In this document: positions 1 to 64,000 of the stretch, piece after piece | How the letters are laid out: each line of letters starts with the position of its first letter | Position numbering within the stretch: the first letter of the stretch is position 1 | Origin: Mayamaea pseudoterrestris | Taxonomy: Eukaryota | Assembly: GCA_027923505.1 (NCBI GenBank) | Contig: BROI01000037.1 | Location: 1 to 64,000 of the forward strand | DNA: 64,000 bases | Direction: 5' to 3' | Notes under the pieces: model-generated | What the model was told of the DNA's origin: nothing | The model's database searches: none | Seen by the model: the letters and a program-made list of their open reading frames with translations, nothing else | Position numbers and translations under genes: made by a program

Positions 1-547
1 TAACTTTGTCTGCACGCTGGCAGACGTGCAAGGAAACATGTGGCGATGCTTGCATCGACAAGATTGAAGCCTTTGATTCTGCACGTCGGAAACCTTCTTC
101 CAGGATGTTCCAAGACTGCAGTGCTCCGCCAGATAGTGGCACACCGGAGCAGTTGCAAAACAATACATGCTCCGTCTACTACAACAAGGTGGTGAGCTGC
201 TTGTCTGCCAATTCTGAACAGGTGGCGTCGCCTTCCAACACGGGAACGTGTGACGTATGCATTGGAGCGAACGCGCTTCCATCGAGTATGACTGCGCTGC
301 CGCGAGTGACTATGCTTGCAACGTTGCAAGTGATTGCTACCAAGATTGTGGATCGGTCTGTAACGATGAGCTATTTACCTTTCTGCAGTGTCAAGGTGAC
401 AATTTAGCGGGGGAGCAGTGCGCATACGATTCGTGCGATGATACAGGCAAGCGACGACTGGATCGGCGCAGCGGCAACCATGGTGTTTCACCATCTGCAA
501 TGACTGCGTTACTGGCATTACATTTGCTTTGTAGATATATAATATAA
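1..547 (+). CDS. 3' part of a cysteine-rich secreted/GPI-anchor-like protein; one apparent frameshift near 278
   Basis: ORF 6..407 is Cys-rich up to ...CDVCIGANALP. The Cys pattern then continues in another frame (IEYDCAAASDYACNVASDCYQDCGSVC...), followed by KRRL (RXL) and a hydrophobic C-terminus (AMTALLALHLLC). The 5' end is outside the window. Confidence 0.5.
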
Positions 548-3500
548 ATGATTATTTATAAGTGTAAAGCTATGTTGCAGTCGCGTTGTTTCGCTCTCTA
601 CTATTCCACCCTGCAGATATTCCTCCAGCATATCTTCCGGCGCGCCGGCTCCAGTCGCAGTTTCGGTGGAAAGTAGGATGATAGCTTGCCGTGAACGCAC
701 TTTTTGCAGCAGAGACTCGGCCAATGAACTATCATTGAGCCATTTCTGATCCCTCCAGTGGTTGCCTTTGATAATTGGTGAGTTTGTCTTCGACCAAGAT
801 AGATAGCGGCAATGTCCAAAACAGCGTGCCACTTGTATCGATTGCTCACGCGACATGCCAGTAATTGTTCCCTTCAGAGTAAAGATGGAGTGTTGGTGGC
901 GAGCGATCTTAAACATTCCTGCGCCGTCGTAAATATCCGATGCCTCAGCGCGAGCCTTGTCGGAGGATGGAAGAGCAGCAGTTTGTTGAGATTGAACCAA
1001 CAGTCGTAGAGTGGAGGCGCGGTGGAGTTTTGAATCGTCAAGGCAGTCTCGTTTAACAGTCCAAGACCTTCACGAATGACGGAGGCAAGTTTCATGTTTA
1101 TCCGGAAAAGAAGGACGCTGAAGATAAATGCCAGACCTATTATGATGTAAATGAAGCATCGTCTTGTACAATGGAAAATGTGGGAAAAGGACAAGTCGTT
1201 ACGTAATAAGATGTTATGGCAAGAAGAGCTTTGGGTGGACGAGATTTTGACAATGTCGTAGTGGAAACCGATGAGACAATTTTTGAATGTTTGGGTATGA
1301 CGCATCGGTTCTGACGTCGGTTTTTCGGTTGCATCAAAAATTCCGTCACAATTTCGACATCGACACGACGTTGTAAGTCGTTCCGCTTTACTTGATGCTA
1401 CCACTGCTGTTAGTAACATTGAATGTTCGAAATGCTCGAAAGTAGATGCGAGAATTCGCACAGCGATCCAGCAGACCACAAAGAGATCATGCTCAATAAT
1501 ATCAAGCACCAACCAAGAGAAGAGTTGTACAAACTATTGCTACTGCGACAAGTACTCGCATTGGTTACATCTTCTCCTCAATTTGTTTGCGGCAAAGCAA
1601 CTGACAAATACTTAATTCCGACATCCATATCCAAAGACTTGTCATGGCCACTGGGCAAAATTGCCTTTTCCTCAAGTCTTCCCTGGCTGCCCAAGTGCGC
1701 CACCATTGAAACATGCATTGTGCCAAACACCATTTGACGCACGATCAGCCTCTTCTGTTCCGGTCCGACAAACGTCGTTCGATCCAAAGTGGAGGCTTGT
1801 GGATTACAACCCCCGTGGCACCAACACTGCAGTTGCGAAACATGATGATCGATCGTGAAACCGCATGGTCCCGTCGGACACATTGTCTTGGGCAAATGGC
1901 GTCGGAGACAAGGAATTGGGGATTTTTCGGCGCACTATCCCAACGCCACTTTGTGGATTACAACCGGGTCGTGGAGTTCCAATCAACTTGCCCATCACCG
2001 AGTAACTCAAGCAGGAGTATAAACATCGTGACAACCAGTTCAAAGAAGTGTCAGAAGGAGGTTAACAAAGGCAGTGATGAAAAGTTGGGGCCCTTTTCCT
2101 TTCACCGTCGGTGGTTTGAAATGTTTACCATAAACCACCAAGACATGAGAACGTTGTCAGTGTCACCAAGACACCGCCGGCCATTGTTCCAGGAGGATCC
2201 GCGTGTTGGGAGGTCAACAAGCCAAGGGAGAGGGAGGAGATGGTGCAGTTTGGTTCGTTTTTTCGTCGATGAGTTGCCAGTGTATCCGAAGCACTTGGAT
2301 GTGCCAAACGAGCGCAATGGGAGGCGCATAATTCGTCGTTCCATGGTGATAAAAAGCACGATATTCAATTGAAGCAATCCGTCAAAAGGGTAATCCTTTG
2401 TCTCCCCGAAATGTTATTTTTGTCGAGGACGAGTCTTCGCACTCTTTTAAAAACATGCAACGAATCATTCCAGGCTCATTTGAACAATGATGTACGCGTC
2501 AACGGCTCGAAAGAGTCCAAGTTTGATCCTTTACGAGAAGTCGACCAGAAGACCGGTTCCGCAATGGGCGTTCGCCGAGATGGCGCTACTGCAATCGGCG
2601 AGCGACTGCTGACAAAGTACGGCATCGTTGCTCAGTTGTGATGGCGAGCCAGCAAGGGAAACGAGCGGCAGAGAAAACAGTGTGGTAAAAGCTCGGAAGA
2701 AAGTCGTAATAGCTTTTACAACGTGGGTCGTTTCAACACTCATGAGATTTGATGTTAACAATAAGATGATCACAGTGACGCGGAGAAGGTGTTTTGGTAC
2801 AAGTCGCTTTTTGATTATTGCGCAATAAATCCGCTATTTGCTGTCGATGCGGAATGCAAAAGGTCGATCCCGCGATGCCGTACGATTTCCAGTGATTTTG
2901 ATGTGATGTGATGTTGTTGAATCATGTCATCCGACACACTCCACCAAAACTGCGCCAAGCTTCCACCTAGACGACGTCTCGTCGTGCATCAACAAAGCCA
3001 GCCGCCGCCGCCGCAGCACAGCAAGAGAACATGGCAAAGAGCCAGCAGAGCAGCATAAACAATGAAATGAAAATTATCCATCCATCGCCAGATGTGAAGC
3101 CTTAGCGTTGAAATTTTCGCAAGCTTCCAGGAAGCGTCTCATTCAATCATTGACGAGAGAAGGGACCAGTCTGTTCGCCGCATCAGGCGCAAGCGTTTTG
3201 AAGTTTTTTGCTTGTCTACCCAAAGCGTGCAATTGGATGTGATGCTAGTTGCAGGTGATGACGACCAAGACAAAGGAGGTCGCGCCCAGCAAAAAAAGAG
3301 AGGAAGATGCAAATCGAAAAAGATGAACGTTCCATCCAGTCGGTATCTATAACAATTTTTCTTGCTGATTACCTACGATGCGTGCGCACGCAATACTGAG
3401 TTTTATCCAAACGCTGGGTTACTGCGTGACAAACTCCAGTCCTGGGAACTATTTCCAAGGTCGGCGCAATATTGGCGCAGGATTTACCAAAGCATGTTGC

Positions 3501-4544
3501 TTCGTGGAAGAATGCGCCACAAAAGTGGATGGTCCGAGAGAGTGGTGCGCGGTTAATTTGCCTTTGGCGATACCTGCATGTTCAACTCAAGGCGGTCAAG
3601 ACAAAGGTTTCACTGCGGAGACTGCACCGCTTCCTGAAAGATGGTGATGCGAGTCGTTGTAAAGTTTCGAGCCATTTTATATTCAAGAGACGGGAACATG
3701 AAGATGTACGTCAATCGCCGAGTACGAATCCTGACACGCAATACTTTGGAGTTGCTGCTTGCCGACATTTGTTCCGTCGTTTGGCCGGTTTGATGACGAA
3801 CTCCAAAGTCTTTATACTCGAGCGCTTGGCCGAGTACGCAAGCTGGCCAAGAAGCAACACGTTCGCAACGTATACCGCACGTGAACCAAAACCATTTTTG
3901 CTACCGCCTTTTTGCAGTCGATTGAGTACAGTCTCCGCTAAGAAAGACGGTTTGGTTGACGCACGATATCAAAGGGGGAAAAAACACAGAATGGGTGCAG
4001 GGGAGTTGTGTCGCTGACAAGTTGGTCGGTGAGAAGAGAATGAACGGGCCTTTTCGGTATCAAAGGTCATAAAGATGACGGAGCGGACTTTGTGCTGAAG
4101 AGGCGCGGGGAGTCGGAGTCAGACCGGCAAGCAAGGACAAGGAATTGTTCGCGAGAGAAACACGGGGATGGGTGAAGGGACAAGGGGGATACACGGAAAA
4201 CGCTGTTGGGATTTGATCCGTTAACGGATCCGAACGAGTAGAGGGGTGGCGAATTCCATGCTGGCAAAGTCGGCAAGCGCAAGCGAGTGTAAGAATCCCG
4301 TTGCAGGGGAATTGTGTCACAGAAATCAGATTTGTCTATACTTTGTGAGTAAACATGCTTGCTGCACGTTGTATCTTGTAAAGTTATCTCTGGAGCATGA
4401 AGTCGCAATAAATATATGCGAACTGAAAGAACATCGAAACAAATTTGTACGAGTTGGTTTTATATTTAAAACCAGTACACCATCTTAATAATCACACATA
4501 AGCAACCGATAAATTCAGAAAAGAGTACAAATTGGTAGTCAGTA

Positions 4545-5823
4545 AGTCATGTTGACATGTCTACTGGAAGGGCGACCGTCATTCCTGGCTAGTTCTACAA
4601 GAGCTTTCTTGCCGTCACAGCATCCTTCTTCAGCTCACAGAAGGCTTGCTGTCTTCGCAAGCCTTAGCAAGTCAGATCTAACGGCAGCGTGTCTTAAAAT
4701 GAGCACCGTAATCATTGGCCATTTTCTCCGCGCCGCCATGAGTTGTCGAAACACATCTGGAATTCGAAATCATGTCAAGCATCTCCGACACGTTTCTTTC
4801 AACTTTGACAACACTGCATCCGTGCAGTCTGTTCCTTCCGGATTAACAAACGAACATTTACTAAGCTGCGTCTGATACGTGCTATTCTCAACAATACCCA
4901 ATACTCACATTTGTCTTGGTACAAAGTTTAGTTCCTTGCGAACGTCCGCCAAACTCACTTCCTCCGGCGTCGTGACACCACAGCTCCTGCAACAGCATTG
5001 GCCCGCTGCAGGTACTCGAACGGTTGAAATATGCTCGTCCGATGTTCCAGGAGGCGTATCAATAATCAAATAATCCAAACGGTCAGTATCACCCGGCCCA
5101 ATCCAATTTCCGTCAAGAATTGCTGAATCAGTGCATTCTTCCTCGGCCCGCGCCATACAAGTTGGTTAGGATCCTGCAACATGAAACTAATACTCATATC
5201 ACAAATTGCGGCGGTTTCACGTAGATTAAGTGTCCAGCGCGCCGCTGCCCGCTTAGAATCTCCTACGCAGGCGGCGTTGCCTAGCACCATGCGAGGAGCC
5301 GAGGGTCCGTACTTTCAACGTCCAGCAAACCAACGGCGTAGCCCCGACTGGCGAGTGTATGGCAGAGTTGGGATGCTGCAGTGCGGGAGTAGTTTGTTTA
5401 GTCCAGATGTGCAACGGCTAAAGCAAACGAGCGTGTGTGACAGGTCCGTGGTCCAGGTGATGAGTCTCAAAACATCAGCAAGCAGCATCAGCATCCAAAT
5501 TAAATGTACATATAAGACGAACTGTGACAAGACCAAGACAACGCTGGAAACGTTAGCGCCGTCTGCAGTCGCATTGTTTCGTCCTGCACCACTGCTTGGT
5601 CTTGCTGGAACTGACCAGAGCTGCAGGCGGCTTGGCTCGGACATCCATCACATGCTGTAAATACGAAACGATTGATTAAAAATCAGTACTGTGATTGATA
5701 ATGCTAAATGGCGCTCAAAAATGCAAATTTTCTTTGAATCATACCGGAAGCCTTTCCAGCCTTTTCCGAGGACGGGCCGACGCATCCTTCATTGGCATTG
5801 GCCGGAACTTCTGCCGTTTGCAT
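4545..5823 (-). pseudogene. NBP35: Cytosolic Fe-S cluster assembly factor NBP35/NUBP1, multiply frameshifted (pseudogene or assembly error)
   Basis: Exon 1 (5823-5745) and a GT-AG intron (5744-5655) give MQTAEVPANANEGCVGPSSEKAGKASACDGCPSQAAC, the CX13CX2CX5C Nbp35 N-terminal motif. Fragments in shifting frames follow: [82 protein letters not shown]. The GKGGVGKS P-loop is not readable. The 3' end is approximate. Confidence 0.85.
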
Positions 5824-6109
5824 TGTCGTTGTCGGAACAACAGAGGTTGACATCTAAAAATGAGTTTCTTGTGTTATTGTCAATAGTGAGACTTGCAATG
5901 GAGAAAACAAATAATGAAAAAATGCCATGGTCGAGGGACGATGGCATTTGAAAACCGATGGGATACTTAGCTATCGTCTTTTGATATTACAATACTAACA
6001 CGCCTTTGTACGATTGTACGTAAAGCAAGAAAGCCTCTTACATAAAATATCGTGATGATATCAAACTAAATATATCGAGATGATAAAAATCGTCATAAGT
6101 AACGTATTA

Positions 6110-7381
6110 TCACTTTGCACCAACAATCTTGTACGCCGCATCCTCCTGGCCCGGACCTAGCTCCTTCAGCTTTGCCAGAAAGGCGCGCACACCCGACTTG
6201 GAGCGGAACCGGTGCCCCTTTGGCGACTGGTAGTAGGGATCAAGACGAGAGGGATCCGACTTGCGGGGTCGGTGCTGCACCGTCCATCCGGTCGGCCACT
6301 TGTCGGGTTTCTTTGGATCAATCAAACCGTGCAAGGGTAAATATGGCGGTTCGTCGCCAGCATCAGCGGCAGACGCAGCCAAATCCTTGCGAGGCTTCTT
6401 GGCGGCGGCCGCGGAAGCGGTTTTGGCAACAGGCGCCGCCCGCTTCTTGGACGAGGTTGTCTCCGCCTTGGCCGCTCGCTTCTTGGACGAGGCGGTGACA
6501 GCCTTTGGCGATGACTGTTTGGTACCAGTAGAGCTAGCCTTTTCCGCCTGCTTGGCAGCCGCAGCCAAATTAAAGGGTGACGATGATGAAAGAGAGCTTC
6601 CAGCCGACTTGCGAGGCGTCGCCTTGATGCGAGCAGAGCGAGCAGCCTCCTCCTTCTTGTTGCTCATCATTGTCTTGCGCGCCACTTTGCCCTTGATGCG
6701 AACCATCTGCATCTCCTCTTGTACAGCAACGTTAGCTATGCCTTCGCTCTCCGCTTGCATAGTTTCGTCGCCATTTACATCTGCCACAGGCATCTTGCGA
6801 TCGCAATCGTCGGCGGCGGGCTTGTCATTTTCTTCCTGCACTGGTTCGCTTGCTGGTTCCACCTCCATCTTGGCGTCCGCATATACCGCGGCGGCTGGCA
6901 TCTTGCGATCGTCCTCGTCATCTACCTTCAATACTTCCGCCTCGGCAAGCTTCTCGTCGCCTTTTTCAGCATCGCCCATCTTGTCTTGCTCCTTGCTTTC
7001 CGCCTCGTCATCAGTGGCTTTTGGTTGTTCAGATTCAATTGCTGAAGCAAAAGCAGAAGCAACGGGTGGTTCTACAGCATTCAGAGTGTCAACAACCGCA
7101 CCTTCCTTGTCCTCGGAGTCAGTAACAGCATTGTTATGCTCAGTCGGCGCCGTCGGCGCTTCATTAGCTTCATTACTCTCGGCTGTTTCCTTCTTGGGCG
7201 TCGTGTCAGCTCCTTCCTGGTTTTCGTTTGATGCGGCGCTTGACGCAGCCGCTGGTGGCGCTGCAGCCTCCACCAAAGCTGCAACGTCAACCGCCGCCGC
7301 AGCCGCCGCCGCAGCGTTAGTAGGCGCGCCGCTTGCGGCATTCGCCGTCGGAGATGTCAATGCCTCCAAGAGCTTTTCCAT
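6110..7381 (-). CDS. Methyl-CpG-binding domain (MBD) protein with long acidic then basic low-complexity N-terminus
   Basis: C-terminal WPTGWTVQHRPRKSDPSRLDPYYQSPKGHRFRSKSGVRAFL matches the MBD consensus (LPxGW...RKS...DxYYxSPxGxxFRSK). First in-frame ATG is at 7381 (MEKLLEAL). Confidence 0.8.
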   Translation of the reverse strand: MEKLLEALTSPTANAASGAPTNAAAAAAAAVDVAALVEAAAPPAAASSAASNENQEGADTTPKKETAESNEANEAPTAPTEHNNAVTDSEDKEGAVVDTLNAVEPPVASAFASAIESEQPKATDDEAESKEQDKMGDAEKGDEKLAEAEVLKVDDEDDRKMPAAAVYADAKMEVEPASEPVQEENDKPAADDCDRKMPVADVNGDETMQAESEGIANVAVQEEMQMVRIKGKVARKTMMSNKKEEAARSARIKATPRKSAGSSLSSSSPFNLAAAAKQAEKASSTGTKQSSPKAVTASSKKRAAKAETTSSKKRAAPVAKTASAAAAKKPRKDLAASAADAGDEPPYLPLHGLIDPKKPDKWPTGWTVQHRPRKSDPSRLDPYYQSPKGHRFRSKSGVRAFLAKLKELGPGQEDAAYKIVGAK

Positions 7382-8147
7382 GCTAATAGTATCAATAAAA
7401 ATGACAATCGTTTTCGGCAGCTTTCGTCGCGCAAGGTTTTGTTGTGGATCACTCCGCGATGCAAGGCTCTCGTGCGACCGCGGAAGATCGCGTCGCAGCA
7501 CCACTCATAAGGTTCAGGTTAAAACAAACAGCAGGACAATCGCACCGGCACTGCTTGGAGTCGTTTCCGCCAGCTATCATTCACATTCTCATTTGCCTCC
7601 ATATTTCCTTCATCTGCATTGATTCTGCTGCTGCCGTTAAGTTAAATTATCATGTCAACCTCTGTCTCTTTCTTTTCTGCTGCTGAATTTGACCATAAGT
7701 ACGATACTTAGCTATCCGATGGAATTGCCAACTTATAAATATGCGCCACTTAACTAACTACAAGCATTATCAGCGCATTGCCATGAAATGATCAATGCGG
7801 TTTCTGCAACACTGCTCACTTGCATGAAGCGTTTTTGGAATTGCGCAGTGTCAAATTGTTGCCTATCGCTCGCCGGAATTTCAAGAAGGATCGCCTAAGC
7901 ACAAGCCACATTGCTCGAAGTGGAGGCAGCAGCAAGCGTCGGTGGAGCGCCAGCATGAATAAGTAAAAAAGATGAATGTTAGCTTGATCGACGGCTTTTC
8001 GCGAGTGAAAAAGAAGTTGTCATGACGTTGTTGCAGCAGCCGACTTTACACTTCAACATAGCTTGACATCGCAAACGAGTAAGATACCATAAGGACTTCA
8101 TAAAGTACGTAAAGCACTGTAGTGCATCTCTATCATCATATATATTT

Positions 8148-11100
8148 TTACGAAGAATCACTATCTTCGCTCGATTCGTCCTCAGAGCTGTCAGAATCAT
8201 CCTTCTTTTTTATTGGCGTCGGAGAAGGCTTAGCTTCATCGTCGCTTTCGTCTTCACTGCTATCGTCCCCGCCTTCACTACCTTCTTCGTCCCCGCTATC
8301 TTCTTCTTCGTCAGATTCCTCTTCCTCGTCGTCATCCTCGTCCGAAGACTCGCGAGCTGCCGCCATGTTTTGCAGTGTCATAATCAACTCCGCTTCCCGC
8401 CCCAAAAACTGCTCCATCATGGCGTCGACATTATCAACTTCACTTGGAACAACCTCCCCAACAAGAGCAGCAACCTGGCTGCGATATGCAGCTCTTGTTG
8501 CTTCGTCGGGAATGACCAATTCCTCGCTTGCTTCCGCCTCGTTATCTGATTCGTCATCCTCTTCACTTTCCTCCGATTCTTCCTCGCTGCTTTCTTCATC
8601 AGCGCTTTCCTCGTCTCCGCTTTCCTCTTCCTCTTCTTCGCTTTCATCCTCGCTACTTTCTTCCTCTAATTTGACTTGCGTTTCCTTCTCATCATCACTG
8701 CTTTCGCCTTCGTCGCTTTCTTCGTCATCATCCTCTTCGTCAGTACTTTCGTCCTCCTCTTCGTCGCTGCTCTCACCTCCGCTGCTTTGTACTTCCTTCG
8801 GTGTATCAATTTTGCCCGTTTGATTGTTGGTAATATCCTCCGTCAATACTGGTAGACTCTCGGCTGCAACTACCGTTGGCTGCACCATTCGCTCGGGCCT
8901 CTCGTCACCAATAGACGCTTTTTCGGCGGTCTTCTCCTTCGCGAGAGGCATATCGGCAAGTGCGTCATTGTCGGAACTTTCCTCTGAGCTACCATCGTCT
9001 ACACTTGACCAGCCTACCTCATTTTCCTCGCTTGGAGCAGCTATTTCATTTATTGCATCCGGATCCTTCGATAGTAATGCCGCTTCGACGGCTGCTGCTG
9101 CCTGCATCGCTTCGACATCATACATAATAACTTCCTGTTCCTCGTCCAACATTTCTTCAGTTGATGTCAAGCTACCGTCATCGTCATCAAGTATTTCTTC
9201 CTCAGTAAACTCTTCCTCGTCGACTATTTCTTCGTTCGCTTCCTCCGCAGCTTTGATGGCGTCAATCATGGATATTCTAGCGGCAATCTCCTCCTCCAGC
9301 GTCTCAGGCGTCACTCCTTCTGTAGCAAGATCGGTTGTTGCAGAATTTGGAGATAATACAGATGCTGCTGGAGTATCGTATGCATCATTAAATATTAAAA
9401 GTTTGTCGTCTGAACTCGTCATGACGCCCAGGGCACCATTGGTTGGTATGGCAATGCCAATGTCCGGCGGCGTTAAAGGTGACATTACGGTGTCGGTGTC
9501 ATTGTCTCGCGGAACGGCCGATTCTTGGTAGCGCTGATTGTAATGACCTTCGCTTGTTGAGGTCAGAAGAAGATCGTATTCCTTCGAAGGCTGCGATGTG
9601 CCATCACCATCGTTCAATAGATTTCCAAAGTGATCAAGGTCACCGTTTGCAAACAGAATGTCTGCGGAATCATCCAAGTATGCACCGTTGTGGGCAGAAT
9701 GATCTATGTCCTTGCTTGGTTTCTCTACTTCAGCAGCAACTCTATTTTTTCTGAAATCGTAACAAACATATATGCCGATGCAAAGAGCAGCAATGACCAC
9801 AGCAACCGCGGCTGCGATGCCTATGATTGCGCCCATGCTCGGATCGCTGTCATTCGTTGATTCTGCTGCTTCCGATGACTCCGGGGGCTTGATGGGCAAT
9901 GAAGATGACACGACAGTCACCTCACTAGTCGAATTAATTTCTTTTAGTTTAGCATCAAGTTTGCCCTGGTCAATGGCAATCTGCGATAGGGCCTGGTAAC
10001 TCTGAGTGATGCTCGCTTTGTTTTGAGTGTTGCTACGCAAAAATAAGACAAACGAAGCGTAGGCAGTCTGGCATGTAGCGCCAGGCGCAACAATTGCTGG
10101 ACACACGGAGTCATCAATTTGATATATTTTCGGGGAGCCAGCTTTTAAATCACTAACCTGCAACCGCCGTCCACGGAGTCTTGATAGCATTATCGTGTTT
10201 GTTAGGTCTTCGATGAATTTAGCGTAGGCTTCATCAAGTTCTCGACGACGGCGTCCATTGGCCAAAGCGGATGCATTCAAACGACTGTCGATGGACAGGA
10301 TAAAGGAATTATATACTGGCAACTCTTCCTCGTCACCAGTTAGACTTAAACTGTTATTGTATGCCTGAATAGCCAAATCGACCTGCTCGCAAAGTCTCGC
10401 AACGTTCCTTTGCTGGTCTTTTGTCGCATCTTGACCTGGTTCAGCACCGGTGATATCGATAGCACCGTTTTGACTCAAATCATAAAATGCGTTTTGAAAT
10501 ACTGGATCCAATTCGTCAAAGGTGATCGCTTGAGCATTTAAGATCTTTGCAATGAACCTCACATATTCTGACTGCACCAAGATGCTGTCGCGGTTCACGT
10601 TAGCGACAACCAGAGCGCTGTTGCAGGCTGATCGAGCATCGTTGCTAGGGGCGTTAGTGGAATTACCGGATTCAGGTTGTTCCGCTGACGCTACCGCCGC
10701 CAGAGTTGATACACAGATGGATTTTAAATTGTCCGACTGGACAATTGTCGGCGTAGCGCCCGGTCGTGATCCAGTAATGCTTATGAAACCACTAGCGTCG
10801 GTCAAATCCTCATAATTCGTTTGCAGGGGCTGAGCGAGTACTGAAAAGGCTTTATTTATGTAGCTAAGATAGTTGATTAAAAATAATTCACGTGAGTGTT
10901 GTGTTGTTGACATCACGCGGCGCGATTCAATATCGTCCAAAAACGCAATTGAGCACTCACCGATTATCCGTCAAGCGGTTCAAAAAACGAACATATTCCA
11001 TATTGTCTAACTGCTCGTCTCGACTTATATCTGAGACAACCATGGCTATCTTACACGAATTCAACTCGGTAGCATTAATGTCTGTGGTGTTCAAAGTGGA

Positions 11101-14100
11101 GCTGTCGTTATCGCCTGGATCGTTGGAAAGTGTATATTGCATGCAACTCATGACACCATACACTTGGGAGCATATATCTTGTATATGTACCAGCTCATCT
11201 TCCGTAGGAGTCGCTCCTGGCTTGGATCCTGACACGCTGACCATCCCTGTTCCATCAGAAAGCTCTTGAAAGGGTGTCTGAATAACTTCCGGTAATCCGG
11301 CGAATGTAGTGACTGAAGAATATTTGTTCCTTGTCAACCTATTTAGAAAACGAATCCATTCAAATTGATCGAGCATATCGTCGCGGTTGGCATCGCCAAT
11401 GATAAGAGCAATCTTGCATGCAGACGTTTCCGATTCGCTCATCGGTGCTGGCTCTGGGCATGTCAAGTTACCGGCACTGGCACCAGAAGGCGGCGCGATG
11501 GTGCCATTGGAACCCACAGCGACGGCGGACCATACTGCGCCACATAGATCCTCCAAGGCCGATGCGTTTGAAGCAGGCATGGGATCAGAAGCAATTCCCC
11601 AAGCATGAATGACGGTCACGTCCCTGTATGACTCAAAAGTGGATATTAGCGAGGGATCCAGGTAACGAAAAACATTGGAAAAGGTGTTGTTGCCGAGGAT
11701 GTTGACAAAATTTGTGTACTCGTCCGTAACAAGACTCTCATCCTGGTTAACGTCAGCTTCTTTCAAAGCGCCAATGCAGCTGATTGTTGCTGGAGTCAGA
11801 TCGGCAACAAATACAAGTGGGTCTGACGTCGTTCCATTCGGTTCTGCCTCCATCGGTGGCTGAATGACGCCTGCTGTAAGTCTTGATACTGCCTTCCAAA
11901 CGTCTGTGCACAATCCTTCCAGTGACGTAGCATTCGAAGCAGGTATCGGATTAGATCCAATACCAGTGACATGTACGACACTAACATCTCGTCGCGACTC
12001 GAATATTGATTGCAAAGACTCGTCAAGATAGCGAAAGGCTTTCGAAAAAGAATCTTGACCCAAAACATTGACAAAGTTTGTAAACTCGTCAGTCGCTAGA
12101 CTCTCATCCCGGTTGGCGTCAACTTGGTTCATGGCGTCGACGCAAACTTGCGTTGCAGGCGTTAGATCAGAGACGGCAATAGGCGCCTCGGTCGGAACGA
12201 CAACTGGCAAGGCGTTTAATATTTCGGTGCACAGTTGTTCCAGCGCTGTCGCATTGGTCGCAGGCATTGGATCCAAGAATATGCCAGCTGCCGGAATGAC
12301 CGTGACCTCTCGATGCGACTCAAAGACAGCAATGAGCGCTGGATCCAAGTAGCGAAAGGCTTGCGGTGACGTGTTATCAGTCAATATATTCACCAAAGTA
12401 GTGTACTCATCCGACGCTATTTGCTCGTCCAGATTAGCATCGGCTTGCTTCATGGCGGTGACACAGGTTTGCGTGCCTGATGTCAAATCCGCAAACGCCA
12501 CTGGTGGTGCCGTTGGTGCCGCGGTCGGTGGTAAAACGGCGCCCGCTCCAGAGACTTCCGTCGGTACAGCGATTGTTCCATTCGAGACTTTCACAATAGC
12601 CGTCCAAACGTCAGTGCACAAATCGTCCAAATAGGCAAAATCTTGCGCCAACACTTGGTTGCTAGCTTCGGCAACGTTGACACCAGTCACAGGCATGGCG
12701 CTAAAGACCCGTCGAGCTTCGAATATCTCAATCAGCGAGTCATCCAAGAATCGAAAGGCTAGCGGAAAGGTTTGCTGGCCAAGAATGTTGCAAAAGGCGG
12801 TATACTCGTCAGTTGCCAAGTTGTCATCCTTGTTGACATCGGACGTGCCAATGGCATTGAGGCAAACTTGCGTGGAAGCTGACAACTCTGCAACTGGAAT
12901 GGGCGCTGCGGATGGTGACAAGGACGGCGCAAACGTGACTGTAATAGTGGGTAATAAACTGGGCGTGGTGGAAGGTACAACAGATGGCGACTCTGATAAT
13001 GTAGTCACTGGTAATGTCGGTAAACCAGTGCCTGATGTAGTATCAGTCGTTGTAGGTGTGATTGATGGAGCCTGCGAATCTGGAGCGAGCGTGCTGGCAA
13101 ACAGTGATGGTGCCTTTGACGGCATTGCCGAGGCCGTCGGAGCAACCGTAAATCCACTAGTCTCTGCACTTGTCGGTGCCAGACTCGTCGTCGTTGCAGA
13201 AGCACTGCTAGTGCTTGTTGCAGTCGCCACTGCCGTTGGCAGCATGGTCGTCAACGGCGGTTCCGTTGCGACGGGAGCTTCGGTTGCTACATCCGATGCC
13301 GCCACCGTGACTTCTAGATTCGTCATGCTGCAAAAGTTGCGCTGCCAAACGTCGTCGTCGTTAACAAGGCTGACTGCCGTGGCAATGCCAGCAAAGTCGA
13401 TGAAAACCGTCTGCACACTCTCCGGCAGTTCCGCAAACGCAAAGCCAGAAGCAGCGTCGTTCGTCAAATCGTTCACCAAGAAAACATACTCGTCTTCGTC
13501 CAACACGTTATTGCCGCTGGAGTCTGCTGTAGCGGTACTTGCCACGCAGGATGGCGCATCCACTACAACGCTCCAAACGTTGTAAATGCTGGCATAGAGC
13601 GAGTCGCACAGGGCAAAGGTGGCGTCGTAGTTGGCATCGGCAGCAGCTACGGCAGCGTCATTTGGACCAACGATCAATATGCCACCACTCGTGGAATCTG
13701 CATTGGCGGTATAAATTTCCGTCACGCTTGGTGGAACGTTGGCAAAATCGTTGAAAATGTCAATTCGTTGGTGGCTCAGCTCCAGGACGGCTGCGGCATA
13801 TTCGGTGCGGTCCAAGCTCAAGTCTGCATTGGCGTCGGCTCGTTGCAGCACGCCAAAGCACTTTGTAAAGTAATTGATGGATTGCGCTGAAACGACAACG
13901 TTTGCAAAAGAAGCGAATAGAAGAATGAGCAGCAAGAGCAGTCGGTGCTGCTGCTGTCGTTTGCCGAGTTGAGCAAAGCAATTTAGAACTCTTAGCAATC
14001 TTAGACACGAGTCATTCCATATTGACTTCATTATCCCTTCCAATCGTTGCTGCATCACAACAAAACAAGTGGATTGTCGGTGTTCAAGTAGCCTTGGTCG

Positions 14101-14166
14101 CTTCATATTGATGGGTCGTGCTGCTGATTGCTGGGTCTGGTCACTGCAAGCAGTTTTCGTTGCCAT
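8148..14166 (-). CDS. Giant type I membrane protein A (~1950 aa): nine Cys-flanked EF-hand-like repeats, RXL motif, TM helix, acidic cytosolic tail
   Basis: ORFs 10957..14196 and 8148..10940 join in frame via a GT-AG intron 10960-10864 (…LTDNR|YINKAF…). Hydrophobic leader LLLLLILLFASFANVVVSA; repeats such as C-x7-DANRDDMLDQFEWIRFLNRL; RGRRLQ; TM AIIGIAAAVAVVIAALCIGIYVCY; E/D/S-rich tail. The start codon is uncertain (14166, 14106 or later). Confidence 0.8.
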
Positions 14167-14697
14167 GGTAGCGCTGTACTGTCCTACTAGATACACACTG
14201 TATTAGGTGCTTGCTGCAGTGAGTTAGTAGCTTGATGAACGAGAATCTGGCCAAATAACAATCCGCATGGCCAACTTTTGCCGCCTGAACGGACTCGGCC
14301 CTCCATCGTCGTCGCCCAATTCGCTCTTGATCGTGATCCGACGAAACGAGAGAGTACACTTTGAGCGATTGTATTAGTGAATTAACAAAAAACATCTCAC
14401 ATCTTACTATCGATCAAACAGTACGGAATGGCTGAACTGCTTCTGAGCTTTCGAGGCACGATCAATCCTGCATGACTGATTCCGTCGTACCGGTATTCAG
14501 CGGCGCATGACAACAACTCGCTCCAATCCCATGCATACCGCATAGCTTTCCTTGCAGCCTATAGTATCGTGCCAAACATGAGGTTTACTATTGCAGGGAT
14601 GGTGCAGCAGATGAATCACTTGTTGGCGGAAAACCCCTGCATCTGACACACTTTATTGCCAGCAACAATTTTCATTTATACAGTAAGCATAATTTTA

Positions 14698-17600
14698 CTA
14701 GTCATCATATTCACCCGAGTATGTTGTACGAGACCGGCTGCCATCACCACTCACATACGAGCCCGACTGGTAGCTACCTTCCTCACCGGAGCGGTAGCTT
14801 TGTGATCCTTCGTCTCCACTCACGTAGGAACCTTCGTCGCCAGAGCGATATGACCGCGAGCCTTCTCCGCTAACGTAGGAGCCTTCTTCCTCTCCCGATC
14901 GGTATGATCGCGAGCCTTCTCCGCTAACGTAGGAGCCTTCTTCCTCTCCCGAGCGGTAGGACCGTGATCCTTCACCACTGACAAAGGAGCCTTCGTCTTC
15001 GCCCGAACGGTAGGACCGTGATCCTTCACCACTAACGTAGGAGCCTTCCTCTCCCGATCGGTACGAGCGAGAACCTTCACCACTTACGTAGGACCCTTCG
15101 TCACCTGATCGACGGGAACGAGAACCATCACCACTAATGTATGATCCTTCGTCACCTGATCGACGAGAACGAGAAGCATCACCGCTAATGTAGGAACCTT
15201 CATCCCCTGAACGATGGGAGCGCGAGCCTTCACCGCTAATGTAGGATCCTTCATCATTTGAACGACGGGAGCGAGAGCCTTCACCGCTAATGTAGGATCC
15301 CTCATCCTCGCCGGATCTATAGGAACGCGATCCTTCGCCACTGACATAGGATCCTCCGTCCCCTGATCGATATGACTGACTGCCGTTCCCACTTCGATAG
15401 GATCCAGTTCTGCTGCCGTCTCCACTTCGATACGAGCCTGTTCGACTTGCATCTCCACTCTGATACGATCCAGTTCGACTCCCTTGGCCACTTATGTATG
15501 AACGAGTACCATCGCCGCTAACAAATGAACCTTGATCATCTCCACTGTAATGAGAGCCAGTCCGGCTATCGGCGCCACTAACGTAAGATTTTGATCCTTC
15601 GCCGCTAACATACGATCTTTGATCATCTCCGGAGCGAATGGAGCCTGTTTGATGGCTTCCAGTCCGACTGCCAGAGTATTGCGACCCACTGACGACACTT
15701 CCACTTGCTGCAGTGCCATCCTCCTTACTGTAATACGACTGCGATCCTGTGCCTGATCGCTCGTCACTGTAGTAGGATCGAGACCCGCTGCGTTCACTGC
15801 GAGAATATGAGCCGCTTCGGCTGTCGGATCGACTCTGATCGTCCGAGTAGGACCCGCTCTTGCTGTAGCTGCCTTCGCCATCACCGTAACCATTATCAAA
15901 TCCGGCATTCTGGGCACCAAAGCCGAAATTATTACCTCCGGCAGCGAATCCACCACCATCATCAAAAGCACCAACTTGAACGCCAATCGTACTGGCTGCA
16001 GCAATGGCAGCGGATCCTTCGGTACCACCTGGTCCAAAAGGTATATTTTCGCGCTGAGGCATTGCTTTACTCTTGTGCACCGCCTTGCGAGCACGTTGCG
16101 TCGCCGAACGTTCCTCCATTGTTTGCAGTGTGTGAATCAACTCCGCTTCTCTACCGGAGAATTGGTCCATCATTGCGTCAATGTTGTCCACCTCATCTGG
16201 CACTACTTTTTTCACAAGCGCTTCTACCTGTCCTCTATATTGTGCCCGCCTTCGTAACTCTTCCGACGAGTAGCTGACAAATGAGTCTCCAGCAGAGTCG
16301 TCATCTCGTGTCCGGTCTGGGTCGTACAGCACAGGTTTTGGCTCTGTTGACGAATTATCCGAGCCATCCGAGTGACTTAAACCTTCACTTTCTTGCAGCG
16401 ATGGTCGGCTAGGTTCTGAACCATCTCCGTCGGTCAAATCGTTGTCAATTTTTGTAGCAGCGGCCATGACACCGTCCCAATTTCCTTGGTCGACCATGGC
16501 GTCCAAATGACGCATATTGTCGGGTATTTCTGCAGTCTCAAAGTTTGGTTCTTTTCTAAATGCAACATCGTCTTCGCCATCATCATAGGACTCGTCGTCT
16601 TCCGAGCCAGAATCTGAATCGGACCCCGAACGATCACCTGACTGTCTACTACGTGAGGCCTTTGAATATTGGTCGCCGGTGGTGGAGCCATCTCCTCGTT
16701 TGCCCCACGCACTTTCGAATACATTATCTCCGTTCGCACCAAAAATATCATCCGTCGTATTCCCCATTCCGGCGACTGGGTCATCAAATCCATAGTCTGC
16801 AAAGTCATTTGCCGCCGTATCATTGAAAGCGTCAACTCCCAATTCACCGATAGCGCCGTCAAAAGTTCCAGCTGCAGTCTTCTTCTTTCCCAGACCAAAC
16901 TTGAATTTGTTACCCTTACCGCCACCTACAGCGTCCTCGTCGTCGTGTCCGCTTTGCGAAGGATCCTGATCCATGACACTAAAGGCGTTGCTCTCATCGT
17001 CGTCGTCTCCATATTTAAATTCATTGTCGGCAGCTTCTTTCGGAGTGGGTGCCGTCCCAAACTCGTAGTCATCATCGTCGTCATCACCATAAGCGGCTTT
17101 TTCAATATCGGCCGTCTTGTCGGCATCTTCGTCCTTGCGGTTTCGCTTGGATAAACATGGTATTTCCGGCAGCCATATCATGACGTCTTCGCAACTCATG
17201 TTGTTGCGACGAGCGTAGTAAATTCCTCCTCCAACGAGACAGATGAGCAAGAGGACAACAATGATAGACGCTGCAATTGCACCAGTATTAGTTTTTTCAC
17301 CCGACTCCTCGGATTCGCTCTCATCATCGTCCGCGGTGACACCAGGGTCAGCTGGAGGCTGAATCGGCAAGTTGGAATTGACGACGACTAGCGCCGTCGC
17401 TGGGTATGCTTCGAGTATATCCGCTTGCAGATCTTTCGGAATATTCTTCATGGTCTGCTGCATGAGTTGATCCGAAATGACCTTTGTATTATCTACATTG
17501 GACATGGAAACGTTAAAGCTCGAATATATTTTTGTGCAGGTGCCCGTGGTTTGTGTTCCATTAGCAAAAGGAGGACAAGGAGCGTAGTCGACCAGCTGAT

Positions 17601-19608
17601 AGTTTTCAGTCGAACCATCGGCCAAATACAAGGCCGGTGCTGCGTCGACAGCATCCTGTAACAGACGACTCTCACCAGTTGTTTGCAAAAATAAACGAAA
17701 CTGGTCGTTCACAAAGGTTGCGTAACCCTCATCAAGCGCCTTTCGATTCTGCCCCGTCCGTAGCGAAATAGCCGTAATGGCACCATTTGGATCCGAAACA
17801 ATCCAGGCATTGTAAATTGTCGCGTTGACGGCGTTCTCTAGTGGCGGTGAAGGCACCGTCTGATCATCGCTCGTTGGATTTAAGGACTCGTTCACGGCGG
17901 CAACGGTCGAATTGCAAACGTCGGCCAAATGTTCCTCTTGATCAGCTGTCGGTGCATCGCCTGGTTTGCTTCCAGCAATGTCAATTGCGTCTTCACCAGC
18001 CGCCAAGTCGTCAAAGTTGTTTTGCAGCGTTTCATCCAACTCGGAGTAGTCCGTGGCAGAAATGGCGCGAGCACTTGCGTAGGTGAGGAACCGCAGGTAT
18101 TCCGTTTCACTCAATGCGTCATCTCGATCCAAGTCGGAAACGGCGAGGTATTGGAGGCATCGCGTGTATTCTAGCTCAATACTTGTCGATGGTGAAGATG
18201 CTTCTGCTGATGGTGCACTAGTAGTAACACCGCTTGCCGTTGGAACAGTCGCATCCGTTGTTGGCGCAGCGCCTGGACTAGTAGTCGTTGCTCCTCCACC
18301 ACTACTTCCTCCAGCCTCCTGCAAGGCAGCATCCGTCGCGTCACAAACTTCCTGCAAGTGCGCCAGTTCATCATCCGTCGGCGTCGAACCAGGCGCCGAT
18401 CCGTCAATCAAAATGCCTTGCGCGGAAACGTTTGAAAGCGTTTCAAAACTCTCCTGCAGCGCCACTGGCAGTGTATCGTAGGTTTCCGAATAGTAGGTGT
18501 TGCTGGTGAGTCGATTCAAAAAGCGCACATATTCATTGGACTCCAAGACGCCGTTGCGCGTCAAGTCGGAAAAGGCCAAGCTGGTGGTGCATTCCGTAAA
18601 CGTAAAGGACGTTTCGCTAGTGGTGGTAGTAGTTGTTGCCGTCGGTGCGTTTGTCGAAGCAAACAAGGTGGGACTTGGAGCTGCCGCTGATGGACTCGAT
18701 GCGGGTGCTGGCGTTGTACCACTTTTTGCTGCACTCGTGTAGATTGCCACGGCGGCTTGATCACAAAGATCCGCCAGGAATAGTTCTTGTTCGTCCGTTG
18801 GCGTTTCACTCGGCTTGCTGCCCGTCACGTCAATTGTAGTCGACGACGCAAAATCAACAAACACATTTTGCACGGGAGTTGCCAATTCGCTATAGTCGGT
18901 GACGCTTGCCAAGTCGCCGTTGGCCAAAAAGTTGACGAACCGTACGTACTCGTAGTCTTGACTCAGCGACGCGTCGCGGTCGGCGTCGCCGACGATCAAG
19001 CCCACCGTACATTGCTGCGAGGTGAAGGAAACGTTGAGTGCTTGCAGCAAGGCTTGATAGAGTGATCGACAGGCGGTTGCTGTGGCTGTGGAGTCGCTGC
19101 TCAAGTCAATGCCGTCGATATACGTATCAAAGGTTGTTTCCAATGATGAGCCTGACGTGACAGAAGTGACTGCGCCGTTTGACAATGTTTCCACCGCTTG
19201 AGCGTACTCCGTGGCATCCAAACTGCCGTCCGAGTCTGCATCTGCTGATTGCAACGCGCTCGAGCAAGTGTCAAAGGGTAGTGCGCTTATGGTGGTTGAT
19301 TGTAATGCAAGGAGAAAGAGGAGCGACAGCAGCAAGGTGGATTGCAGTGGCATGAATCGTTGCTGCAGCGAAACTCGTCTTCGTCGTTGTCGTTGCTTAA
19401 CATTACTATTTCCACATGTCTGATTTTGCTTGAATGGAGCTTTTGGAGTAACACATGTTCGACGGAATTGGTGCGTAGGTTCGTGCCGACGACGGGTCCT
19501 CGTCGTTTGAAATTTCTCCTCGTGATGGCTGATGCTAGTTTTCGTTTCTGCTGCCGTTTTCAATGATTGCATCACTATTCCACAGAGCCTCCGCCGTCGT
19601 TCCTGCAT
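14698..19608 (-). CDS. Giant type I membrane protein B (paralogue of A): four EF-hand-like repeats, RXL, TM, cytosolic conserved motif and S/G/Y/R/E tandem repeats
   Basis: Single 1636-aa ORF. Signal-like MPLQSTLLLSLLFLLALQSTTISA (ATG 19353 is an alternative start); DADSDGSLDATE-type loops; ESRLLQ; TM AIAASIIVVLLLICLVGGGIYY; VPDEVDNIDAMMDQFSGREAELIHTLQTM shared with protein A. Confidence 0.85.
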   Translation of the reverse strand: MQERRRRLCGIVMQSLKTAAETKTSISHHEEKFQTTRTRRRHEPTHQFRRTCVTPKAPFKQNQTCGNSNVKQRQRRRRVSLQQRFMPLQSTLLLSLLFLLALQSTTISALPFDTCSSALQSADADSDGSLDATEYAQAVETLSNGAVTSVTSGSSLETTFDTYIDGIDLSSDSTATATACRSLYQALLQALNVSFTSQQCTVGLIVGDADRDASLSQDYEYVRFVNFLANGDLASVTDYSELATPVQNVFVDFASSTTIDVTGSKPSETPTDEQELFLADLCDQAAVAIYTSAAKSGTTPAPASSPSAAAPSPTLFASTNAPTATTTTTTSETSFTFTECTTSLAFSDLTRNGVLESNEYVRFLNRLTSNTYYSETYDTLPVALQESFETLSNVSAQGILIDGSAPGSTPTDDELAHLQEVCDATDAALQEAGGSSGGGATTTSPGAAPTTDATVPTASGVTTSAPSAEASSPSTSIELEYTRCLQYLAVSDLDRDDALSETEYLRFLTYASARAISATDYSELDETLQNNFDDLAAGEDAIDIAGSKPGDAPTADQEEHLADVCNSTVAAVNESLNPTSDDQTVPSPPLENAVNATIYNAWIVSDPNGAITAISLRTGQNRKALDEGYATFVNDQFRLFLQTTGESRLLQDAVDAAPALYLADGSTENYQLVDYAPCPPFANGTQTTGTCTKIYSSFNVSMSNVDNTKVISDQLMQQTMKNIPKDLQADILEAYPATALVVVNSNLPIQPPADPGVTADDDESESEESGEKTNTGAIAASIIVVLLLICLVGGGIYYARRNNMSCEDVMIWLPEIPCLSKRNRKDEDADKTADIEKAAYGDDDDDDYEFGTAPTPKEAADNEFKYGDDDDESNAFSVMDQDPSQSGHDDEDAVGGGKGNKFKFGLGKKKTAAGTFDGAIGELGVDAFNDTAANDFADYGFDDPVAGMGNTTDDIFGANGDNVFESAWGKRGDGSTTGDQYSKASRSRQSGDRSGSDSDSGSEDDESYDDGEDDVAFRKEPNFETAEIPDNMRHLDAMVDQGNWDGVMAAATKIDNDLTDGDGSEPSRPSLQESEGLSHSDGSDNSSTEPKPVLYDPDRTRDDDSAGDSFVSYSSEELRRRAQYRGQVEALVKKVVPDEVDNIDAMMDQFSGREAELIHTLQTMEERSATQRARKAVHKSKAMPQRENIPFGPGGTEGSAAIAAASTIGVQVGAFDDGGGFAAGGNNFGFGAQNAGFDNGYGDGEGSYSKSGSYSDDQSRSDSRSGSYSRSERSGSRSYYSDERSGTGSQSYYSKEDGTAASGSVVSGSQYSGSRTGSHQTGSIRSGDDQRSYVSGEGSKSYVSGADSRTGSHYSGDDQGSFVSGDGTRSYISGQGSRTGSYQSGDASRTGSYRSGDGSRTGSYRSGNGSQSYRSGDGGSYVSGEGSRSYRSGEDEGSYISGEGSRSRRSNDEGSYISGEGSRSHRSGDEGSYISGDASRSRRSGDEGSYISGDGSRSRRSGDEGSYVSGEGSRSYRSGEEGSYVSGEGSRSYRSGEDEGSFVSGEGSRSYRSGEEEGSYVSGEGSRSYRSGEEEGSYVSGEGSRSYRSGDEGSYVSGDEGSQSYRSGEEGSYQSGSYVSGDGSRSRTTYSGEYDD
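14740..15370 (-). repeat. Coding tandem repeat, about 11 copies of a 51-54 bp unit (EGSY[IV]SG[ED]GSRSxRSG[DE])
   Basis: Directly visible, e.g. gagccttctccgctaacgtaggagccttcttcctctccc recurs at a 54-bp spacing near 14858 and 14912. Confidence 0.9.
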
Positions 19609-20231
19609 TATAAGTGTATCTAGCTATATATTGTGCTCTCAATAAAATGCTGTAATACCGTAGCTGGTGCAATTGGATGGATTCACAATCAACCGGAGGA
19701 GGGAGCGGTCAAGCAGTCTTCATGTCGCGGTCGCGAAGTCGCGCGGCGCGGCGCGGCGCGGCAGCATCATCGTCCGTTCCGTTTCGACGAATTTGTTGAC
19801 AAAAATAGTTATGCCCCAAATGACGAATGACTGTTTTTGGCACGATCGGACACCGGGTCACGTTAGCTACCTACACTTTGCCAGTGATTAAGGTGACAAG
19901 GAGGGAGTCCTGCTTTTTGAAGAATGCAGTCATGCCGTTTGGCTATCATCAATTAAATGCAATAAGATAATTTCATTAATAATAGGCCTATGGTGCTTTT
20001 TCGAAGCAATTTGTTGGCGTGTACCAATTCAAATTATATTGCGCACTGAATTAAGCACAGTACATCAGGTATAGGAACTACAGTTCTGTACGGTATATCA
20101 AAGCAGTTTCTAACCTTGATCACCACCATGCACTCTGACAATATTATGCTGAGTAGATCTGAAGCTATATGTCCTTGTCGCGAATTGGTAGCAGGTCCGA
20201 AAAGGTGCCATTATCGACTCAAATCGACCAC

Positions 20232-20959
20232 CTAAACAAGACTCTGTCCACCAAATTCATCCGGTACCTTGTGATCCTGCTTCATGCCCGTCGTCTCGTA
20301 GACTGTCTCCACCGCCAAGCGCTTCGAGCCGGTCCCCTTGCCTTTGAATCCAACGTAGGTAATTTCCGTTCCTCGTCCACCGTCGTAGTTGTCCACAACA
20401 AAGATTGTCACGGACGAAATGTTTTGAAACCTTCCGGCGGGCCGACATGGATAGTCAATCGTGCCATCTGCCAAATGTTCCGGTGGAAGTAGCTCCAGTT
20501 CCTGATCACCGTCCAACTCGCGCGCATCGTCAAAGTCCAAATCCTCGCGGTTGCAAAAGAGTTTAACCTTGCGAGGACTTGCGTAGTCATTGCTTGACGA
20601 GCTGTTTCGAATGGTAATGCTTTGCATAGTGACAGCTTCCGTGAATGGAATGGTCAGCAATAGCTCTGGATCATCTTCCGGCGATGTAAGGCTTGGTTTG
20701 TCGGAAAGTCGTTCCTCGTGGAGCTTTAGTATGGATTGCCCTGCGCCCTGAACATCTTCATTGAGACAAATGACTGTACAAATGGAAAGACATGTCAATT
20801 AAGCACGTAAGTGAGAAAGTAGCAAGTTGAATACGGCTTGCAAAAGATTTTCTTCGAAAACTTGCCTCGATCAATGTCAATGTATTTGCGAAGACTGAGA
20901 CCCAAGTCGTCGGCATGATCATGGTCATGAGAGTGTCCACTGCATTCAGTAGGGTCCAT
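20232..20959 (-). CDS. PITHD1: PITH domain-containing protein (PITHD1-like)
   Basis: Exon 1 MDPTECSGHSHDHDHADDLGLSLRKYIDIDR, GC-AG intron 20865-20774, then VICLNE...DDPELLLTIPFTEAV...PRKVKLFCNREDLDFDDA...RFQNISSVTIFV..NY...TEITYVGFKG. Confidence 0.85.
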
Positions 20960-21223
20960 TGCTGATCAGTAGTTGAGTTGTATATTGCTAGGATGGTTTG
21001 TGGAGCGCAGTTACAAACGATTGTTGCGAACGTGTCGTCATGGTGAATCTCGCGCGGCGCGGATGAGCCGCTAGTGCCGCTACGACGCATGATACACGAC
21101 TGAAAGCTTCAAACGTGCTCGTTCAAATGCTGCGGGTTTGGCATTCGTAACAAGACGATTACCGTAGTTGATTATACACTCACAATATCACAAAGCAAAC
21201 GTTTATTCTTACAGCAACACATA

Positions 21224-21484
21224 ATGAGTCAGACAGATATGTATTACAGCAAGCGCAGCGTTTTGGACGACGAGACCGAGGAAACATACGACGACGATGG
21301 TTACAGCTCGTACGATGACTTTTCAGCAGGAGGAGGAAAGGCACGCGGTGGGAAACCAATAAAGAAGGCAACTAAATCATCATCGAGCGGCGGTAGTGGC
21401 GTATACTCATCGACCCATGTACGGCTGAAGGAAGCGCGCATGCTTGATCGACGCCAGGAGCGCAAGTCGAAACTTGCGAAATGA
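21224..21484 (+). CDS. Small hypothetical protein (86 aa), acidic N-half and basic C-half
   Basis: ATG-initiated ORF occupying the gap between two minus-strand genes, with protein-like composition. No family recognised. Confidence 0.5.
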   Translation: MSQTDMYYSKRSVLDDETEETYDDDGYSSYDDFSAGGGKARGGKPIKKATKSSSSGGSGVYSSTHVRLKEARMLDRRQERKSKLAK

Positions 21485-21585
21485 GGAGACTCTATGTTTA
21501 CATATAAGGCGACAGTGCCACGGTAACTGTAGTCGATGTTTAAAATGAATAGAGTCCAAAGTCTTTTTCTTCGTATGATTCACAT

Positions 21586-22234
21586 CTATTTAGCAAGCGG
21601 TTCAATCTCGATAACTGCTTCCACTTCCACTGAAATATCAAGAGGCAGAGTGCTCGTTCCAACTACGAGACAAGAATGGCAAGGAGTCAGTGTCGAAGCA
21701 TCACAGCACAAATGAAATATTAAGCACGCTAACTACAATATACTTACTCGCTGATCTGGCGTGATAACCAACTGGTTTTCCAAACACTTCCATCATGACA
21801 TCACTGCAGCCATCCATCACCTTGTGCTGCTCCTTGAAATCTTCCGTCGACTGAACGATTCCAAACACCTTGACAACTTGCTTGACGCGATCCAAATCTC
21901 CTAGCTGCTCCTTTAAGGTACTGATAATATTTAATCCGGCCCATCGAGCCGCTTCATATCCATGTTCTACAGTCGCATGGGTTGGCCCAATGCGACCAGT
22001 CATGAGACTACCATCGACTTTGACCGGCAAATGGCCGGAAATGTAGAGCGTATTTCCGTCGCCTCCAGCATGACAAACAATGTTGTAGTTGGCCTTTGGT
22101 TGCGGCGGCGATGGAAGAGTAATGTTGAGCTCCTCAAGCTTCTTTTCAATGTGGATCCATCGGCCGCCAGTGCTTCGAGAGCTTGGAGCAGCGGTAGATT
22201 TTTGTAAGGCCCTTAATGAACGTAGGGACATCAT
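21586..22234 (-). CDS. RidA/YjgF/YER057c/UK114 family protein, probably mitochondrial
   Basis: LEELNITLPSPPQPKANY...LYISGHLP...GYEAARWAGLNIISTLK..LGDLDRVKQVVK...HARSA|IGTSTLPLDISVEVEA, with one GT-AG intron (~21747-21663). R/S-rich N-terminus lacking acidic residues. Confidence 0.88.
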
Positions 22235-22751
22235 TGTGAAAGGAAAGCTATTGTTGTGCTTGATTTGGTGGCTTTTATGGCCGAACGAGAGAAACAGAAA
22301 CATCGTCATGCCGCGAAGCTGCATGCGTGACGTTGAACTGGTCTCTGTGCGACATCAAGCTACCGTATGTTTCGCGACCATGGTCATGCCTGTCATTTGC
22401 ACCGGGATCGATGTACTTGTAATACCGGTACGCGGGACGAACATGGGCATCAATGTACACTCGTTTGATGATTTATGAGTCTACTTGTGATTCCGTGATC
22501 GAAGAAATTATCGATCGCTATGTGCGCTTTGCTCTCGGCTAAGCGTAGCATTTACTTTTCAAGCATGCTATCGGTACTATGCAATGAAGATAAACGATGC
22601 TATGAAGCTAAATCTGTTCGTATTAATAGGTTTTATATGCAGGTATCAATAAATGTTGGTTACTATATGCAAAACACTTGACAACTCGACCTTTGCGACA
22701 CTTTGTAAAAGCGCCCGGGAATCAACAAGCTTCTAGTCAAACCAAGTTGAC

Positions 22752-23896
22752 TTAGGCAGTCTCCTGGTTGCCCGTGTACGTGAAGCGAATGTGCGGGTTA
22801 CGGACCTTGGCAAATGCAGCAACACCAGACTCGCGCAAGCAGTTGGCAAAGGTTGCTTCAAAGGCTTGGTGCTCACCCATGGTCAAGCGCGACATGGCAA
22901 GTGGAGGAACAAACTTGCGGTCATCGTCGGAGCACCATCGGCAGGTGTAGACGGTGTGGAACCAGTTCCAGGTGCGCGCACTGCTAGTGATTTTCTTCAA
23001 ATTGGGAGTAGTTAGCGCATCCTCATCGTCGTCATCTTCGGGTGTATCGATCTGTCGCTCCAAAGTGTAGTCGATAAGGGAGTATGGACTGTCGGCGTGA
23101 ACCATGTTGTAGGTGTCCTTTAAGCAGTTGCCAATGACGACCATGCGGTTCTCATTGAGGGAAGAGTCATCGATGGACTTGAGGACATGACTAATGTCGA
23201 GCTCTCCGCGCATCTCGCCGCGGAAGCTGTCTTCATCGGCCGTCTTGACGTGGCGCAGCTTGTTCGCATCACTGAGACTGTAGGTGAAGTCAATCTGGCA
23301 CTTGGTGACCTCCGCGAAGGATGTGGGATCGGCATTGGCAATGAGCTTGCAGAAGGTAGATTCAAACTGAGAGTGAAGGTCGGGGTACTCGAGCGCTCCG
23401 AGCATGACGGGAGGGAGAATCTTCTTGCTCTTCTTGTCCACTGTAAATGAACAATTACAAGAAATGCGTGAGAGGACATGCAATGCGCAACAAGAACTCG
23501 AAGAGAAGCGCATTATTACTTACTGGGAGTGCAATCCGGACAAGTATACTTGAAGCGAACCCAGCTGTTTGACTCCCAGTAACGTCCAGTTCCAGGAATG
23601 GCACTGTTGCCATCTTCAGGGACCTCGAGTTCCGTGTCGACGAAGGTCCAGTCAATGTAAGGAGCTCCCTCGCCCGTGTGGACGTCATTGTAGGCTTGCT
23701 TGAACGAGTCGCTAATGATCTTGTTGCTCCATTTACCAGGCGTGCTAACATGACTGAGAATGATCGTGGCGGTTCCAAACTCGGCTTCCTTCAAAGCCTC
23801 CGCGTCTTGCTTGGCGTTGCCTCGGATGAGACCAGTGGCTTGGACGGAAGCTACTGCCAAGAGGAAAGTCGCGATGATGGGGGTGGCAAACTTCAT
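22752..23896 (-). CDS. Secreted hypothetical protein with two W..Y-T-CxxC motifs
   Basis: Signal peptide MKFATPIIATFLLAVASVQA; intron 23523-23441 joins the two ORFs in frame; WVRFKYTCPDCTP and WNWFHTVYTCRWCSDDD. Confidence 0.7.
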
Positions 23897-24324
23897 AGTG
23901 ACGAGTGAGCGGATTGACAGGCGAATGCGATGCCAGTTTCGATTTTGTGAGAGGAAGCTCTCGTTTGCGCATTTACTCCAGTCACACTTGCTCAACGATG
24001 CGACTGCAGGGGCGGCGTATGTGGGAAATGTACCAAGACGTAGAATCTGTACTGGCAACGTCGTAGCAAGTGGGAAGGGTCAATCACGTAGAAACTGTAC
24101 CAGTCGTGCACTTCGTACTATCAAGCAAGTATAAGGTGTTCCCCACTGCTGTATCGGCTACCCTTCAGATAAGCAGCTACCCTTACCACTTGGCGCTAGT
24201 CTAAGACCAAGCCTACATCATACCGCATCGGCACAACGTACAAACTTGGCAGTCATCCACTCGCGCGAATCGTAGTATAACAAAGTTAAAACAGAAGTGT
24301 AAAAGTACTGTAATGACATTCCCA

Positions 24325-26114
24325 TCATCTTTCAACAAGCTCAGGTACTTCGATCCGCGGAAAAATGGGAGTAGGTTTCGCGATGGGAGTGCCTGGCTTG
24401 ATTCGATACGCATCATCCAAATGAGCAAATGTTCGCTCAGTTAATGGGACAGTGAGAGCATCCAGAATCTTGTTAGCCGAAGTAGGAATCAATGGCTGAT
24501 AAAGAATCGCCGAGTAGCGAAGGACTTCCATGATGACGTATAAAACCGTAGCCATTCGCTCGGGATCTTCCTTTCGCAGCACCCACGGCGCCATGGTGTC
24601 AATGTACTTGTTGGCATCCCATATATGGGTCACTAACGCTTCAACGTACTTTTGAATCGACTGCACGGCAATGGCTGCACCAGTGGTTTCTCTCAACGAT
24701 CGCGTTGATGCCAACAAGGCTTCATCCTCGGGAGTGAGCGCCTGCGGTTCCGGAACACACTTGTCGCAATTCTTAAACACCAGCGTCAAAGTTCGCTGAC
24801 ACAGATTTCCCAGCTCATTCGCCAAGTTGGTGTTGCACTTTTGTATCATGGCAAGGTCTGAGTAATCTCCATCGTTCCCAAAGTTGACTTCGGACATGAG
24901 AAAAAATCTCGTTTGGTCGACTCCGTAACGCTCCACCAAATCCAGAGGGTCAATAACATTTCCAATCGATTTCGAAATCTTTTGACCATCCTTTGTCCAC
25001 CATCCATGCGCAAACAACCGCCTTGGCACCGGCAAGCCTGCCGCCATGAGTATAGCTGGCCAGTAGACTGCGTGAAAGCGAAGAATGTCCTTGCCGACAA
25101 CGTGCAAAACGTTGGGCCAGTACTTGTCGTAGTCGGATCCTTCATTCGTGTCGGGGTAGCTAAGGGCGGAAATGTAGTTGGCGAGTGCATCGATCCAAAC
25201 ATACATGACGTGGTCATCGTCGCCAGGAACTGAAACTCCCCATTTGAACGACGTTCGACTAATGGACAAGTCTCGCAAGCCGCCCTTGACAAAGGACAAG
25301 ACTTCGTTGCGACGACCTTCTGGTGCGATAAAGTCGGGATTTTCATCATAATACTGCAGTAGCTTGTCTTGGTACTCGCTCAAGCGAAAGAAATACGACT
25401 TTTCCTTGGCAACCCACTCCACGTCGGCTCCGGTTGGTGCCTTGCCGTCCACTAGCTCCGATTCCGTGTAAAAGCATTCGTCGCGAATCGAGTACCAGCC
25501 TTCGTAGTTGCCCATGTATATTTGGTCCTTTTGCTTCAAGACGTTCCAAAGATGCTGCGTCACCAAAGAAACACGTGAGTATTTAAAAAGCCCACAATTG
25601 ACATATCATGCATTGTCAATCGTTGGCTCCTGCAACAACATACCTGTACGGCTTTCTTATGATCAGGTTGCGTCGTTCGAATAAACTTGTCATGAGAAAT
25701 ATTCAGCAACTCGAGCAAGTCGGAAAAGTTGACGGAAACTTGATCGACAAAGTCTTGTGGATCGACGCCAGCCTTGGCGGCCGACTGCTCCACCTTTTGT
25801 CCATGTTCATCCGTGCCGGACAGAAAGAACACTTGACGGCCCGAGAGACGCATGTAGCGGGCGAGCACGTCGCATGCTGTTGACGTATAGGCGTGTCCAA
25901 TGTGCGGCTTGTCGTTCACGTAGTAAATAGGAGTGGTGATTTGAATGGGACTCGTGCCGTCGTCAAAGGATGTGGCTGGTGTTCCAATCGTTGTGGAGAA
26001 CAGATGAAATGGTTGGCGAATGGACGTGAGCGCCCTTGTAACGAAACCATGCACAACATTACTTCTGCTTGCTATGGAAAGAGATAGCAGCATGATGCTA
26101 CAAAGTCTCCACAT
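24325..26114 (-). CDS. metG: Methionyl-tRNA synthetase, bacterial-type, organellar
   Basis: ITTPIYYVNDKPHIGHAY (HIGH), GTDEHGQK, YVWIDAL, GKDILRFHAVYWPA, KISKS (KMSKS). Intron 25643-25555. N-terminal signal plus VHG-F motif. Confidence 0.95.
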
Positions 26115-26547
26115 GGATTCGTATTTAGAGCAGGTGCGGTCGTCAATGAACAATAACTGTGTGCTCGAGGCGAGTTGCTGACTGCGTCGGTCAATGGCAA
26201 TTTCTTGTCGCTAAAAACGCAACGAATTGTCTTGAAACTACACGAGTTGATGAGCCTATGCTACAAGATGCGTTCAATACTGAAAGGAAAGATCAAGCCA
26301 CGCAATGTGATCATCCATCATCGTTTCGCGCAGTCAGAGCGAACGTCCGTCAGCCATCATCGAATGTCGCACCAAAACTAAGAGTCGCTTCGGTACTGAA
26401 TGAGTTGATCCCACCGGTACTACGACACGTGTCGCCGATTGGCGTCGAACGACCACCATGGCACCATTGGCGACTTGCGCATTTCGCTCCACGCTGCACC
26501 GCTCGCACGCTCCATACAAACTTGCACTGCGCTCCTTACATTACTGA

Positions 26548-27651
26548 ATGATCCTTGGTTCATCATCCTTGTGGTCTCGCTGCTCTCTGACGACTCGACG
26601 ACGACAATTTTTTTTGCTCCTTTCGCTTCCAACTTTTTGTCGTAGCTTGGCCAGCATGTCATATTCCACGGAACGAACCGTTTCGGCCGATGGAACTACC
26701 ACGATTTCACTCACTCCCATTCCCGAAACCAAGCAATCCGCTCTTGTCGTGTTGGCGCATGGTTTGGGCGACTCGGCGGACGGACTCGAAGATGTCGCCC
26801 AAGTCTTGATCAAGCAACTGCCTTATGCGAAATTCATATTGCCGACGGCACCAACGCAGCCCGTCACGCTGAACGGCGGCATGCGCATGAACAGCTGGTA
26901 CGATATCGTTGGACTGGACGAGCGCTCCAATGAATCGTGTGTGCGCATCGAGGAGTCGCGCCAGAAGGTGACGGAGATTTTGAACCGCGAGCATGAGGAA
27001 AATAAGTTGCCCTACTCGCGCATGGTACTGGCAGGCTTTTCGCAGGGTGGCGCCCTGAGTCTATATACTGGCTTGCAAATGCCAGAAAAGCTGGCTGGTG
27101 TTTGCGTACTGAGTGGGTATTTGCCGCATGCAGCTCAATTTAAAATTACAAGTGGATCGGAAGATGTTCCAGTCTTTCATGGACAGTAAGTTTGTGATGT
27201 ATGCAAGAAGCAAAACAAAGTGAAGAACAAAAGTTTGAGAGTTGTTATGCGAGCTGTCTAATATTGGTTTGCTGATAGACTGCCGACTCATGCATGCCCC
27301 TTTCTCGATCTCACTCACTTTTACAGTGGCACGCAGGATCCGGTCGTTCCGTACCGCATGGCCGAAAAGAGCCAGCAGGCTGTCACGGCCAAGGGGTGCA
27401 AGTCCTATACACTCAAGTCGTATGCGGTGGGTCATTCGATTCATCCCGACGAGCTGAAGGACGCGACGGAGTTTTTACGAAACGTCTTGCCGGACGATGA
27501 TTCGTTTTGCATTCAACTCAAGGATCCGAGCGAAATGAGTATCAAGGAGCTCAAAGCAGCGATTCGCAAGGCAGGCTTGCAGCACAAGGCGGTAGGTTTG
27601 ATGGAGAAGCATGAGTTTGTCAAGCTGGTACAAGAATCTCGCAACAAATGA
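26548..27651 (+). CDS. Acyl-protein thioesterase / phospholipase-carboxylesterase with C-terminal SAP/LEM-like helical domain
   Basis: HGLGDS, ILPTAP..PVTLNGGMRMNSWYDI, nucleophile GFSQGG, VFHGH|GTQDPVV across intron 27186-27326, GHS. Tail MSIKELKAAIRKAGL...EKHEFVKLV. Confidence 0.88.
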
Positions 27652-27971
27652 GCGGTATAGTAGCAGCAAAATCGTTGGAACATGCGCTGCCTGCGATGAC
27701 GGTTGTATGGCCGTATTAGAGCTGCAGCGGAACAACAGAGTATGTGGAGTTTAGCTTTTGTAGTTACTGTGCAATTACTTATCATTTAGAGTGTATCTAA
27801 TACTCTATGTAGTCTTGGTAACCCGCAATTGATGTACCTACAATTTACCTTGCCAATTGAACTACAACTCTCACCTACGCACGGTCAAGCTTGACGCAAG
27901 ACATCCAAGTGTATGCAAACCGTGCTGAAAAATTAAAGTGAAACTAATCTTTACTCGTTCATCATTGCAAT

Positions 27972-28471
27972 TTATTCATCCCCATGCGTCCGCTTGCTTC
28001 CATTATACTTTTTGGCAAACTTTTGGTTGCGTAGAAACTTGGGGTCCATGCCTCGGGTGGATACAAACTTGGACTTTTTCGCCTTTTTGATTCCATTGGC
28101 GTGCGCCTTGCGCGTATTGTTGTGGGCGCAAGTGTTCTTTTGCTGTAAAGTTGTTAACAAGAAAGAGTGAAAGAGTTGGACAAGATGCAGGCAGAGGTGA
28201 GACGGTGCGATGCGGCGACAACATTAAATGAGCACTTTCTCAATAAAAAAGTCATTCCCCATTGCTTCCTCAATCCTCGGCGAGATGTTAAGGTTTGATG
28301 AAGCGTCCTTTGACTCATTCAAGCGTCGATAAATTTATTTCATTAATTATTCTTGCTGCCATGAAGCGGCAAAAACAAGCAAATCGGCCAGCGCGACAAC
28401 GGCTCGATGCACCGTTGAGTTTAGCGTCGAGTCAATCGTCAGACAAATTTATTGCTACGGACCTTGACCAT
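27972..28471 (-). CDS. RPL29: 60S ribosomal protein eL29
   Basis: Micro-exon ATG GTC AAG (28471-28463), intron 28462-28143, then QKNTCAHNNTRKAHANGIKK...RGMDPKFLRNQKFAKK. Confidence 0.9.
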
Positions 28472-29135
28472 TTTGACAGATTTCTAAGTGCAAAGGAAGG
28501 ATGCTTTGATCGGATCGATGTCGTCGTCAAGCTTGCACATTCGAGTCTGTCGCGCCGCAACGTCGAGTAACGCGGTAGACGGTAATCGCGATCCGTCGCA
28601 TGTGCTGTTGACTCCCATGCGGCCAAAGACGTTTTGGTCGCTCCGCGCGCGCCGGCTCAAATGACCGTTTCCGATGACCAGCCACCACACTCGAATTTCA
28701 GCGACGAAAGGCTTGCATTCTCCGCCCTCCCAAGGAAAGGCCAAGGACTACCACTAGAGCATAATTACAAAGAGGGGTTTTACATTGTTTACTTGAGCAA
28801 GACGATTTCCTTACGCCACCATTAGTTCGACGTTTCAGCGCCGTTTCAGCAGCAGCCCCAGTCTTTCGTTTTGGGAAGACATTGAGCTCGCCAACCACCA
28901 CAACAACTCCAGCAGCCACCAAGACCAAGACGACAACGCAAACGCGAGCAGTACGACAAACAGCAGGCCTCGGTCATTCACAGGAAACGGCAGCGACCAA
29001 TCAAACCATTCATCCGTCTCGCAGCAGCAGCTACAACCACCAGCAACGCAACGGCGACGAACCAGGCGACGAAAGCAACACCAATATTTCATTGCTCATT
29101 GCTGCTCCTGCTTTGACGCTTGCTCACTATTTACA

Positions 29136-30440
29136 ATGCAACCGAAACCAACCATTACAAGATCGGAATCCTATGCGTATCCAAGCAATAACCGCAAAAC
29201 CATCATGAGCAAGCTGCAGTACGTTTGCCGACACCACTCGAGCGTCGTGTTGATTGTTTGTTGCATGATCGTCGTTTGCCTCTTTTGCGCCGCGACGCTG
29301 CTGGAAATGGATCAAAACACGAGTGGCGGCAGTCGCTTTTACATGCGCCGGCGATACAGTAGCAACGATAGTAGCGCCATGCTGCATTGGGGCGGCGCCG
29401 TACGCCCCGGCTACTTTTTCGCGTCGGACGCAATCAAGAGCGCCAACGAGTTTCACTTTAGCGCCGTGACGGATCTGGATGAGTTGAGCAAGCTAAAACC
29501 CGAGTCAAGCAAGCCGGAGTTCTATTCCACATTTTTGGGCGGCATTCTCACCAAGACGTCCAAAAACAATCGACCATGGTACACCATGGAGCTGCACGAC
29601 TCTGATACGCGCCAACTAGTGACCAAGCACAACGAGGCTGGTCGCGGCGCCGAGTTTAGCGAATTGGTCATTTTCAACGGCCGCTTGCTGACCTTTGACG
29701 ACCGCACGGGCGACGTGTTTGAAATACTAAACACACCCGACGGCAACGACTCGTTTGTGGTGCCTCGATTCGTCATTACCGAAGGCAACGGCGAAACCGA
29801 CAAGGGCATGAAGTGGGAGTGGGCCACTGTCAAAGATGATGAATTGATCATGGGCAGCATGGGCAAGGAATATACGCATCAGGATGGTACTGTCAAGAAT
29901 CGAAACAACTTGTGGGTTGGCATTTTGAACGCGCGGGGAGAACTGCGACGGGAGGACTGGACGTCAAAGTATCAAGTGGTACGTCAGGCGCTGGGAGCGG
30001 CCTCGCCTGGCTACATGATTATCGAGGCGGCCAATTGGTCGCCAATGCTGCGCAAGTGGGTCTTTTTGCCGCGACGAATATCATCGGAAGCGTACGATGA
30101 AAACAAGGATGAAATGAGAGGTGGTCACCAACTTGTGTTACTGGACGAGGACTTTACCAACCCAAAAGTGATTGATTTGAAAATGACGAGTCTGGATCCG
30201 CTCAAGGGCTTTTCCACCTTTGCGTTTGTGCCAAACTCGGACGACAAGCACGCTCTGGCCATTCGATCCGTTGAGGAGAATTGCGTGGACTTTACCGCAA
30301 GGTGTCAGCAGCGCACGTACTTTCTTGTCATTGACGTGACAACGGGCGAGCAGCTATCCGACGAGCTCACGTACAAGGACAAGGTCAAGTTTGAAGGCGT
30401 CGAATTTGTAAACATGCACGTCAAGCCGCCAAAGCTATAG
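29136..30440 (+). CDS. CANT1: Calcium-activated nucleotidase / apyrase (CANT1 family), type II membrane protein
   Basis: TM VVLIVCCMIVVCLFCAA; VTDLD, GRGAEFSELVIFNGRLLTFDDRTG, GMKWEWATVKD..LIMGSMGKEY, WVFLPRR, KGFSTFAFVP, KFEGVEF. Confidence 0.92.
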   Translation: MQPKPTITRSESYAYPSNNRKTIMSKLQYVCRHHSSVVLIVCCMIVVCLFCAATLLEMDQNTSGGSRFYMRRRYSSNDSSAMLHWGGAVRPGYFFASDAIKSANEFHFSAVTDLDELSKLKPESSKPEFYSTFLGGILTKTSKNNRPWYTMELHDSDTRQLVTKHNEAGRGAEFSELVIFNGRLLTFDDRTGDVFEILNTPDGNDSFVVPRFVITEGNGETDKGMKWEWATVKDDELIMGSMGKEYTHQDGTVKNRNNLWVGILNARGELRREDWTSKYQVVRQALGAASPGYMIIEAANWSPMLRKWVFLPRRISSEAYDENKDEMRGGHQLVLLDEDFTNPKVIDLKMTSLDPLKGFSTFAFVPNSDDKHALAIRSVEENCVDFTARCQQRTYFLVIDVTTGEQLSDELTYKDKVKFEGVEFVNMHVKPPKL

Positions 30441-30867
30441 TGCGAACAATCATATATAGATTGTAAAGCTAGCATTGGTTTTGTGTATGTCTTATAACAC
30501 TCCTATGAGAATAGCATTAGAAAGCAGCAATAGCCATTATGGATATACATCTGACCAGCTGATAGTCTGCCGTCAGGTGAGCCGAATTGCCGCAAGCCAA
30601 CAGACGGCGTAACATAGATTGACGCAGGCGATATGCACATCCAAAACACTCACTGCATCATTAAAAAAGGCTGTAAATTCACCTTTTCTGGTGCGTTCCC
30701 GCTTGATGTAAACAAAGCCATCAGCTAACGTGGAAACAACGTATAACGGAGCGACATATTTTATAACAGTGCGACAATCGGTGACTTGAATCGTCGTCAC
30801 CATGGGATTTTCCTTCACTATCTTTGGCAACGTCTTCATCCCATTGCAGCGTTAAGTAATTATTACT

Positions 30868-32208
30868 ATGCGTGAAATACCGTCCCTTCAAAACCTCTGC
30901 CTCCGTTCCGTCGGTCCCATATCGTGCAGCGCCGAGGCGACCTTTGCAACGTCATCGAGTGGAGATGCCGAAAATGAATCAAGCAAGGCCAGTAGCAAGA
31001 CGCCTTCCTTGGCATCCAGTCTATTGAGAAGCTTCCACACCAACTTGTATGTCAAGCGGACTCCCTGCATTGGAACTGGCAGCGCCCGGCGCGTCAATGG
31101 CAATGAAGTTGACATGTTTCATCCCCTAGGTGCAGTCGTTGAAACGAACGATGCATCTGCCTCCAGCACTACAGCTAGTCAGCAGCAGCAGCAGCAGCTA
31201 CTAGTGTTTGAGCACGGCAATCCAGCAAATGACTGCCTGCAGAGCTTCATTGATTCATTGGTGGAACTGGGACGCATGGACGACCAGCGACTGGGGGTGC
31301 ATTTCTTTGAGGAGTGGAAGCAAAACGTGATATTGGCTGCCACAACAACTAACAATAAAGACGACGACGCTTCGTCTCGCAAACGGCGCAAAATGGAATC
31401 TGCAAATCACACTACTCCACTCGGTGCATTGTCGCTGTACAATTGCAACTTGGCGCAGGAAACCTTTGATTGTATGCGCGACACCAAGATTGGTCCGCAC
31501 TTGGCGACGCTCGACTTGACTGGCATTCGCGGCTTGACCAATGACTTGCTTGATTCGCTGCTGCCAGACTGTCCCAATCTAATGCAATTGGCGTTGAAGA
31601 ATTGTCGGCGCCTGACGAACATTTACAGCGTGGGCAAGCATCAAAAGAAGCTAATGACTCTGGACATTGGTGGAACGTACAATATCAATACGGATCACGT
31701 ACTGGAAATTGTTCCGCAACTACCACAGCTGAAACGATTGCACGCCAGCGGCTTGAACTGGACGGATACAAGCATGGCTGCATTGGTGGAATTGCGGCAA
31801 GGTGACTGGCAGCACTTGAGCTTTTCCTTTAGCTTGACGCTTTCGCAAACGGCCCTTCGACAAACCATACTTCCACTATCAGACACGCTCACCTGTTTGG
31901 CGTTAGCCTTTTGCGATACTCTCGTGGACAATGCCACCATGGGACTGCTCGGTCGCAATCTGCCACTGGTGCGAGCGTTGGATGTGCGCGGCAATCCGGC
32001 GCTCACGACACTGACGGGTTGGTACGACGGACGTGTTTCGGCCGACTTGCCGGCCCAGCCACTGAGCGTGCTTGGTCGCTACAGCGGCCTGTCCGAAACG
32101 AGTGTGGAGGAAACCAAAAAGGTGCATCCCAACGAAACGCTGGATCTAGTAGTTTGTCTAAATGCTGGGGGCATGGGAGCGGCGATATTGGTTGAGAATC
32201 TTGAATGA
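30868..32208 (+). CDS. Leucine-rich repeat (RNI/FBXL-like) protein with N-terminal BC-box-like motif
   Basis: IPSLQNLCL at the N-terminus; LRRs LATLDLTGIRGLTND, LMQLALKNCRRLT, LMTLDIGG, LKRLHASG, LTCLALAFC, VRALDVRGNPALT. Confidence 0.7.
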   Translation: MREIPSLQNLCLRSVGPISCSAEATFATSSSGDAENESSKASSKTPSLASSLLRSFHTNLYVKRTPCIGTGSARRVNGNEVDMFHPLGAVVETNDASASSTTASQQQQQQLLVFEHGNPANDCLQSFIDSLVELGRMDDQRLGVHFFEEWKQNVILAATTTNNKDDDASSRKRRKMESANHTTPLGALSLYNCNLAQETFDCMRDTKIGPHLATLDLTGIRGLTNDLLDSLLPDCPNLMQLALKNCRRLTNIYSVGKHQKKLMTLDIGGTYNINTDHVLEIVPQLPQLKRLHASGLNWTDTSMAALVELRQGDWQHLSFSFSLTLSQTALRQTILPLSDTLTCLALAFCDTLVDNATMGLLGRNLPLVRALDVRGNPALTTLTGWYDGRVSADLPAQPLSVLGRYSGLSETSVEETKKVHPNETLDLVVCLNAGGMGAAILVENLE

Positions 32209-32690
32209 TACATGTACGGTGGATGACACGAGTCTCCTTTACTCCACTTTATACCCGTATGTATCTGATGACCGGCAAAGTGGTTACTGTTGAATGTTTT
32301 CGAGCTTGTGCACGCTTGCTCGCGATGACGGCAGAGTAATGCTTTACGAGTAGGTTCTTCTTTTCCGGGACACAGATGCCTTAGTAGTCTTACGTCGTAC
32401 TTGCAAGCTACACTCCATGGTCGTTTATTTGTTTAAATCAATCAACGGAATGAATCCTATGCAGCGGTTTTAAATTGTAAGACGGAGTAGCGCAGCATTG
32501 AGCTTTGCCATAAACGTTAGGCGCACTGACAAGAGCAGTCTACCGCGAGCGTTCAGCCGCACAGGATGCGCATGAGCGCTTAATCAACTCATGCTAGACC
32601 CGAGCATCCAATTTAATTATTTAATTCAATCAAAAAGAGGTGCAAAGTCGAAGCGACAACTTAGATGCTTCGAAAGATAACACCGTGCTC

Positions 32691-33449
32691 ATGGAAAGCA
32701 TGCGGCAAATGCCAATGATTTTATTGATCAGCCTGCTTTGTATTAACACTGTGGCACACGAGCCCACGAAATCCACTTTAACAGGCCTCGCAATCCAGTT
32801 CGAAGGAGTCAGTGCACTCTCGAAAGACTCACTGCAGTCTCGTGAAGAAGTTATCAAACATTGGTTCAAAGTTCTAACGCGGGATATTACATTGCGTCGC
32901 CCTTTAAGCCGCAGTCTCAGGAGGCTTCAAGTCTACGGTGCATGGGGATCGGATCCATTAACCTTCGGCTTGGCAAACGTCACAACTTCCTACAAGGTCA
33001 CTGGCCAAGCGACTAGTGAAGGCGGTGCAACAACCATTTATTTTGACCAAGAAATTAGCTTTCTTACCAGATACACGGCTGACTCGGCGGCGGTGGTTGC
33101 CAAGCTGCCATTTGGCTATGAAAAGGGCAAGCTGGCTTACTTTGTCATACTTGAGAGGGAGGTCGTAGGTTTTGAAACCGTCGGCAAGCCCTTTTCGACA
33201 AGCCCAATTAATGATACGTCGACTGCATCACCGACCAACGAAACGTCAACGGATATTAGCAGCTCAGCTACGAATGCAACGACAAGTGCTGGCGATGAAA
33301 CCGACTCCTCCGAGATGGATGATGAGGGCGGCATTGCGGCTGGCGCAATTGTAGGAATCATTCTCGCAGCCGCCTACGTTGGAGTGATTCTGCTTTGCTT
33401 CGTCCGTATGGTTTGCAGCTGCGTCCGGACGACAACGATGTGTCGTTAG
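32691..33449 (+). CDS. Single-pass membrane protein, RXL-containing diatom family (homologous to 46480 and 55469 proteins)
   Basis: Signal-like MPMILLISLLCINTVA; RSLRRLQ; IYFDQEISF...KLPF; TM IAAGAIVGIILAAAYVGVILLCFV. Confidence 0.7.
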   Translation: MESMRQMPMILLISLLCINTVAHEPTKSTLTGLAIQFEGVSALSKDSLQSREEVIKHWFKVLTRDITLRRPLSRSLRRLQVYGAWGSDPLTFGLANVTTSYKVTGQATSEGGATTIYFDQEISFLTRYTADSAAVVAKLPFGYEKGKLAYFVILEREVVGFETVGKPFSTSPINDTSTASPTNETSTDISSSATNATTSAGDETDSSEMDDEGGIAAGAIVGIILAAAYVGVILLCFVRMVCSCVRTTTMCR

Positions 33450-33557
33450 TGACCGGCACAAGTACGGTGACGAAAAAGTAGTTTTAGACATGTATTCTGA
33501 TGGATGGACGATAATGTCGCTAGCTTGATGGTGGACAATTTTCAGTAATAGGTGCCA

Positions 33558-33737
33558 TGCTACCTTCATGGACTACTCCTGTGCGAGCCTGGCACTTTAA
33601 GCGCGGCATGAGTGCTTAACTTTGTTGAGAGCGCGACAAAGACAACTTGCTACCTTCATGGACTACTCCTGTGCGAGCCTGGCATTTTAAGCGCGGCATG
33701 AGTGCTTAACTTTGTAGAGATCGCGACCAAGAAAACT
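33558..33737. repeat. Intergenic tandem duplication, 2 x 90 bp
   Basis: tgctaccttcatggactactcctgtgcgagcctggca... occurs at 33558 and 33648; I count 5 mismatches over 90 bp. Confidence 0.95.
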
Positions 33738-34829
33738 TGGGCGCATTAGTGTGATGACACTGAAGCCTTTATTGCTTGATATGTAATTTTTATGCTAGTG
33801 GACAAGTATCAAAGCTACCCGTAGACAGCAATCACATGCCTGCCGGCAACGGCTCAGTTCTGCTTATGTCGACCTTTCTACCGCTATTCATACAAGTTCG
33901 CTTAAATTGTGTTCTTTATCAGGTTAAATGCTTTTGTCCATCTTAATACTAATCGAAAATCGAAACGACCGGTAGGTAGCGCTCATCGCCTCTGAGAAGC
34001 CTGGCTCAGAGCCAGGTGGAATCGTTGGCCCTGGCGAAGGGTAAATGCGCAAAAAGTTTCGTAATTCACTTACTTTCGTTAATTTTAAAGGATTATACGC
34101 GTACCAGTCTCTGCAAGTCTGTTTAAATTCTAAGTAGGGTGGAGCACTAAGGAGATGCTTCTGTCGATTGTACATCTACATTTAAATAAAGTTTGGTTTG
34201 CACTGCACCAACCATCAACCACCAACCACCAACCTTCGTTATGGATCTTCCTTTGCCAGAAGCCGATGGAACTGTCGCTCCCTGCTCTTCTATCCATTCG
34301 GACAAGACACCGTCTCGGAGAAGCCAGTGTTTCAGAACCCATGTGCGTGTCATCCAGTCCATGGCAAACTTAAAGAATGCTCGCTGATCTCACTGGAATG
34401 CACACCACTATAGGTGTCGACTACCGTCCGAGCCATGAACGAGACATGAGCATCCGCCTCTGCCTTCCACGACAGAATGCTTTTGTGCGGAGTAGTCGTC
34501 GATTGTTCATCATGGCTGTTCTTCGGAGTCAATTGCGTTCCATTGGGTGTCACGTTTGAAGTCCAACGTCCGTTCTTCGGAACTAAGGGTGTGCCCGGAG
34601 ATCCGATTCAATTCAAGTAGGCATTGTTGCAGTCATTATTACGGAGAGGAGTAAACAGCGAGAAGCGTTTTTGCATTGATTGGATCTCACAAAATTGAAA
34701 CCGAGAGCTTCATTGAAATTACCAAACGAAATCTAACAAAGTAAGTACACAAGATTATCAAGTTTTACGTCTCGATAAGTATATCAGTGGCATCATGTCT
34801 AACCCTTCACTCGCTCGGTCACAGCAACT

Positions 34830-37800
34830 ATGATGCAAACGTCCGCGCACAGCGAGAGCGACGACCGCAGCATCAGCAGTGGAACAAGCGGCGATAAGGC
34901 TAGTGGGCGCGGCGACATAAGCACTTCCAATGCTTCAAGCAAGAGCGAGCAGGAGATGCTGGAGGAGAAGGAGGCCATGTTCAAAAACGAGTCGGCGCAA
35001 GTCACGAAACTCAAACGATTCGTGCTGCTGATCATGATCCTTGCCGGCATTGCCATTTCTGCCGTTATCTTTGTCGTCAGCTCAAAAGGAAACGTCGTAG
35101 CATTTGAGAGTGACTATAATGGTAGTGCAGAAAAACTACTAGCAACTTTTCAGGAGATTGCAGAGCAGCGCCTCGGTGCCATCAGTTCCTTGAGTGTTGC
35201 CTTGACGGCCCATGCATGTACGTACACCATGCAGCGCGACGCGTCCGCGCATAAAAACCCTCAGCGAGTCTCAATGTCTTACACAAACTTTCTAAACTCT
35301 CATTTATTTCTACAAATGCAGTGGATCGAGACAGTAACTGGCCACATATTACCCTTTCATACTTCCAAGAAAGAGCGTTGATGACTAGGTTCGTCGTTCA
35401 TTGTGGTCATTTTGACAAGCGTTCGTCCGCAACGCGACCGCTCACAATGTTTTCACCCTTACCGTTAAAACAGGTACTTATCTGGTACCCTTCTTGTGAC
35501 CGTTAACCCTTTGGTTGCTGAAGACGAGCGCGATGCTTGGGAAAACTATTCCTTTGCCAGCGAGGCTGCGGATTGGCACAAGGACGGACACGCTTACCAG
35601 ATGCAGCTCGGCTATGAAAACTACGGCATCGCCTTTAACACCAGTGACATCGTGCAGCGAACCACTCTTGATCCCTCGCTCAACATTTCAACTGGAATTG
35701 CCAACCACATCTTCAACGTGAACGACAGCGGCGAAGCCTTATTCGATCGTTCCAAAGGCCCGTATCTTCCAACATGGCAGACCTCGCCTGTTTTTCTCCG
35801 AACACTCGTCAACGAGAACCTTTTACAAGACCCTGATGGAGCAAAGTACGCCAACTCGACCATTTCGACGTCGACTGTTGTGGTGGGCGGCTTTGAATAT
35901 CCGAGAGATGAAACAGAATTCAAGATATACAGTATTCTCATCAGCATCGCCAAGAAACGGAAGTTCACATACAAGGGAAGCCCCTTGACACGCGTGTATA
36001 TTCCAGTTTTCGATTCCTTTGACGACGCTACCAAAAAACCGGTGGCTGTGATGACGGCGCTTATTCGCTGGGTTAGCTTCTTCGACAACGTCTTGCCCAA
36101 GCAGGTGAGAGGCATTGATATGGTGTTGGAAAGCACGTGTTCGGACATTGACGGTGACATATACACGTTTAGCATTACCGGGCACGAACCCGAACCGATT
36201 GGAGCTGGCGACCGCCATGATGTCAAGTTCGCTCAATACGCTCGAATGGCAACCATGGCGGACGTGGAGTCGGTGGACGACGGCAGTCTTCATGGTATCA
36301 AGCTGAATCAAGAGGAGTGTGTCTTCCAAATGACCTCATATCCCAACCAAGTCATGTTAGATGACTATCAGACCAACCTGCCTGCATTGATTACTTTTGC
36401 CGTCGCCATGGTGTTTGCCTTTACCTTTGCAATGTTTTTGGTTTATGACAAATTAGTTGAGCGTCGACAGAATCTGGTCCTTCAGCGCGCCGAGCAAACA
36501 ACAGCCATTGTGCAGTCACTCTTCCCCAAGAGCGTCGCTGATAAGTTAATCCAAGAGACTAGGGACATGGATCCGCTTGCATCAAAGAACCAACGTCTCA
36601 ACAAATTCTTGAGTGGCGACGAACAAGCAGCTAAGACAATTGCAGACTTATTCCCCGAGTGCACTGTTCTCTTTGCCGATATTTCTGGTAAGTCATTCAA
36701 TGAGCCTAAAGTGGTGCCGTATAGCCATGCCGCTCACCAACGCCTCCTTCTGCAGGATTCACGGCTTGGTCGTCGACGCGCGATCCATCGCAAGTCTTTC
36801 AATTGCTTGAGGCCATTTACAATTCGTTTGACGATATTGCCAAAAGTCGCAAAGTCTTTAAGGTTGAAACAATCGGCGATTGCTATGGTAAGTATCAACG
36901 TTGCTGACAGGATCATCACCATAACGACATGCATGAAAGCTTACACGATTTGTCTCTTACTCCTATGCAGTTGCGGTGACTGGACTTCCCGACCCACAGG
37001 CAAACCATGCTGTCATCATGGCACGCTTTGCTAGCGAATGCATGATAAAGATCAAGGAGGTAACTCAACGCCTCGAGACCACCCTCGGCCCGGACACTGC
37101 GGAGCTTTGCATGCGCGTCGGTATGCACTCTGGACCTGTGACGGCCGGCGTATTGCGCGGCGATAAAAGTCGGTTCCAGGTAAGAACATCTATGTATTAC
37201 GCAGCAACAGGAAATCGACACTTGCTCACACTGCTCTCTTCTTAAACAGCTTTTTGGCGACACTGTCAATACTGCCTCACGCATGGAATCGTAAGTATCT
37301 TTTTTTGTTTATCCGTCGGCGCATGCTTGCCATCAACTTACAACGAGGATCCTCACATTGCATCACTCCTTCATTTTTCTACAGCACTGGAACTCGCGAG
37401 CGAATCCAGGTTTCGCAGGAGACAGCCAACAAGTTGACACTCGCCGGCAAGGGGCACTGGCTTTCGCCACGCGAGGATACCGTCAATGCCAAAGGCAAGG
37501 GGGTGCTTCAAACATATTGGCTTCGCACGCAGTCCAAGCAAAAGGCTGGCAGCGTTGCCTCCAGTGGAGGCACGCACAGCAGTGACAATGATATTGTCTT
37601 GGACTCTGATATTCCTGCCAATGCAGAGGCCAATGAGGTTCTCAAGCGCGACCGCAAGGTGGACTGGATGACCGAGCTTCTTGGCGAATACCTCAAGCAG
37701 ATTCATGGGCATCGGATTGCCACGCCCATGACCAAGCCTGCCGACTTTCAAATGCCCGAAGACCTCATTGGCATTAATGAGGTTGTCGAAGCAATTTTGT

Positions 37801-38840
37801 TGCCTCACTACGATGCCAAGAAGGAAGCAATCGAAGGTGATTGGCACGAGATTGAAATTGAGCCAGTTGTCATGGGACAGCTCCGTGAATACGTTTCCAT
37901 CATTGCCAGCATGTACCGCGAGAATCCCTTTCATAACTTTGAGCATGCGTGCCATGTCACCATGAGCGTTGCCAAGCATTTGAAGCGCATCGCCACCCCA
38001 GAACTGGAATTTAACGAGGACGATAAGAAGGCTTGCAAGTCCAAGGGTGCGGCCATGGCACTAATCCATGACTACACCCATGGAATTAATTCAGACCCAA
38101 TCACCCATTTTGCAATTGTCTTTAGCGGGCTTATTCATGATGTTGATCATCGCGGCATTTCCAACATGCAGCTTGAAAAGGAGGAACCAGCTCTCGCCGC
38201 GCATTTCAAGCACCAAAGCTTGGCCGAGCAGAATTCCTTGGAAATTGCATGGACGCTGCTCATGTCGGAGCAGTTTGCCGCCTTGCGTCAATCACTCTTT
38301 GCCACCAAGGAGGAGTTCCTTCGCTTCCGTCAAGTTATGGTGAATGCCGTCATGGCGACGGATATTTTCGACAAGGAGCTCAACCAGTTGCGCAAGAATC
38401 GTTGGGAAAAGGCCTTTTCAAGTGAGGTCGTGCCAAACGTGGACAAGAATACTCTCCGGGCGACCATTGTCTTGGAGCATATCATTCAGGCCAGCGACGT
38501 TTCCCATACCATGCAGCACTGGCACATTTACCGCAAGTGGAACCGTCTCCTCTTCAAGGAATTGACCATGGCCTACCGCGCGGGCAAAATGGCAGCTGAT
38601 CCAGCGTCATTTTGGATGAAGGGCGAGTTGGGCTTCTTTGATGGCTACATCATTCCCTTGGCAAAAAAGCTGATGGAGTGCAAAGTGTTTGGCGTCAACA
38701 GCGATGAGTGCTTGAATTACGCCGTCCGTAATAGAGCAGAGTGGGAAGTTAGAGGCGAGGAGATTGTGGCGGAAATGGTCAAGGAATTTGCCGACTGGGA
38801 ACCATCGTCGAGTAGTGACAATGACAAACTCTTCTTGTAA
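34830..38840 (+). CDS. Membrane sensor - class III adenylate/guanylate cyclase - 3',5'-cyclic nucleotide phosphodiesterase fusion
   Basis: TM1 FVLLIMILAGIAISAVIFVV, extracellular domain, TM2 LITFAVAMVFAFTFAMFLVY. Cyclase TVLFADISG|FTAWSS..FKVETIGDCY|VAVTGLP..RVGMHSGPVTAGVLRG..RFQ|LFGDTVNTASRMES. PDE YRENPFHNFEHACHV, IHDVDHRG, IIQASDVSHTMQ. About six short introns. Confidence 0.93.
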
Positions 38841-40342
38841 AAAGCCACAAAAGCTTTTTTAAGGCGATGGATGGATCTGCTGATTGTCGTCTCTTGATCC
38901 GCGCATGCATGTTTGTTTTCTAAACAAGTAGAACCGTTATCAAAGTTAATTTCCGGCGTTTACTGGTTGCCACATGATGTACTTGTAGGATAGCCAGCAA
39001 CCCTCTCATGCAAAATTCGCCTTGTAGCCGTCGCCGTCATCGGCAGCTTCTTTCTTGGTCCTCTTGTAAGATGATGTAGCCTGTGACGTTCGCGATGCGT
39101 TGGCTAAAGCTGCAGATTCGACGTGTGCGTTGTTTATCTTGGAAACGCCACAGCTACAGTCAGCGCACGCGAGGGTCGGGCCGCTGCATCCTTTGCCGTT
39201 CGCGACGCGACAGATAGTAGCGGCATTTGAGACGGGGCAGCTAATGGCGCAACCGATGATGAAGTGACAACTGAAGATTCCGACGAAAGCTGAGACCTCA
39301 CTGACATTGTGCTTCCACATTTGCAAGAACATCTTAGTACATTTGTCGTGAGCGGAAAGCAAGCTCGTCTGACATCACTTCTATGCCTCCTGTTAACATG
39401 TGCGTTTACAGTCGGGCGCCAAGACGACTGCGAAACATCCGATCCACCTCGACCACCCGACGAGCAACCTCAAGTCCTTGTGGCAGCCATCAATTGCATA
39501 CGAGGAGACTTCAGCTTGTTCCAAGCATCTTGCTATCCAAAATAACTACCAAACTCGCCATTGTCTGGACTAAAAGACTCGAGTGAGTCGTTGGCATCAT
39601 TTACCATGAGCAACGCACACACGCACACATCCGCTGACAGCCGACACGCCATCAAATCGAATTCGATTAGGTGAACATGCGGCGTCGCTTATACAACAAG
39701 CAACATTTCTTTGAGTGCGTGTTGCCTCAAGATCTTTTCGATACGAAAAAGCAATTCCTCCGCCTATTCTGCTGTATGACCAGCGTCGCTCGGCGACAAA
39801 GAGGGAATCGCCGACCCTCATGCAGATAATTGTCGGGGAACAAGTGATCACATGGACGGTTTGGAACATTGCCGGCGTGATAGAAATTTGATGGTGAGCC
39901 ATTGGATGGTTGTATTTCGTCATGTTTTTGGCCGCCAGGCTAATCGTCTCAAGTTGGAAAAGATGTGATATAATGGTCGAACGTCGATCGACAATTAAGT
40001 TTCCATAGAAAGCCATATCCAAAGTGAGACAAAGGCAATCGACAGCTCATCTTGTAGATTGTCAGCTCGGAGAAAAGCTTTGCGCTAGAATGGACGTATT
40101 AGTGACACTTCAACCTGCCCTTGTGCGACGCTGCTTGACGCAAGAGCATTAGTTTCGAAATCGGCCACGCCAGACCATCACGTGGCTCACGGTTGGCTGC
40201 CGGAGCGCAGTTCATGATTCCAGCTAAAAATGACTATGCAGAAGCAATTCGATCGCAACACATTACGAAATGAGGTTTAACCAGAGCACTGTATTTTGGG
40301 ATGCGCCATGGTCGAGCACTCGTCGCTAATCTTGCACTTTGA

Positions 40343-40362
40343 TGACGTCATATTTGACGTCA
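40343..40362. promoter_or_regulatory. Two adjacent perfect TGACGTCA (CRE / bZIP-aureochrome-type) palindromes
   Basis: tgacgtca-tatt-tgacgtca at 40343-40350 and 40355-40362, in a ~2 kb intergenic region. Confidence 0.4.
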
Positions 40363-41089
40363 CTGTGGAACATAGAGTGCTCGACTATGTCAGTATGTAG
40401 CTACCGTATGAGTTGGGTTGCTAACCTAACCAACGTTGCATGCACAGAGTTGATGCAAGAAGCTATGCAATGCTCACTAAATTTTATTTTGGATTAAAAG
40501 CCTACGCCGTCATGGTGGACTGGAACGTTAACCTTTGGCAGACTGTGGACAAGCTTCCCTACTTTGCGATGCCGACTTCTTCATTGAACGTACAAGAAGA
40601 ACTGGAGAATGAGCCAGCACAGGCAGAAGCATATACATACGTTTCTGTGATGGAAAATTTCATGGTGCTAGCGTAGCGACTGTGACCATGACAATTTTTG
40701 GAGCAATTTGCTCATACGTCTACGTACATGTTGAGCAGCAAGAGCTTGGGTAAATCGCTTCTACATTAACATTTAACATATTGCAATATAGCAGAGCGCG
40801 CAAGAGACATTGATCGCTCGTCTTGCAACGCATTCATGATGGTTCCAATGGTAAGCTACGGTAGTACGAGCTCAGTTACAGAACAAAGTAGTGTTCAACA
40901 GAAGACCACTACCGGTAGTACGTTTAACTATTTCCATCAACATCCGCGTTTTCCAAACCGTTCGTAAAAGTGCAGTCCTCTCTCATCCATCTTGTCGTCA
41001 TATGCATCGAATATATAAAAAGGAGAGTCGTCATTCAACTTGACTCTAAAACGTCCACCAAGTCGAGACTGTTGCTCATGCTAAAACAT

Positions 41090-41826
41090 TTACGCCTCCT
41101 CTTCTTCGTAGAGGCGAGGGTCATAGATTCCAGGGAAGAACTGAGCGCTCTGCGATACAAGAGTCGATAAAAGTAGAGTATGAGAAAAAAGCTGCGACGA
41201 GGCAAGGGACGCTTCAATTTCCAACACAAAAGCGCAAAAACTTACCTTCTCGGCAATCGCTTGGACAATGGCGGAACGGTGGGCCGAAATGCCCGTCGCC
41301 TTGAGCCAAAACCAAAATCGGTTATTGTGCTCGGCGCAATCAACCTCCTCCTTCTCTCCATCCGCTTTGACAGTGTCGGGCCCCTTCAACATCAAGTACT
41401 TGCCGAACAACATCCAAGTGTTGGTAATCTGCTCGTCACAGTTGACCAGCTTCAAAGCCGCCGCCGGTCCAATGCCAGGAACCTCCTGGAGGTCTCCAGT
41501 AACGTTTTCGTTGATAAACTGCGCAATGGGCATGCAAGCGAACCGAGTCGTGAGTGAGTCTGCGCAACAAAGCAATTAATACAATCACGCCATCCATTAA
41601 TACTTACAAGCTGCATCGTATCGGCCGAAACCTTGGAGCGGCTTGGATCGTATCCATCTGGAGCCTGCGACAAGACAAGATTACAAGTGTTATTGCTGTT
41701 GTTAGATGAAAATTCACTCCAAACGTGTTGCAGCAGCCGCAAAACGAAAAACTCAAAGTTCGCTTCGCTTGTTCCTCGCGCGACCCCTCACACGCATGTC
41801 ACTCTCATGATACTTACGACAACCAT
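41090..41826 (-). CDS. Barrier-to-autointegration factor (BAF)-like small DNA-binding protein
   Basis: Four exons (introns 41817-41665, 41607-41519, 41245-41150) give MVVAPDGYDPSRSKVSADTMQLFINENVTGDLQEVPGIGPAAALKL...TWMLFGKYLMLK...RFWFWLKATG...AIAEKSAQFFPG. This parallels BAF (F..EP...V..L.GIG....KL.....A..VLGQFL.LK....F..WLK...G). Confidence 0.65.
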
Positions 41827-42097
41827 GATGAAAGTAGAGTGTAAAAGGCGAAAGAGAAGAATAAAAAGGCAAAAGAAAGCAAAGAGCAGCGGCAAGTCGA
41901 AATGTCTCGGTGCCAAAAGCTGGAAAGTGGATGAACCGGATGAGCGAGCGGAAGCGGTTAGCGAGCACACTAGGGATGAAGGTAACGGTCACATTTAAAT
42001 GCCGCTAAGACTCAAAGATACGATTGCTGAGTTGGCGCGCTGCGACTCGAGTTGCTCGTCGATCCCACAGCTTCGTCAGCTCATTCTTTCCACCACG

Positions 42098-43173
42098 ATG
42101 AAGTCAATCGCTGCTCTCTCCTTTTTGGTGTCACTACTAGCCGGCAGCAATGCCTTTACGGCACCAATTGCACGTTCTGCAGTAGACGATTTTCGTTTGA
42201 CGAAACTCTCTTCTGCCGCTGTTGCTAACGTCGAAACGGAATCTGTTCCTCGATCAGACTTGGCCAAGCGCGATCGATACATTGCCACCAACCGCTTCGC
42301 CGTGCGCAAGGACCAGCAAGCCAAGTTTGAAAAGCGATGGGCTACTCGCAAGAGTCAATTGGCGACGCTTCCAGGTTTTCGATACTTTCACTTGATGCGA
42401 CGTGTCCAGCTTCAACCGGATGGAACCTGTGTCTATGATGGCGGAGAAACGGAGGAGGAAGCGCAAGAGAACTATGTCTCGTTTACTATTTGGAATAGAA
42501 AGTCGGATTTCTCAGCTTGGCGAAAGGGAGGTATGTTATTATATGTTTGTGGAGTGGTTTATCCGTTCAAATGGTGCTGTTTCTATGCCTCGACAACTGA
42601 CGGCTAATTGTTTTATCGCATTCTTCAGAGGCATTCAAGGAAGCCCATGGAGGAACGTCGATTGGAGCTTTCTTGACAACCATGATTGGAAGTGCCTTTG
42701 TCCTTCGTGGAGCTCCTCGGCCAGCTTTTTACGATGGCTTGGCTCTTACTGCTGTGAAACCAAAGGAGACACCCGAAACGATTGACGGATGGAGGCAAGT
42801 AGACGCCGACGGAGTCAATACGCTGCCAGTGGAATGCTTTGCTGCAATGGAAAAGTTATACATAAAGTCTGACATGCAAGCTGCGTTTGAAAAGTCTTAC
42901 ATTCAGCGCGAAGCAAAACTTGGCGAAGCGACAGGCTTTGTCGCGTTCTCCTTGCTTCGTCGCGATGGACAAGCCAAAGGTCACGGAGTTGCAGAGATGG
43001 GTCCCAACGAGCCAAACTATGTTGGAGCGACCGTTTTCAAGGATCGGGCGTCCTATGAGAAATGGAACGCATTGCATTCAGATAGTCCTTCGCCAACGAC
43101 AATGTGGAACAAATCACCTGAAAAGGTTTTCTACGAAGGCACCTTGGTTATTTCGTCCGAGGAAGGACCATAA
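42098..43173 (+). CDS. Plastid-targeted antibiotic-biosynthesis-monooxygenase / IsdG-like haem oxygenase, two ABM domains
   Basis: Bipartite presequence MKSIAALSFLVSLLAGSNA-FTAP. YIATNRFAV...FEKRWATRKSQL..LPGF..F...YVSFTIW..KSDFSAWRKG|EAFKEAHGG (intron 42531-42628). A second, degenerate ABM domain follows. Confidence 0.8.
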
Positions 43174-43557
43174 AACTTATGGGTACATAGAAGAAGTACC
43201 GTAATTGGTAGACAAACTGCATCCATCAACCGGTACATTGTTGAGAAACATATCATATTTAAATGCTGCAGCAGTAAAGGTGCGATCATTTCAGATCGTT
43301 TGCTGAAGCCTCTTCACTCCTTCATTAGTTAGTAAGTGCATGAACTTTAACCGTGCACAAGTAGTGTGTAGGGGTTGGGGAAGGCTGACTGTGTGCATTT
43401 ACTGTGCCAAAACAATGTTAGCTACGCTAGCGCACAGCGCGTCTGAAAAGACTCCAATTTTGGTGGCATCGCATTGGCATCGCCATGGCGGTCGCGCCTC
43501 GCATCATCCAATAGCTTTGCCGCAAAACATATATCAAAGACTTGCTAGTTTCTCGTC

Positions 43558-45624
43558 ATGCGTTCGTTCTGCAGAAGCAAGCTGACTTCACGACGTCAAG
43601 TTCTCTTATTAATGCTACTATCAAGCAGGGCAGCAGCCCTTTCCACTCGAACGGCTCGAGCAGCGATGTCTGTGCACCATCGCACCATCTTTTCAACCAG
43701 ATCAGTCCTTCGTTCGGGAGCATCCGTAACTCGACGAGTCAAGTCGTTGACAGCAAACGATGCTGAAGATGAAGAACGGACCTCCATGTCGTTCTCTGAC
43801 CCTGAATATGATCAAGCTGGTTCACCTTACTACGACACGAACGATTTCGATCCCGAGGCTTACGCTGCCACGGCCGAAGAAAAGAGCCGAGAACGTCAGC
43901 TCGGACCAGTCTCATTCTCCAGCAAACCTCCACAAGTCGTTCCAAATGCAAAGGATACGAAGATGCTTCAGAATATAGCGGATTCGAAAGTTGAACGCGT
44001 CGTTCCTTCACGAAGGAACGTTCCAATTCCAAACTTCTCCATATTTGAAGACTCTACTCCCAAGCCAGCAGCTATCAGCAAGCCAGTTCAGACTCCAGAA
44101 TTAGCTGGTGAGAAAATACAATCCACAATGGTACCGGAGCCACTTGAGAATGCAGTGGTTCCTGTGACTGTTTCTACGACACACTATTTTCCGGCCGAAG
44201 GATCGGGAGATCCAGTGCAGGATGCCGAGATTGCCAGAGCGGCAGCCTCAGGAAATGGTGGATTGACTCTTGTGGATACGATGGAATTAGATTTACAAAA
44301 GCTAGTAGAGCAAATCTACTTGGAAAATGGAGGCACTGAGTTCAATATTAACTCGAGCAAGCAAGTTTCTGTTGTGTTGTTTGGTTCCATGGGGGGCTCC
44401 ACGGAAAAGGATGTCCTCGAAGCAAAGGCAGCAGCAGGCCACACCATGTCGGATCTCGTATTGAAATATAGGGCATTGAAACGAGATATCAGTCGATTAA
44501 AGACGAAGAAGGAACTGACCGACAAGGGTCTCCGAGTCAAAAGTGCATCCAAGGTTGTCCGAGATTCACCTAGCCAGCAGGAAGGGAGCAAACCGATCGA
44601 ACAATCCACAGATCCACTCATCCTAATCGATGCATCAGCCTACATTTTTCGCGCATATTACAGCATGCCTCCGATTCATCGCGGCGACGGCATGCCCACT
44701 GGCGCTGTACTTGGGTTTTGCAACATGCTCAATCGGCTCGCTCTCAATGACTTGCTCTCCGGCAATACTCCTCGACTAGTCTTGGTCTTTGACGCGGCTG
44801 GCAAGAGCTTTCGGAGCGACATTTATCCAGCGTACAAGGGCAATCGTCCCGACGCGCCCGTTGACTTGATTCCTCAGTTTTCGTTTGTGCGACAAGCGGC
44901 GACGGCTTACGGGATTGCTCGCATTGAAGCCGATACCTTTGAGGCGGATGATGTGATTGCAACCTTGGCATGTAGAGCGCAGGAGCAAGGAATTGACGTT
45001 AACATATTCAGCGGCGACAAGGACTTGATGCAACTTGTAACGGACAAGCATGTTCAACCAAGTATTCACATGATTGACCCAGCCACCATGGCTCGCGTGA
45101 CGCATGATGAAGTGGTGGAAAAGTGGGGTTTGCCGCCATGGCAATTGGGCGATTTGCTGGCATTGGCTGGCGACTCAGCAGACAACATTCCTGGAGTTCC
45201 AGGCATTGGTCCAAAAATTGCTGCGCAGCTCATTCAAGAGTATGGAACGCTTGAGAATCTGTACGAAAATGTGGACCAAGTCAAGCAAAAGGCACGTCGC
45301 GCCAAGCTTGAAAATTTTCAGCATCAAGCCTTCCTGTCGCGAAGACTTGTCGAGTTAGATCGCAATGTTCCTTTCCAAAGAATGAAGTCCCAGCGAGACG
45401 GCTTTACCGACGTTGCCGACTTGCGCATGGAGCCCATGGATCCGGACCGTATTATTTCCTTCTACACGGCCATGGGCTTTAACGACATTAAGCGTCGGTT
45501 CCAAAACAGTCTCAACCGCGGCAATTGCCAAGCAATGCAGCAGCGACCCGTCAGCAAGAGTAAATGGCGGCGACCCAAGGCCAGCATACCAACACCGGAC
45601 GAGTATGATGGCGTTCCCTTTTGA
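43558..45624 (+). CDS. Organellar 5'-3' exonuclease (DNA Pol I N-terminal/FEN-like), preceded by a Pol I thumb-like fragment; no polymerase core
   Basis: LILIDASAYIFRAYY, VFDAAGKSFRSDIYPAYKGNR, EADDVIATL, SGDKDLMQLV, LAGDSADNIPGVPGIGPKIAAQLI..YGTLENL (HhH). Upstream EFNINSSKQVSVVLF..STEKDVLE...VLKYRALK. Confidence 0.88.
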   Translation: MRSFCRSKLTSRRQVLLLMLLSSRAAALSTRTARAAMSVHHRTIFSTRSVLRSGASVTRRVKSLTANDAEDEERTSMSFSDPEYDQAGSPYYDTNDFDPEAYAATAEEKSRERQLGPVSFSSKPPQVVPNAKDTKMLQNIADSKVERVVPSRRNVPIPNFSIFEDSTPKPAAISKPVQTPELAGEKIQSTMVPEPLENAVVPVTVSTTHYFPAEGSGDPVQDAEIARAAASGNGGLTLVDTMELDLQKLVEQIYLENGGTEFNINSSKQVSVVLFGSMGGSTEKDVLEAKAAAGHTMSDLVLKYRALKRDISRLKTKKELTDKGLRVKSASKVVRDSPSQQEGSKPIEQSTDPLILIDASAYIFRAYYSMPPIHRGDGMPTGAVLGFCNMLNRLALNDLLSGNTPRLVLVFDAAGKSFRSDIYPAYKGNRPDAPVDLIPQFSFVRQAATAYGIARIEADTFEADDVIATLACRAQEQGIDVNIFSGDKDLMQLVTDKHVQPSIHMIDPATMARVTHDEVVEKWGLPPWQLGDLLALAGDSADNIPGVPGIGPKIAAQLIQEYGTLENLYENVDQVKQKARRAKLENFQHQAFLSRRLVELDRNVPFQRMKSQRDGFTDVADLRMEPMDPDRIISFYTAMGFNDIKRRFQNSLNRGNCQAMQQRPVSKSKWRRPKASIPTPDEYDGVPF

Positions 45625-46479
45625 TCACAAGTTGGTGTTAAACTTGTGTACCCCCTAGAAAGCCATGTAAAACAAGGAGAACCAAAGCCTGCAGCTAAGG
45701 ACGGTCGCTGTGTGGAGCAGGCGTTGTGTCTGCAATTTTTTCCTGGACAGACGAAGCAGTGATCAGAGAAGGCATGCCGCAATTTTCAAGCGCTCATTAG
45801 AATCGAGTTCGTACATCCAATATCCGACACCGTGTCTCTGAACTGTGACTGAAGACTGAAGTAATGCGACTCATGGAAAAGTGGGCTCCCATGTTCTAAG
45901 ATAACTTGGACGGGAATAAGCGACATACGCTTGATCCGTCATATAAGTTACAGGTAGTTTACTTAGCTCGTTGCCCAACAAATGCACGGTTTGGATCCAT
46001 GTTTTGGTTAATTGAGAATGATTCGTCGGCACCACGATCTTTGCATCCCTGTCGCACAACACCCGATGCGCCATTTTTTCCCAGCTGTCCGTTATTGGGA
46101 TGACGTCATCGAACACAATCCGGCGCGCGCCAATGACGCGAGTACACTCTGTAACATACAAAAATGAATTCACGATCCGCTGCCTTCGGACCGGCGAAGG
46201 AAACGCACTTTACGAGCCGCTCGTTGCAAAAGAGACGACGACTCGTCTCGTTTGCGCGCCCATTATATATATAGATTCGGAAGAAGACTAGCAACGCAGT
46301 TGTTTATTGACCATCTCTTGGTCTTGTAAAGAGCAGTTGCGATATTTGCGTGACACCAAACGAAGCAAACGAAAAAGCAAAGGACAATCTACAGCGAGCA
46401 ATCCAAAGAAATCGAGACTCGTCAGCACACACTTCGCCAGCCTTCTTTCTTCGCTACCAAAACTATCACTCGCAGGAGC

Positions 46480-48350
46480 ATGAATACCTCTAGTAAATCA
46501 CGACGAAGATGCAGCAAATTTATGCTGAAACTAGCCTTATTGTTGCTACTTGGTTTGTTTTTCGCTCCAATTGCCGCGCAAAATTCCACATCGACGGAAG
46601 CTCCGACTGCCGATGCAACGACTGCAGCTACCGATGCACCGACGGAAATGCCAGTATCAGTTAGCACGGACAGTCCAACCGCTGCAGATACTCCAGCGCC
46701 AACGCCTGCAGTCACGGAATCTCCCGTTGTAACATCGACGCCATCTCCAACGACTTCGCCAATCGCAAGTACGCCGCAACCAACGGTGGAAGTGGATGAC
46801 GACGACGACGACAATGTCACGCCGTCGCCCACGCCGGCTCCAGTATCGGACCCCCCGACGCCGTCACCTGTCACCTTGACGCAAGCTCCAACTGTAAAGG
46901 ATAATGGCGGCGGCGGCGGCGGCAATGATACGCCTGCGCCTACGCCAACGGTGTCTGCGGAGCCAGTCGAAGACACTATGCGCGGCCTGTCAATCACCTT
47001 TGCCGATGTTCAAGACTCGCTCGTGGACCAAGATGCATTGAATGTTTGGGAGGATGTAACAAAGGTTTGGTTCCAAGAGTCCTTTAATGCGGACACGAGC
47101 AGACGACGCCGCCGCAAGCTGCAGGCCAATCCAGCCAAGGTGGGCATTTCCAAAATGCGGACGGAACTGAATGTCATTGACTCGTATGCATCTGATAATG
47201 GATTCACCATTGTCTACGACCAAGTCATTCGCTACGTTTCGCAATTTGGTCCGCAGAATTCCGAATCACTGGCGAGGCTGCCTTTTTCATACCCAGATAC
47301 GGCTGACATTTATCGCACCGAGCTGCGGCAAAACGTTCCGGGGTTTGCTTCGGTGTCGAGCTTTACCGAGCCTCTAATTACTTCTAGCGCGCCGACCAAG
47401 AGTCCAGGTGGAAACAGTAGCAATGCTAGTGAGGATGACGGCTTTTGGACGTTGCCAGTGATTATTGGAATTGCCGTTGGTGGAGCAGTGTTGCTGTTTT
47501 TACTGTTTTGTTTGGCATGCGTGCTTTGCCGACCAAACAAGGATTCCAGTGGCAGCACCAAGCCTGGAACAAGCCTCAACAGTAACAGTCGATATGGAGC
47601 CAGCAGCAACAACAAGAACAACAATTCGTATGGCAACGCGGCCTACAATCAGCAGTACCATCAACCGGCCGTGGCGCAAATCAATGCCATGGGTAGTTAT
47701 GATGATGTTAGCACCATGGATGAGCCGATAATTCCAAACGTTATTACAAATGCGTCAGGTGATGTTTATGGAGATCAAAGGTATGTGTAATGGCATTTAA
47801 TTGTGCTTCAAACGCTGAAATAACAGTTTGCTCACACTTTTTTCGTTTCTCCGATTTAATGCGCAGCGTTGCTACCGTCGACTATGACTACTCCAAGGCC
47901 TATGGAGGCGGGGGCAACGAGTCGGTCGTTTCGTCTGTGGGAGGTACACTGGGCGACAATACCCGCTTTACCGGTGCCGAGCAAATGCCGCGAGTGGCGC
48001 TGGGAGCGGCGAGCTACGAGTCGGAAGGCGACATTAACAATAATCGACGTTTGGGCGGAAGCAACGGCAACAACAATTTGCGCGAAGAAATCATTGAAGT
48101 CTTGGCGCCAGCTGGCAAGCTTGGTGTTGTCATTGACACGCCCGATGAAGGCGCGCCAGTGGTGCACGCGGTCAAGGACTCCTCGGTGATTGCCGATCAA
48201 ATACAAGTGGGTGACAAGCTGATTGCTGTGGATGACGAGGATGTTCGGTCCATGACAGCCATCAAGGTGAGCAAGCTGATTTCAAAGAAGTCGGCTAATC
48301 CGACGCGCAAGCTGACGATTAAGCGGCAAGTGTTTGTCGATGATGATTAG
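46480..48350 (+). CDS. Type I membrane protein: signal peptide, T/P/S-rich stalk, RXL domain, TM, cytosolic PDZ domain
   Basis: LKLALLLLLGLFFAPIAA; TPAPT repeats; RRRRKLQ; TM VIIGIAVGGAVLLFLLFCLACVL; intron 47781-47866; APAGKLGVVID...PVVHAVKDSS....IQVGDKLIAVDDEDV (PDZ). Confidence 0.85.
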
Positions 48351-48611
48351 ATGAGAATGGAAATGGAAGATTTTTCTTGGTGAATCGTTTTTTTCGTGTG
48401 CACAGTCTCGTGGTGTTGAAATACGATGCTACTCGTTTGCTACTCTGTACTCTGTATACAAGAATTATAATATAAGAGTTTACAATTTATTCTATGTATA
48501 AAAATGAATGAAGAGACAACGCGGAACGAAGCTCAGCGCGAATTCGATGCCATGGCAGTAGCAAGTTGAACGTTGAACATGGCACGGTCGTATGTCGTCG
48601 CTTGATGTGAA

Positions 48612-49022
48612 CTAATATATGACATTGGTCGGCTCGGCTGGCTTCTCTTCGTGCACGGGATATGAAAGAAGCTCATCATGAGGGTCCACATATTGCCGGT
48701 AAAGTTTGGTGTAGTTCAACAGAGGGGCGTCGTCCTCGTCGTTGATGCCATTGTGATCAGACTCGTCATTCACAACTTGCTTTGCAGCGCTATCCCTGTC
48801 AGTCATCCTGTATCGTTTTGGTAAAACCCTACGCATACTTTTCGAGAAGCCGTATGAGATAAGTTTGCTTTCACGGAAGTCTACCTGCGATTCAAGTGTG
48901 ACGAGGGAGGAGCTGGCAGAACTTCCTGCGCCCAAGCTGTCGAAAGGCATGGTTTTGTCAGACTTTGCGACGCTTGAACGAAAAGGGAAACATACGAGTC
49001 TCTTGCATGAATCTGGCATCAT
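48612..49022 (-). CDS. Hypothetical protein (~136 aa)
   Basis: Open frame from MMPDSCKRLVCFPF filling an intergenic gap. No recognised motif. Confidence 0.4.
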   Translation of the reverse strand: MMPDSCKRLVCFPFRSSVAKSDKTMPFDSLGAGSSASSSLVTLESQVDFRESKLISYGFSKSMRRVLPKRYRMTDRDSAAKQVVNDESDHNGINDEDDAPLLNYTKLYRQYVDPHDELLSYPVHEEKPAEPTNVIY

Positions 49023-49628
49023 TTTAGTGTTGTATTGGTCAAGTGTTTGTTGTGTGTCATACAAAGTGAGCCACCAGAGAGCGACTTTGTTTCTGTCGTG
49101 CTTCAGATTTCATGTGAGGCGATTTTTGGTTCAAACTTGGCCGAAACGAAAGAATGAGCGAGCCTGACGAGCCAGCCATGCCGACCCCCTAAAGTGACAT
49201 GACGTGTGCGACCGTTAAGAATTCAGTCACGCGCGTCAAGCACGAGTCCTGATCCTTGGTAGCTACGCGACGACGGACAGGTAAAGTTGCTCCCTTGGGA
49301 GAGGTATTTTGTACTTTCGTTGTTCGACGGCATTATGGAGCCCTTGTTATCGTAGGCAAACTGCGCAAGACGCTCATACATCTATCAACATGTTCAAAAA
49401 AGCGAAAAGCTACGTAGGAGTTGGTTCCGTGTTGTGCGGGCATCGTGTGGTTAGTGCTCACCATTACGGCATTCCACAACAGTACATGTACAAAGGGAGA
49501 TACTAATGTATTCATCGGGCAATTTCTGCGTGACACCGTTGAAAGCCATTGCCCAATAGTTGCAACGACTACTGGTAGCATCCATGCTTACTTACAGATA
49601 CTGTTATGTACAGATAGGTATTGACCTG

Positions 49629-50261
49629 TCAATCCTTCACTCTAACAATTGCCTCGACTTCAACAGTTATATCCAAAGGCAATGCATTTGTGCCGATAGC
49701 GCTTCGAGCATGCAAGCCGCGCTCCTTACCAAACACTTGCACCATGACGTCGCTACATCCATTCATCACCTTGTGCTGCTCGTGAAAGTCACTGGCGCTT
49801 TGAACAATTCCAAACAACTTCACAATTTGTTTAACTCTATCAAGATCTCCATCCAATTCTTGCTTGAGTGTCGCAATCAAGTTTAGACCACATTGTCGCG
49901 CGGCTTGGTAGCCACGTTCGACATCCGCCGCTCGATCGGTCTCGCAGGAAGCTGCGCCAACTACGCCCGTGAAGAGACTTCCATCGTCTCTGAGAGGCAA
50001 ATGACCCGATAAGTATAGCAGAGTGCCGTCTCTTTGACATGGAACATAGTTGGCTGCTGGTTTTGGTGCCGGTGGAAGTTCAATACCAAGCTCTTTCAGT
50101 CTAGCGTCGGTCGTTGACATGCTCATGGCGCCACCTCGAAATTTCAAAATAGTCTTTTCGGCTGTTGGAGGTGCAAAGCCAGTCGAAAGTGTTATAGACT
50201 GATGTGATAGGAATAAGGAAAACGATACAGCAAACCACCGCTGGCGCAACTCGACATGCAT
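49629..50261 (-). CDS. RidA/YjgF/YER057c/UK114 family protein, probably plastid-targeted
   Basis: RLKELGIELPPAPKPAANYV...LLYLSGHLP...GYQAARQCGLNL...DLDRVKQIVKLFG...HARSAIGTNALPLDITVEVEAIV. Signal-like N-terminus followed by STG-FAP. Confidence 0.9.
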   Translation of the reverse strand: MHVELRQRWFAVSFSLFLSHQSITLSTGFAPPTAEKTILKFRGGAMSMSTTDARLKELGIELPPAPKPAANYVPCQRDGTLLYLSGHLPLRDDGSLFTGVVGAASCETDRAADVERGYQAARQCGLNLIATLKQELDGDLDRVKQIVKLFGIVQSASDFHEQHKVMNGCSDVMVQVFGKERGLHARSAIGTNALPLDITVEVEAIVRVKD

Positions 50262-50502
50262 GGTCGTCGGCGTGCATTGTGAAGAAATGATCTTCCTCAA
50301 AACGCTAAGTACCGGTACGATCTGAAAATGCGCCGGCCGGTCACATTCGCAAGACTCGAAACTCAGGTTTTCGAAATTTTCGTCGTCCGTTCATGTTCTG
50401 CGATTTGACGGCTCCGTGCATCCTTCATTCATTTCATCGACTCTCTAATTCATCACTCACTTACACTCAACGTAGCTTATCGAAACAAAACGCAAATTTA
50501 CG

Positions 50503-51453
50503 ATGCGTCTCGGACTCGTCGCAACATCATTGGCGCTGCCTGCCATTTCTGCAGACGTTCAGCGCACCGACAATCGAAGGAGCAGCAACAAGCAAGGCAC
50601 AGTGATTGGTCAAATACTGGAGGACATTCGCTCGCGAATGTTGACAAGTGATGGAGTTGGGCCGTTTTTGCAATTGCAAGAACAGCAGCGACATGGCAAG
50701 CAAGCGTTGTGGAAGAGCCTTCCGACTCGCAAACACCAGCAGCAGCGGCATGCAGATGTATCTGGCAAAGATGGCGACGAAATCCAAGCTCAAGACGAAC
50801 CCGACGTTGGCATTCTATCGCATCGCTCACTGGAGCAAGAAGCACCAGAAGCAGGAGTCGCCGATGAGTACATTGACTACAAGTTTTGCGACTTGTTCCG
50901 TGAACTATCAGCCTTTGATAATATGGTTTGCGACTGCCAAAACAATCCCCGCGCTAGCGTTTCATGCCAAAGCCCCAACGTTTGCTACCAATCGATTGAT
51001 CCAAGTGTGTGCTTGTCGACGCATGTTGACTTGGTGCCTCGCGAAGACCAGGAAACACTCAATCTTCAAGTCTGCTACAGATTACGCGAACCAACGCATA
51101 ATGACTATTGCTTCAGCACTGAAATTAACTACCAAAGCTTCTTCGAGGGGAATGAAACTATCTACGAGTCGTGCGAGTTGAGTGTGAATGGCCAGCAGTG
51201 CAACGCTTGTGAAATTACTAGTCGAAGCTTGAACGCGGGCAACTGCACTGGTCTTTCCGACTTTGACTGCAGCAACACGGCTGCGAACACCGTGGCGTCC
51301 AAGGAATGCAGCACCTTTTATAATCCGTTTCCTGAAGTGACGCGCATTGAAGGGATACATAGTGGCGGTGGTAGTTGGAGGAGGAGAAACTTGATGGCCA
51401 TGACGATGATGGGACTTGGAGCGGCATTGGCTTGGGGTGGTACGTGGATATAA
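50503..51453 (+). CDS. Cysteine-rich secreted/GPI-anchor-like surface protein
   Basis: Signal MRLGLVATSLALPAISA; HRSL (RXL); many Cys (CDC, SC, C..VNGQQCNAC, FDCSN); small-residue site SGG and hydrophobic tail MMGLGAALAW. Confidence 0.7.
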   Translation: MRLGLVATSLALPAISADVQRTDNRRSSNKQGTVIGQILEDIRSRMLTSDGVGPFLQLQEQQRHGKQALWKSLPTRKHQQQRHADVSGKDGDEIQAQDEPDVGILSHRSLEQEAPEAGVADEYIDYKFCDLFRELSAFDNMVCDCQNNPRASVSCQSPNVCYQSIDPSVCLSTHVDLVPREDQETLNLQVCYRLREPTHNDYCFSTEINYQSFFEGNETIYESCELSVNGQQCNACEITSRSLNAGNCTGLSDFDCSNTAANTVASKECSTFYNPFPEVTRIEGIHSGGGSWRRRNLMAMTMMGLGAALAWGGTWI

Positions 51454-51776
51454 AGCTGGGATCGACTATGGGGTAAACTATAAGTATTGCATGATATTGT
51501 TGACTAAGAGCAACTCGGCTACGGTAACTATTCCTGTAGATAGCCATGACTACGTCGTTGCGATTCCAGCGCGTTTCATGACAGCTTCCGAGCAGCACAG
51601 CATCATGTCTCAGCGAACACCGTAGCGACTTCAAGGTCAGCGATGCTCGGTCGTCACTGTGGAACAAAAAGTACCAATTGCCGCACGACTTGAGCGGTGA
51701 GCGCCGAAACCACGAACAAGCAACGACTGCGTACATCCACCGAGTGAACAAAGAGAGCTACAATAACAGCAACAAG

Positions 51777-54657
51777 ATGCCGCTTTTTCGCATCATGGGA
51801 GGATCCTCGCGCAACAGCAGCGGAGGAAATTCATCGCAGCAGCAAGCGGGAGCTCGAAGTGGATCAGGAGGTCCAAGCGTTTCTCGCTACACATACCCTG
51901 GTCAGCGCATGAATTCTTCCGAGCAGCGACAATCAACTAATGCAGCATCGATGATGTCGTCAAGTAGCAACAGTGCAGTGAATCCTTCATCTTCGGTTTC
52001 TCGATCCGAATTGATAGTGCGAGGAAGCAGCGTCGCTCCCGGCGCATCCGCTGCAGCTGCTAATACGAATACGAATGCATCGACACCAGGTTCGTTACTC
52101 CAATCACAATCTACAACCACTAATAATGATGCGTCCACAACAATGACAAGTACAACGCGTCCGGGAGCCTACCAAGTCACTCGCACAAGCGCTGGACCAG
52201 CCCAAGTTTATCGCGTCACCGTTCCTCCAGGCGTGCGACCAGGCACGGAGTTTACTGTACACGCCGGTCCCCGACGCGTCCGCGTCAGGTGTCCACCGAC
52301 ATGTCAGCCCGGAGAGTCTTTGCAGATTTCGCTTCCGCCGGAACCAGAGACTCGGTATGCGCCGCTGCGCATGGCAGCACTGACGGCCACGCCGATGGAG
52401 TTGATGCAAATGATTCAAAATAATGGCAATAGCGGCTCGAGCAGCAGTACTGAAGATGGCATGAAGGAAGTTTGTAAATCCACAATGAACATGACTCTCT
52501 CGCACGCATCCGCTTCATCATGCGGAGGCGGCGGTGGTGCCGTTCCCATGAGCCCAGAAGTTCAACGAGTCAATCAGCAGGCGGCCATGGCAGGAGGCAC
52601 ACCGCAAACCTTTCTTGTCACTATTCCACCCAATGTTTACCCTGGCATGACTTTTGTCGTTCATATGAATGGCACAAAGTTCATGGTGACATGTCCAGCA
52701 AATGCTGGTCCTAATCAAAAGGTGCGAATTGTTCCGCCGAGTAGCCTTGCCGGTGGAGCGACTAACAACAACGACAGCAATTATAATGAACCTCCGGAAG
52801 CCGCTCCCACGACGCAAGTTTTTGAAGTGGCCGTTCCGCCTGGAATTCAGCCAGGTCAACCGTTTGCACTTTTGGCGAATGGACAACGAGTTCTTGTGAC
52901 ATGTCCACCCAATGTGTCAGCTGGTCAAAAGATTCGATTTCAGCTTCCAGTACATGCAAACAAATTGGCAGAGCGCATTCAGCTATGTTACAAGAGTGAG
53001 AAGGAGAATGGATTTGGTTGGATGCGGACGATTCGAGTGACTGATATGAAGTTTCAGTGGGTTCGACTGGATCAACAGCAGCAAGCGAGTGATTCATCGA
53101 TAATGTATGACAAGAAGGACAGCTTGATTGACGGAAGTGACACCAAGAGTGGCACTGGATGCGTCGCGGCCGTTGCAGCTGTGGAAAAAGTTGGCATTAC
53201 GCAATTTGACTTTAGCAAATCAGCCTATGTTCGCAAGATTACTTTTTTGGAGGGAAACGATGCGCGCATGCGAACAGGTGTCATTGAATTGGTGCCGGCT
53301 AATGAGGCTGTTGTTGATTCCAAGCTGTGTGATAACAAGCAAACCCTGGTTTCATATGCGGATATAGTCTCGATTCAAGGCAAGGCGCTCGAGGAGAAAA
53401 CAGAATGGTTCCAGCGCATGTGTGCGCAACTCACCAAGCCTTGGGAAGAGGGACATGTCAAGATTGTCGTGAGGAGAAACCACTTGCTTTTGGATTCGGT
53501 AGATGCTGTCATGAGCCTGAGTCGCGAAGATTTGCGCAAGCGTTGGCGAATTGAGTTCTTGGGTGAGCCTGGAGTTGAAGCTGGTGGCCTGACGCGAGAA
53601 TGGTTCGAGTTGGTGACGGAGCAGATTTATGATCCCGATTTTGGATTATGGAAACCCACAATTAACAATCAAATGTGTTTGGATATCAATCCTGCGAGTG
53701 GTAAGTTTCTATGAATGTTTCGTTTCCCCTTGAATGCCAATTCGGGGAATGAATTTGTTCACGTAACTAACTATTACTTTACCGATCTATTTTGCAGGTA
53801 TTTCATGTCCAGACGATCACTTGGTCTATTTTCGCTTCCTGGGCCGAGTTCTCGGACGCGCCTTTTTTGATCGACAACTTGTTAAAGACCATATGACGAG
53901 AACCATTTACAGGCATTTACTCGGCTGGCCTGTTACGTTTGAAGATATTGAAAACCAAGATGAGGACTACTATAAATCATTAAAGAAGTTATCGCGTATG
54001 AGTCCAGAGGCGATTCCGAACATGTGTCTTGATTTCACTGTCACGGAGGAGCATATGGGAGCCTTTACCGACATGGAATTGATTGAAGGCGGACGGGATC
54101 GAGAAGTCAACAGCTCAAACTTAGCCGAATACCTTGAGTTGAATCTTAAGCATAGACTAATGGGACGTACCAAGCTTCAGTTGACAGAGTTGCTGCTGGG
54201 TTTTTTCGACATCATTCCCGAGCCAGCGCTCACTGTCTTTGATGCGAACGAGCTGGAACTGATCCTGTGTGGACTTCCTGTCATTGACATGGAGGACTGG
54301 AAGTTGAACACACTTTACTCTGGGTGTTTTAGCAGCAATGCACACAGAGAGAAGGTCGTCCAGTGGTTCTGGGAGATTGTGACGGACGACTTTGATGCGG
54401 AAATGAAGGCTCGGCTTCTGCAGTTTGTCACGGGCACGTCGGGAGTCCCTTCGCGAGGATTCGCTGTCTTGCAAGGGATCGACGGCAATATCAAGAAGTT
54501 TACAATTCACGGGGTCGATTTATCCACAAGCGCCTACCCCAGGGCTCACACTTGCTTCAACCGCATTGATCTCCCGTTATATAGCACCAAGCAGGAGCTG
54601 CAGGAGAAACTACGCACGACAATAACACTTTGTGGCGTTGGGTTTGACATGGAATAA
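51777..54657 (+). CDS. HECT-type E3 ubiquitin ligase with three N-terminal V-x-[VI]-P-P...C-P repeats
   Basis: IEFLGEPGVEAGGLTREWF, intron 53701-53797, YFRFLGRVLG, FDANELELILCG, RLLQFVTGTSGVP..GF, catalytic YPRAHTCFNRIDLP. Confidence 0.95.
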
Positions 54658-54814
54658 AATTATTATACCTTGCTACTCCCTGGCTGCTTTTTAGTATCGA
54701 ATACTGGTAGACATTAGGTATTTCACGATAGTTGCTATGCACAAAACTCTCGCTCTGCTTGATGAACTTGACTGAGGCCTTTCTGTCGAGGAGATCCCAA
54801 AATTTCCAACATGT

Positions 54815-55458
54815 ATCTGCCCCACGCCTGCTGAGCTCATCTTTGGGAGAGATATGATCTTCGACGTTTCATCGCGTATCAAATGGGAGGATATAAAGGC
54901 AAAAAGGGACGCAGCGAGCCGTCAAAACAACGCCCGGGAGAACGCTAAACGAGTTGCTTTTAAATATAAAGTGGGCGACTCGGTGTTGCTCCACAAGGAA
55001 GGCATTCGACGGAAGCTGGTGGCACCAAGAGACGGTCCATACCGCATTGTAAGCCTTTATACAAATGGCATCGTCAAGATTCAAAAGGGGATTGTGACGC
55101 AAAAGGTCTCTATCAGGCGCATCTCCCCATACAATGCCTCTTAACTCATCCATTTGGGAAGCGATTGAGCTGACATCACGGTACGACGTCTCTAAGACAA
55201 GGAGTATTCTAGCTATTGAATCACAAGCCGATCCTTTGGATCTCTATAGATGGATCTTTTGAGGATTACGAGAGAAGGTATCAATCAATAGCGTAACGCA
55301 TACTTAATCTGCTTATTGCATGGTTTACCCATCTACGTTAGGTCGCCGCAATCGTGGCATCAAGAAACCGAAATACATGAATGCTTAAGCCCCGCTCATA
55401 CCATGTCCTCTTTCCACTCAATAAAAGACGAGAGAAAACGCTTACTTGGATAGAATCA
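54815..55458 (+). mobile_element. 5'-truncated Ty3/gypsy LTR-retrotransposon remnant: integrase C-terminus, purine tract, probable 3' LTR (~55166-55458)
   Basis: TPAELIFGRDM...NNARENAKRV..KYKVGDSVLL...RKL..PRDGPYRI..LYTNG.VKIQKG...KVSIRRISPY* is a GPY/F-type integrase tail. It is followed by gggaagcga, then a segment starting TGA and ending TCA that contains AATAAA (~55420). Confidence 0.8.
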
Positions 55459-55468
55459 CCGCCGTAGC

Positions 55469-56575
55469 CTAATCGCAACGGCATGTCCATATAACCAAAC
55501 AAAGGAGCATGAGCACGACTGTCACTGAGATTACAATTTTAACTTGTCGAGAAGTCTTCGGGCCCCCGTCAGCTTGTTCGCCGTCAGAATTAGTACCGTT
55601 GGATTGCTGCGTCCGAGGTCGTGATTGCTCCGCCTCTATAGTTTTGACGCTATGCAGCTCAATTGAACGTGAATTGTTCGCCAGCGCAGTGAGCTGCATC
55701 ATGTAGACAGCCGTCGTAGCTTCCTCCACAAAAGGCTTTCGAAAGAGCCATTCATTATCAGCAGCGTCGTCCATTTGCTGTGATTGCGGGTCAAAAACTG
55801 TGTATCGAATGGTCTGGTTGTATTCCAGCAATAACGGATACGACAAGATGGAATTACTTGCACTTATCAATCCCATTGCATTGTTATTCGCTTCTTGCGA
55901 TCGTCGCCTGTTATGTCCAAGCTTTTTATTCCACGACGCCAAATCAAAATGCTCCGTGACCCGAATCCGTGAGAGTAAATTTGTGTCAACTTGATCCACA
56001 TATACAATAGCATTTGTTTGTTGTCCGTTCCAAAAGTGAAGAACTTGATTCGACGTGAGTTGCTCCCATGCAAAGGCGTAGGTATCCACCAAAAGATTTG
56101 TACGAGTGTGTAGGAGCACCATTTGCATTGTTCGTGTCGTTGAGTAGTGTGCATCTCTCGTCGCGGCAGTGGAATCTTGCATCGAAGCATCCGTTTCCTT
56201 TGGCTGATAAATACTTCTTATTCCTCTGAACCTAGGACGATCTAGTACATCTGTGGTCCTTCTTTCCTTGGTGTATTTTCGTGAGTTTGTAGATTGTTGA
56301 AACGTGTCGGTCCTCGTCGATGACGACTCATCATGCGATGACAAGGAAGTGAATGTCGACACAACATCAGCCCCAACATGATCATACACAGCACTAGTCA
56401 CCTCTTCTCGTTTAAATTGATCGGAAGCGCTACTTTTGGGCATCAAGTCTCCTCGACAAGCCACGGATCGGATGGCCGTGAGAAACACGACGAAAAAATG
56501 TCGAATGACTTGAGGCGCCGTCGCTCCTCTCACTCGTTTTTTCCGTTTCGTGCACTCTGTCATCGTTACCCCCAT
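55469..56575 (-). CDS. Single-pass membrane protein, same RXL-associated family as 32691 and 46480
   Basis: Hydrophobic leader FFVVFLTAI; AWEQLTS...RRRSQE...LEYNQTIRY...LFRKPF.....YMMQL; C-terminal TM IVISVTVVLMLLCLVIW. Confidence 0.65.
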   Translation of the reverse strand: MGVTMTECTKRKKRVRGATAPQVIRHFFVVFLTAIRSVACRGDLMPKSSASDQFKREEVTSAVYDHVGADVVSTFTSLSSHDESSSTRTDTFQQSTNSRKYTKERRTTDVLDRPRFRGIRSIYQPKETDASMQDSTAATRDAHYSTTRTMQMVLLHTRTNLLVDTYAFAWEQLTSNQVLHFWNGQQTNAIVYVDQVDTNLLSRIRVTEHFDLASWNKKLGHNRRRSQEANNNAMGLISASNSILSYPLLLEYNQTIRYTVFDPQSQQMDDAADNEWLFRKPFVEEATTAVYMMQLTALANNSRSIELHSVKTIEAEQSRPRTQQSNGTNSDGEQADGGPKTSRQVKIVISVTVVLMLLCLVIWTCRCD

Positions 56576-56855
56576 TGCTGTGTTCCTTCATGCTTTCCGG
56601 GGAAATGCAAAAGGACGCTTTTGCGGCTGCTCGCACACGACGAACAAGTTGATTCTCATGGTGCTTGTTTTCGCGGTCACGCGGTCACACGTTCAAGAAC
56701 CCGAGAAGTCCCGCTACGACGCGTTGAAACGGCGCGGCGGTAGTTATTAATAAGTACCGGTACGACAAGCTGCAATTCTTCGTCTCCGCTCATTTTTCTT
56801 CGCCTTCGTGCCGACGATCATTCGTTGCCAATTGTGAGCAACAAACCTATTCAAC

Positions 56856-57535
56856 ATGTCGGATCCAGCGCAGCCAAGCTTTCTGACAGCCTTGGTGGCA
56901 GGTGGAATGGCGGGAACGAGCGTCGATGTCGCACTTTTTCCGATAGATACTGTCAAGGTCAGTCGCTCTAGCTGTGCTGGTTGGTGATACAGTCGGGCAA
57001 CGAACAATGAATATGCAGTCAAACAAACAAAGGTTAAGCTTTTTGTAATATTTCGCTTGCATGGAGATGCTATTGATGAGACAGCATGGTGGCTCCATAT
57101 TCCGTGTCAAATTTGAACACGATTCTGTGGCTGGGCATCTCATTCCTTCATCCATTTCGACTTGATATTACAGGTCCGCATACAAAGTCCGGAAGGCTTC
57201 ATCAAGGCTGGAGGCTTTCGGGGAATATACAATGGACTACCTGCAGCAGCCGCAGGATCGGCTCCATCTGCTGCTCTATTCTTTGCCACATATGAATTCG
57301 TCAAACCACTCATCCAGCAACGACTCGAGGAAAACAAGTTAAAGAGTAATAGTCGTAATCCACCATCTCCAGCTCTCTCGCACATGATTGCAGCCTCCTG
57401 CGGTGAAGTGGCCGCTTGCTTAGTGCGCGTCCCTACCGAAGTTGTCAAGGCCAAGATGCAAACGAGTCGAGTCAAGCTGGGCTTGGTGGAAACGATTCGC
57501 ATCGTGCTGAGCGAGCAACCAGCTGCAGCAGGCAC

Positions 57536-57570
<35 letters not shown>

Positions 57571-58090
57571 ATAGAATACTTTCGTCACTTCCAACCTTTA
57601 CTGGTGGCTTGTATCGAGGGTTTGGCATGACACTCTTTCGTGAAATACCTTTTGCGGTGCTGCAATTTCCAATGTACGAGCGATTCAAGCAAATCTGGAG
57701 TGATCGTCAAGCAGCAACGGTGAATCCTCTGCAGGCGGCAGCCTGTGGATCCTTGTCGGGAGCAATTGCGGGTGCAGTGACGACGCCCTTGGATGTATTG
57801 AAAACAAGAACACAGGTATGTGCAGGAATAAAGTTGTTGCGGTTGAGGAACATGGCTGCTCACACATCAACTCACCCACCCTTCTTCCTTTTGTACAGCT
57901 TGGCCGCGACAAGGATGGCATCCCTTATCAGGGCGTTCGCGACTGTTTCCGACGCACTATGGCACAAGAAGGGTCGTCGGCACTGTGGAGAGGCGTGCAA
58001 CCTCGCGTCATGTGGATTTCCATTGGAGGTTTTGTCTTTTTTGGAGCGTATGAAGCTTCCAAGAAAGCAGTTGGTCCTCTATTGACGTAG
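56856..58090 (+). CDS. SAMC: Mitochondrial S-adenosylmethionine carrier (SLC25A26/PET8-like)
   Basis: LVAGGMAGTSVDVALFPIDTVK|VRIQS..GF.KAGGFRGIYNGL...SAPSAALFF, GEVAACLVRVPTEVVK, LFREIPF..LQFPMYE, TTPLDVLKTR, PRVMWISIGGFVFFGAYE. Introns ~56958-57173 and 57816-57898. Confidence 0.92.
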
Positions 58091-58180
58091 AAGTCAAACG
58101 ACATACAGGCTACAGCTGCTAATGTATATAATGATATTAATTGTTTTTGGCAAGAGTACATTCCAAGCGATCTGCATGCG

Positions 58181-59469
58181 TTAAATGATTTCCATATTGA
58201 CGCCATCGTTGTCTCGGTACTGGCTATCAAGGTAATCCGTGTAAACTGGGTCTTCTAGGACGTAATCAGGCAAACAGCTGGATTCCTCCTCTAGCTCTTG
58301 CACTACACGATCGCGTTCCATGTCAAAGCTTGGACCAAACTCTACCAACGTTCTGTTGTAGTGCCTCCTTTGTTCATCGTGACTCATCACGGAAGGTTGG
58401 CTTGCTGTCGATGCTCTAACTGTCGAATCAATACTTGCTCCACCCCGACAGTGACCGCCTCGCTTCAGCATATGGCCGTGTTCGTCGCATACGTATGCCT
58501 TGTTTCGATCGGCCCGCCAGAAAACGTACAAGGAAAATAAGCTTGCCATCAGCACGACGACTGAAAAGAAGAGTCCCACCATTGCACCAGCCGAGACACT
58601 GTCATGTGTAGCTATCTCATTTGGTCCGGAAATAAGCTTCGTCATGTGGTCCACCACCTCAATTCGAACGGCTCCATACTTGGCAGCCATTTCAATCGCC
58701 AGAGGAAGTGCTGCGCGAACGGTATCTAGCACTATGTCCGACGTAGCTGCACCCATGTTACGCCCATATACGCGAATTTCGCTAGTGTAGTAGCCGCATG
58801 TGTTTTGCTCGTGCTTGGTAGGCTCGCATATTACTGTTGAAGAAGGTGTAGACATAGTCGGTCAGCTTATTAGTTCGTGCGTGTCTACTCTTGTTCTGCC
58901 ACATCTTACACAGCATACTACTTACGCAACGGCTCTAGAGCCCCTTCCGAAAACTTGAATCCAGTAACCTTATCGCTCACGCTGGATTGTGTGCTGCTGT
59001 CCATGCCACCAAAATAACTGATTTGTCGATCCATACTGTTTTCATCACCAATATCAATTCCAAGTGCTTCAGCAAGTCGCCGTTCCATTCCACAAATTGA
59101 CGAGAACGCGCGCGACAGAATTTGAGTCTCAACATACTGGTTGATTGCATCCAACACTTGATCAATATTTGCGAATAACGTAGACTCAAGCTCAAAGCCA
59201 TACTCCAGTACCATTGGAATTCCAGCCGTCGAACCAAAGTAGCCATTCTCCTGCGGTCGGCACATGGTCTCTGACATCAAGTGCGAATACTTGGTGACGA
59301 CTTCACCCTTTTTGATAGGCTTTGCTTTGGGTGGAAAATCATGTCGCTCTTTGAGCAGTGAATGCGGATCCTCCTCGCCATTGATAAACAATTGACGGTG
59401 CGCCGACGACGATGCGTGACAACTGACAACGACGACGGCAGCGGTCAGCAGAAGCAGCTTACTTCCCAT
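58181..59469 (-). CDS. Type I membrane protein of unknown function with RXL motifs
   Basis: Signal MGSKLLLLTAAVVVVSCHA; HRQL and ERRL; intron 58925-58834 joins the two ORFs in frame; TM AMVGLFFSVVVLMASLFSLYVFW. Confidence 0.72.
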
Positions 59470-59964
59470 GGTCATTTTTAATATCGAAACCTCTAGAAGC
59501 TATATGCTAATCAACATCAACCATGATTGCAGCGACTTCCTCGGTGCACACAAGTCTTGCTACAAGGTTGGACGAACGATTTCGCGTTTTGGCGAATCTA
59601 ACCCAAATTGTCGGCTCAGTCGTGTGAGCGTGACCAAAAACTTGGCCGGCCGGCGTTTCAGAGCGTCATAAGGTTCGGCAATTGACGTCAGCCACAAGCC
59701 TCAGCATCCAAAGTCGCTACGAATTGCGTTTCGACTGGCTAAAATTCGGCAAAATTCGCCTCAAAGCAACAATTACGTCACTCGTCACAACATGGCGTCC
59801 AGCCTTTACAGCTCCACCTCAGATTTTACCGCAAATTAGCAGAGAGCATGGAGGATCCATTCATCGCCAGAGCCACAAGAGGGACCTAACAGGCTGCAAA
59901 ATCCCCGCTTGAAGGCGACAGAAACGATTGGCGAGTCACCCTGCTACTTACTACCGGTAGTATC

Positions 59965-60384
59965 ATGTCGTTTCCTTCATCCGAGCAACTCTTAAAACCG
60001 CCATCTGGCGCTAGTGGTAGCAGCTCGGATCTCTTGTCCCGTGTGCGATCCTTTCTGCCGACTCTACAGGAGGCGAATGAGCAGCTTGCTTCGTCAGTGT
60101 CCTTGACAATTGATCCAGCTCTATTAGACGATAGCGACGACGAAAACTGTGAAGAAGATAGCAAAGGTCTAGAAGAGAGCACGTTAAAGCTGAAGCCAGA
60201 TGTTTTTGAAGAATTGGTGAGTAAAGACGCTGATGCTACAATCGCCACGATTCAGGATGTAGTCCAGGAAAATGAGATTATAGACGGAGAAACAGTAGGA
60301 AAAGACACTGCAATAAGTGAGCTCTTAAAAGTATCGCAGACGAGAAAACGACCCGGCGGGCCGCTTATTCAAGAGCTAGAATAG
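59965..60384 (+). CDS. NOPCHAP1/C12orf45 (DUF4598)-like small acidic protein
   Basis: SDLLSRVRSFLPTLQEANEQL resembles the family's LL.xV..FLP....ANE.L helix; acidic middle; PLIQEL C-terminus. Confidence 0.6.
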   Translation: MSFPSSEQLLKPPSGASGSSSDLLSRVRSFLPTLQEANEQLASSVSLTIDPALLDDSDDENCEEDSKGLEESTLKLKPDVFEELVSKDADATIATIQDVVQENEIIDGETVGKDTAISELLKVSQTRKRPGGPLIQELE

Positions 60385-60443
60385 ATGCGCTGATCGCTTC
60401 TTACTGTTATACATGAAAATCCTAAATTACATTGCTGCACCAA

Positions 60444-61988
60444 TTAATTTTCGTACTTGAACTCTTGCGGCGTCATCTCCCGAAGTAAAACAGCCACACT
60501 GGATGCTGGCACAATACCGAGCTCCGTGACAATTCCACTCACGAAAGATGCTGGAGTCAAGTCATACATCAAGTGCAGCTTTTTCACTGCCGAATCATTC
60601 GACGCCATATCCGCCCTATCGTCGCCATGTAGTTCAATATTCAGAGCATTTGGATCTCCCAGTTCATTGTGCGTAATTGATTCCAGATACAACTTGTTGG
60701 ATATCTTGTACGTTTCGCAACACACCAACACTGGAATGTGCTGCATGTGCGCCGCCAATGCCACGCAACCCGTTCCAACCTGGCCCAAGACGCTTCCGTC
60801 GCTCATTAGTGCGCTCGCACCCAATAACACCTTGGTAACGTCCTGCAAAACATAGGACAAGGCATTCACCAAAATGTACGTGCAAGGCATACCGGCTTGA
60901 ACAAGTTTTCGTAAAAGCTTCTTGCCACCATGATTGGGTCGACTGTCCACAATAATCACGCGAACAGAAAACTCATCGTCACCGCCTTGAAGAGCTTCTC
61001 GGCGTTGCGCAAGCCGCAAGAGAATCTTGGCGACGGCTTCGGAGTAACCAATGGTTAATATAACTTGCTCGCCTTGCTGTTTTGTTAACAGCGGCATGGC
61101 CACGTCGCAAATGGCAATGCCCGCAAACTCCATGCGCTCACGCTCATACTCGTGCAAATGCTGCAGCAAGACGTTTCGTTGCTCGTTCCAATCGCTGCTG
61201 CTAGAAGCCCCGGTGCGGTCGAGACTCGCCACAACGTGCTTGATCGAAGTGAAAGCGTTGCCCATGCTGACGGAGTGTGGTCGACAGTAGTGCGTCCAAA
61301 AGGAAAATGCAGGATTCAAAACGTCGTGCAATATAGCTTGGCGAACGTCAATGGTCTTGGTGCTGCCATTGGTAGACTGTAACTGATAATCATTAAGGAG
61401 TGTTCGAAAACAGTGCAGCATGGCGCGGCACCGAGCATTACCCCCGCGAATTTTTAACGTAGCATAGTCGAGTCCAAGTTGTAGTATGGCGGGATGCAAT
61501 GTTGCAGTGGTGCTTATCGACGACGTTGGGTTGCTACTTGACGCACTTGGTGACGCTGCTGATGCTGACGAGGCACCAGCAGTAAAGGACGCAGTCACAT
61601 GAGGTAGCACCTGCAGAGTCGGCCCAATGAGCCGAAAGACACTTGCCGGATCATGATACGGAGGTAAATGTGACACTAATGAGACGGAAGACGCGTGATG
61701 TTTGTCGGCATGAGTAGCAGACAATGGCGTAGTAGTCGTCGCTGCAGCTCCAGATATTTCGGCAGATTTGGCAGTAGACGAAATCGTCAGCTTTTCCAAC
61801 TTATTCTGGTTCGTTTCTAGTTCTTGCTGCGTAGTTCGTTTGGCGCCTCCTCGAGCAGCCTTGTCCGCCCGTTGCTGCTCCTGCATGGCTCGTCGTTCCG
61901 CCTTGGATAATTTGGGTTTGGGAGGAGGAATCACAACATTTGCAGGTTTTTCCTTCTTCTTTGCGGATTCTATCGATGATGATGACAT
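60444..61988 (-). CDS. EIF2B4: Translation initiation factor eIF2B delta subunit
   Basis: LSKAERRAMQEQQRA, LHPAILQLGL...IRGGNARCRAML, CRPHSVSMGNA, VIIVDSRP..GG, VTKVLLGA.AL..DG, VLVCCETYK, YDLTP....GIVTELG..PASSVAVLLRE. Confidence 0.93.
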   Translation of the reverse strand: MSSSSIESAKKKEKPANVVIPPPKPKLSKAERRAMQEQQRADKAARGGAKRTTQQELETNQNKLEKLTISSTAKSAEISGAAATTTTPLSATHADKHHASSVSLVSHLPPYHDPASVFRLIGPTLQVLPHVTASFTAGASSASAASPSASSSNPTSSISTTATLHPAILQLGLDYATLKIRGGNARCRAMLHCFRTLLNDYQLQSTNGSTKTIDVRQAILHDVLNPAFSFWTHYCRPHSVSMGNAFTSIKHVVASLDRTGASSSSDWNEQRNVLLQHLHEYERERMEFAGIAICDVAMPLLTKQQGEQVILTIGYSEAVAKILLRLAQRREALQGGDDEFSVRVIIVDSRPNHGGKKLLRKLVQAGMPCTYILVNALSYVLQDVTKVLLGASALMSDGSVLGQVGTGCVALAAHMQHIPVLVCCETYKISNKLYLESITHNELGDPNALNIELHGDDRADMASNDSAVKKLHLMYDLTPASFVSGIVTELGIVPASSVAVLLREMTPQEFKYEN

Positions 61989-62304
61989 GATTCAAGTATT
62001 GTGCGAGAAAAAGAGCGGAAGAAAAAGGCTTCAAATTAGGACAATGAGCGGCAAACGTTCGTCATGGTCAAGCTCGATGGATCTGTGGTCGCGTCCACGT
62101 TTGGATTTCTGTCGCTACGGTATTGGTCGGACATGCTCGCACCCGGACGTTTCGTAATGGACGGCTGCGAAAGGCTCATCCATGTTGCGCTCAGAACCTT
62201 TTTGTCTCTTTCGATCCGCGCTCATCTCATCATTGCCATTCCGCCATTCCTCGCCACAGTTGAGCAATAGCAACGTCTTTATCTTACAGTAATCTACTAA
62301 TATC

Positions 62305-64000
62305 ATGAATGGTCCAGGAGGCGGTCCTCCTATCATGGTGCTAAGTGAGTAGTTGTGACATCGGGGCGGACAAAGGTTGCGTGTCGCTCGCTGCGCGCAT
62401 TGCGAAAAGTTGCAATGATGGACAAGGCAATGTATATTCTTGCAGCAAAAAGCTGCCATTTCATGCGATATTTAAACTAGCGAGTAGCCGGAAATCGTCC
62501 AGTGCCTTTTCGTCCAACTAAATCTAAATCTCCCCTTTTTTCGTTACCTTTTGCATCGCACCACAGACACCAAGCAGCAGCGTCAGACAGGTCGAGCCGC
62601 ACAACTCGCCAACATTCAAGCAGCCCAAGCAGTCGCTGGAATCTTAAGAACAACTCTAGGTCCTCGCAGCATGCTCAAGATGCTTCTAGATCCCATGGGC
62701 TCCATCGTTTTGACCAATGACGGCCACTGCATTCTCCGCGAAGTGGATGTTTCCCATCCTGCCGCCAAGAGTATGATTGAATTGAGTAGAGCTCAGGATG
62801 AGCAAGTTGGCGATGGAACGACCAGTGTCATTGTCTTGGCTGCCGAAGTATTGGGCATGGCCGCTCCATTCATGCGCGAATCCATTCAAGGGACGCAGGG
62901 AAGCATGCATCCGACCGTTTTGGTGAGCGCCTACACCAAGGCTCTGGCCAAGGCGGTGGAAATATTGCAGGAACAAGCTGTTACTGTAGACGTTTACAAA
63001 GACACGGAGCTTATCAAGAGTATGGTGCAGTCGTCGCTGGGAACAAAATTTAGCAGTCGCTGGAATGATAAAATGGTTGAAATGGCCATTCAAGCTGTAT
63101 TGACGGTGATTCAGACGGATGATCGTCCTGCGTCTTCACTCGACATTACCGCCATTCCCAACATTGAGGTTGACATAAAGCGATACGCCAAGGTGGAGAA
63201 GATTCCTGGAGGCGAAATGGAAGATTGTACTGTGCTTAAGGGAGTCATGTTTCAAAAGGATGTTGTGCATAGCGAAATGCGTCGGCATATTGTCAATCCT
63301 CGCATTCTCCTATTGGATTGTCCGCTCGAGTACAAAAAGGGCGAGTCGCAGACAAATATTGAGATTACGGGTGATCAAGATTGGAACCACTTGCTCAAAC
63401 TAGAGGAGGACTATGTTGAAAACATGTGCAACGAGATTATCGCTGCCAAGCCAGACATTGTTATTACGGAAAAAGGTGTAAGTGACTTGGCGCAACACTT
63501 TTTGCAAAAGGCGGGTATCACAGCTTTTCGTCGGTTGCGCAAGACGGACAATAATCGCATTGCACGAGCCGTCGGAGCGACGATTGTTTCGAGGACGGAT
63601 GAAATTGTAGAGTCTGACATTGGTACCAATTGCGGCTTGTTTGAAATGAAGAAGATTGGCGAGGATTGGTTTGCCTATTTGGCTGAATGCGAGGATCCAA
63701 AGGCTTGTACAATTGTGCTGCGAGGAGGTTCCAAGGACGTTTTGAACGAAATGGAACGCAATCTGCAGGATGCCATGCAAGTCGTCCGAAATGTTGTTTA
63801 CAGCCCAAAGCTGGTGTGCGGCGGAGGCTCGATCGAAATGGCTGTTGCGCTTGGCCTCAAGAGAGAAGGCCAAAAGATCCAAGGTATTCAGTCTGCACCT
63901 TTCCAAGCCGTTGGCGAAGCCATGGAAGTCATTCCTCGTACGCTGGCGCAAAATTGCGGCGTGAGTGTCATTCGCACCATTACGCAGCTCAGGGCCAAGC
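62305..64000 (+). CDS. CCT3: T-complex protein 1 subunit gamma (CCT3), truncated by window end
   Basis: Exon 1 MNGPGGGPPIMVL, intron ~62345-62567, then RTTLGPRSMLKMLLDPMG.IVLTNDG, QDEQVGDGTTSV, IKRYAKVEKIPGG, LEYKKGESQTNIEI, LRGGSKDVLNEMERNLQDAM. Confidence 0.95.

Follow-up and report, generated by a model that had tools for sequence, protein, structure and literature searches.

Analysis of a 64,000-nt window of Mayamaea pseudoterrestris DNA (the window being the whole stretch analysed) revealed two genes, gene A and gene B, positioned head-to-tail on the minus strand. Their deduced products appear from sequence features to be paralogous type-I membrane glycoproteins with exoplasmic modules. 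As far as our searches show, long tandem arrays of disulfide-closed EF-hand pairs on the exterior of a single-pass membrane protein are undescribed. The most likely explanation suggested by sequence and structural models is that A and B are diatom surface or secretory-pathway receptors that would be Ca2+ loaded and proteolytically processed. With architecture and mechanism taken together, we give this explanation an even chance of being correct. The architecture as a whole is very probable: a string of independently folded EF-hand pairs, each with one predicted Ca2+ loop and a Cys pair, with T/S/P linkers, a ferredoxin/SEA-like domain with an R-x-L loop, a transmembrane (TM) helix, and a conserved tail.

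The NCBI annotation lists the products of both genes as hypothetical proteins only. The gene models are as follows.

14698..19608, minus strand: gene A (MPSEU_001084200), longest open reading frame, 1636 aa from the first ATG, 100% match to NCBI P0004
8148..14166, minus strand: gene B (MPSEU_001084100), one 97-nt intron, spliced product of 1973 aa
10961..14166, minus strand: gene B exon 1, which starts at the NCBI model's ATG and ends at the splice donor
10864..10960, minus strand: gene B intron, 97 nt, GT..AG, within module B8
8148..10863, minus strand: gene B exon 2, running through the stop codon

The NCBI model P0004 of gene A comprises 1581 aa, compared to 1636 aa from the first ATG. The spliced gene B model is identical, letter for letter, to NCBI protein P0008 (1973 aa). 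Transcription of gene B is supported by spliced contigs in three of four public sequencing runs, in which the 10863-10961 junction was joined. The open reading frames, the spliced model, and the Cys positions confirmed the claim of the first-pass annotation that the two genes are tandem head-to-tail paralogues with a shared architecture. Bins without cover were seen in intergenic DNA in runs X2-X4 and were set aside as evidence. The genes adjoining A and B are housekeeping genes and provide no functional context. The three MPSEU identifiers are absent from the supplements of the M. pseudoterrestris copper paper.

The module is a Cys-to-Cys unit of about 80 residues, and a motif scan together with the Cys positions confirmed the originally reported number of copies, four in A and nine in B. 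The linkers between the gene A modules are rich in Thr/Ser/Pro/Ala. The positions of the modules are given below, with residue numbers in parentheses.

17914..19266, minus strand: gene A array of four modules, A1 19069-19266 (115-180), A2 18763-19011 (200-282), A3 18343-18591 (340-422), A4 17914-18159 (484-565)
10389..13860, minus strand: gene B array of nine modules, from motif scan and Cys positions
Minus strand, gene B modules B1 to B5: B1 13606-13860 (113-197), B2 13330-13548 (217-289), B3 12616-12864 (445-527), B4 12229-12465 (578-656), B5 11908-12144 (685-763)
Minus strand, gene B modules B6 to B9: B6 11542-11778 (807-885), B7 11170-11418 (927-1009), B8 10713-11055 with the intron included (1048-1129), B9 10389-10625 (1159-1237)

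Pairwise identity between the 13 modules ranges from 17 to 62%. A chance or low-complexity origin of the repeats was ruled out, because none of 400 shuffled ectodomains matched the module HMM at E<=10.

Sequence profiles and structural models indicate that each module is a complete EF-hand pair, a four-helix unit whose first loop is canonical and whose second is long and noncanonical. It would therefore be a building block within a well-known superfamily. The PDB was searched with a sequence profile built on 12 of the 13 modules; B8 was excluded because it spans the intron. This search gave 82 matches at E<=10, and 52 of the 60 listed were named EF-hand or Ca-binding proteins. The best match (7pjd_A, E 1.6e-5) was aligned over the D-x-D-x-D loops. 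The first-pass annotation had called for structure prediction of a single module and for a Pfam search. An AlphaFold model of module A3 (pLDDT 93.7, pTM 0.85) indeed predicted a helix-loop-helix pair, with four helices (residues 2-12, 22-32, 47-56, and 77-90) and two short paired strands (residues 19-20 and 63-65). Comparison of the module model with 48,161 chains by VIA-align placed named EF-hand lobes at 34 of the best 50 positions (Z 6.7-4.6), with matches spanning 60 to 75 residues, which is most of each lobe's own length; all Z values for this and for the membrane-adjacent model are below 8, a range that may reflect common arrangements according to the tool's own warning. Foldseek against the PDB returned EF-hand proteins among its matches, but at E>1, with none at E<=1e-3. 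The Pfam search gave a divided result: the EF-hand_1 gathering score (25.4) was passed by the relatives P0165 (29.7 bits), P0032 (37.3), and P0012 (38.2), but the window proteins stayed below it (gene A, 14.3 bits). Taken together, the PDB profile, the AlphaFold model, VIA-align, and the Pfam matches in relatives bear out the initial description of the module as "EF-hand-like".

Each module contains one Cys in helix 1 and one in helix 4, placed compatibly with a predicted disulfide. The two residues thus bracket the entire four-helix domain and not the loop alone. The second loop is elongated (about 20 residues), has the consensus I-D-I-x-G-S-K-P-G-x-T-P-T, and carries no ligand pattern. A new one-loop fold was considered and rejected, because the PDB profile, AlphaFold, and the fold search indicate a canonical hand combined with a degenerate one. 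Of the earlier description of a single loop bracketed by two Cys, the canonical loop was retained; the bracketing was not, since there is a second, degenerate loop and the Cys enclose the whole domain.

Loops fitting the 12-residue EF-hand pattern, as quoted in the first-pass annotation, are present in A and B. Reading by eye showed that 10 of the 13 loops carry D, D/N/S, D/N, and E at positions 1, 3, 5, and 12, respectively. The exceptions are A2 (a 13-residue loop with a one-residue insertion), A3 (Thr at position 3), and B9 (Asn at position 1). The strict EF-hand loop pattern, PROSITE PS00018, is matched by 5 of the 13 loops, compared to 0.006 to 0.0075 matches expected per shuffled ectodomain. 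Position 6 of the window modules is often E, S, or L and rarely G. Statistics for 605 modules from 173 relatives, which were drawn from matches chosen by an HMM already encoding the same columns, show D at position 1 (95%), N/D/S at position 3 (90%), D/N at position 5 (96%), L/M/I/V at position 8 (99%), E at position 12 (97%), and both Cys without exception (100%). The possibility that the loops are EF-hand relics without Ca2+ binding, and the modules purely structural, disulfide-stabilized spacers, would agree with the scarcity of Gly at position 6, the failure of 8 of the 13 loops to match the strict pattern, the inserted residue in A2, and the missing acidic ligands in the single module of centric relatives. 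We consider it highly improbable, since in the 605 copies positions 1, 3, 5, and 12 rank, after both Cys, with the best-conserved columns, which would be difficult to account for unless metal binding were under selection.

The segments that define the topology are the following.

19279..19353, minus strand: gene A N-terminal hydrophobic segment, probable signal peptide judged from hydrophobicity, aa about 86-110
17344..17835, minus strand: gene A membrane-adjacent domain, aa 592-755, with R-L-L-Q loop and two invariant Cys
17221..17283, minus strand: gene A TM helix, aa about 776-796
9873..10337, minus strand: gene B membrane-adjacent domain, with multibasic loop SRLRGRRLQ
9765..9827, minus strand: gene B TM helix, aa about 1425-1445

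Gene A thus reads, in order, signal-like hydrophobic segment, four modules, membrane-adjacent domain, TM helix, and an 840-aa tail. In the NCBI models of A and B, 30 to 75 residues precede the hydrophobic segment, which could therefore be a signal anchor and not a cleaved signal peptide. The single TM helix, already noted at first pass, was found in both proteins, and in 121 of 155 family sequences a TM helix lies about 200 aa past the last module. The 15 residues after the TM helix carry a higher net charge than the 15 before it in 103 of 119 relatives. This charge difference, the hydrophobic N-terminal segment, and the single TM helix support the proposed lumenal or extracellular position of the modules. 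There are 7 N-x-S/T sequons in A and 17 in B, and the linkers are T/S/P rich.

For the membrane-adjacent domain, AlphaFold predicted a beta-alpha-beta-beta-alpha-beta order (pLDDT 92.6); confidence is lower in the loop, at 70-75. The VIA-align matches of this model include the SEA domains 2e7v (Z 6.1), 7sa9 (6.0), and 1ivz (5.9), the Gpr126 and TMPRSS6 SEA regions (6.8), and PCDH15 MAD12 (5.7); unrelated ferredoxin-like domains, e.g., those of PheRS and MscS, match equally well, up to Z 7.7. The modeled fold may accordingly be described as ferredoxin/SEA-like. Foldseek against the PDB gave no match to the model at E<=1e-3, and Pfam gave no SEA match in A or B at E<=1. None of 109 family segments, nor either window protein, contains the GSVVV-type autoproteolysis motif, G[ST][VI][VI][VI]. 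The RLLQ (A) and RRLQ (B) strings reported for the membrane-proximal domain are present, and R-x-L is a conserved element of this domain, with an Arg that is invariant across 24 diverse sequences. Of 100 relatives, 93 carry R-x-L, for the most part in the form LR[RG]R[KR]L, compared to 42% of shuffled loops, a high chance rate that reflects the Arg/Leu-rich composition of these loops. The site of gene A itself, SRLLQ, is not multibasic.

The cytosolic region contains the following elements.

16051..16290, minus strand: gene A conserved tail motif, aa 1107-1186, YRxQVExLVxxVVPDExDNxDAMMxQFxGREAELIxTLQxM plus QRARKAVHKSK
14816..15376, minus strand: gene A 3' tandem repeat, 51 bp x 10.8 copies, 17-aa GSYVSGEGSRSYRSGEE-type units
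8298..8537, minus strand: gene B conserved tail motif, followed by an acidic run

An acidic cytosolic region had been described for both proteins and is present; the gene B tail contains 33% D+E, and the gene A tail is S/G/D rich. Over 300 residues separate the tail motif from the TM helix, and the motif was found in 74 segments and 111 proteins. In 13 A-type proteins, 'FGLGKKK', 'ANDFADYGFDDP', 'NWDGVMAAA', and the GREAEL motif show little or no variation, and tail conservation is at least equal to that of the ectodomain. The tail motif matches no known family. A PDB profile search with the motif gave one unrelated match (E 0.54), and full-text search with six tail-motif strings found no paper. 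Pfam returned only subthreshold matches, of which GIPC1_GH2 was the commonest (5 of 14 sequences, best E 0.028, cutoff 27 bits). The GIPC GH2 domain binds myosin VI; the weak sequence resemblance of the tail motif to it is a lead and not a finding.

At E<=1e-3 the family counts 563 cluster representatives, a number that falls to 137 at E<=1e-30, and its arrays hold 3 to 11 modules. All named members are diatoms, in support of the lineage specificity suggested at first pass, and organism names are known for only a handful of the sequences. The named multimodule members are all raphid pennates (Mayamaea, Nitzschia inconspicua, Cylindrotheca fusiformis, and Epithemia); the centric, nongliding Thalassiosira minuscula has a relative of the tail and juxtamembrane parts. 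Sequence comparison indicates that A and B probably belong to two old, distinct subfamilies, with clade support of 0.978 for the A type (n=40) and 0.841 for the B type (n=44). The same order, an A-type gene and then a B-type gene in one orientation, is seen on metagenome contig L033. The A-B tandem occurs in one of two informative A-type loci; locus L001 carries no module within about 9 kb downstream. The Pfam labels PF23564 and PF27023, precomputed on some relatives, were not reproduced in our own Pfam scans. The first-pass annotation could not match the proteins to a named family, and in keeping with this, full-text searches on diatom EF-hand, gliding, adhesion, and frustule found no description of the family.

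A mechanism combining structural Ca2+, R-x-L cleavage, tail coupling, and A/B cooperation is proposed tentatively; as a whole, it falls somewhat short of an even chance. At the sub-millimolar to millimolar Ca2+ levels of the secretory lumen and the cell exterior, the predicted sites would normally be filled, and Ca2+ would serve as a structural cofactor. Bound Ca2+ may stiffen a beads-on-a-string ectodomain or enable the binding of a partner such as wall, mucilage, or acidic polymer. A secretory-pathway protease would cleave the R-x-L loop, and the cleaved ectodomain would either stay noncovalently on the stub or be shed. Through its conserved tail, the protein would connect to the trafficking or cytoskeletal apparatus of the cytosol, and A-type and B-type proteins may act jointly.

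Other roles would be compatible with parts of this architecture. The proteins may be precursors of the silica deposition vesicle (SDV; silicalemma), in which an R-x-L cut would leave the Ca2+-binding ectodomain in the biosilica or organic casing, by analogy to Sin1, SAP1, and SAP3. The available sections of two sources describe these three as type-I SDV proteins with cleaved anchors and RXL sites as marks of biosilica proteins (PMC5647440; bioRxiv 10.1101/2021.09.18.460806). The type-I layout and the conserved R-x-L loop beside the membrane fit such a role, and the tail and juxtamembrane parts shared with a centric diatom would suit a process that all diatoms have in common. The three-species silica proteome preprint, in its available sections, mentions no EF-hand protein (bioRxiv 10.1101/2021.09.18.460806), which argues against this role. 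The SAPs, as far as described there, are also small and Ser rich and carry their conserved domain right after the TM helix, at odds with the distant tail motif of A and B. An SDV role is therefore a minor possibility. A lumenal Ca2+-dependent sensor or cargo receptor, STIM-like or Cab45/MCFD2-like, with a tail that recruits coat, adaptor, or motor proteins, seems unlikely. In STIM, which has type-I topology, a canonical EF-hand on the lumenal side packs on a hidden, nonbinding one, and the cytosolic tail is long and helical; Cab45/MCFD2 act in Ca2+-dependent cargo sorting. The pairing of a canonical with a nonliganding hand in each module, a tail at least as conserved as the ectodomain, and lumenal Ca2+ levels at which the filling of EF-hands can vary all favor such a receptor. 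Against it, Pfam (E<=1) shows no SAM domain or other STIM feature in A or B, and 3 to 11 modules with mucin-like linkers and many sequons resemble a surface stalk more than a sensor.

The raphid affiliation of the named multimodule members, the long conserved tail, and its subthreshold resemblance to GIPC GH2 could point to a transmembrane linker of the raphe adhesion-motility complex, whose Ca2+-dependent ectodomain would bind adhesive strands and whose tail would engage actomyosin. This role is improbable: so few family sequences carry organism names that raphid enrichment is not established, the relative in nonmotile Thalassiosira minuscula speaks against a role limited to raphid gliding, the GH2 match lies far under threshold, and the PDB profile search with the tail gave just one, unrelated match (E 0.54). 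A specific form of it, in which A and B are a working pair of raphid transmembrane links, the Ca2+-stiffened array gripping secreted adhesive strands, the tail riding raphe actomyosin, and a protease-nicked, SEA-like mechanical breakpoint leaving the ectodomain in the trail at the raphe end, is very doubtful. The surface or secretory-pathway receptor with structural Ca2+ and R-x-L processing remains the preferred reading.

A family of this size, with an architecture conserved from end to end and a conserved tail, likely has a central role in diatom surface biology. Adhesion, gliding, and wall morphogenesis in diatoms all call for membrane-spanning links from extracellular material to the cytoskeleton, and to our knowledge few proteins of this kind are known. 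The A/B family provides concrete, genetically testable candidates for such links. The modules also offer a clean model of an EF-hand lobe adapted to the oxidizing, high-Ca2+ exoplasmic space.

Comparison with known systems places A and B close to several of them in part. The SAP1-3/silicanin-1 proteins, compared here by description in the available sections of the sources, likewise have a signal peptide, a lumenal N-terminal part, R-x-L, a single TM helix, and a conserved cytosolic element, and their cleavage from the anchor has been reported (PMC5647440; bioRxiv 10.1101/2021.09.18.460806). By the same partial description, the SAPs differ in being short, Ser rich, and known from centric species, with no EF-hand modules mentioned. 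The likeness to STIM1/2 (type-I layout, canonical plus nonbinding hand, long tail) concerns possible working only, as no sequence relationship was found; A and B lack a SAM domain and STIM-type coiled coils in Pfam and have many modules instead of one. SEA and other membrane-adjacent domains (MUC16, TMPRSS, and Gpr126 SEA; protocadherin-15 MAD12) resemble the modeled domain in a beta-alpha-beta-beta-alpha-beta sandwich that sits just ahead of the TM helix in a mucin-like type-I protein and in a protease-type site in an exposed loop, but the candidate cut site of A and B lies between alpha1 and beta2 and not between beta2 and beta3. Frustulins are secreted, Cys-containing, Ca2+-associated diatom surface proteins as well; they use acidic Cys-rich (ACR) domains and are not known to have a TM helix or an EF-hand.

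The EC domain of SPARC/BM-40 is an extracellular, disulfide-stabilized EF-hand pair with one variant loop, and module A2 likewise has a one-residue insertion. In Pfam, SPARC_Ca_bdg gave no match in the window proteins and a sole weak match in the relative P0012 (E 0.15, 12.8 bits versus a cutoff of 22). SPARC differs in being an animal protein with a single pair and a follistatin-like partner domain and in not being membrane anchored. EF-hands are textbook cytosolic Ca2+ switches. The predicted module shares the four-helix, two-loop lobe and short beta bridge of EF-hand pairs (calmodulin/centrin/troponin C lobes, S100, and parvalbumin; EF-hand_1 and EF-hand_7), as well as the 12-residue loop with ligands 1, 3, 5, and 12 and hydrophobic position 8. 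It differs from these cytosolic pairs in its probable exoplasmic location, its invariant Cys in helix 1 and helix 4, its second loop of about 20 residues with GSKPGxTPT, and its repetition in 3 to 11 tandem copies on a type-I membrane protein.

Analysis of the window, a stretch of DNA of the raphid pennate diatom Mayamaea pseudoterrestris, revealed two tandem paralogous genes, A and B, encoding Cys-to-Cys repeats of about 80 residues (modules A1 to A4 and B1 to B9). The features are as follows:

14698-19608, minus strand: gene A, a single open reading frame
14166 down to 8148, minus strand: gene B, head to tail with gene A, with one intron
10864-10960, minus strand: intron of gene B, 97 nt, GT..AG, in the middle of the eighth module
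6110-7381, 24325-25515, 29136-30440, 37323-38840, 43558-45624, 53893-54657, 60444-61988: neighbouring open reading frames

Protein A corresponds to "hypothetical protein MPSEU_001084200" at 100% identity and protein B to MPSEU_001084100, the spliced model of gene B reproducing the NCBI protein letter for letter (1973 aa). Contigs from three of four public sequencing runs joined position 10863 directly to 10961, which indicates transcription of gene B and splicing in agreement with the model; those runs also gave contigs that map to gene A. The neighbouring frames encode common domains of housekeeping function (MBD, methionyl-tRNA synthetase, apyrase, cyclic-nucleotide phosphodiesterase, 5'-3' exonuclease/PolA, HECT ligase, and eIF2B) and had no evident tie to genes A and B in the window.

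At the 5' end of gene A (19440-19608), the NCBI model of protein A (P0004) begins with MS and enters the open reading frame at PFKQ, bypassing its first ATG; the true start may differ, and a small 5' intron is a candidate. Contigs from runs X2 and X3 diverged inside the gene at 17089 and 18378; their loose ends, as long as 255 letters, matched nothing on the window. The cause may be an isoform or else an allele or copy that has diverged. An in-frame 3-nt insertion (CGT) at 18716, found in contigs of two runs within the Thr/Ser/Pro-rich A2-A3 linker, suggests a linker length polymorphism. Just downstream of the stop codon, one contig of run X1 skipped 210 nt (14481-14692, ends CC..TA); either an indel polymorphism or the assembly may be the cause. 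A second copy of B (P0155, MPSEU_000967000; 90% identity, 1960 residues) lies on another, 440-kb contig of the Mayamaea assembly. Recent duplication or a divergent haplotype could explain this copy, which may be the source of many SNP-like differences in the run contigs.

Mapping of the motif and the Cys residues confirmed the array of 9 + 4 copies claimed in the first-pass annotation, with agreeing coordinates (four modules in A, nine in B), and none of 400 shuffled ectodomains matched the module HMM at an E value of ≤10. The array is thus a real and well-defined feature. Pairwise identity among the 13 modules was 17 to 62%. Judged by their mutual identity (39 to 62%), B3 to B6 are a young subgroup; A2 to A4 and B7 to B9 shared 32 to 47%, and A1 and B1 shared 35%. 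This pattern makes protein B resemble an A-like protein into which four modules were inserted as a block. Overall, A and B were 30% identical over 727 residues.

A profile built from 12 modules (the intron-spanning B8 was excluded) gave 82 matches at an E value of ≤10 against all PDB sequences; among the 60 matches listed, 52 carried EF-hand or Ca-binding names. The best match (E value of 1.6e-5) was aligned on the Ca2+ loops. The AlphaFold2 model from the 12-module alignment (pLDDT 93.7, pTM 0.85) comprised four helices and two short paired strands. In an all-against-all structural search, EF-hand lobes ranked first (centrin, troponin C, parvalbumin, calmodulin-like domains, and S100); 34 of the top 50 matches were EF-hand proteins by title (Z of 6.7 to 4.6, 60 to 75 residues aligned), each covered over most of its own length. 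Foldseek again returned EF-hand-type proteins, yet only at E values of >1. The window proteins remained below the Pfam EF-hand thresholds; homologous modules of three relatives reached the gathering score. The earlier description of an EF-hand-like module with one loop was therefore correct as to kinship, on which profile, model, and structural search agree, but these identify a whole EF-hand pair. A one-loop unit is at odds with the four-helix model and the matches to EF-hand lobes. Hand 1 is canonical, and the hand 2 loop, of about 20 residues, carries a conserved I-D-I-x-G-S-K-P-G-x-T-P-T without a ligand pattern. The two Cys residues lie in helices 1 and 4. These helices are packing neighbours in EF-hand lobes, so that a disulfide between the two residues is plausible.

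On reading, 10 of the 13 window loops had D, D/N/S, D/N, and E at positions 1, 3, 5, and 12. Five matched the strict PROSITE EF-hand pattern (<0.01 expected by chance). Both Cys residues were invariant across 605 near-full-length modules of 173 proteins. In this set, picked by an HMM in which these columns are already represented, position 1 was D in 95%, position 3 N/D/S in 90%, position 5 D/N in 96%, position 8 aliphatic in 99%, and position 12 E in 97%. Even with hits picked in this way, the liganding positions are among the most conserved of the module, which argues for selection on metal binding.

The proteins begin with a hydrophobic segment, preceded in the NCBI models by 30 to 75 residues, so that it may be a cleaved signal peptide or a signal anchor. 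The single transmembrane (TM) helix proposed earlier lies about 200 residues past the last module, an architecture common to 121 of 155 sequences. The invariant Cys pairs, the N-glycosylation sequons (7 in A, 17 in B), and the Thr/Ser/Pro-rich linkers place the arrays on the exoplasmic side. This supports the lumenal or extracellular location already assigned to the modules, as does the net charge, for which 103 of 119 relatives had a higher value after the TM helix than before.

The membrane-adjacent domain, between the last module and the TM helix, was modelled from a 24-sequence alignment (pLDDT 92.6) in the order beta-alpha-beta-beta-alpha-beta, with one lower-confidence loop (pLDDT 70 to 75) from alpha1 to beta2. 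The previously noted RLLQ (A) or RRLQ (B) is located in this loop; its Arg is invariant in the alignment, and R-x-L, typically LR[RG]R[KR]L, occurs in 93 of 100 relatives compared to 42% of shuffled loops. The fold is ferredoxin-like (best Z, 7.7). Structural matches included unrelated enzyme domains as well as SEA domains (MUC16, membrane proteases), SEA regions (Gpr126, TMPRSS6), and MAD12 of protocadherin-15. By sequence, the domain does not belong to the SEA family, there being no Pfam match and no GSVVV-type motif in any of 109 family segments. We read the modelled domain as an SEA-like stalk whose multibasic or R-x-L loop is predicted to be open to proteases. Since the two conserved Cys residues are C-terminal to this loop, a cut there would leave halves held by the beta-sheet alone.

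The acidic cytosolic region described earlier is present: the B tail (537 aa) is 33% Asp+Glu, and the A tail (840 aa) is Ser/Gly/Asp-rich, with a terminal 51-bp x 10.8 repeat encoding GSYVSGEGSRSYRSGEE-type units. Both tails carry the motif YRxQVExLVxxVVPDExDNxDAMMxQFxGREAELIxTLQxM (16051-16290 in A, 8298-8537 in B), which 74 segments of the collected relatives contain and which a dedicated search detected in 111 proteins. Several more tail motifs were invariant or nearly so in 13 A-type proteins. The motif had no match in the PDB and only subthreshold Pfam models. Of 14 tail-motif sequences, 5 matched GIPC1-3 GH2 (best E value of 0.028, 15 bits versus a cutoff of 27), too weakly for use. Modules were present in 37 of 68 further tail-motif proteins; the others are for the most part fragmentary or have a reduced ectodomain. 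One protein of this set, from the centric Thalassiosira minuscula, has a single N-terminal module that, by eye, lacks acidic ligands, and it retains an RRRR-x-L site and the tail. Five tail-motif proteins with a short ectodomain, having no or one degenerate module (P0201, P0209, P0210, P0218, and P0223; one from T. minuscula), bear an extra repeated cytosolic motif of the type LDxAIxxGDWxAVxxxAAxL, related to LDAMVDQGNWDGVMAAA of A.

The module profile retrieved 563 cluster representatives at an E value of ≤1e-3, 242 at ≤1e-10, and 137 at ≤1e-30, mostly of 1000 to 2000 aa with 3 to 11 modules. Consistent with the suggested lineage specificity, every named member is a diatom (Mayamaea, Nitzschia inconspicua, Cylindrotheca fusiformis, C. 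closterium, Epithemia, Bacillariaceae MAGs, and T. minuscula); the majority of the sequences are without a name. A midpoint-rooted FastTree of the membrane-adjacent domain (140 sequences) revealed an A-type clade (support 0.978; four modules in 28 of 40, basic QRARKAVHKSK continuation in 30 of 40) and a B-type clade (support 0.841; typically 5 to 10 modules and acidic tails), with Nitzschia and Cylindrotheca proteins in further clades. On a 31-kb metagenome contig (L033:6044-17691), an A-type gene of 4 modules is followed on the same strand by a B-type gene of 10, both intronless and one in each clade, head to tail as in the window. At another A-type locus (L001), no module was found within about 9 kb downstream.

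It is highly probable that A and B are type I proteins with exoplasmic arrays of putatively disulfide-closed single-site EF-hand pairs, an SEA-like stalk, and a conserved basic R-x-L loop and tail. That the loops are non-binding relics is very improbable given the conservation of the liganding positions. Classical EF-hands bind Ca2+ at micromolar levels, and fresh water, sea water, and the secretory lumen contain 0.1 to 10 mM. The sites would therefore usually be full, which speaks more for Ca2+ being a cofactor, structural or ligand-bridging, than for sensing. A lumenal sensor or cargo receptor is unlikely, and a raphe motility linker is equally so. The reading tentatively favoured is a surface or matrix receptor that would be loaded with Ca2+ in this cofactor role and processed by a protease and whose tail would couple it to cytosolic machinery.

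A precursor of the silica-deposition vesicle is unlikely. The proteins described in the portions considered of the silicalemma-associated protein paper (PMC5647440) and of a silica-proteome preprint (bioRxiv 10.1101/2021.09.18.460806) differ from A and B. In line with the claim that no named family matches, full-text literature searches found no description of the family; supplements of bioRxiv preprints may list members. The architecture and the family appear undescribed, and their building blocks, the EF-hand pair and the ferredoxin/SEA-like fold, are already known.
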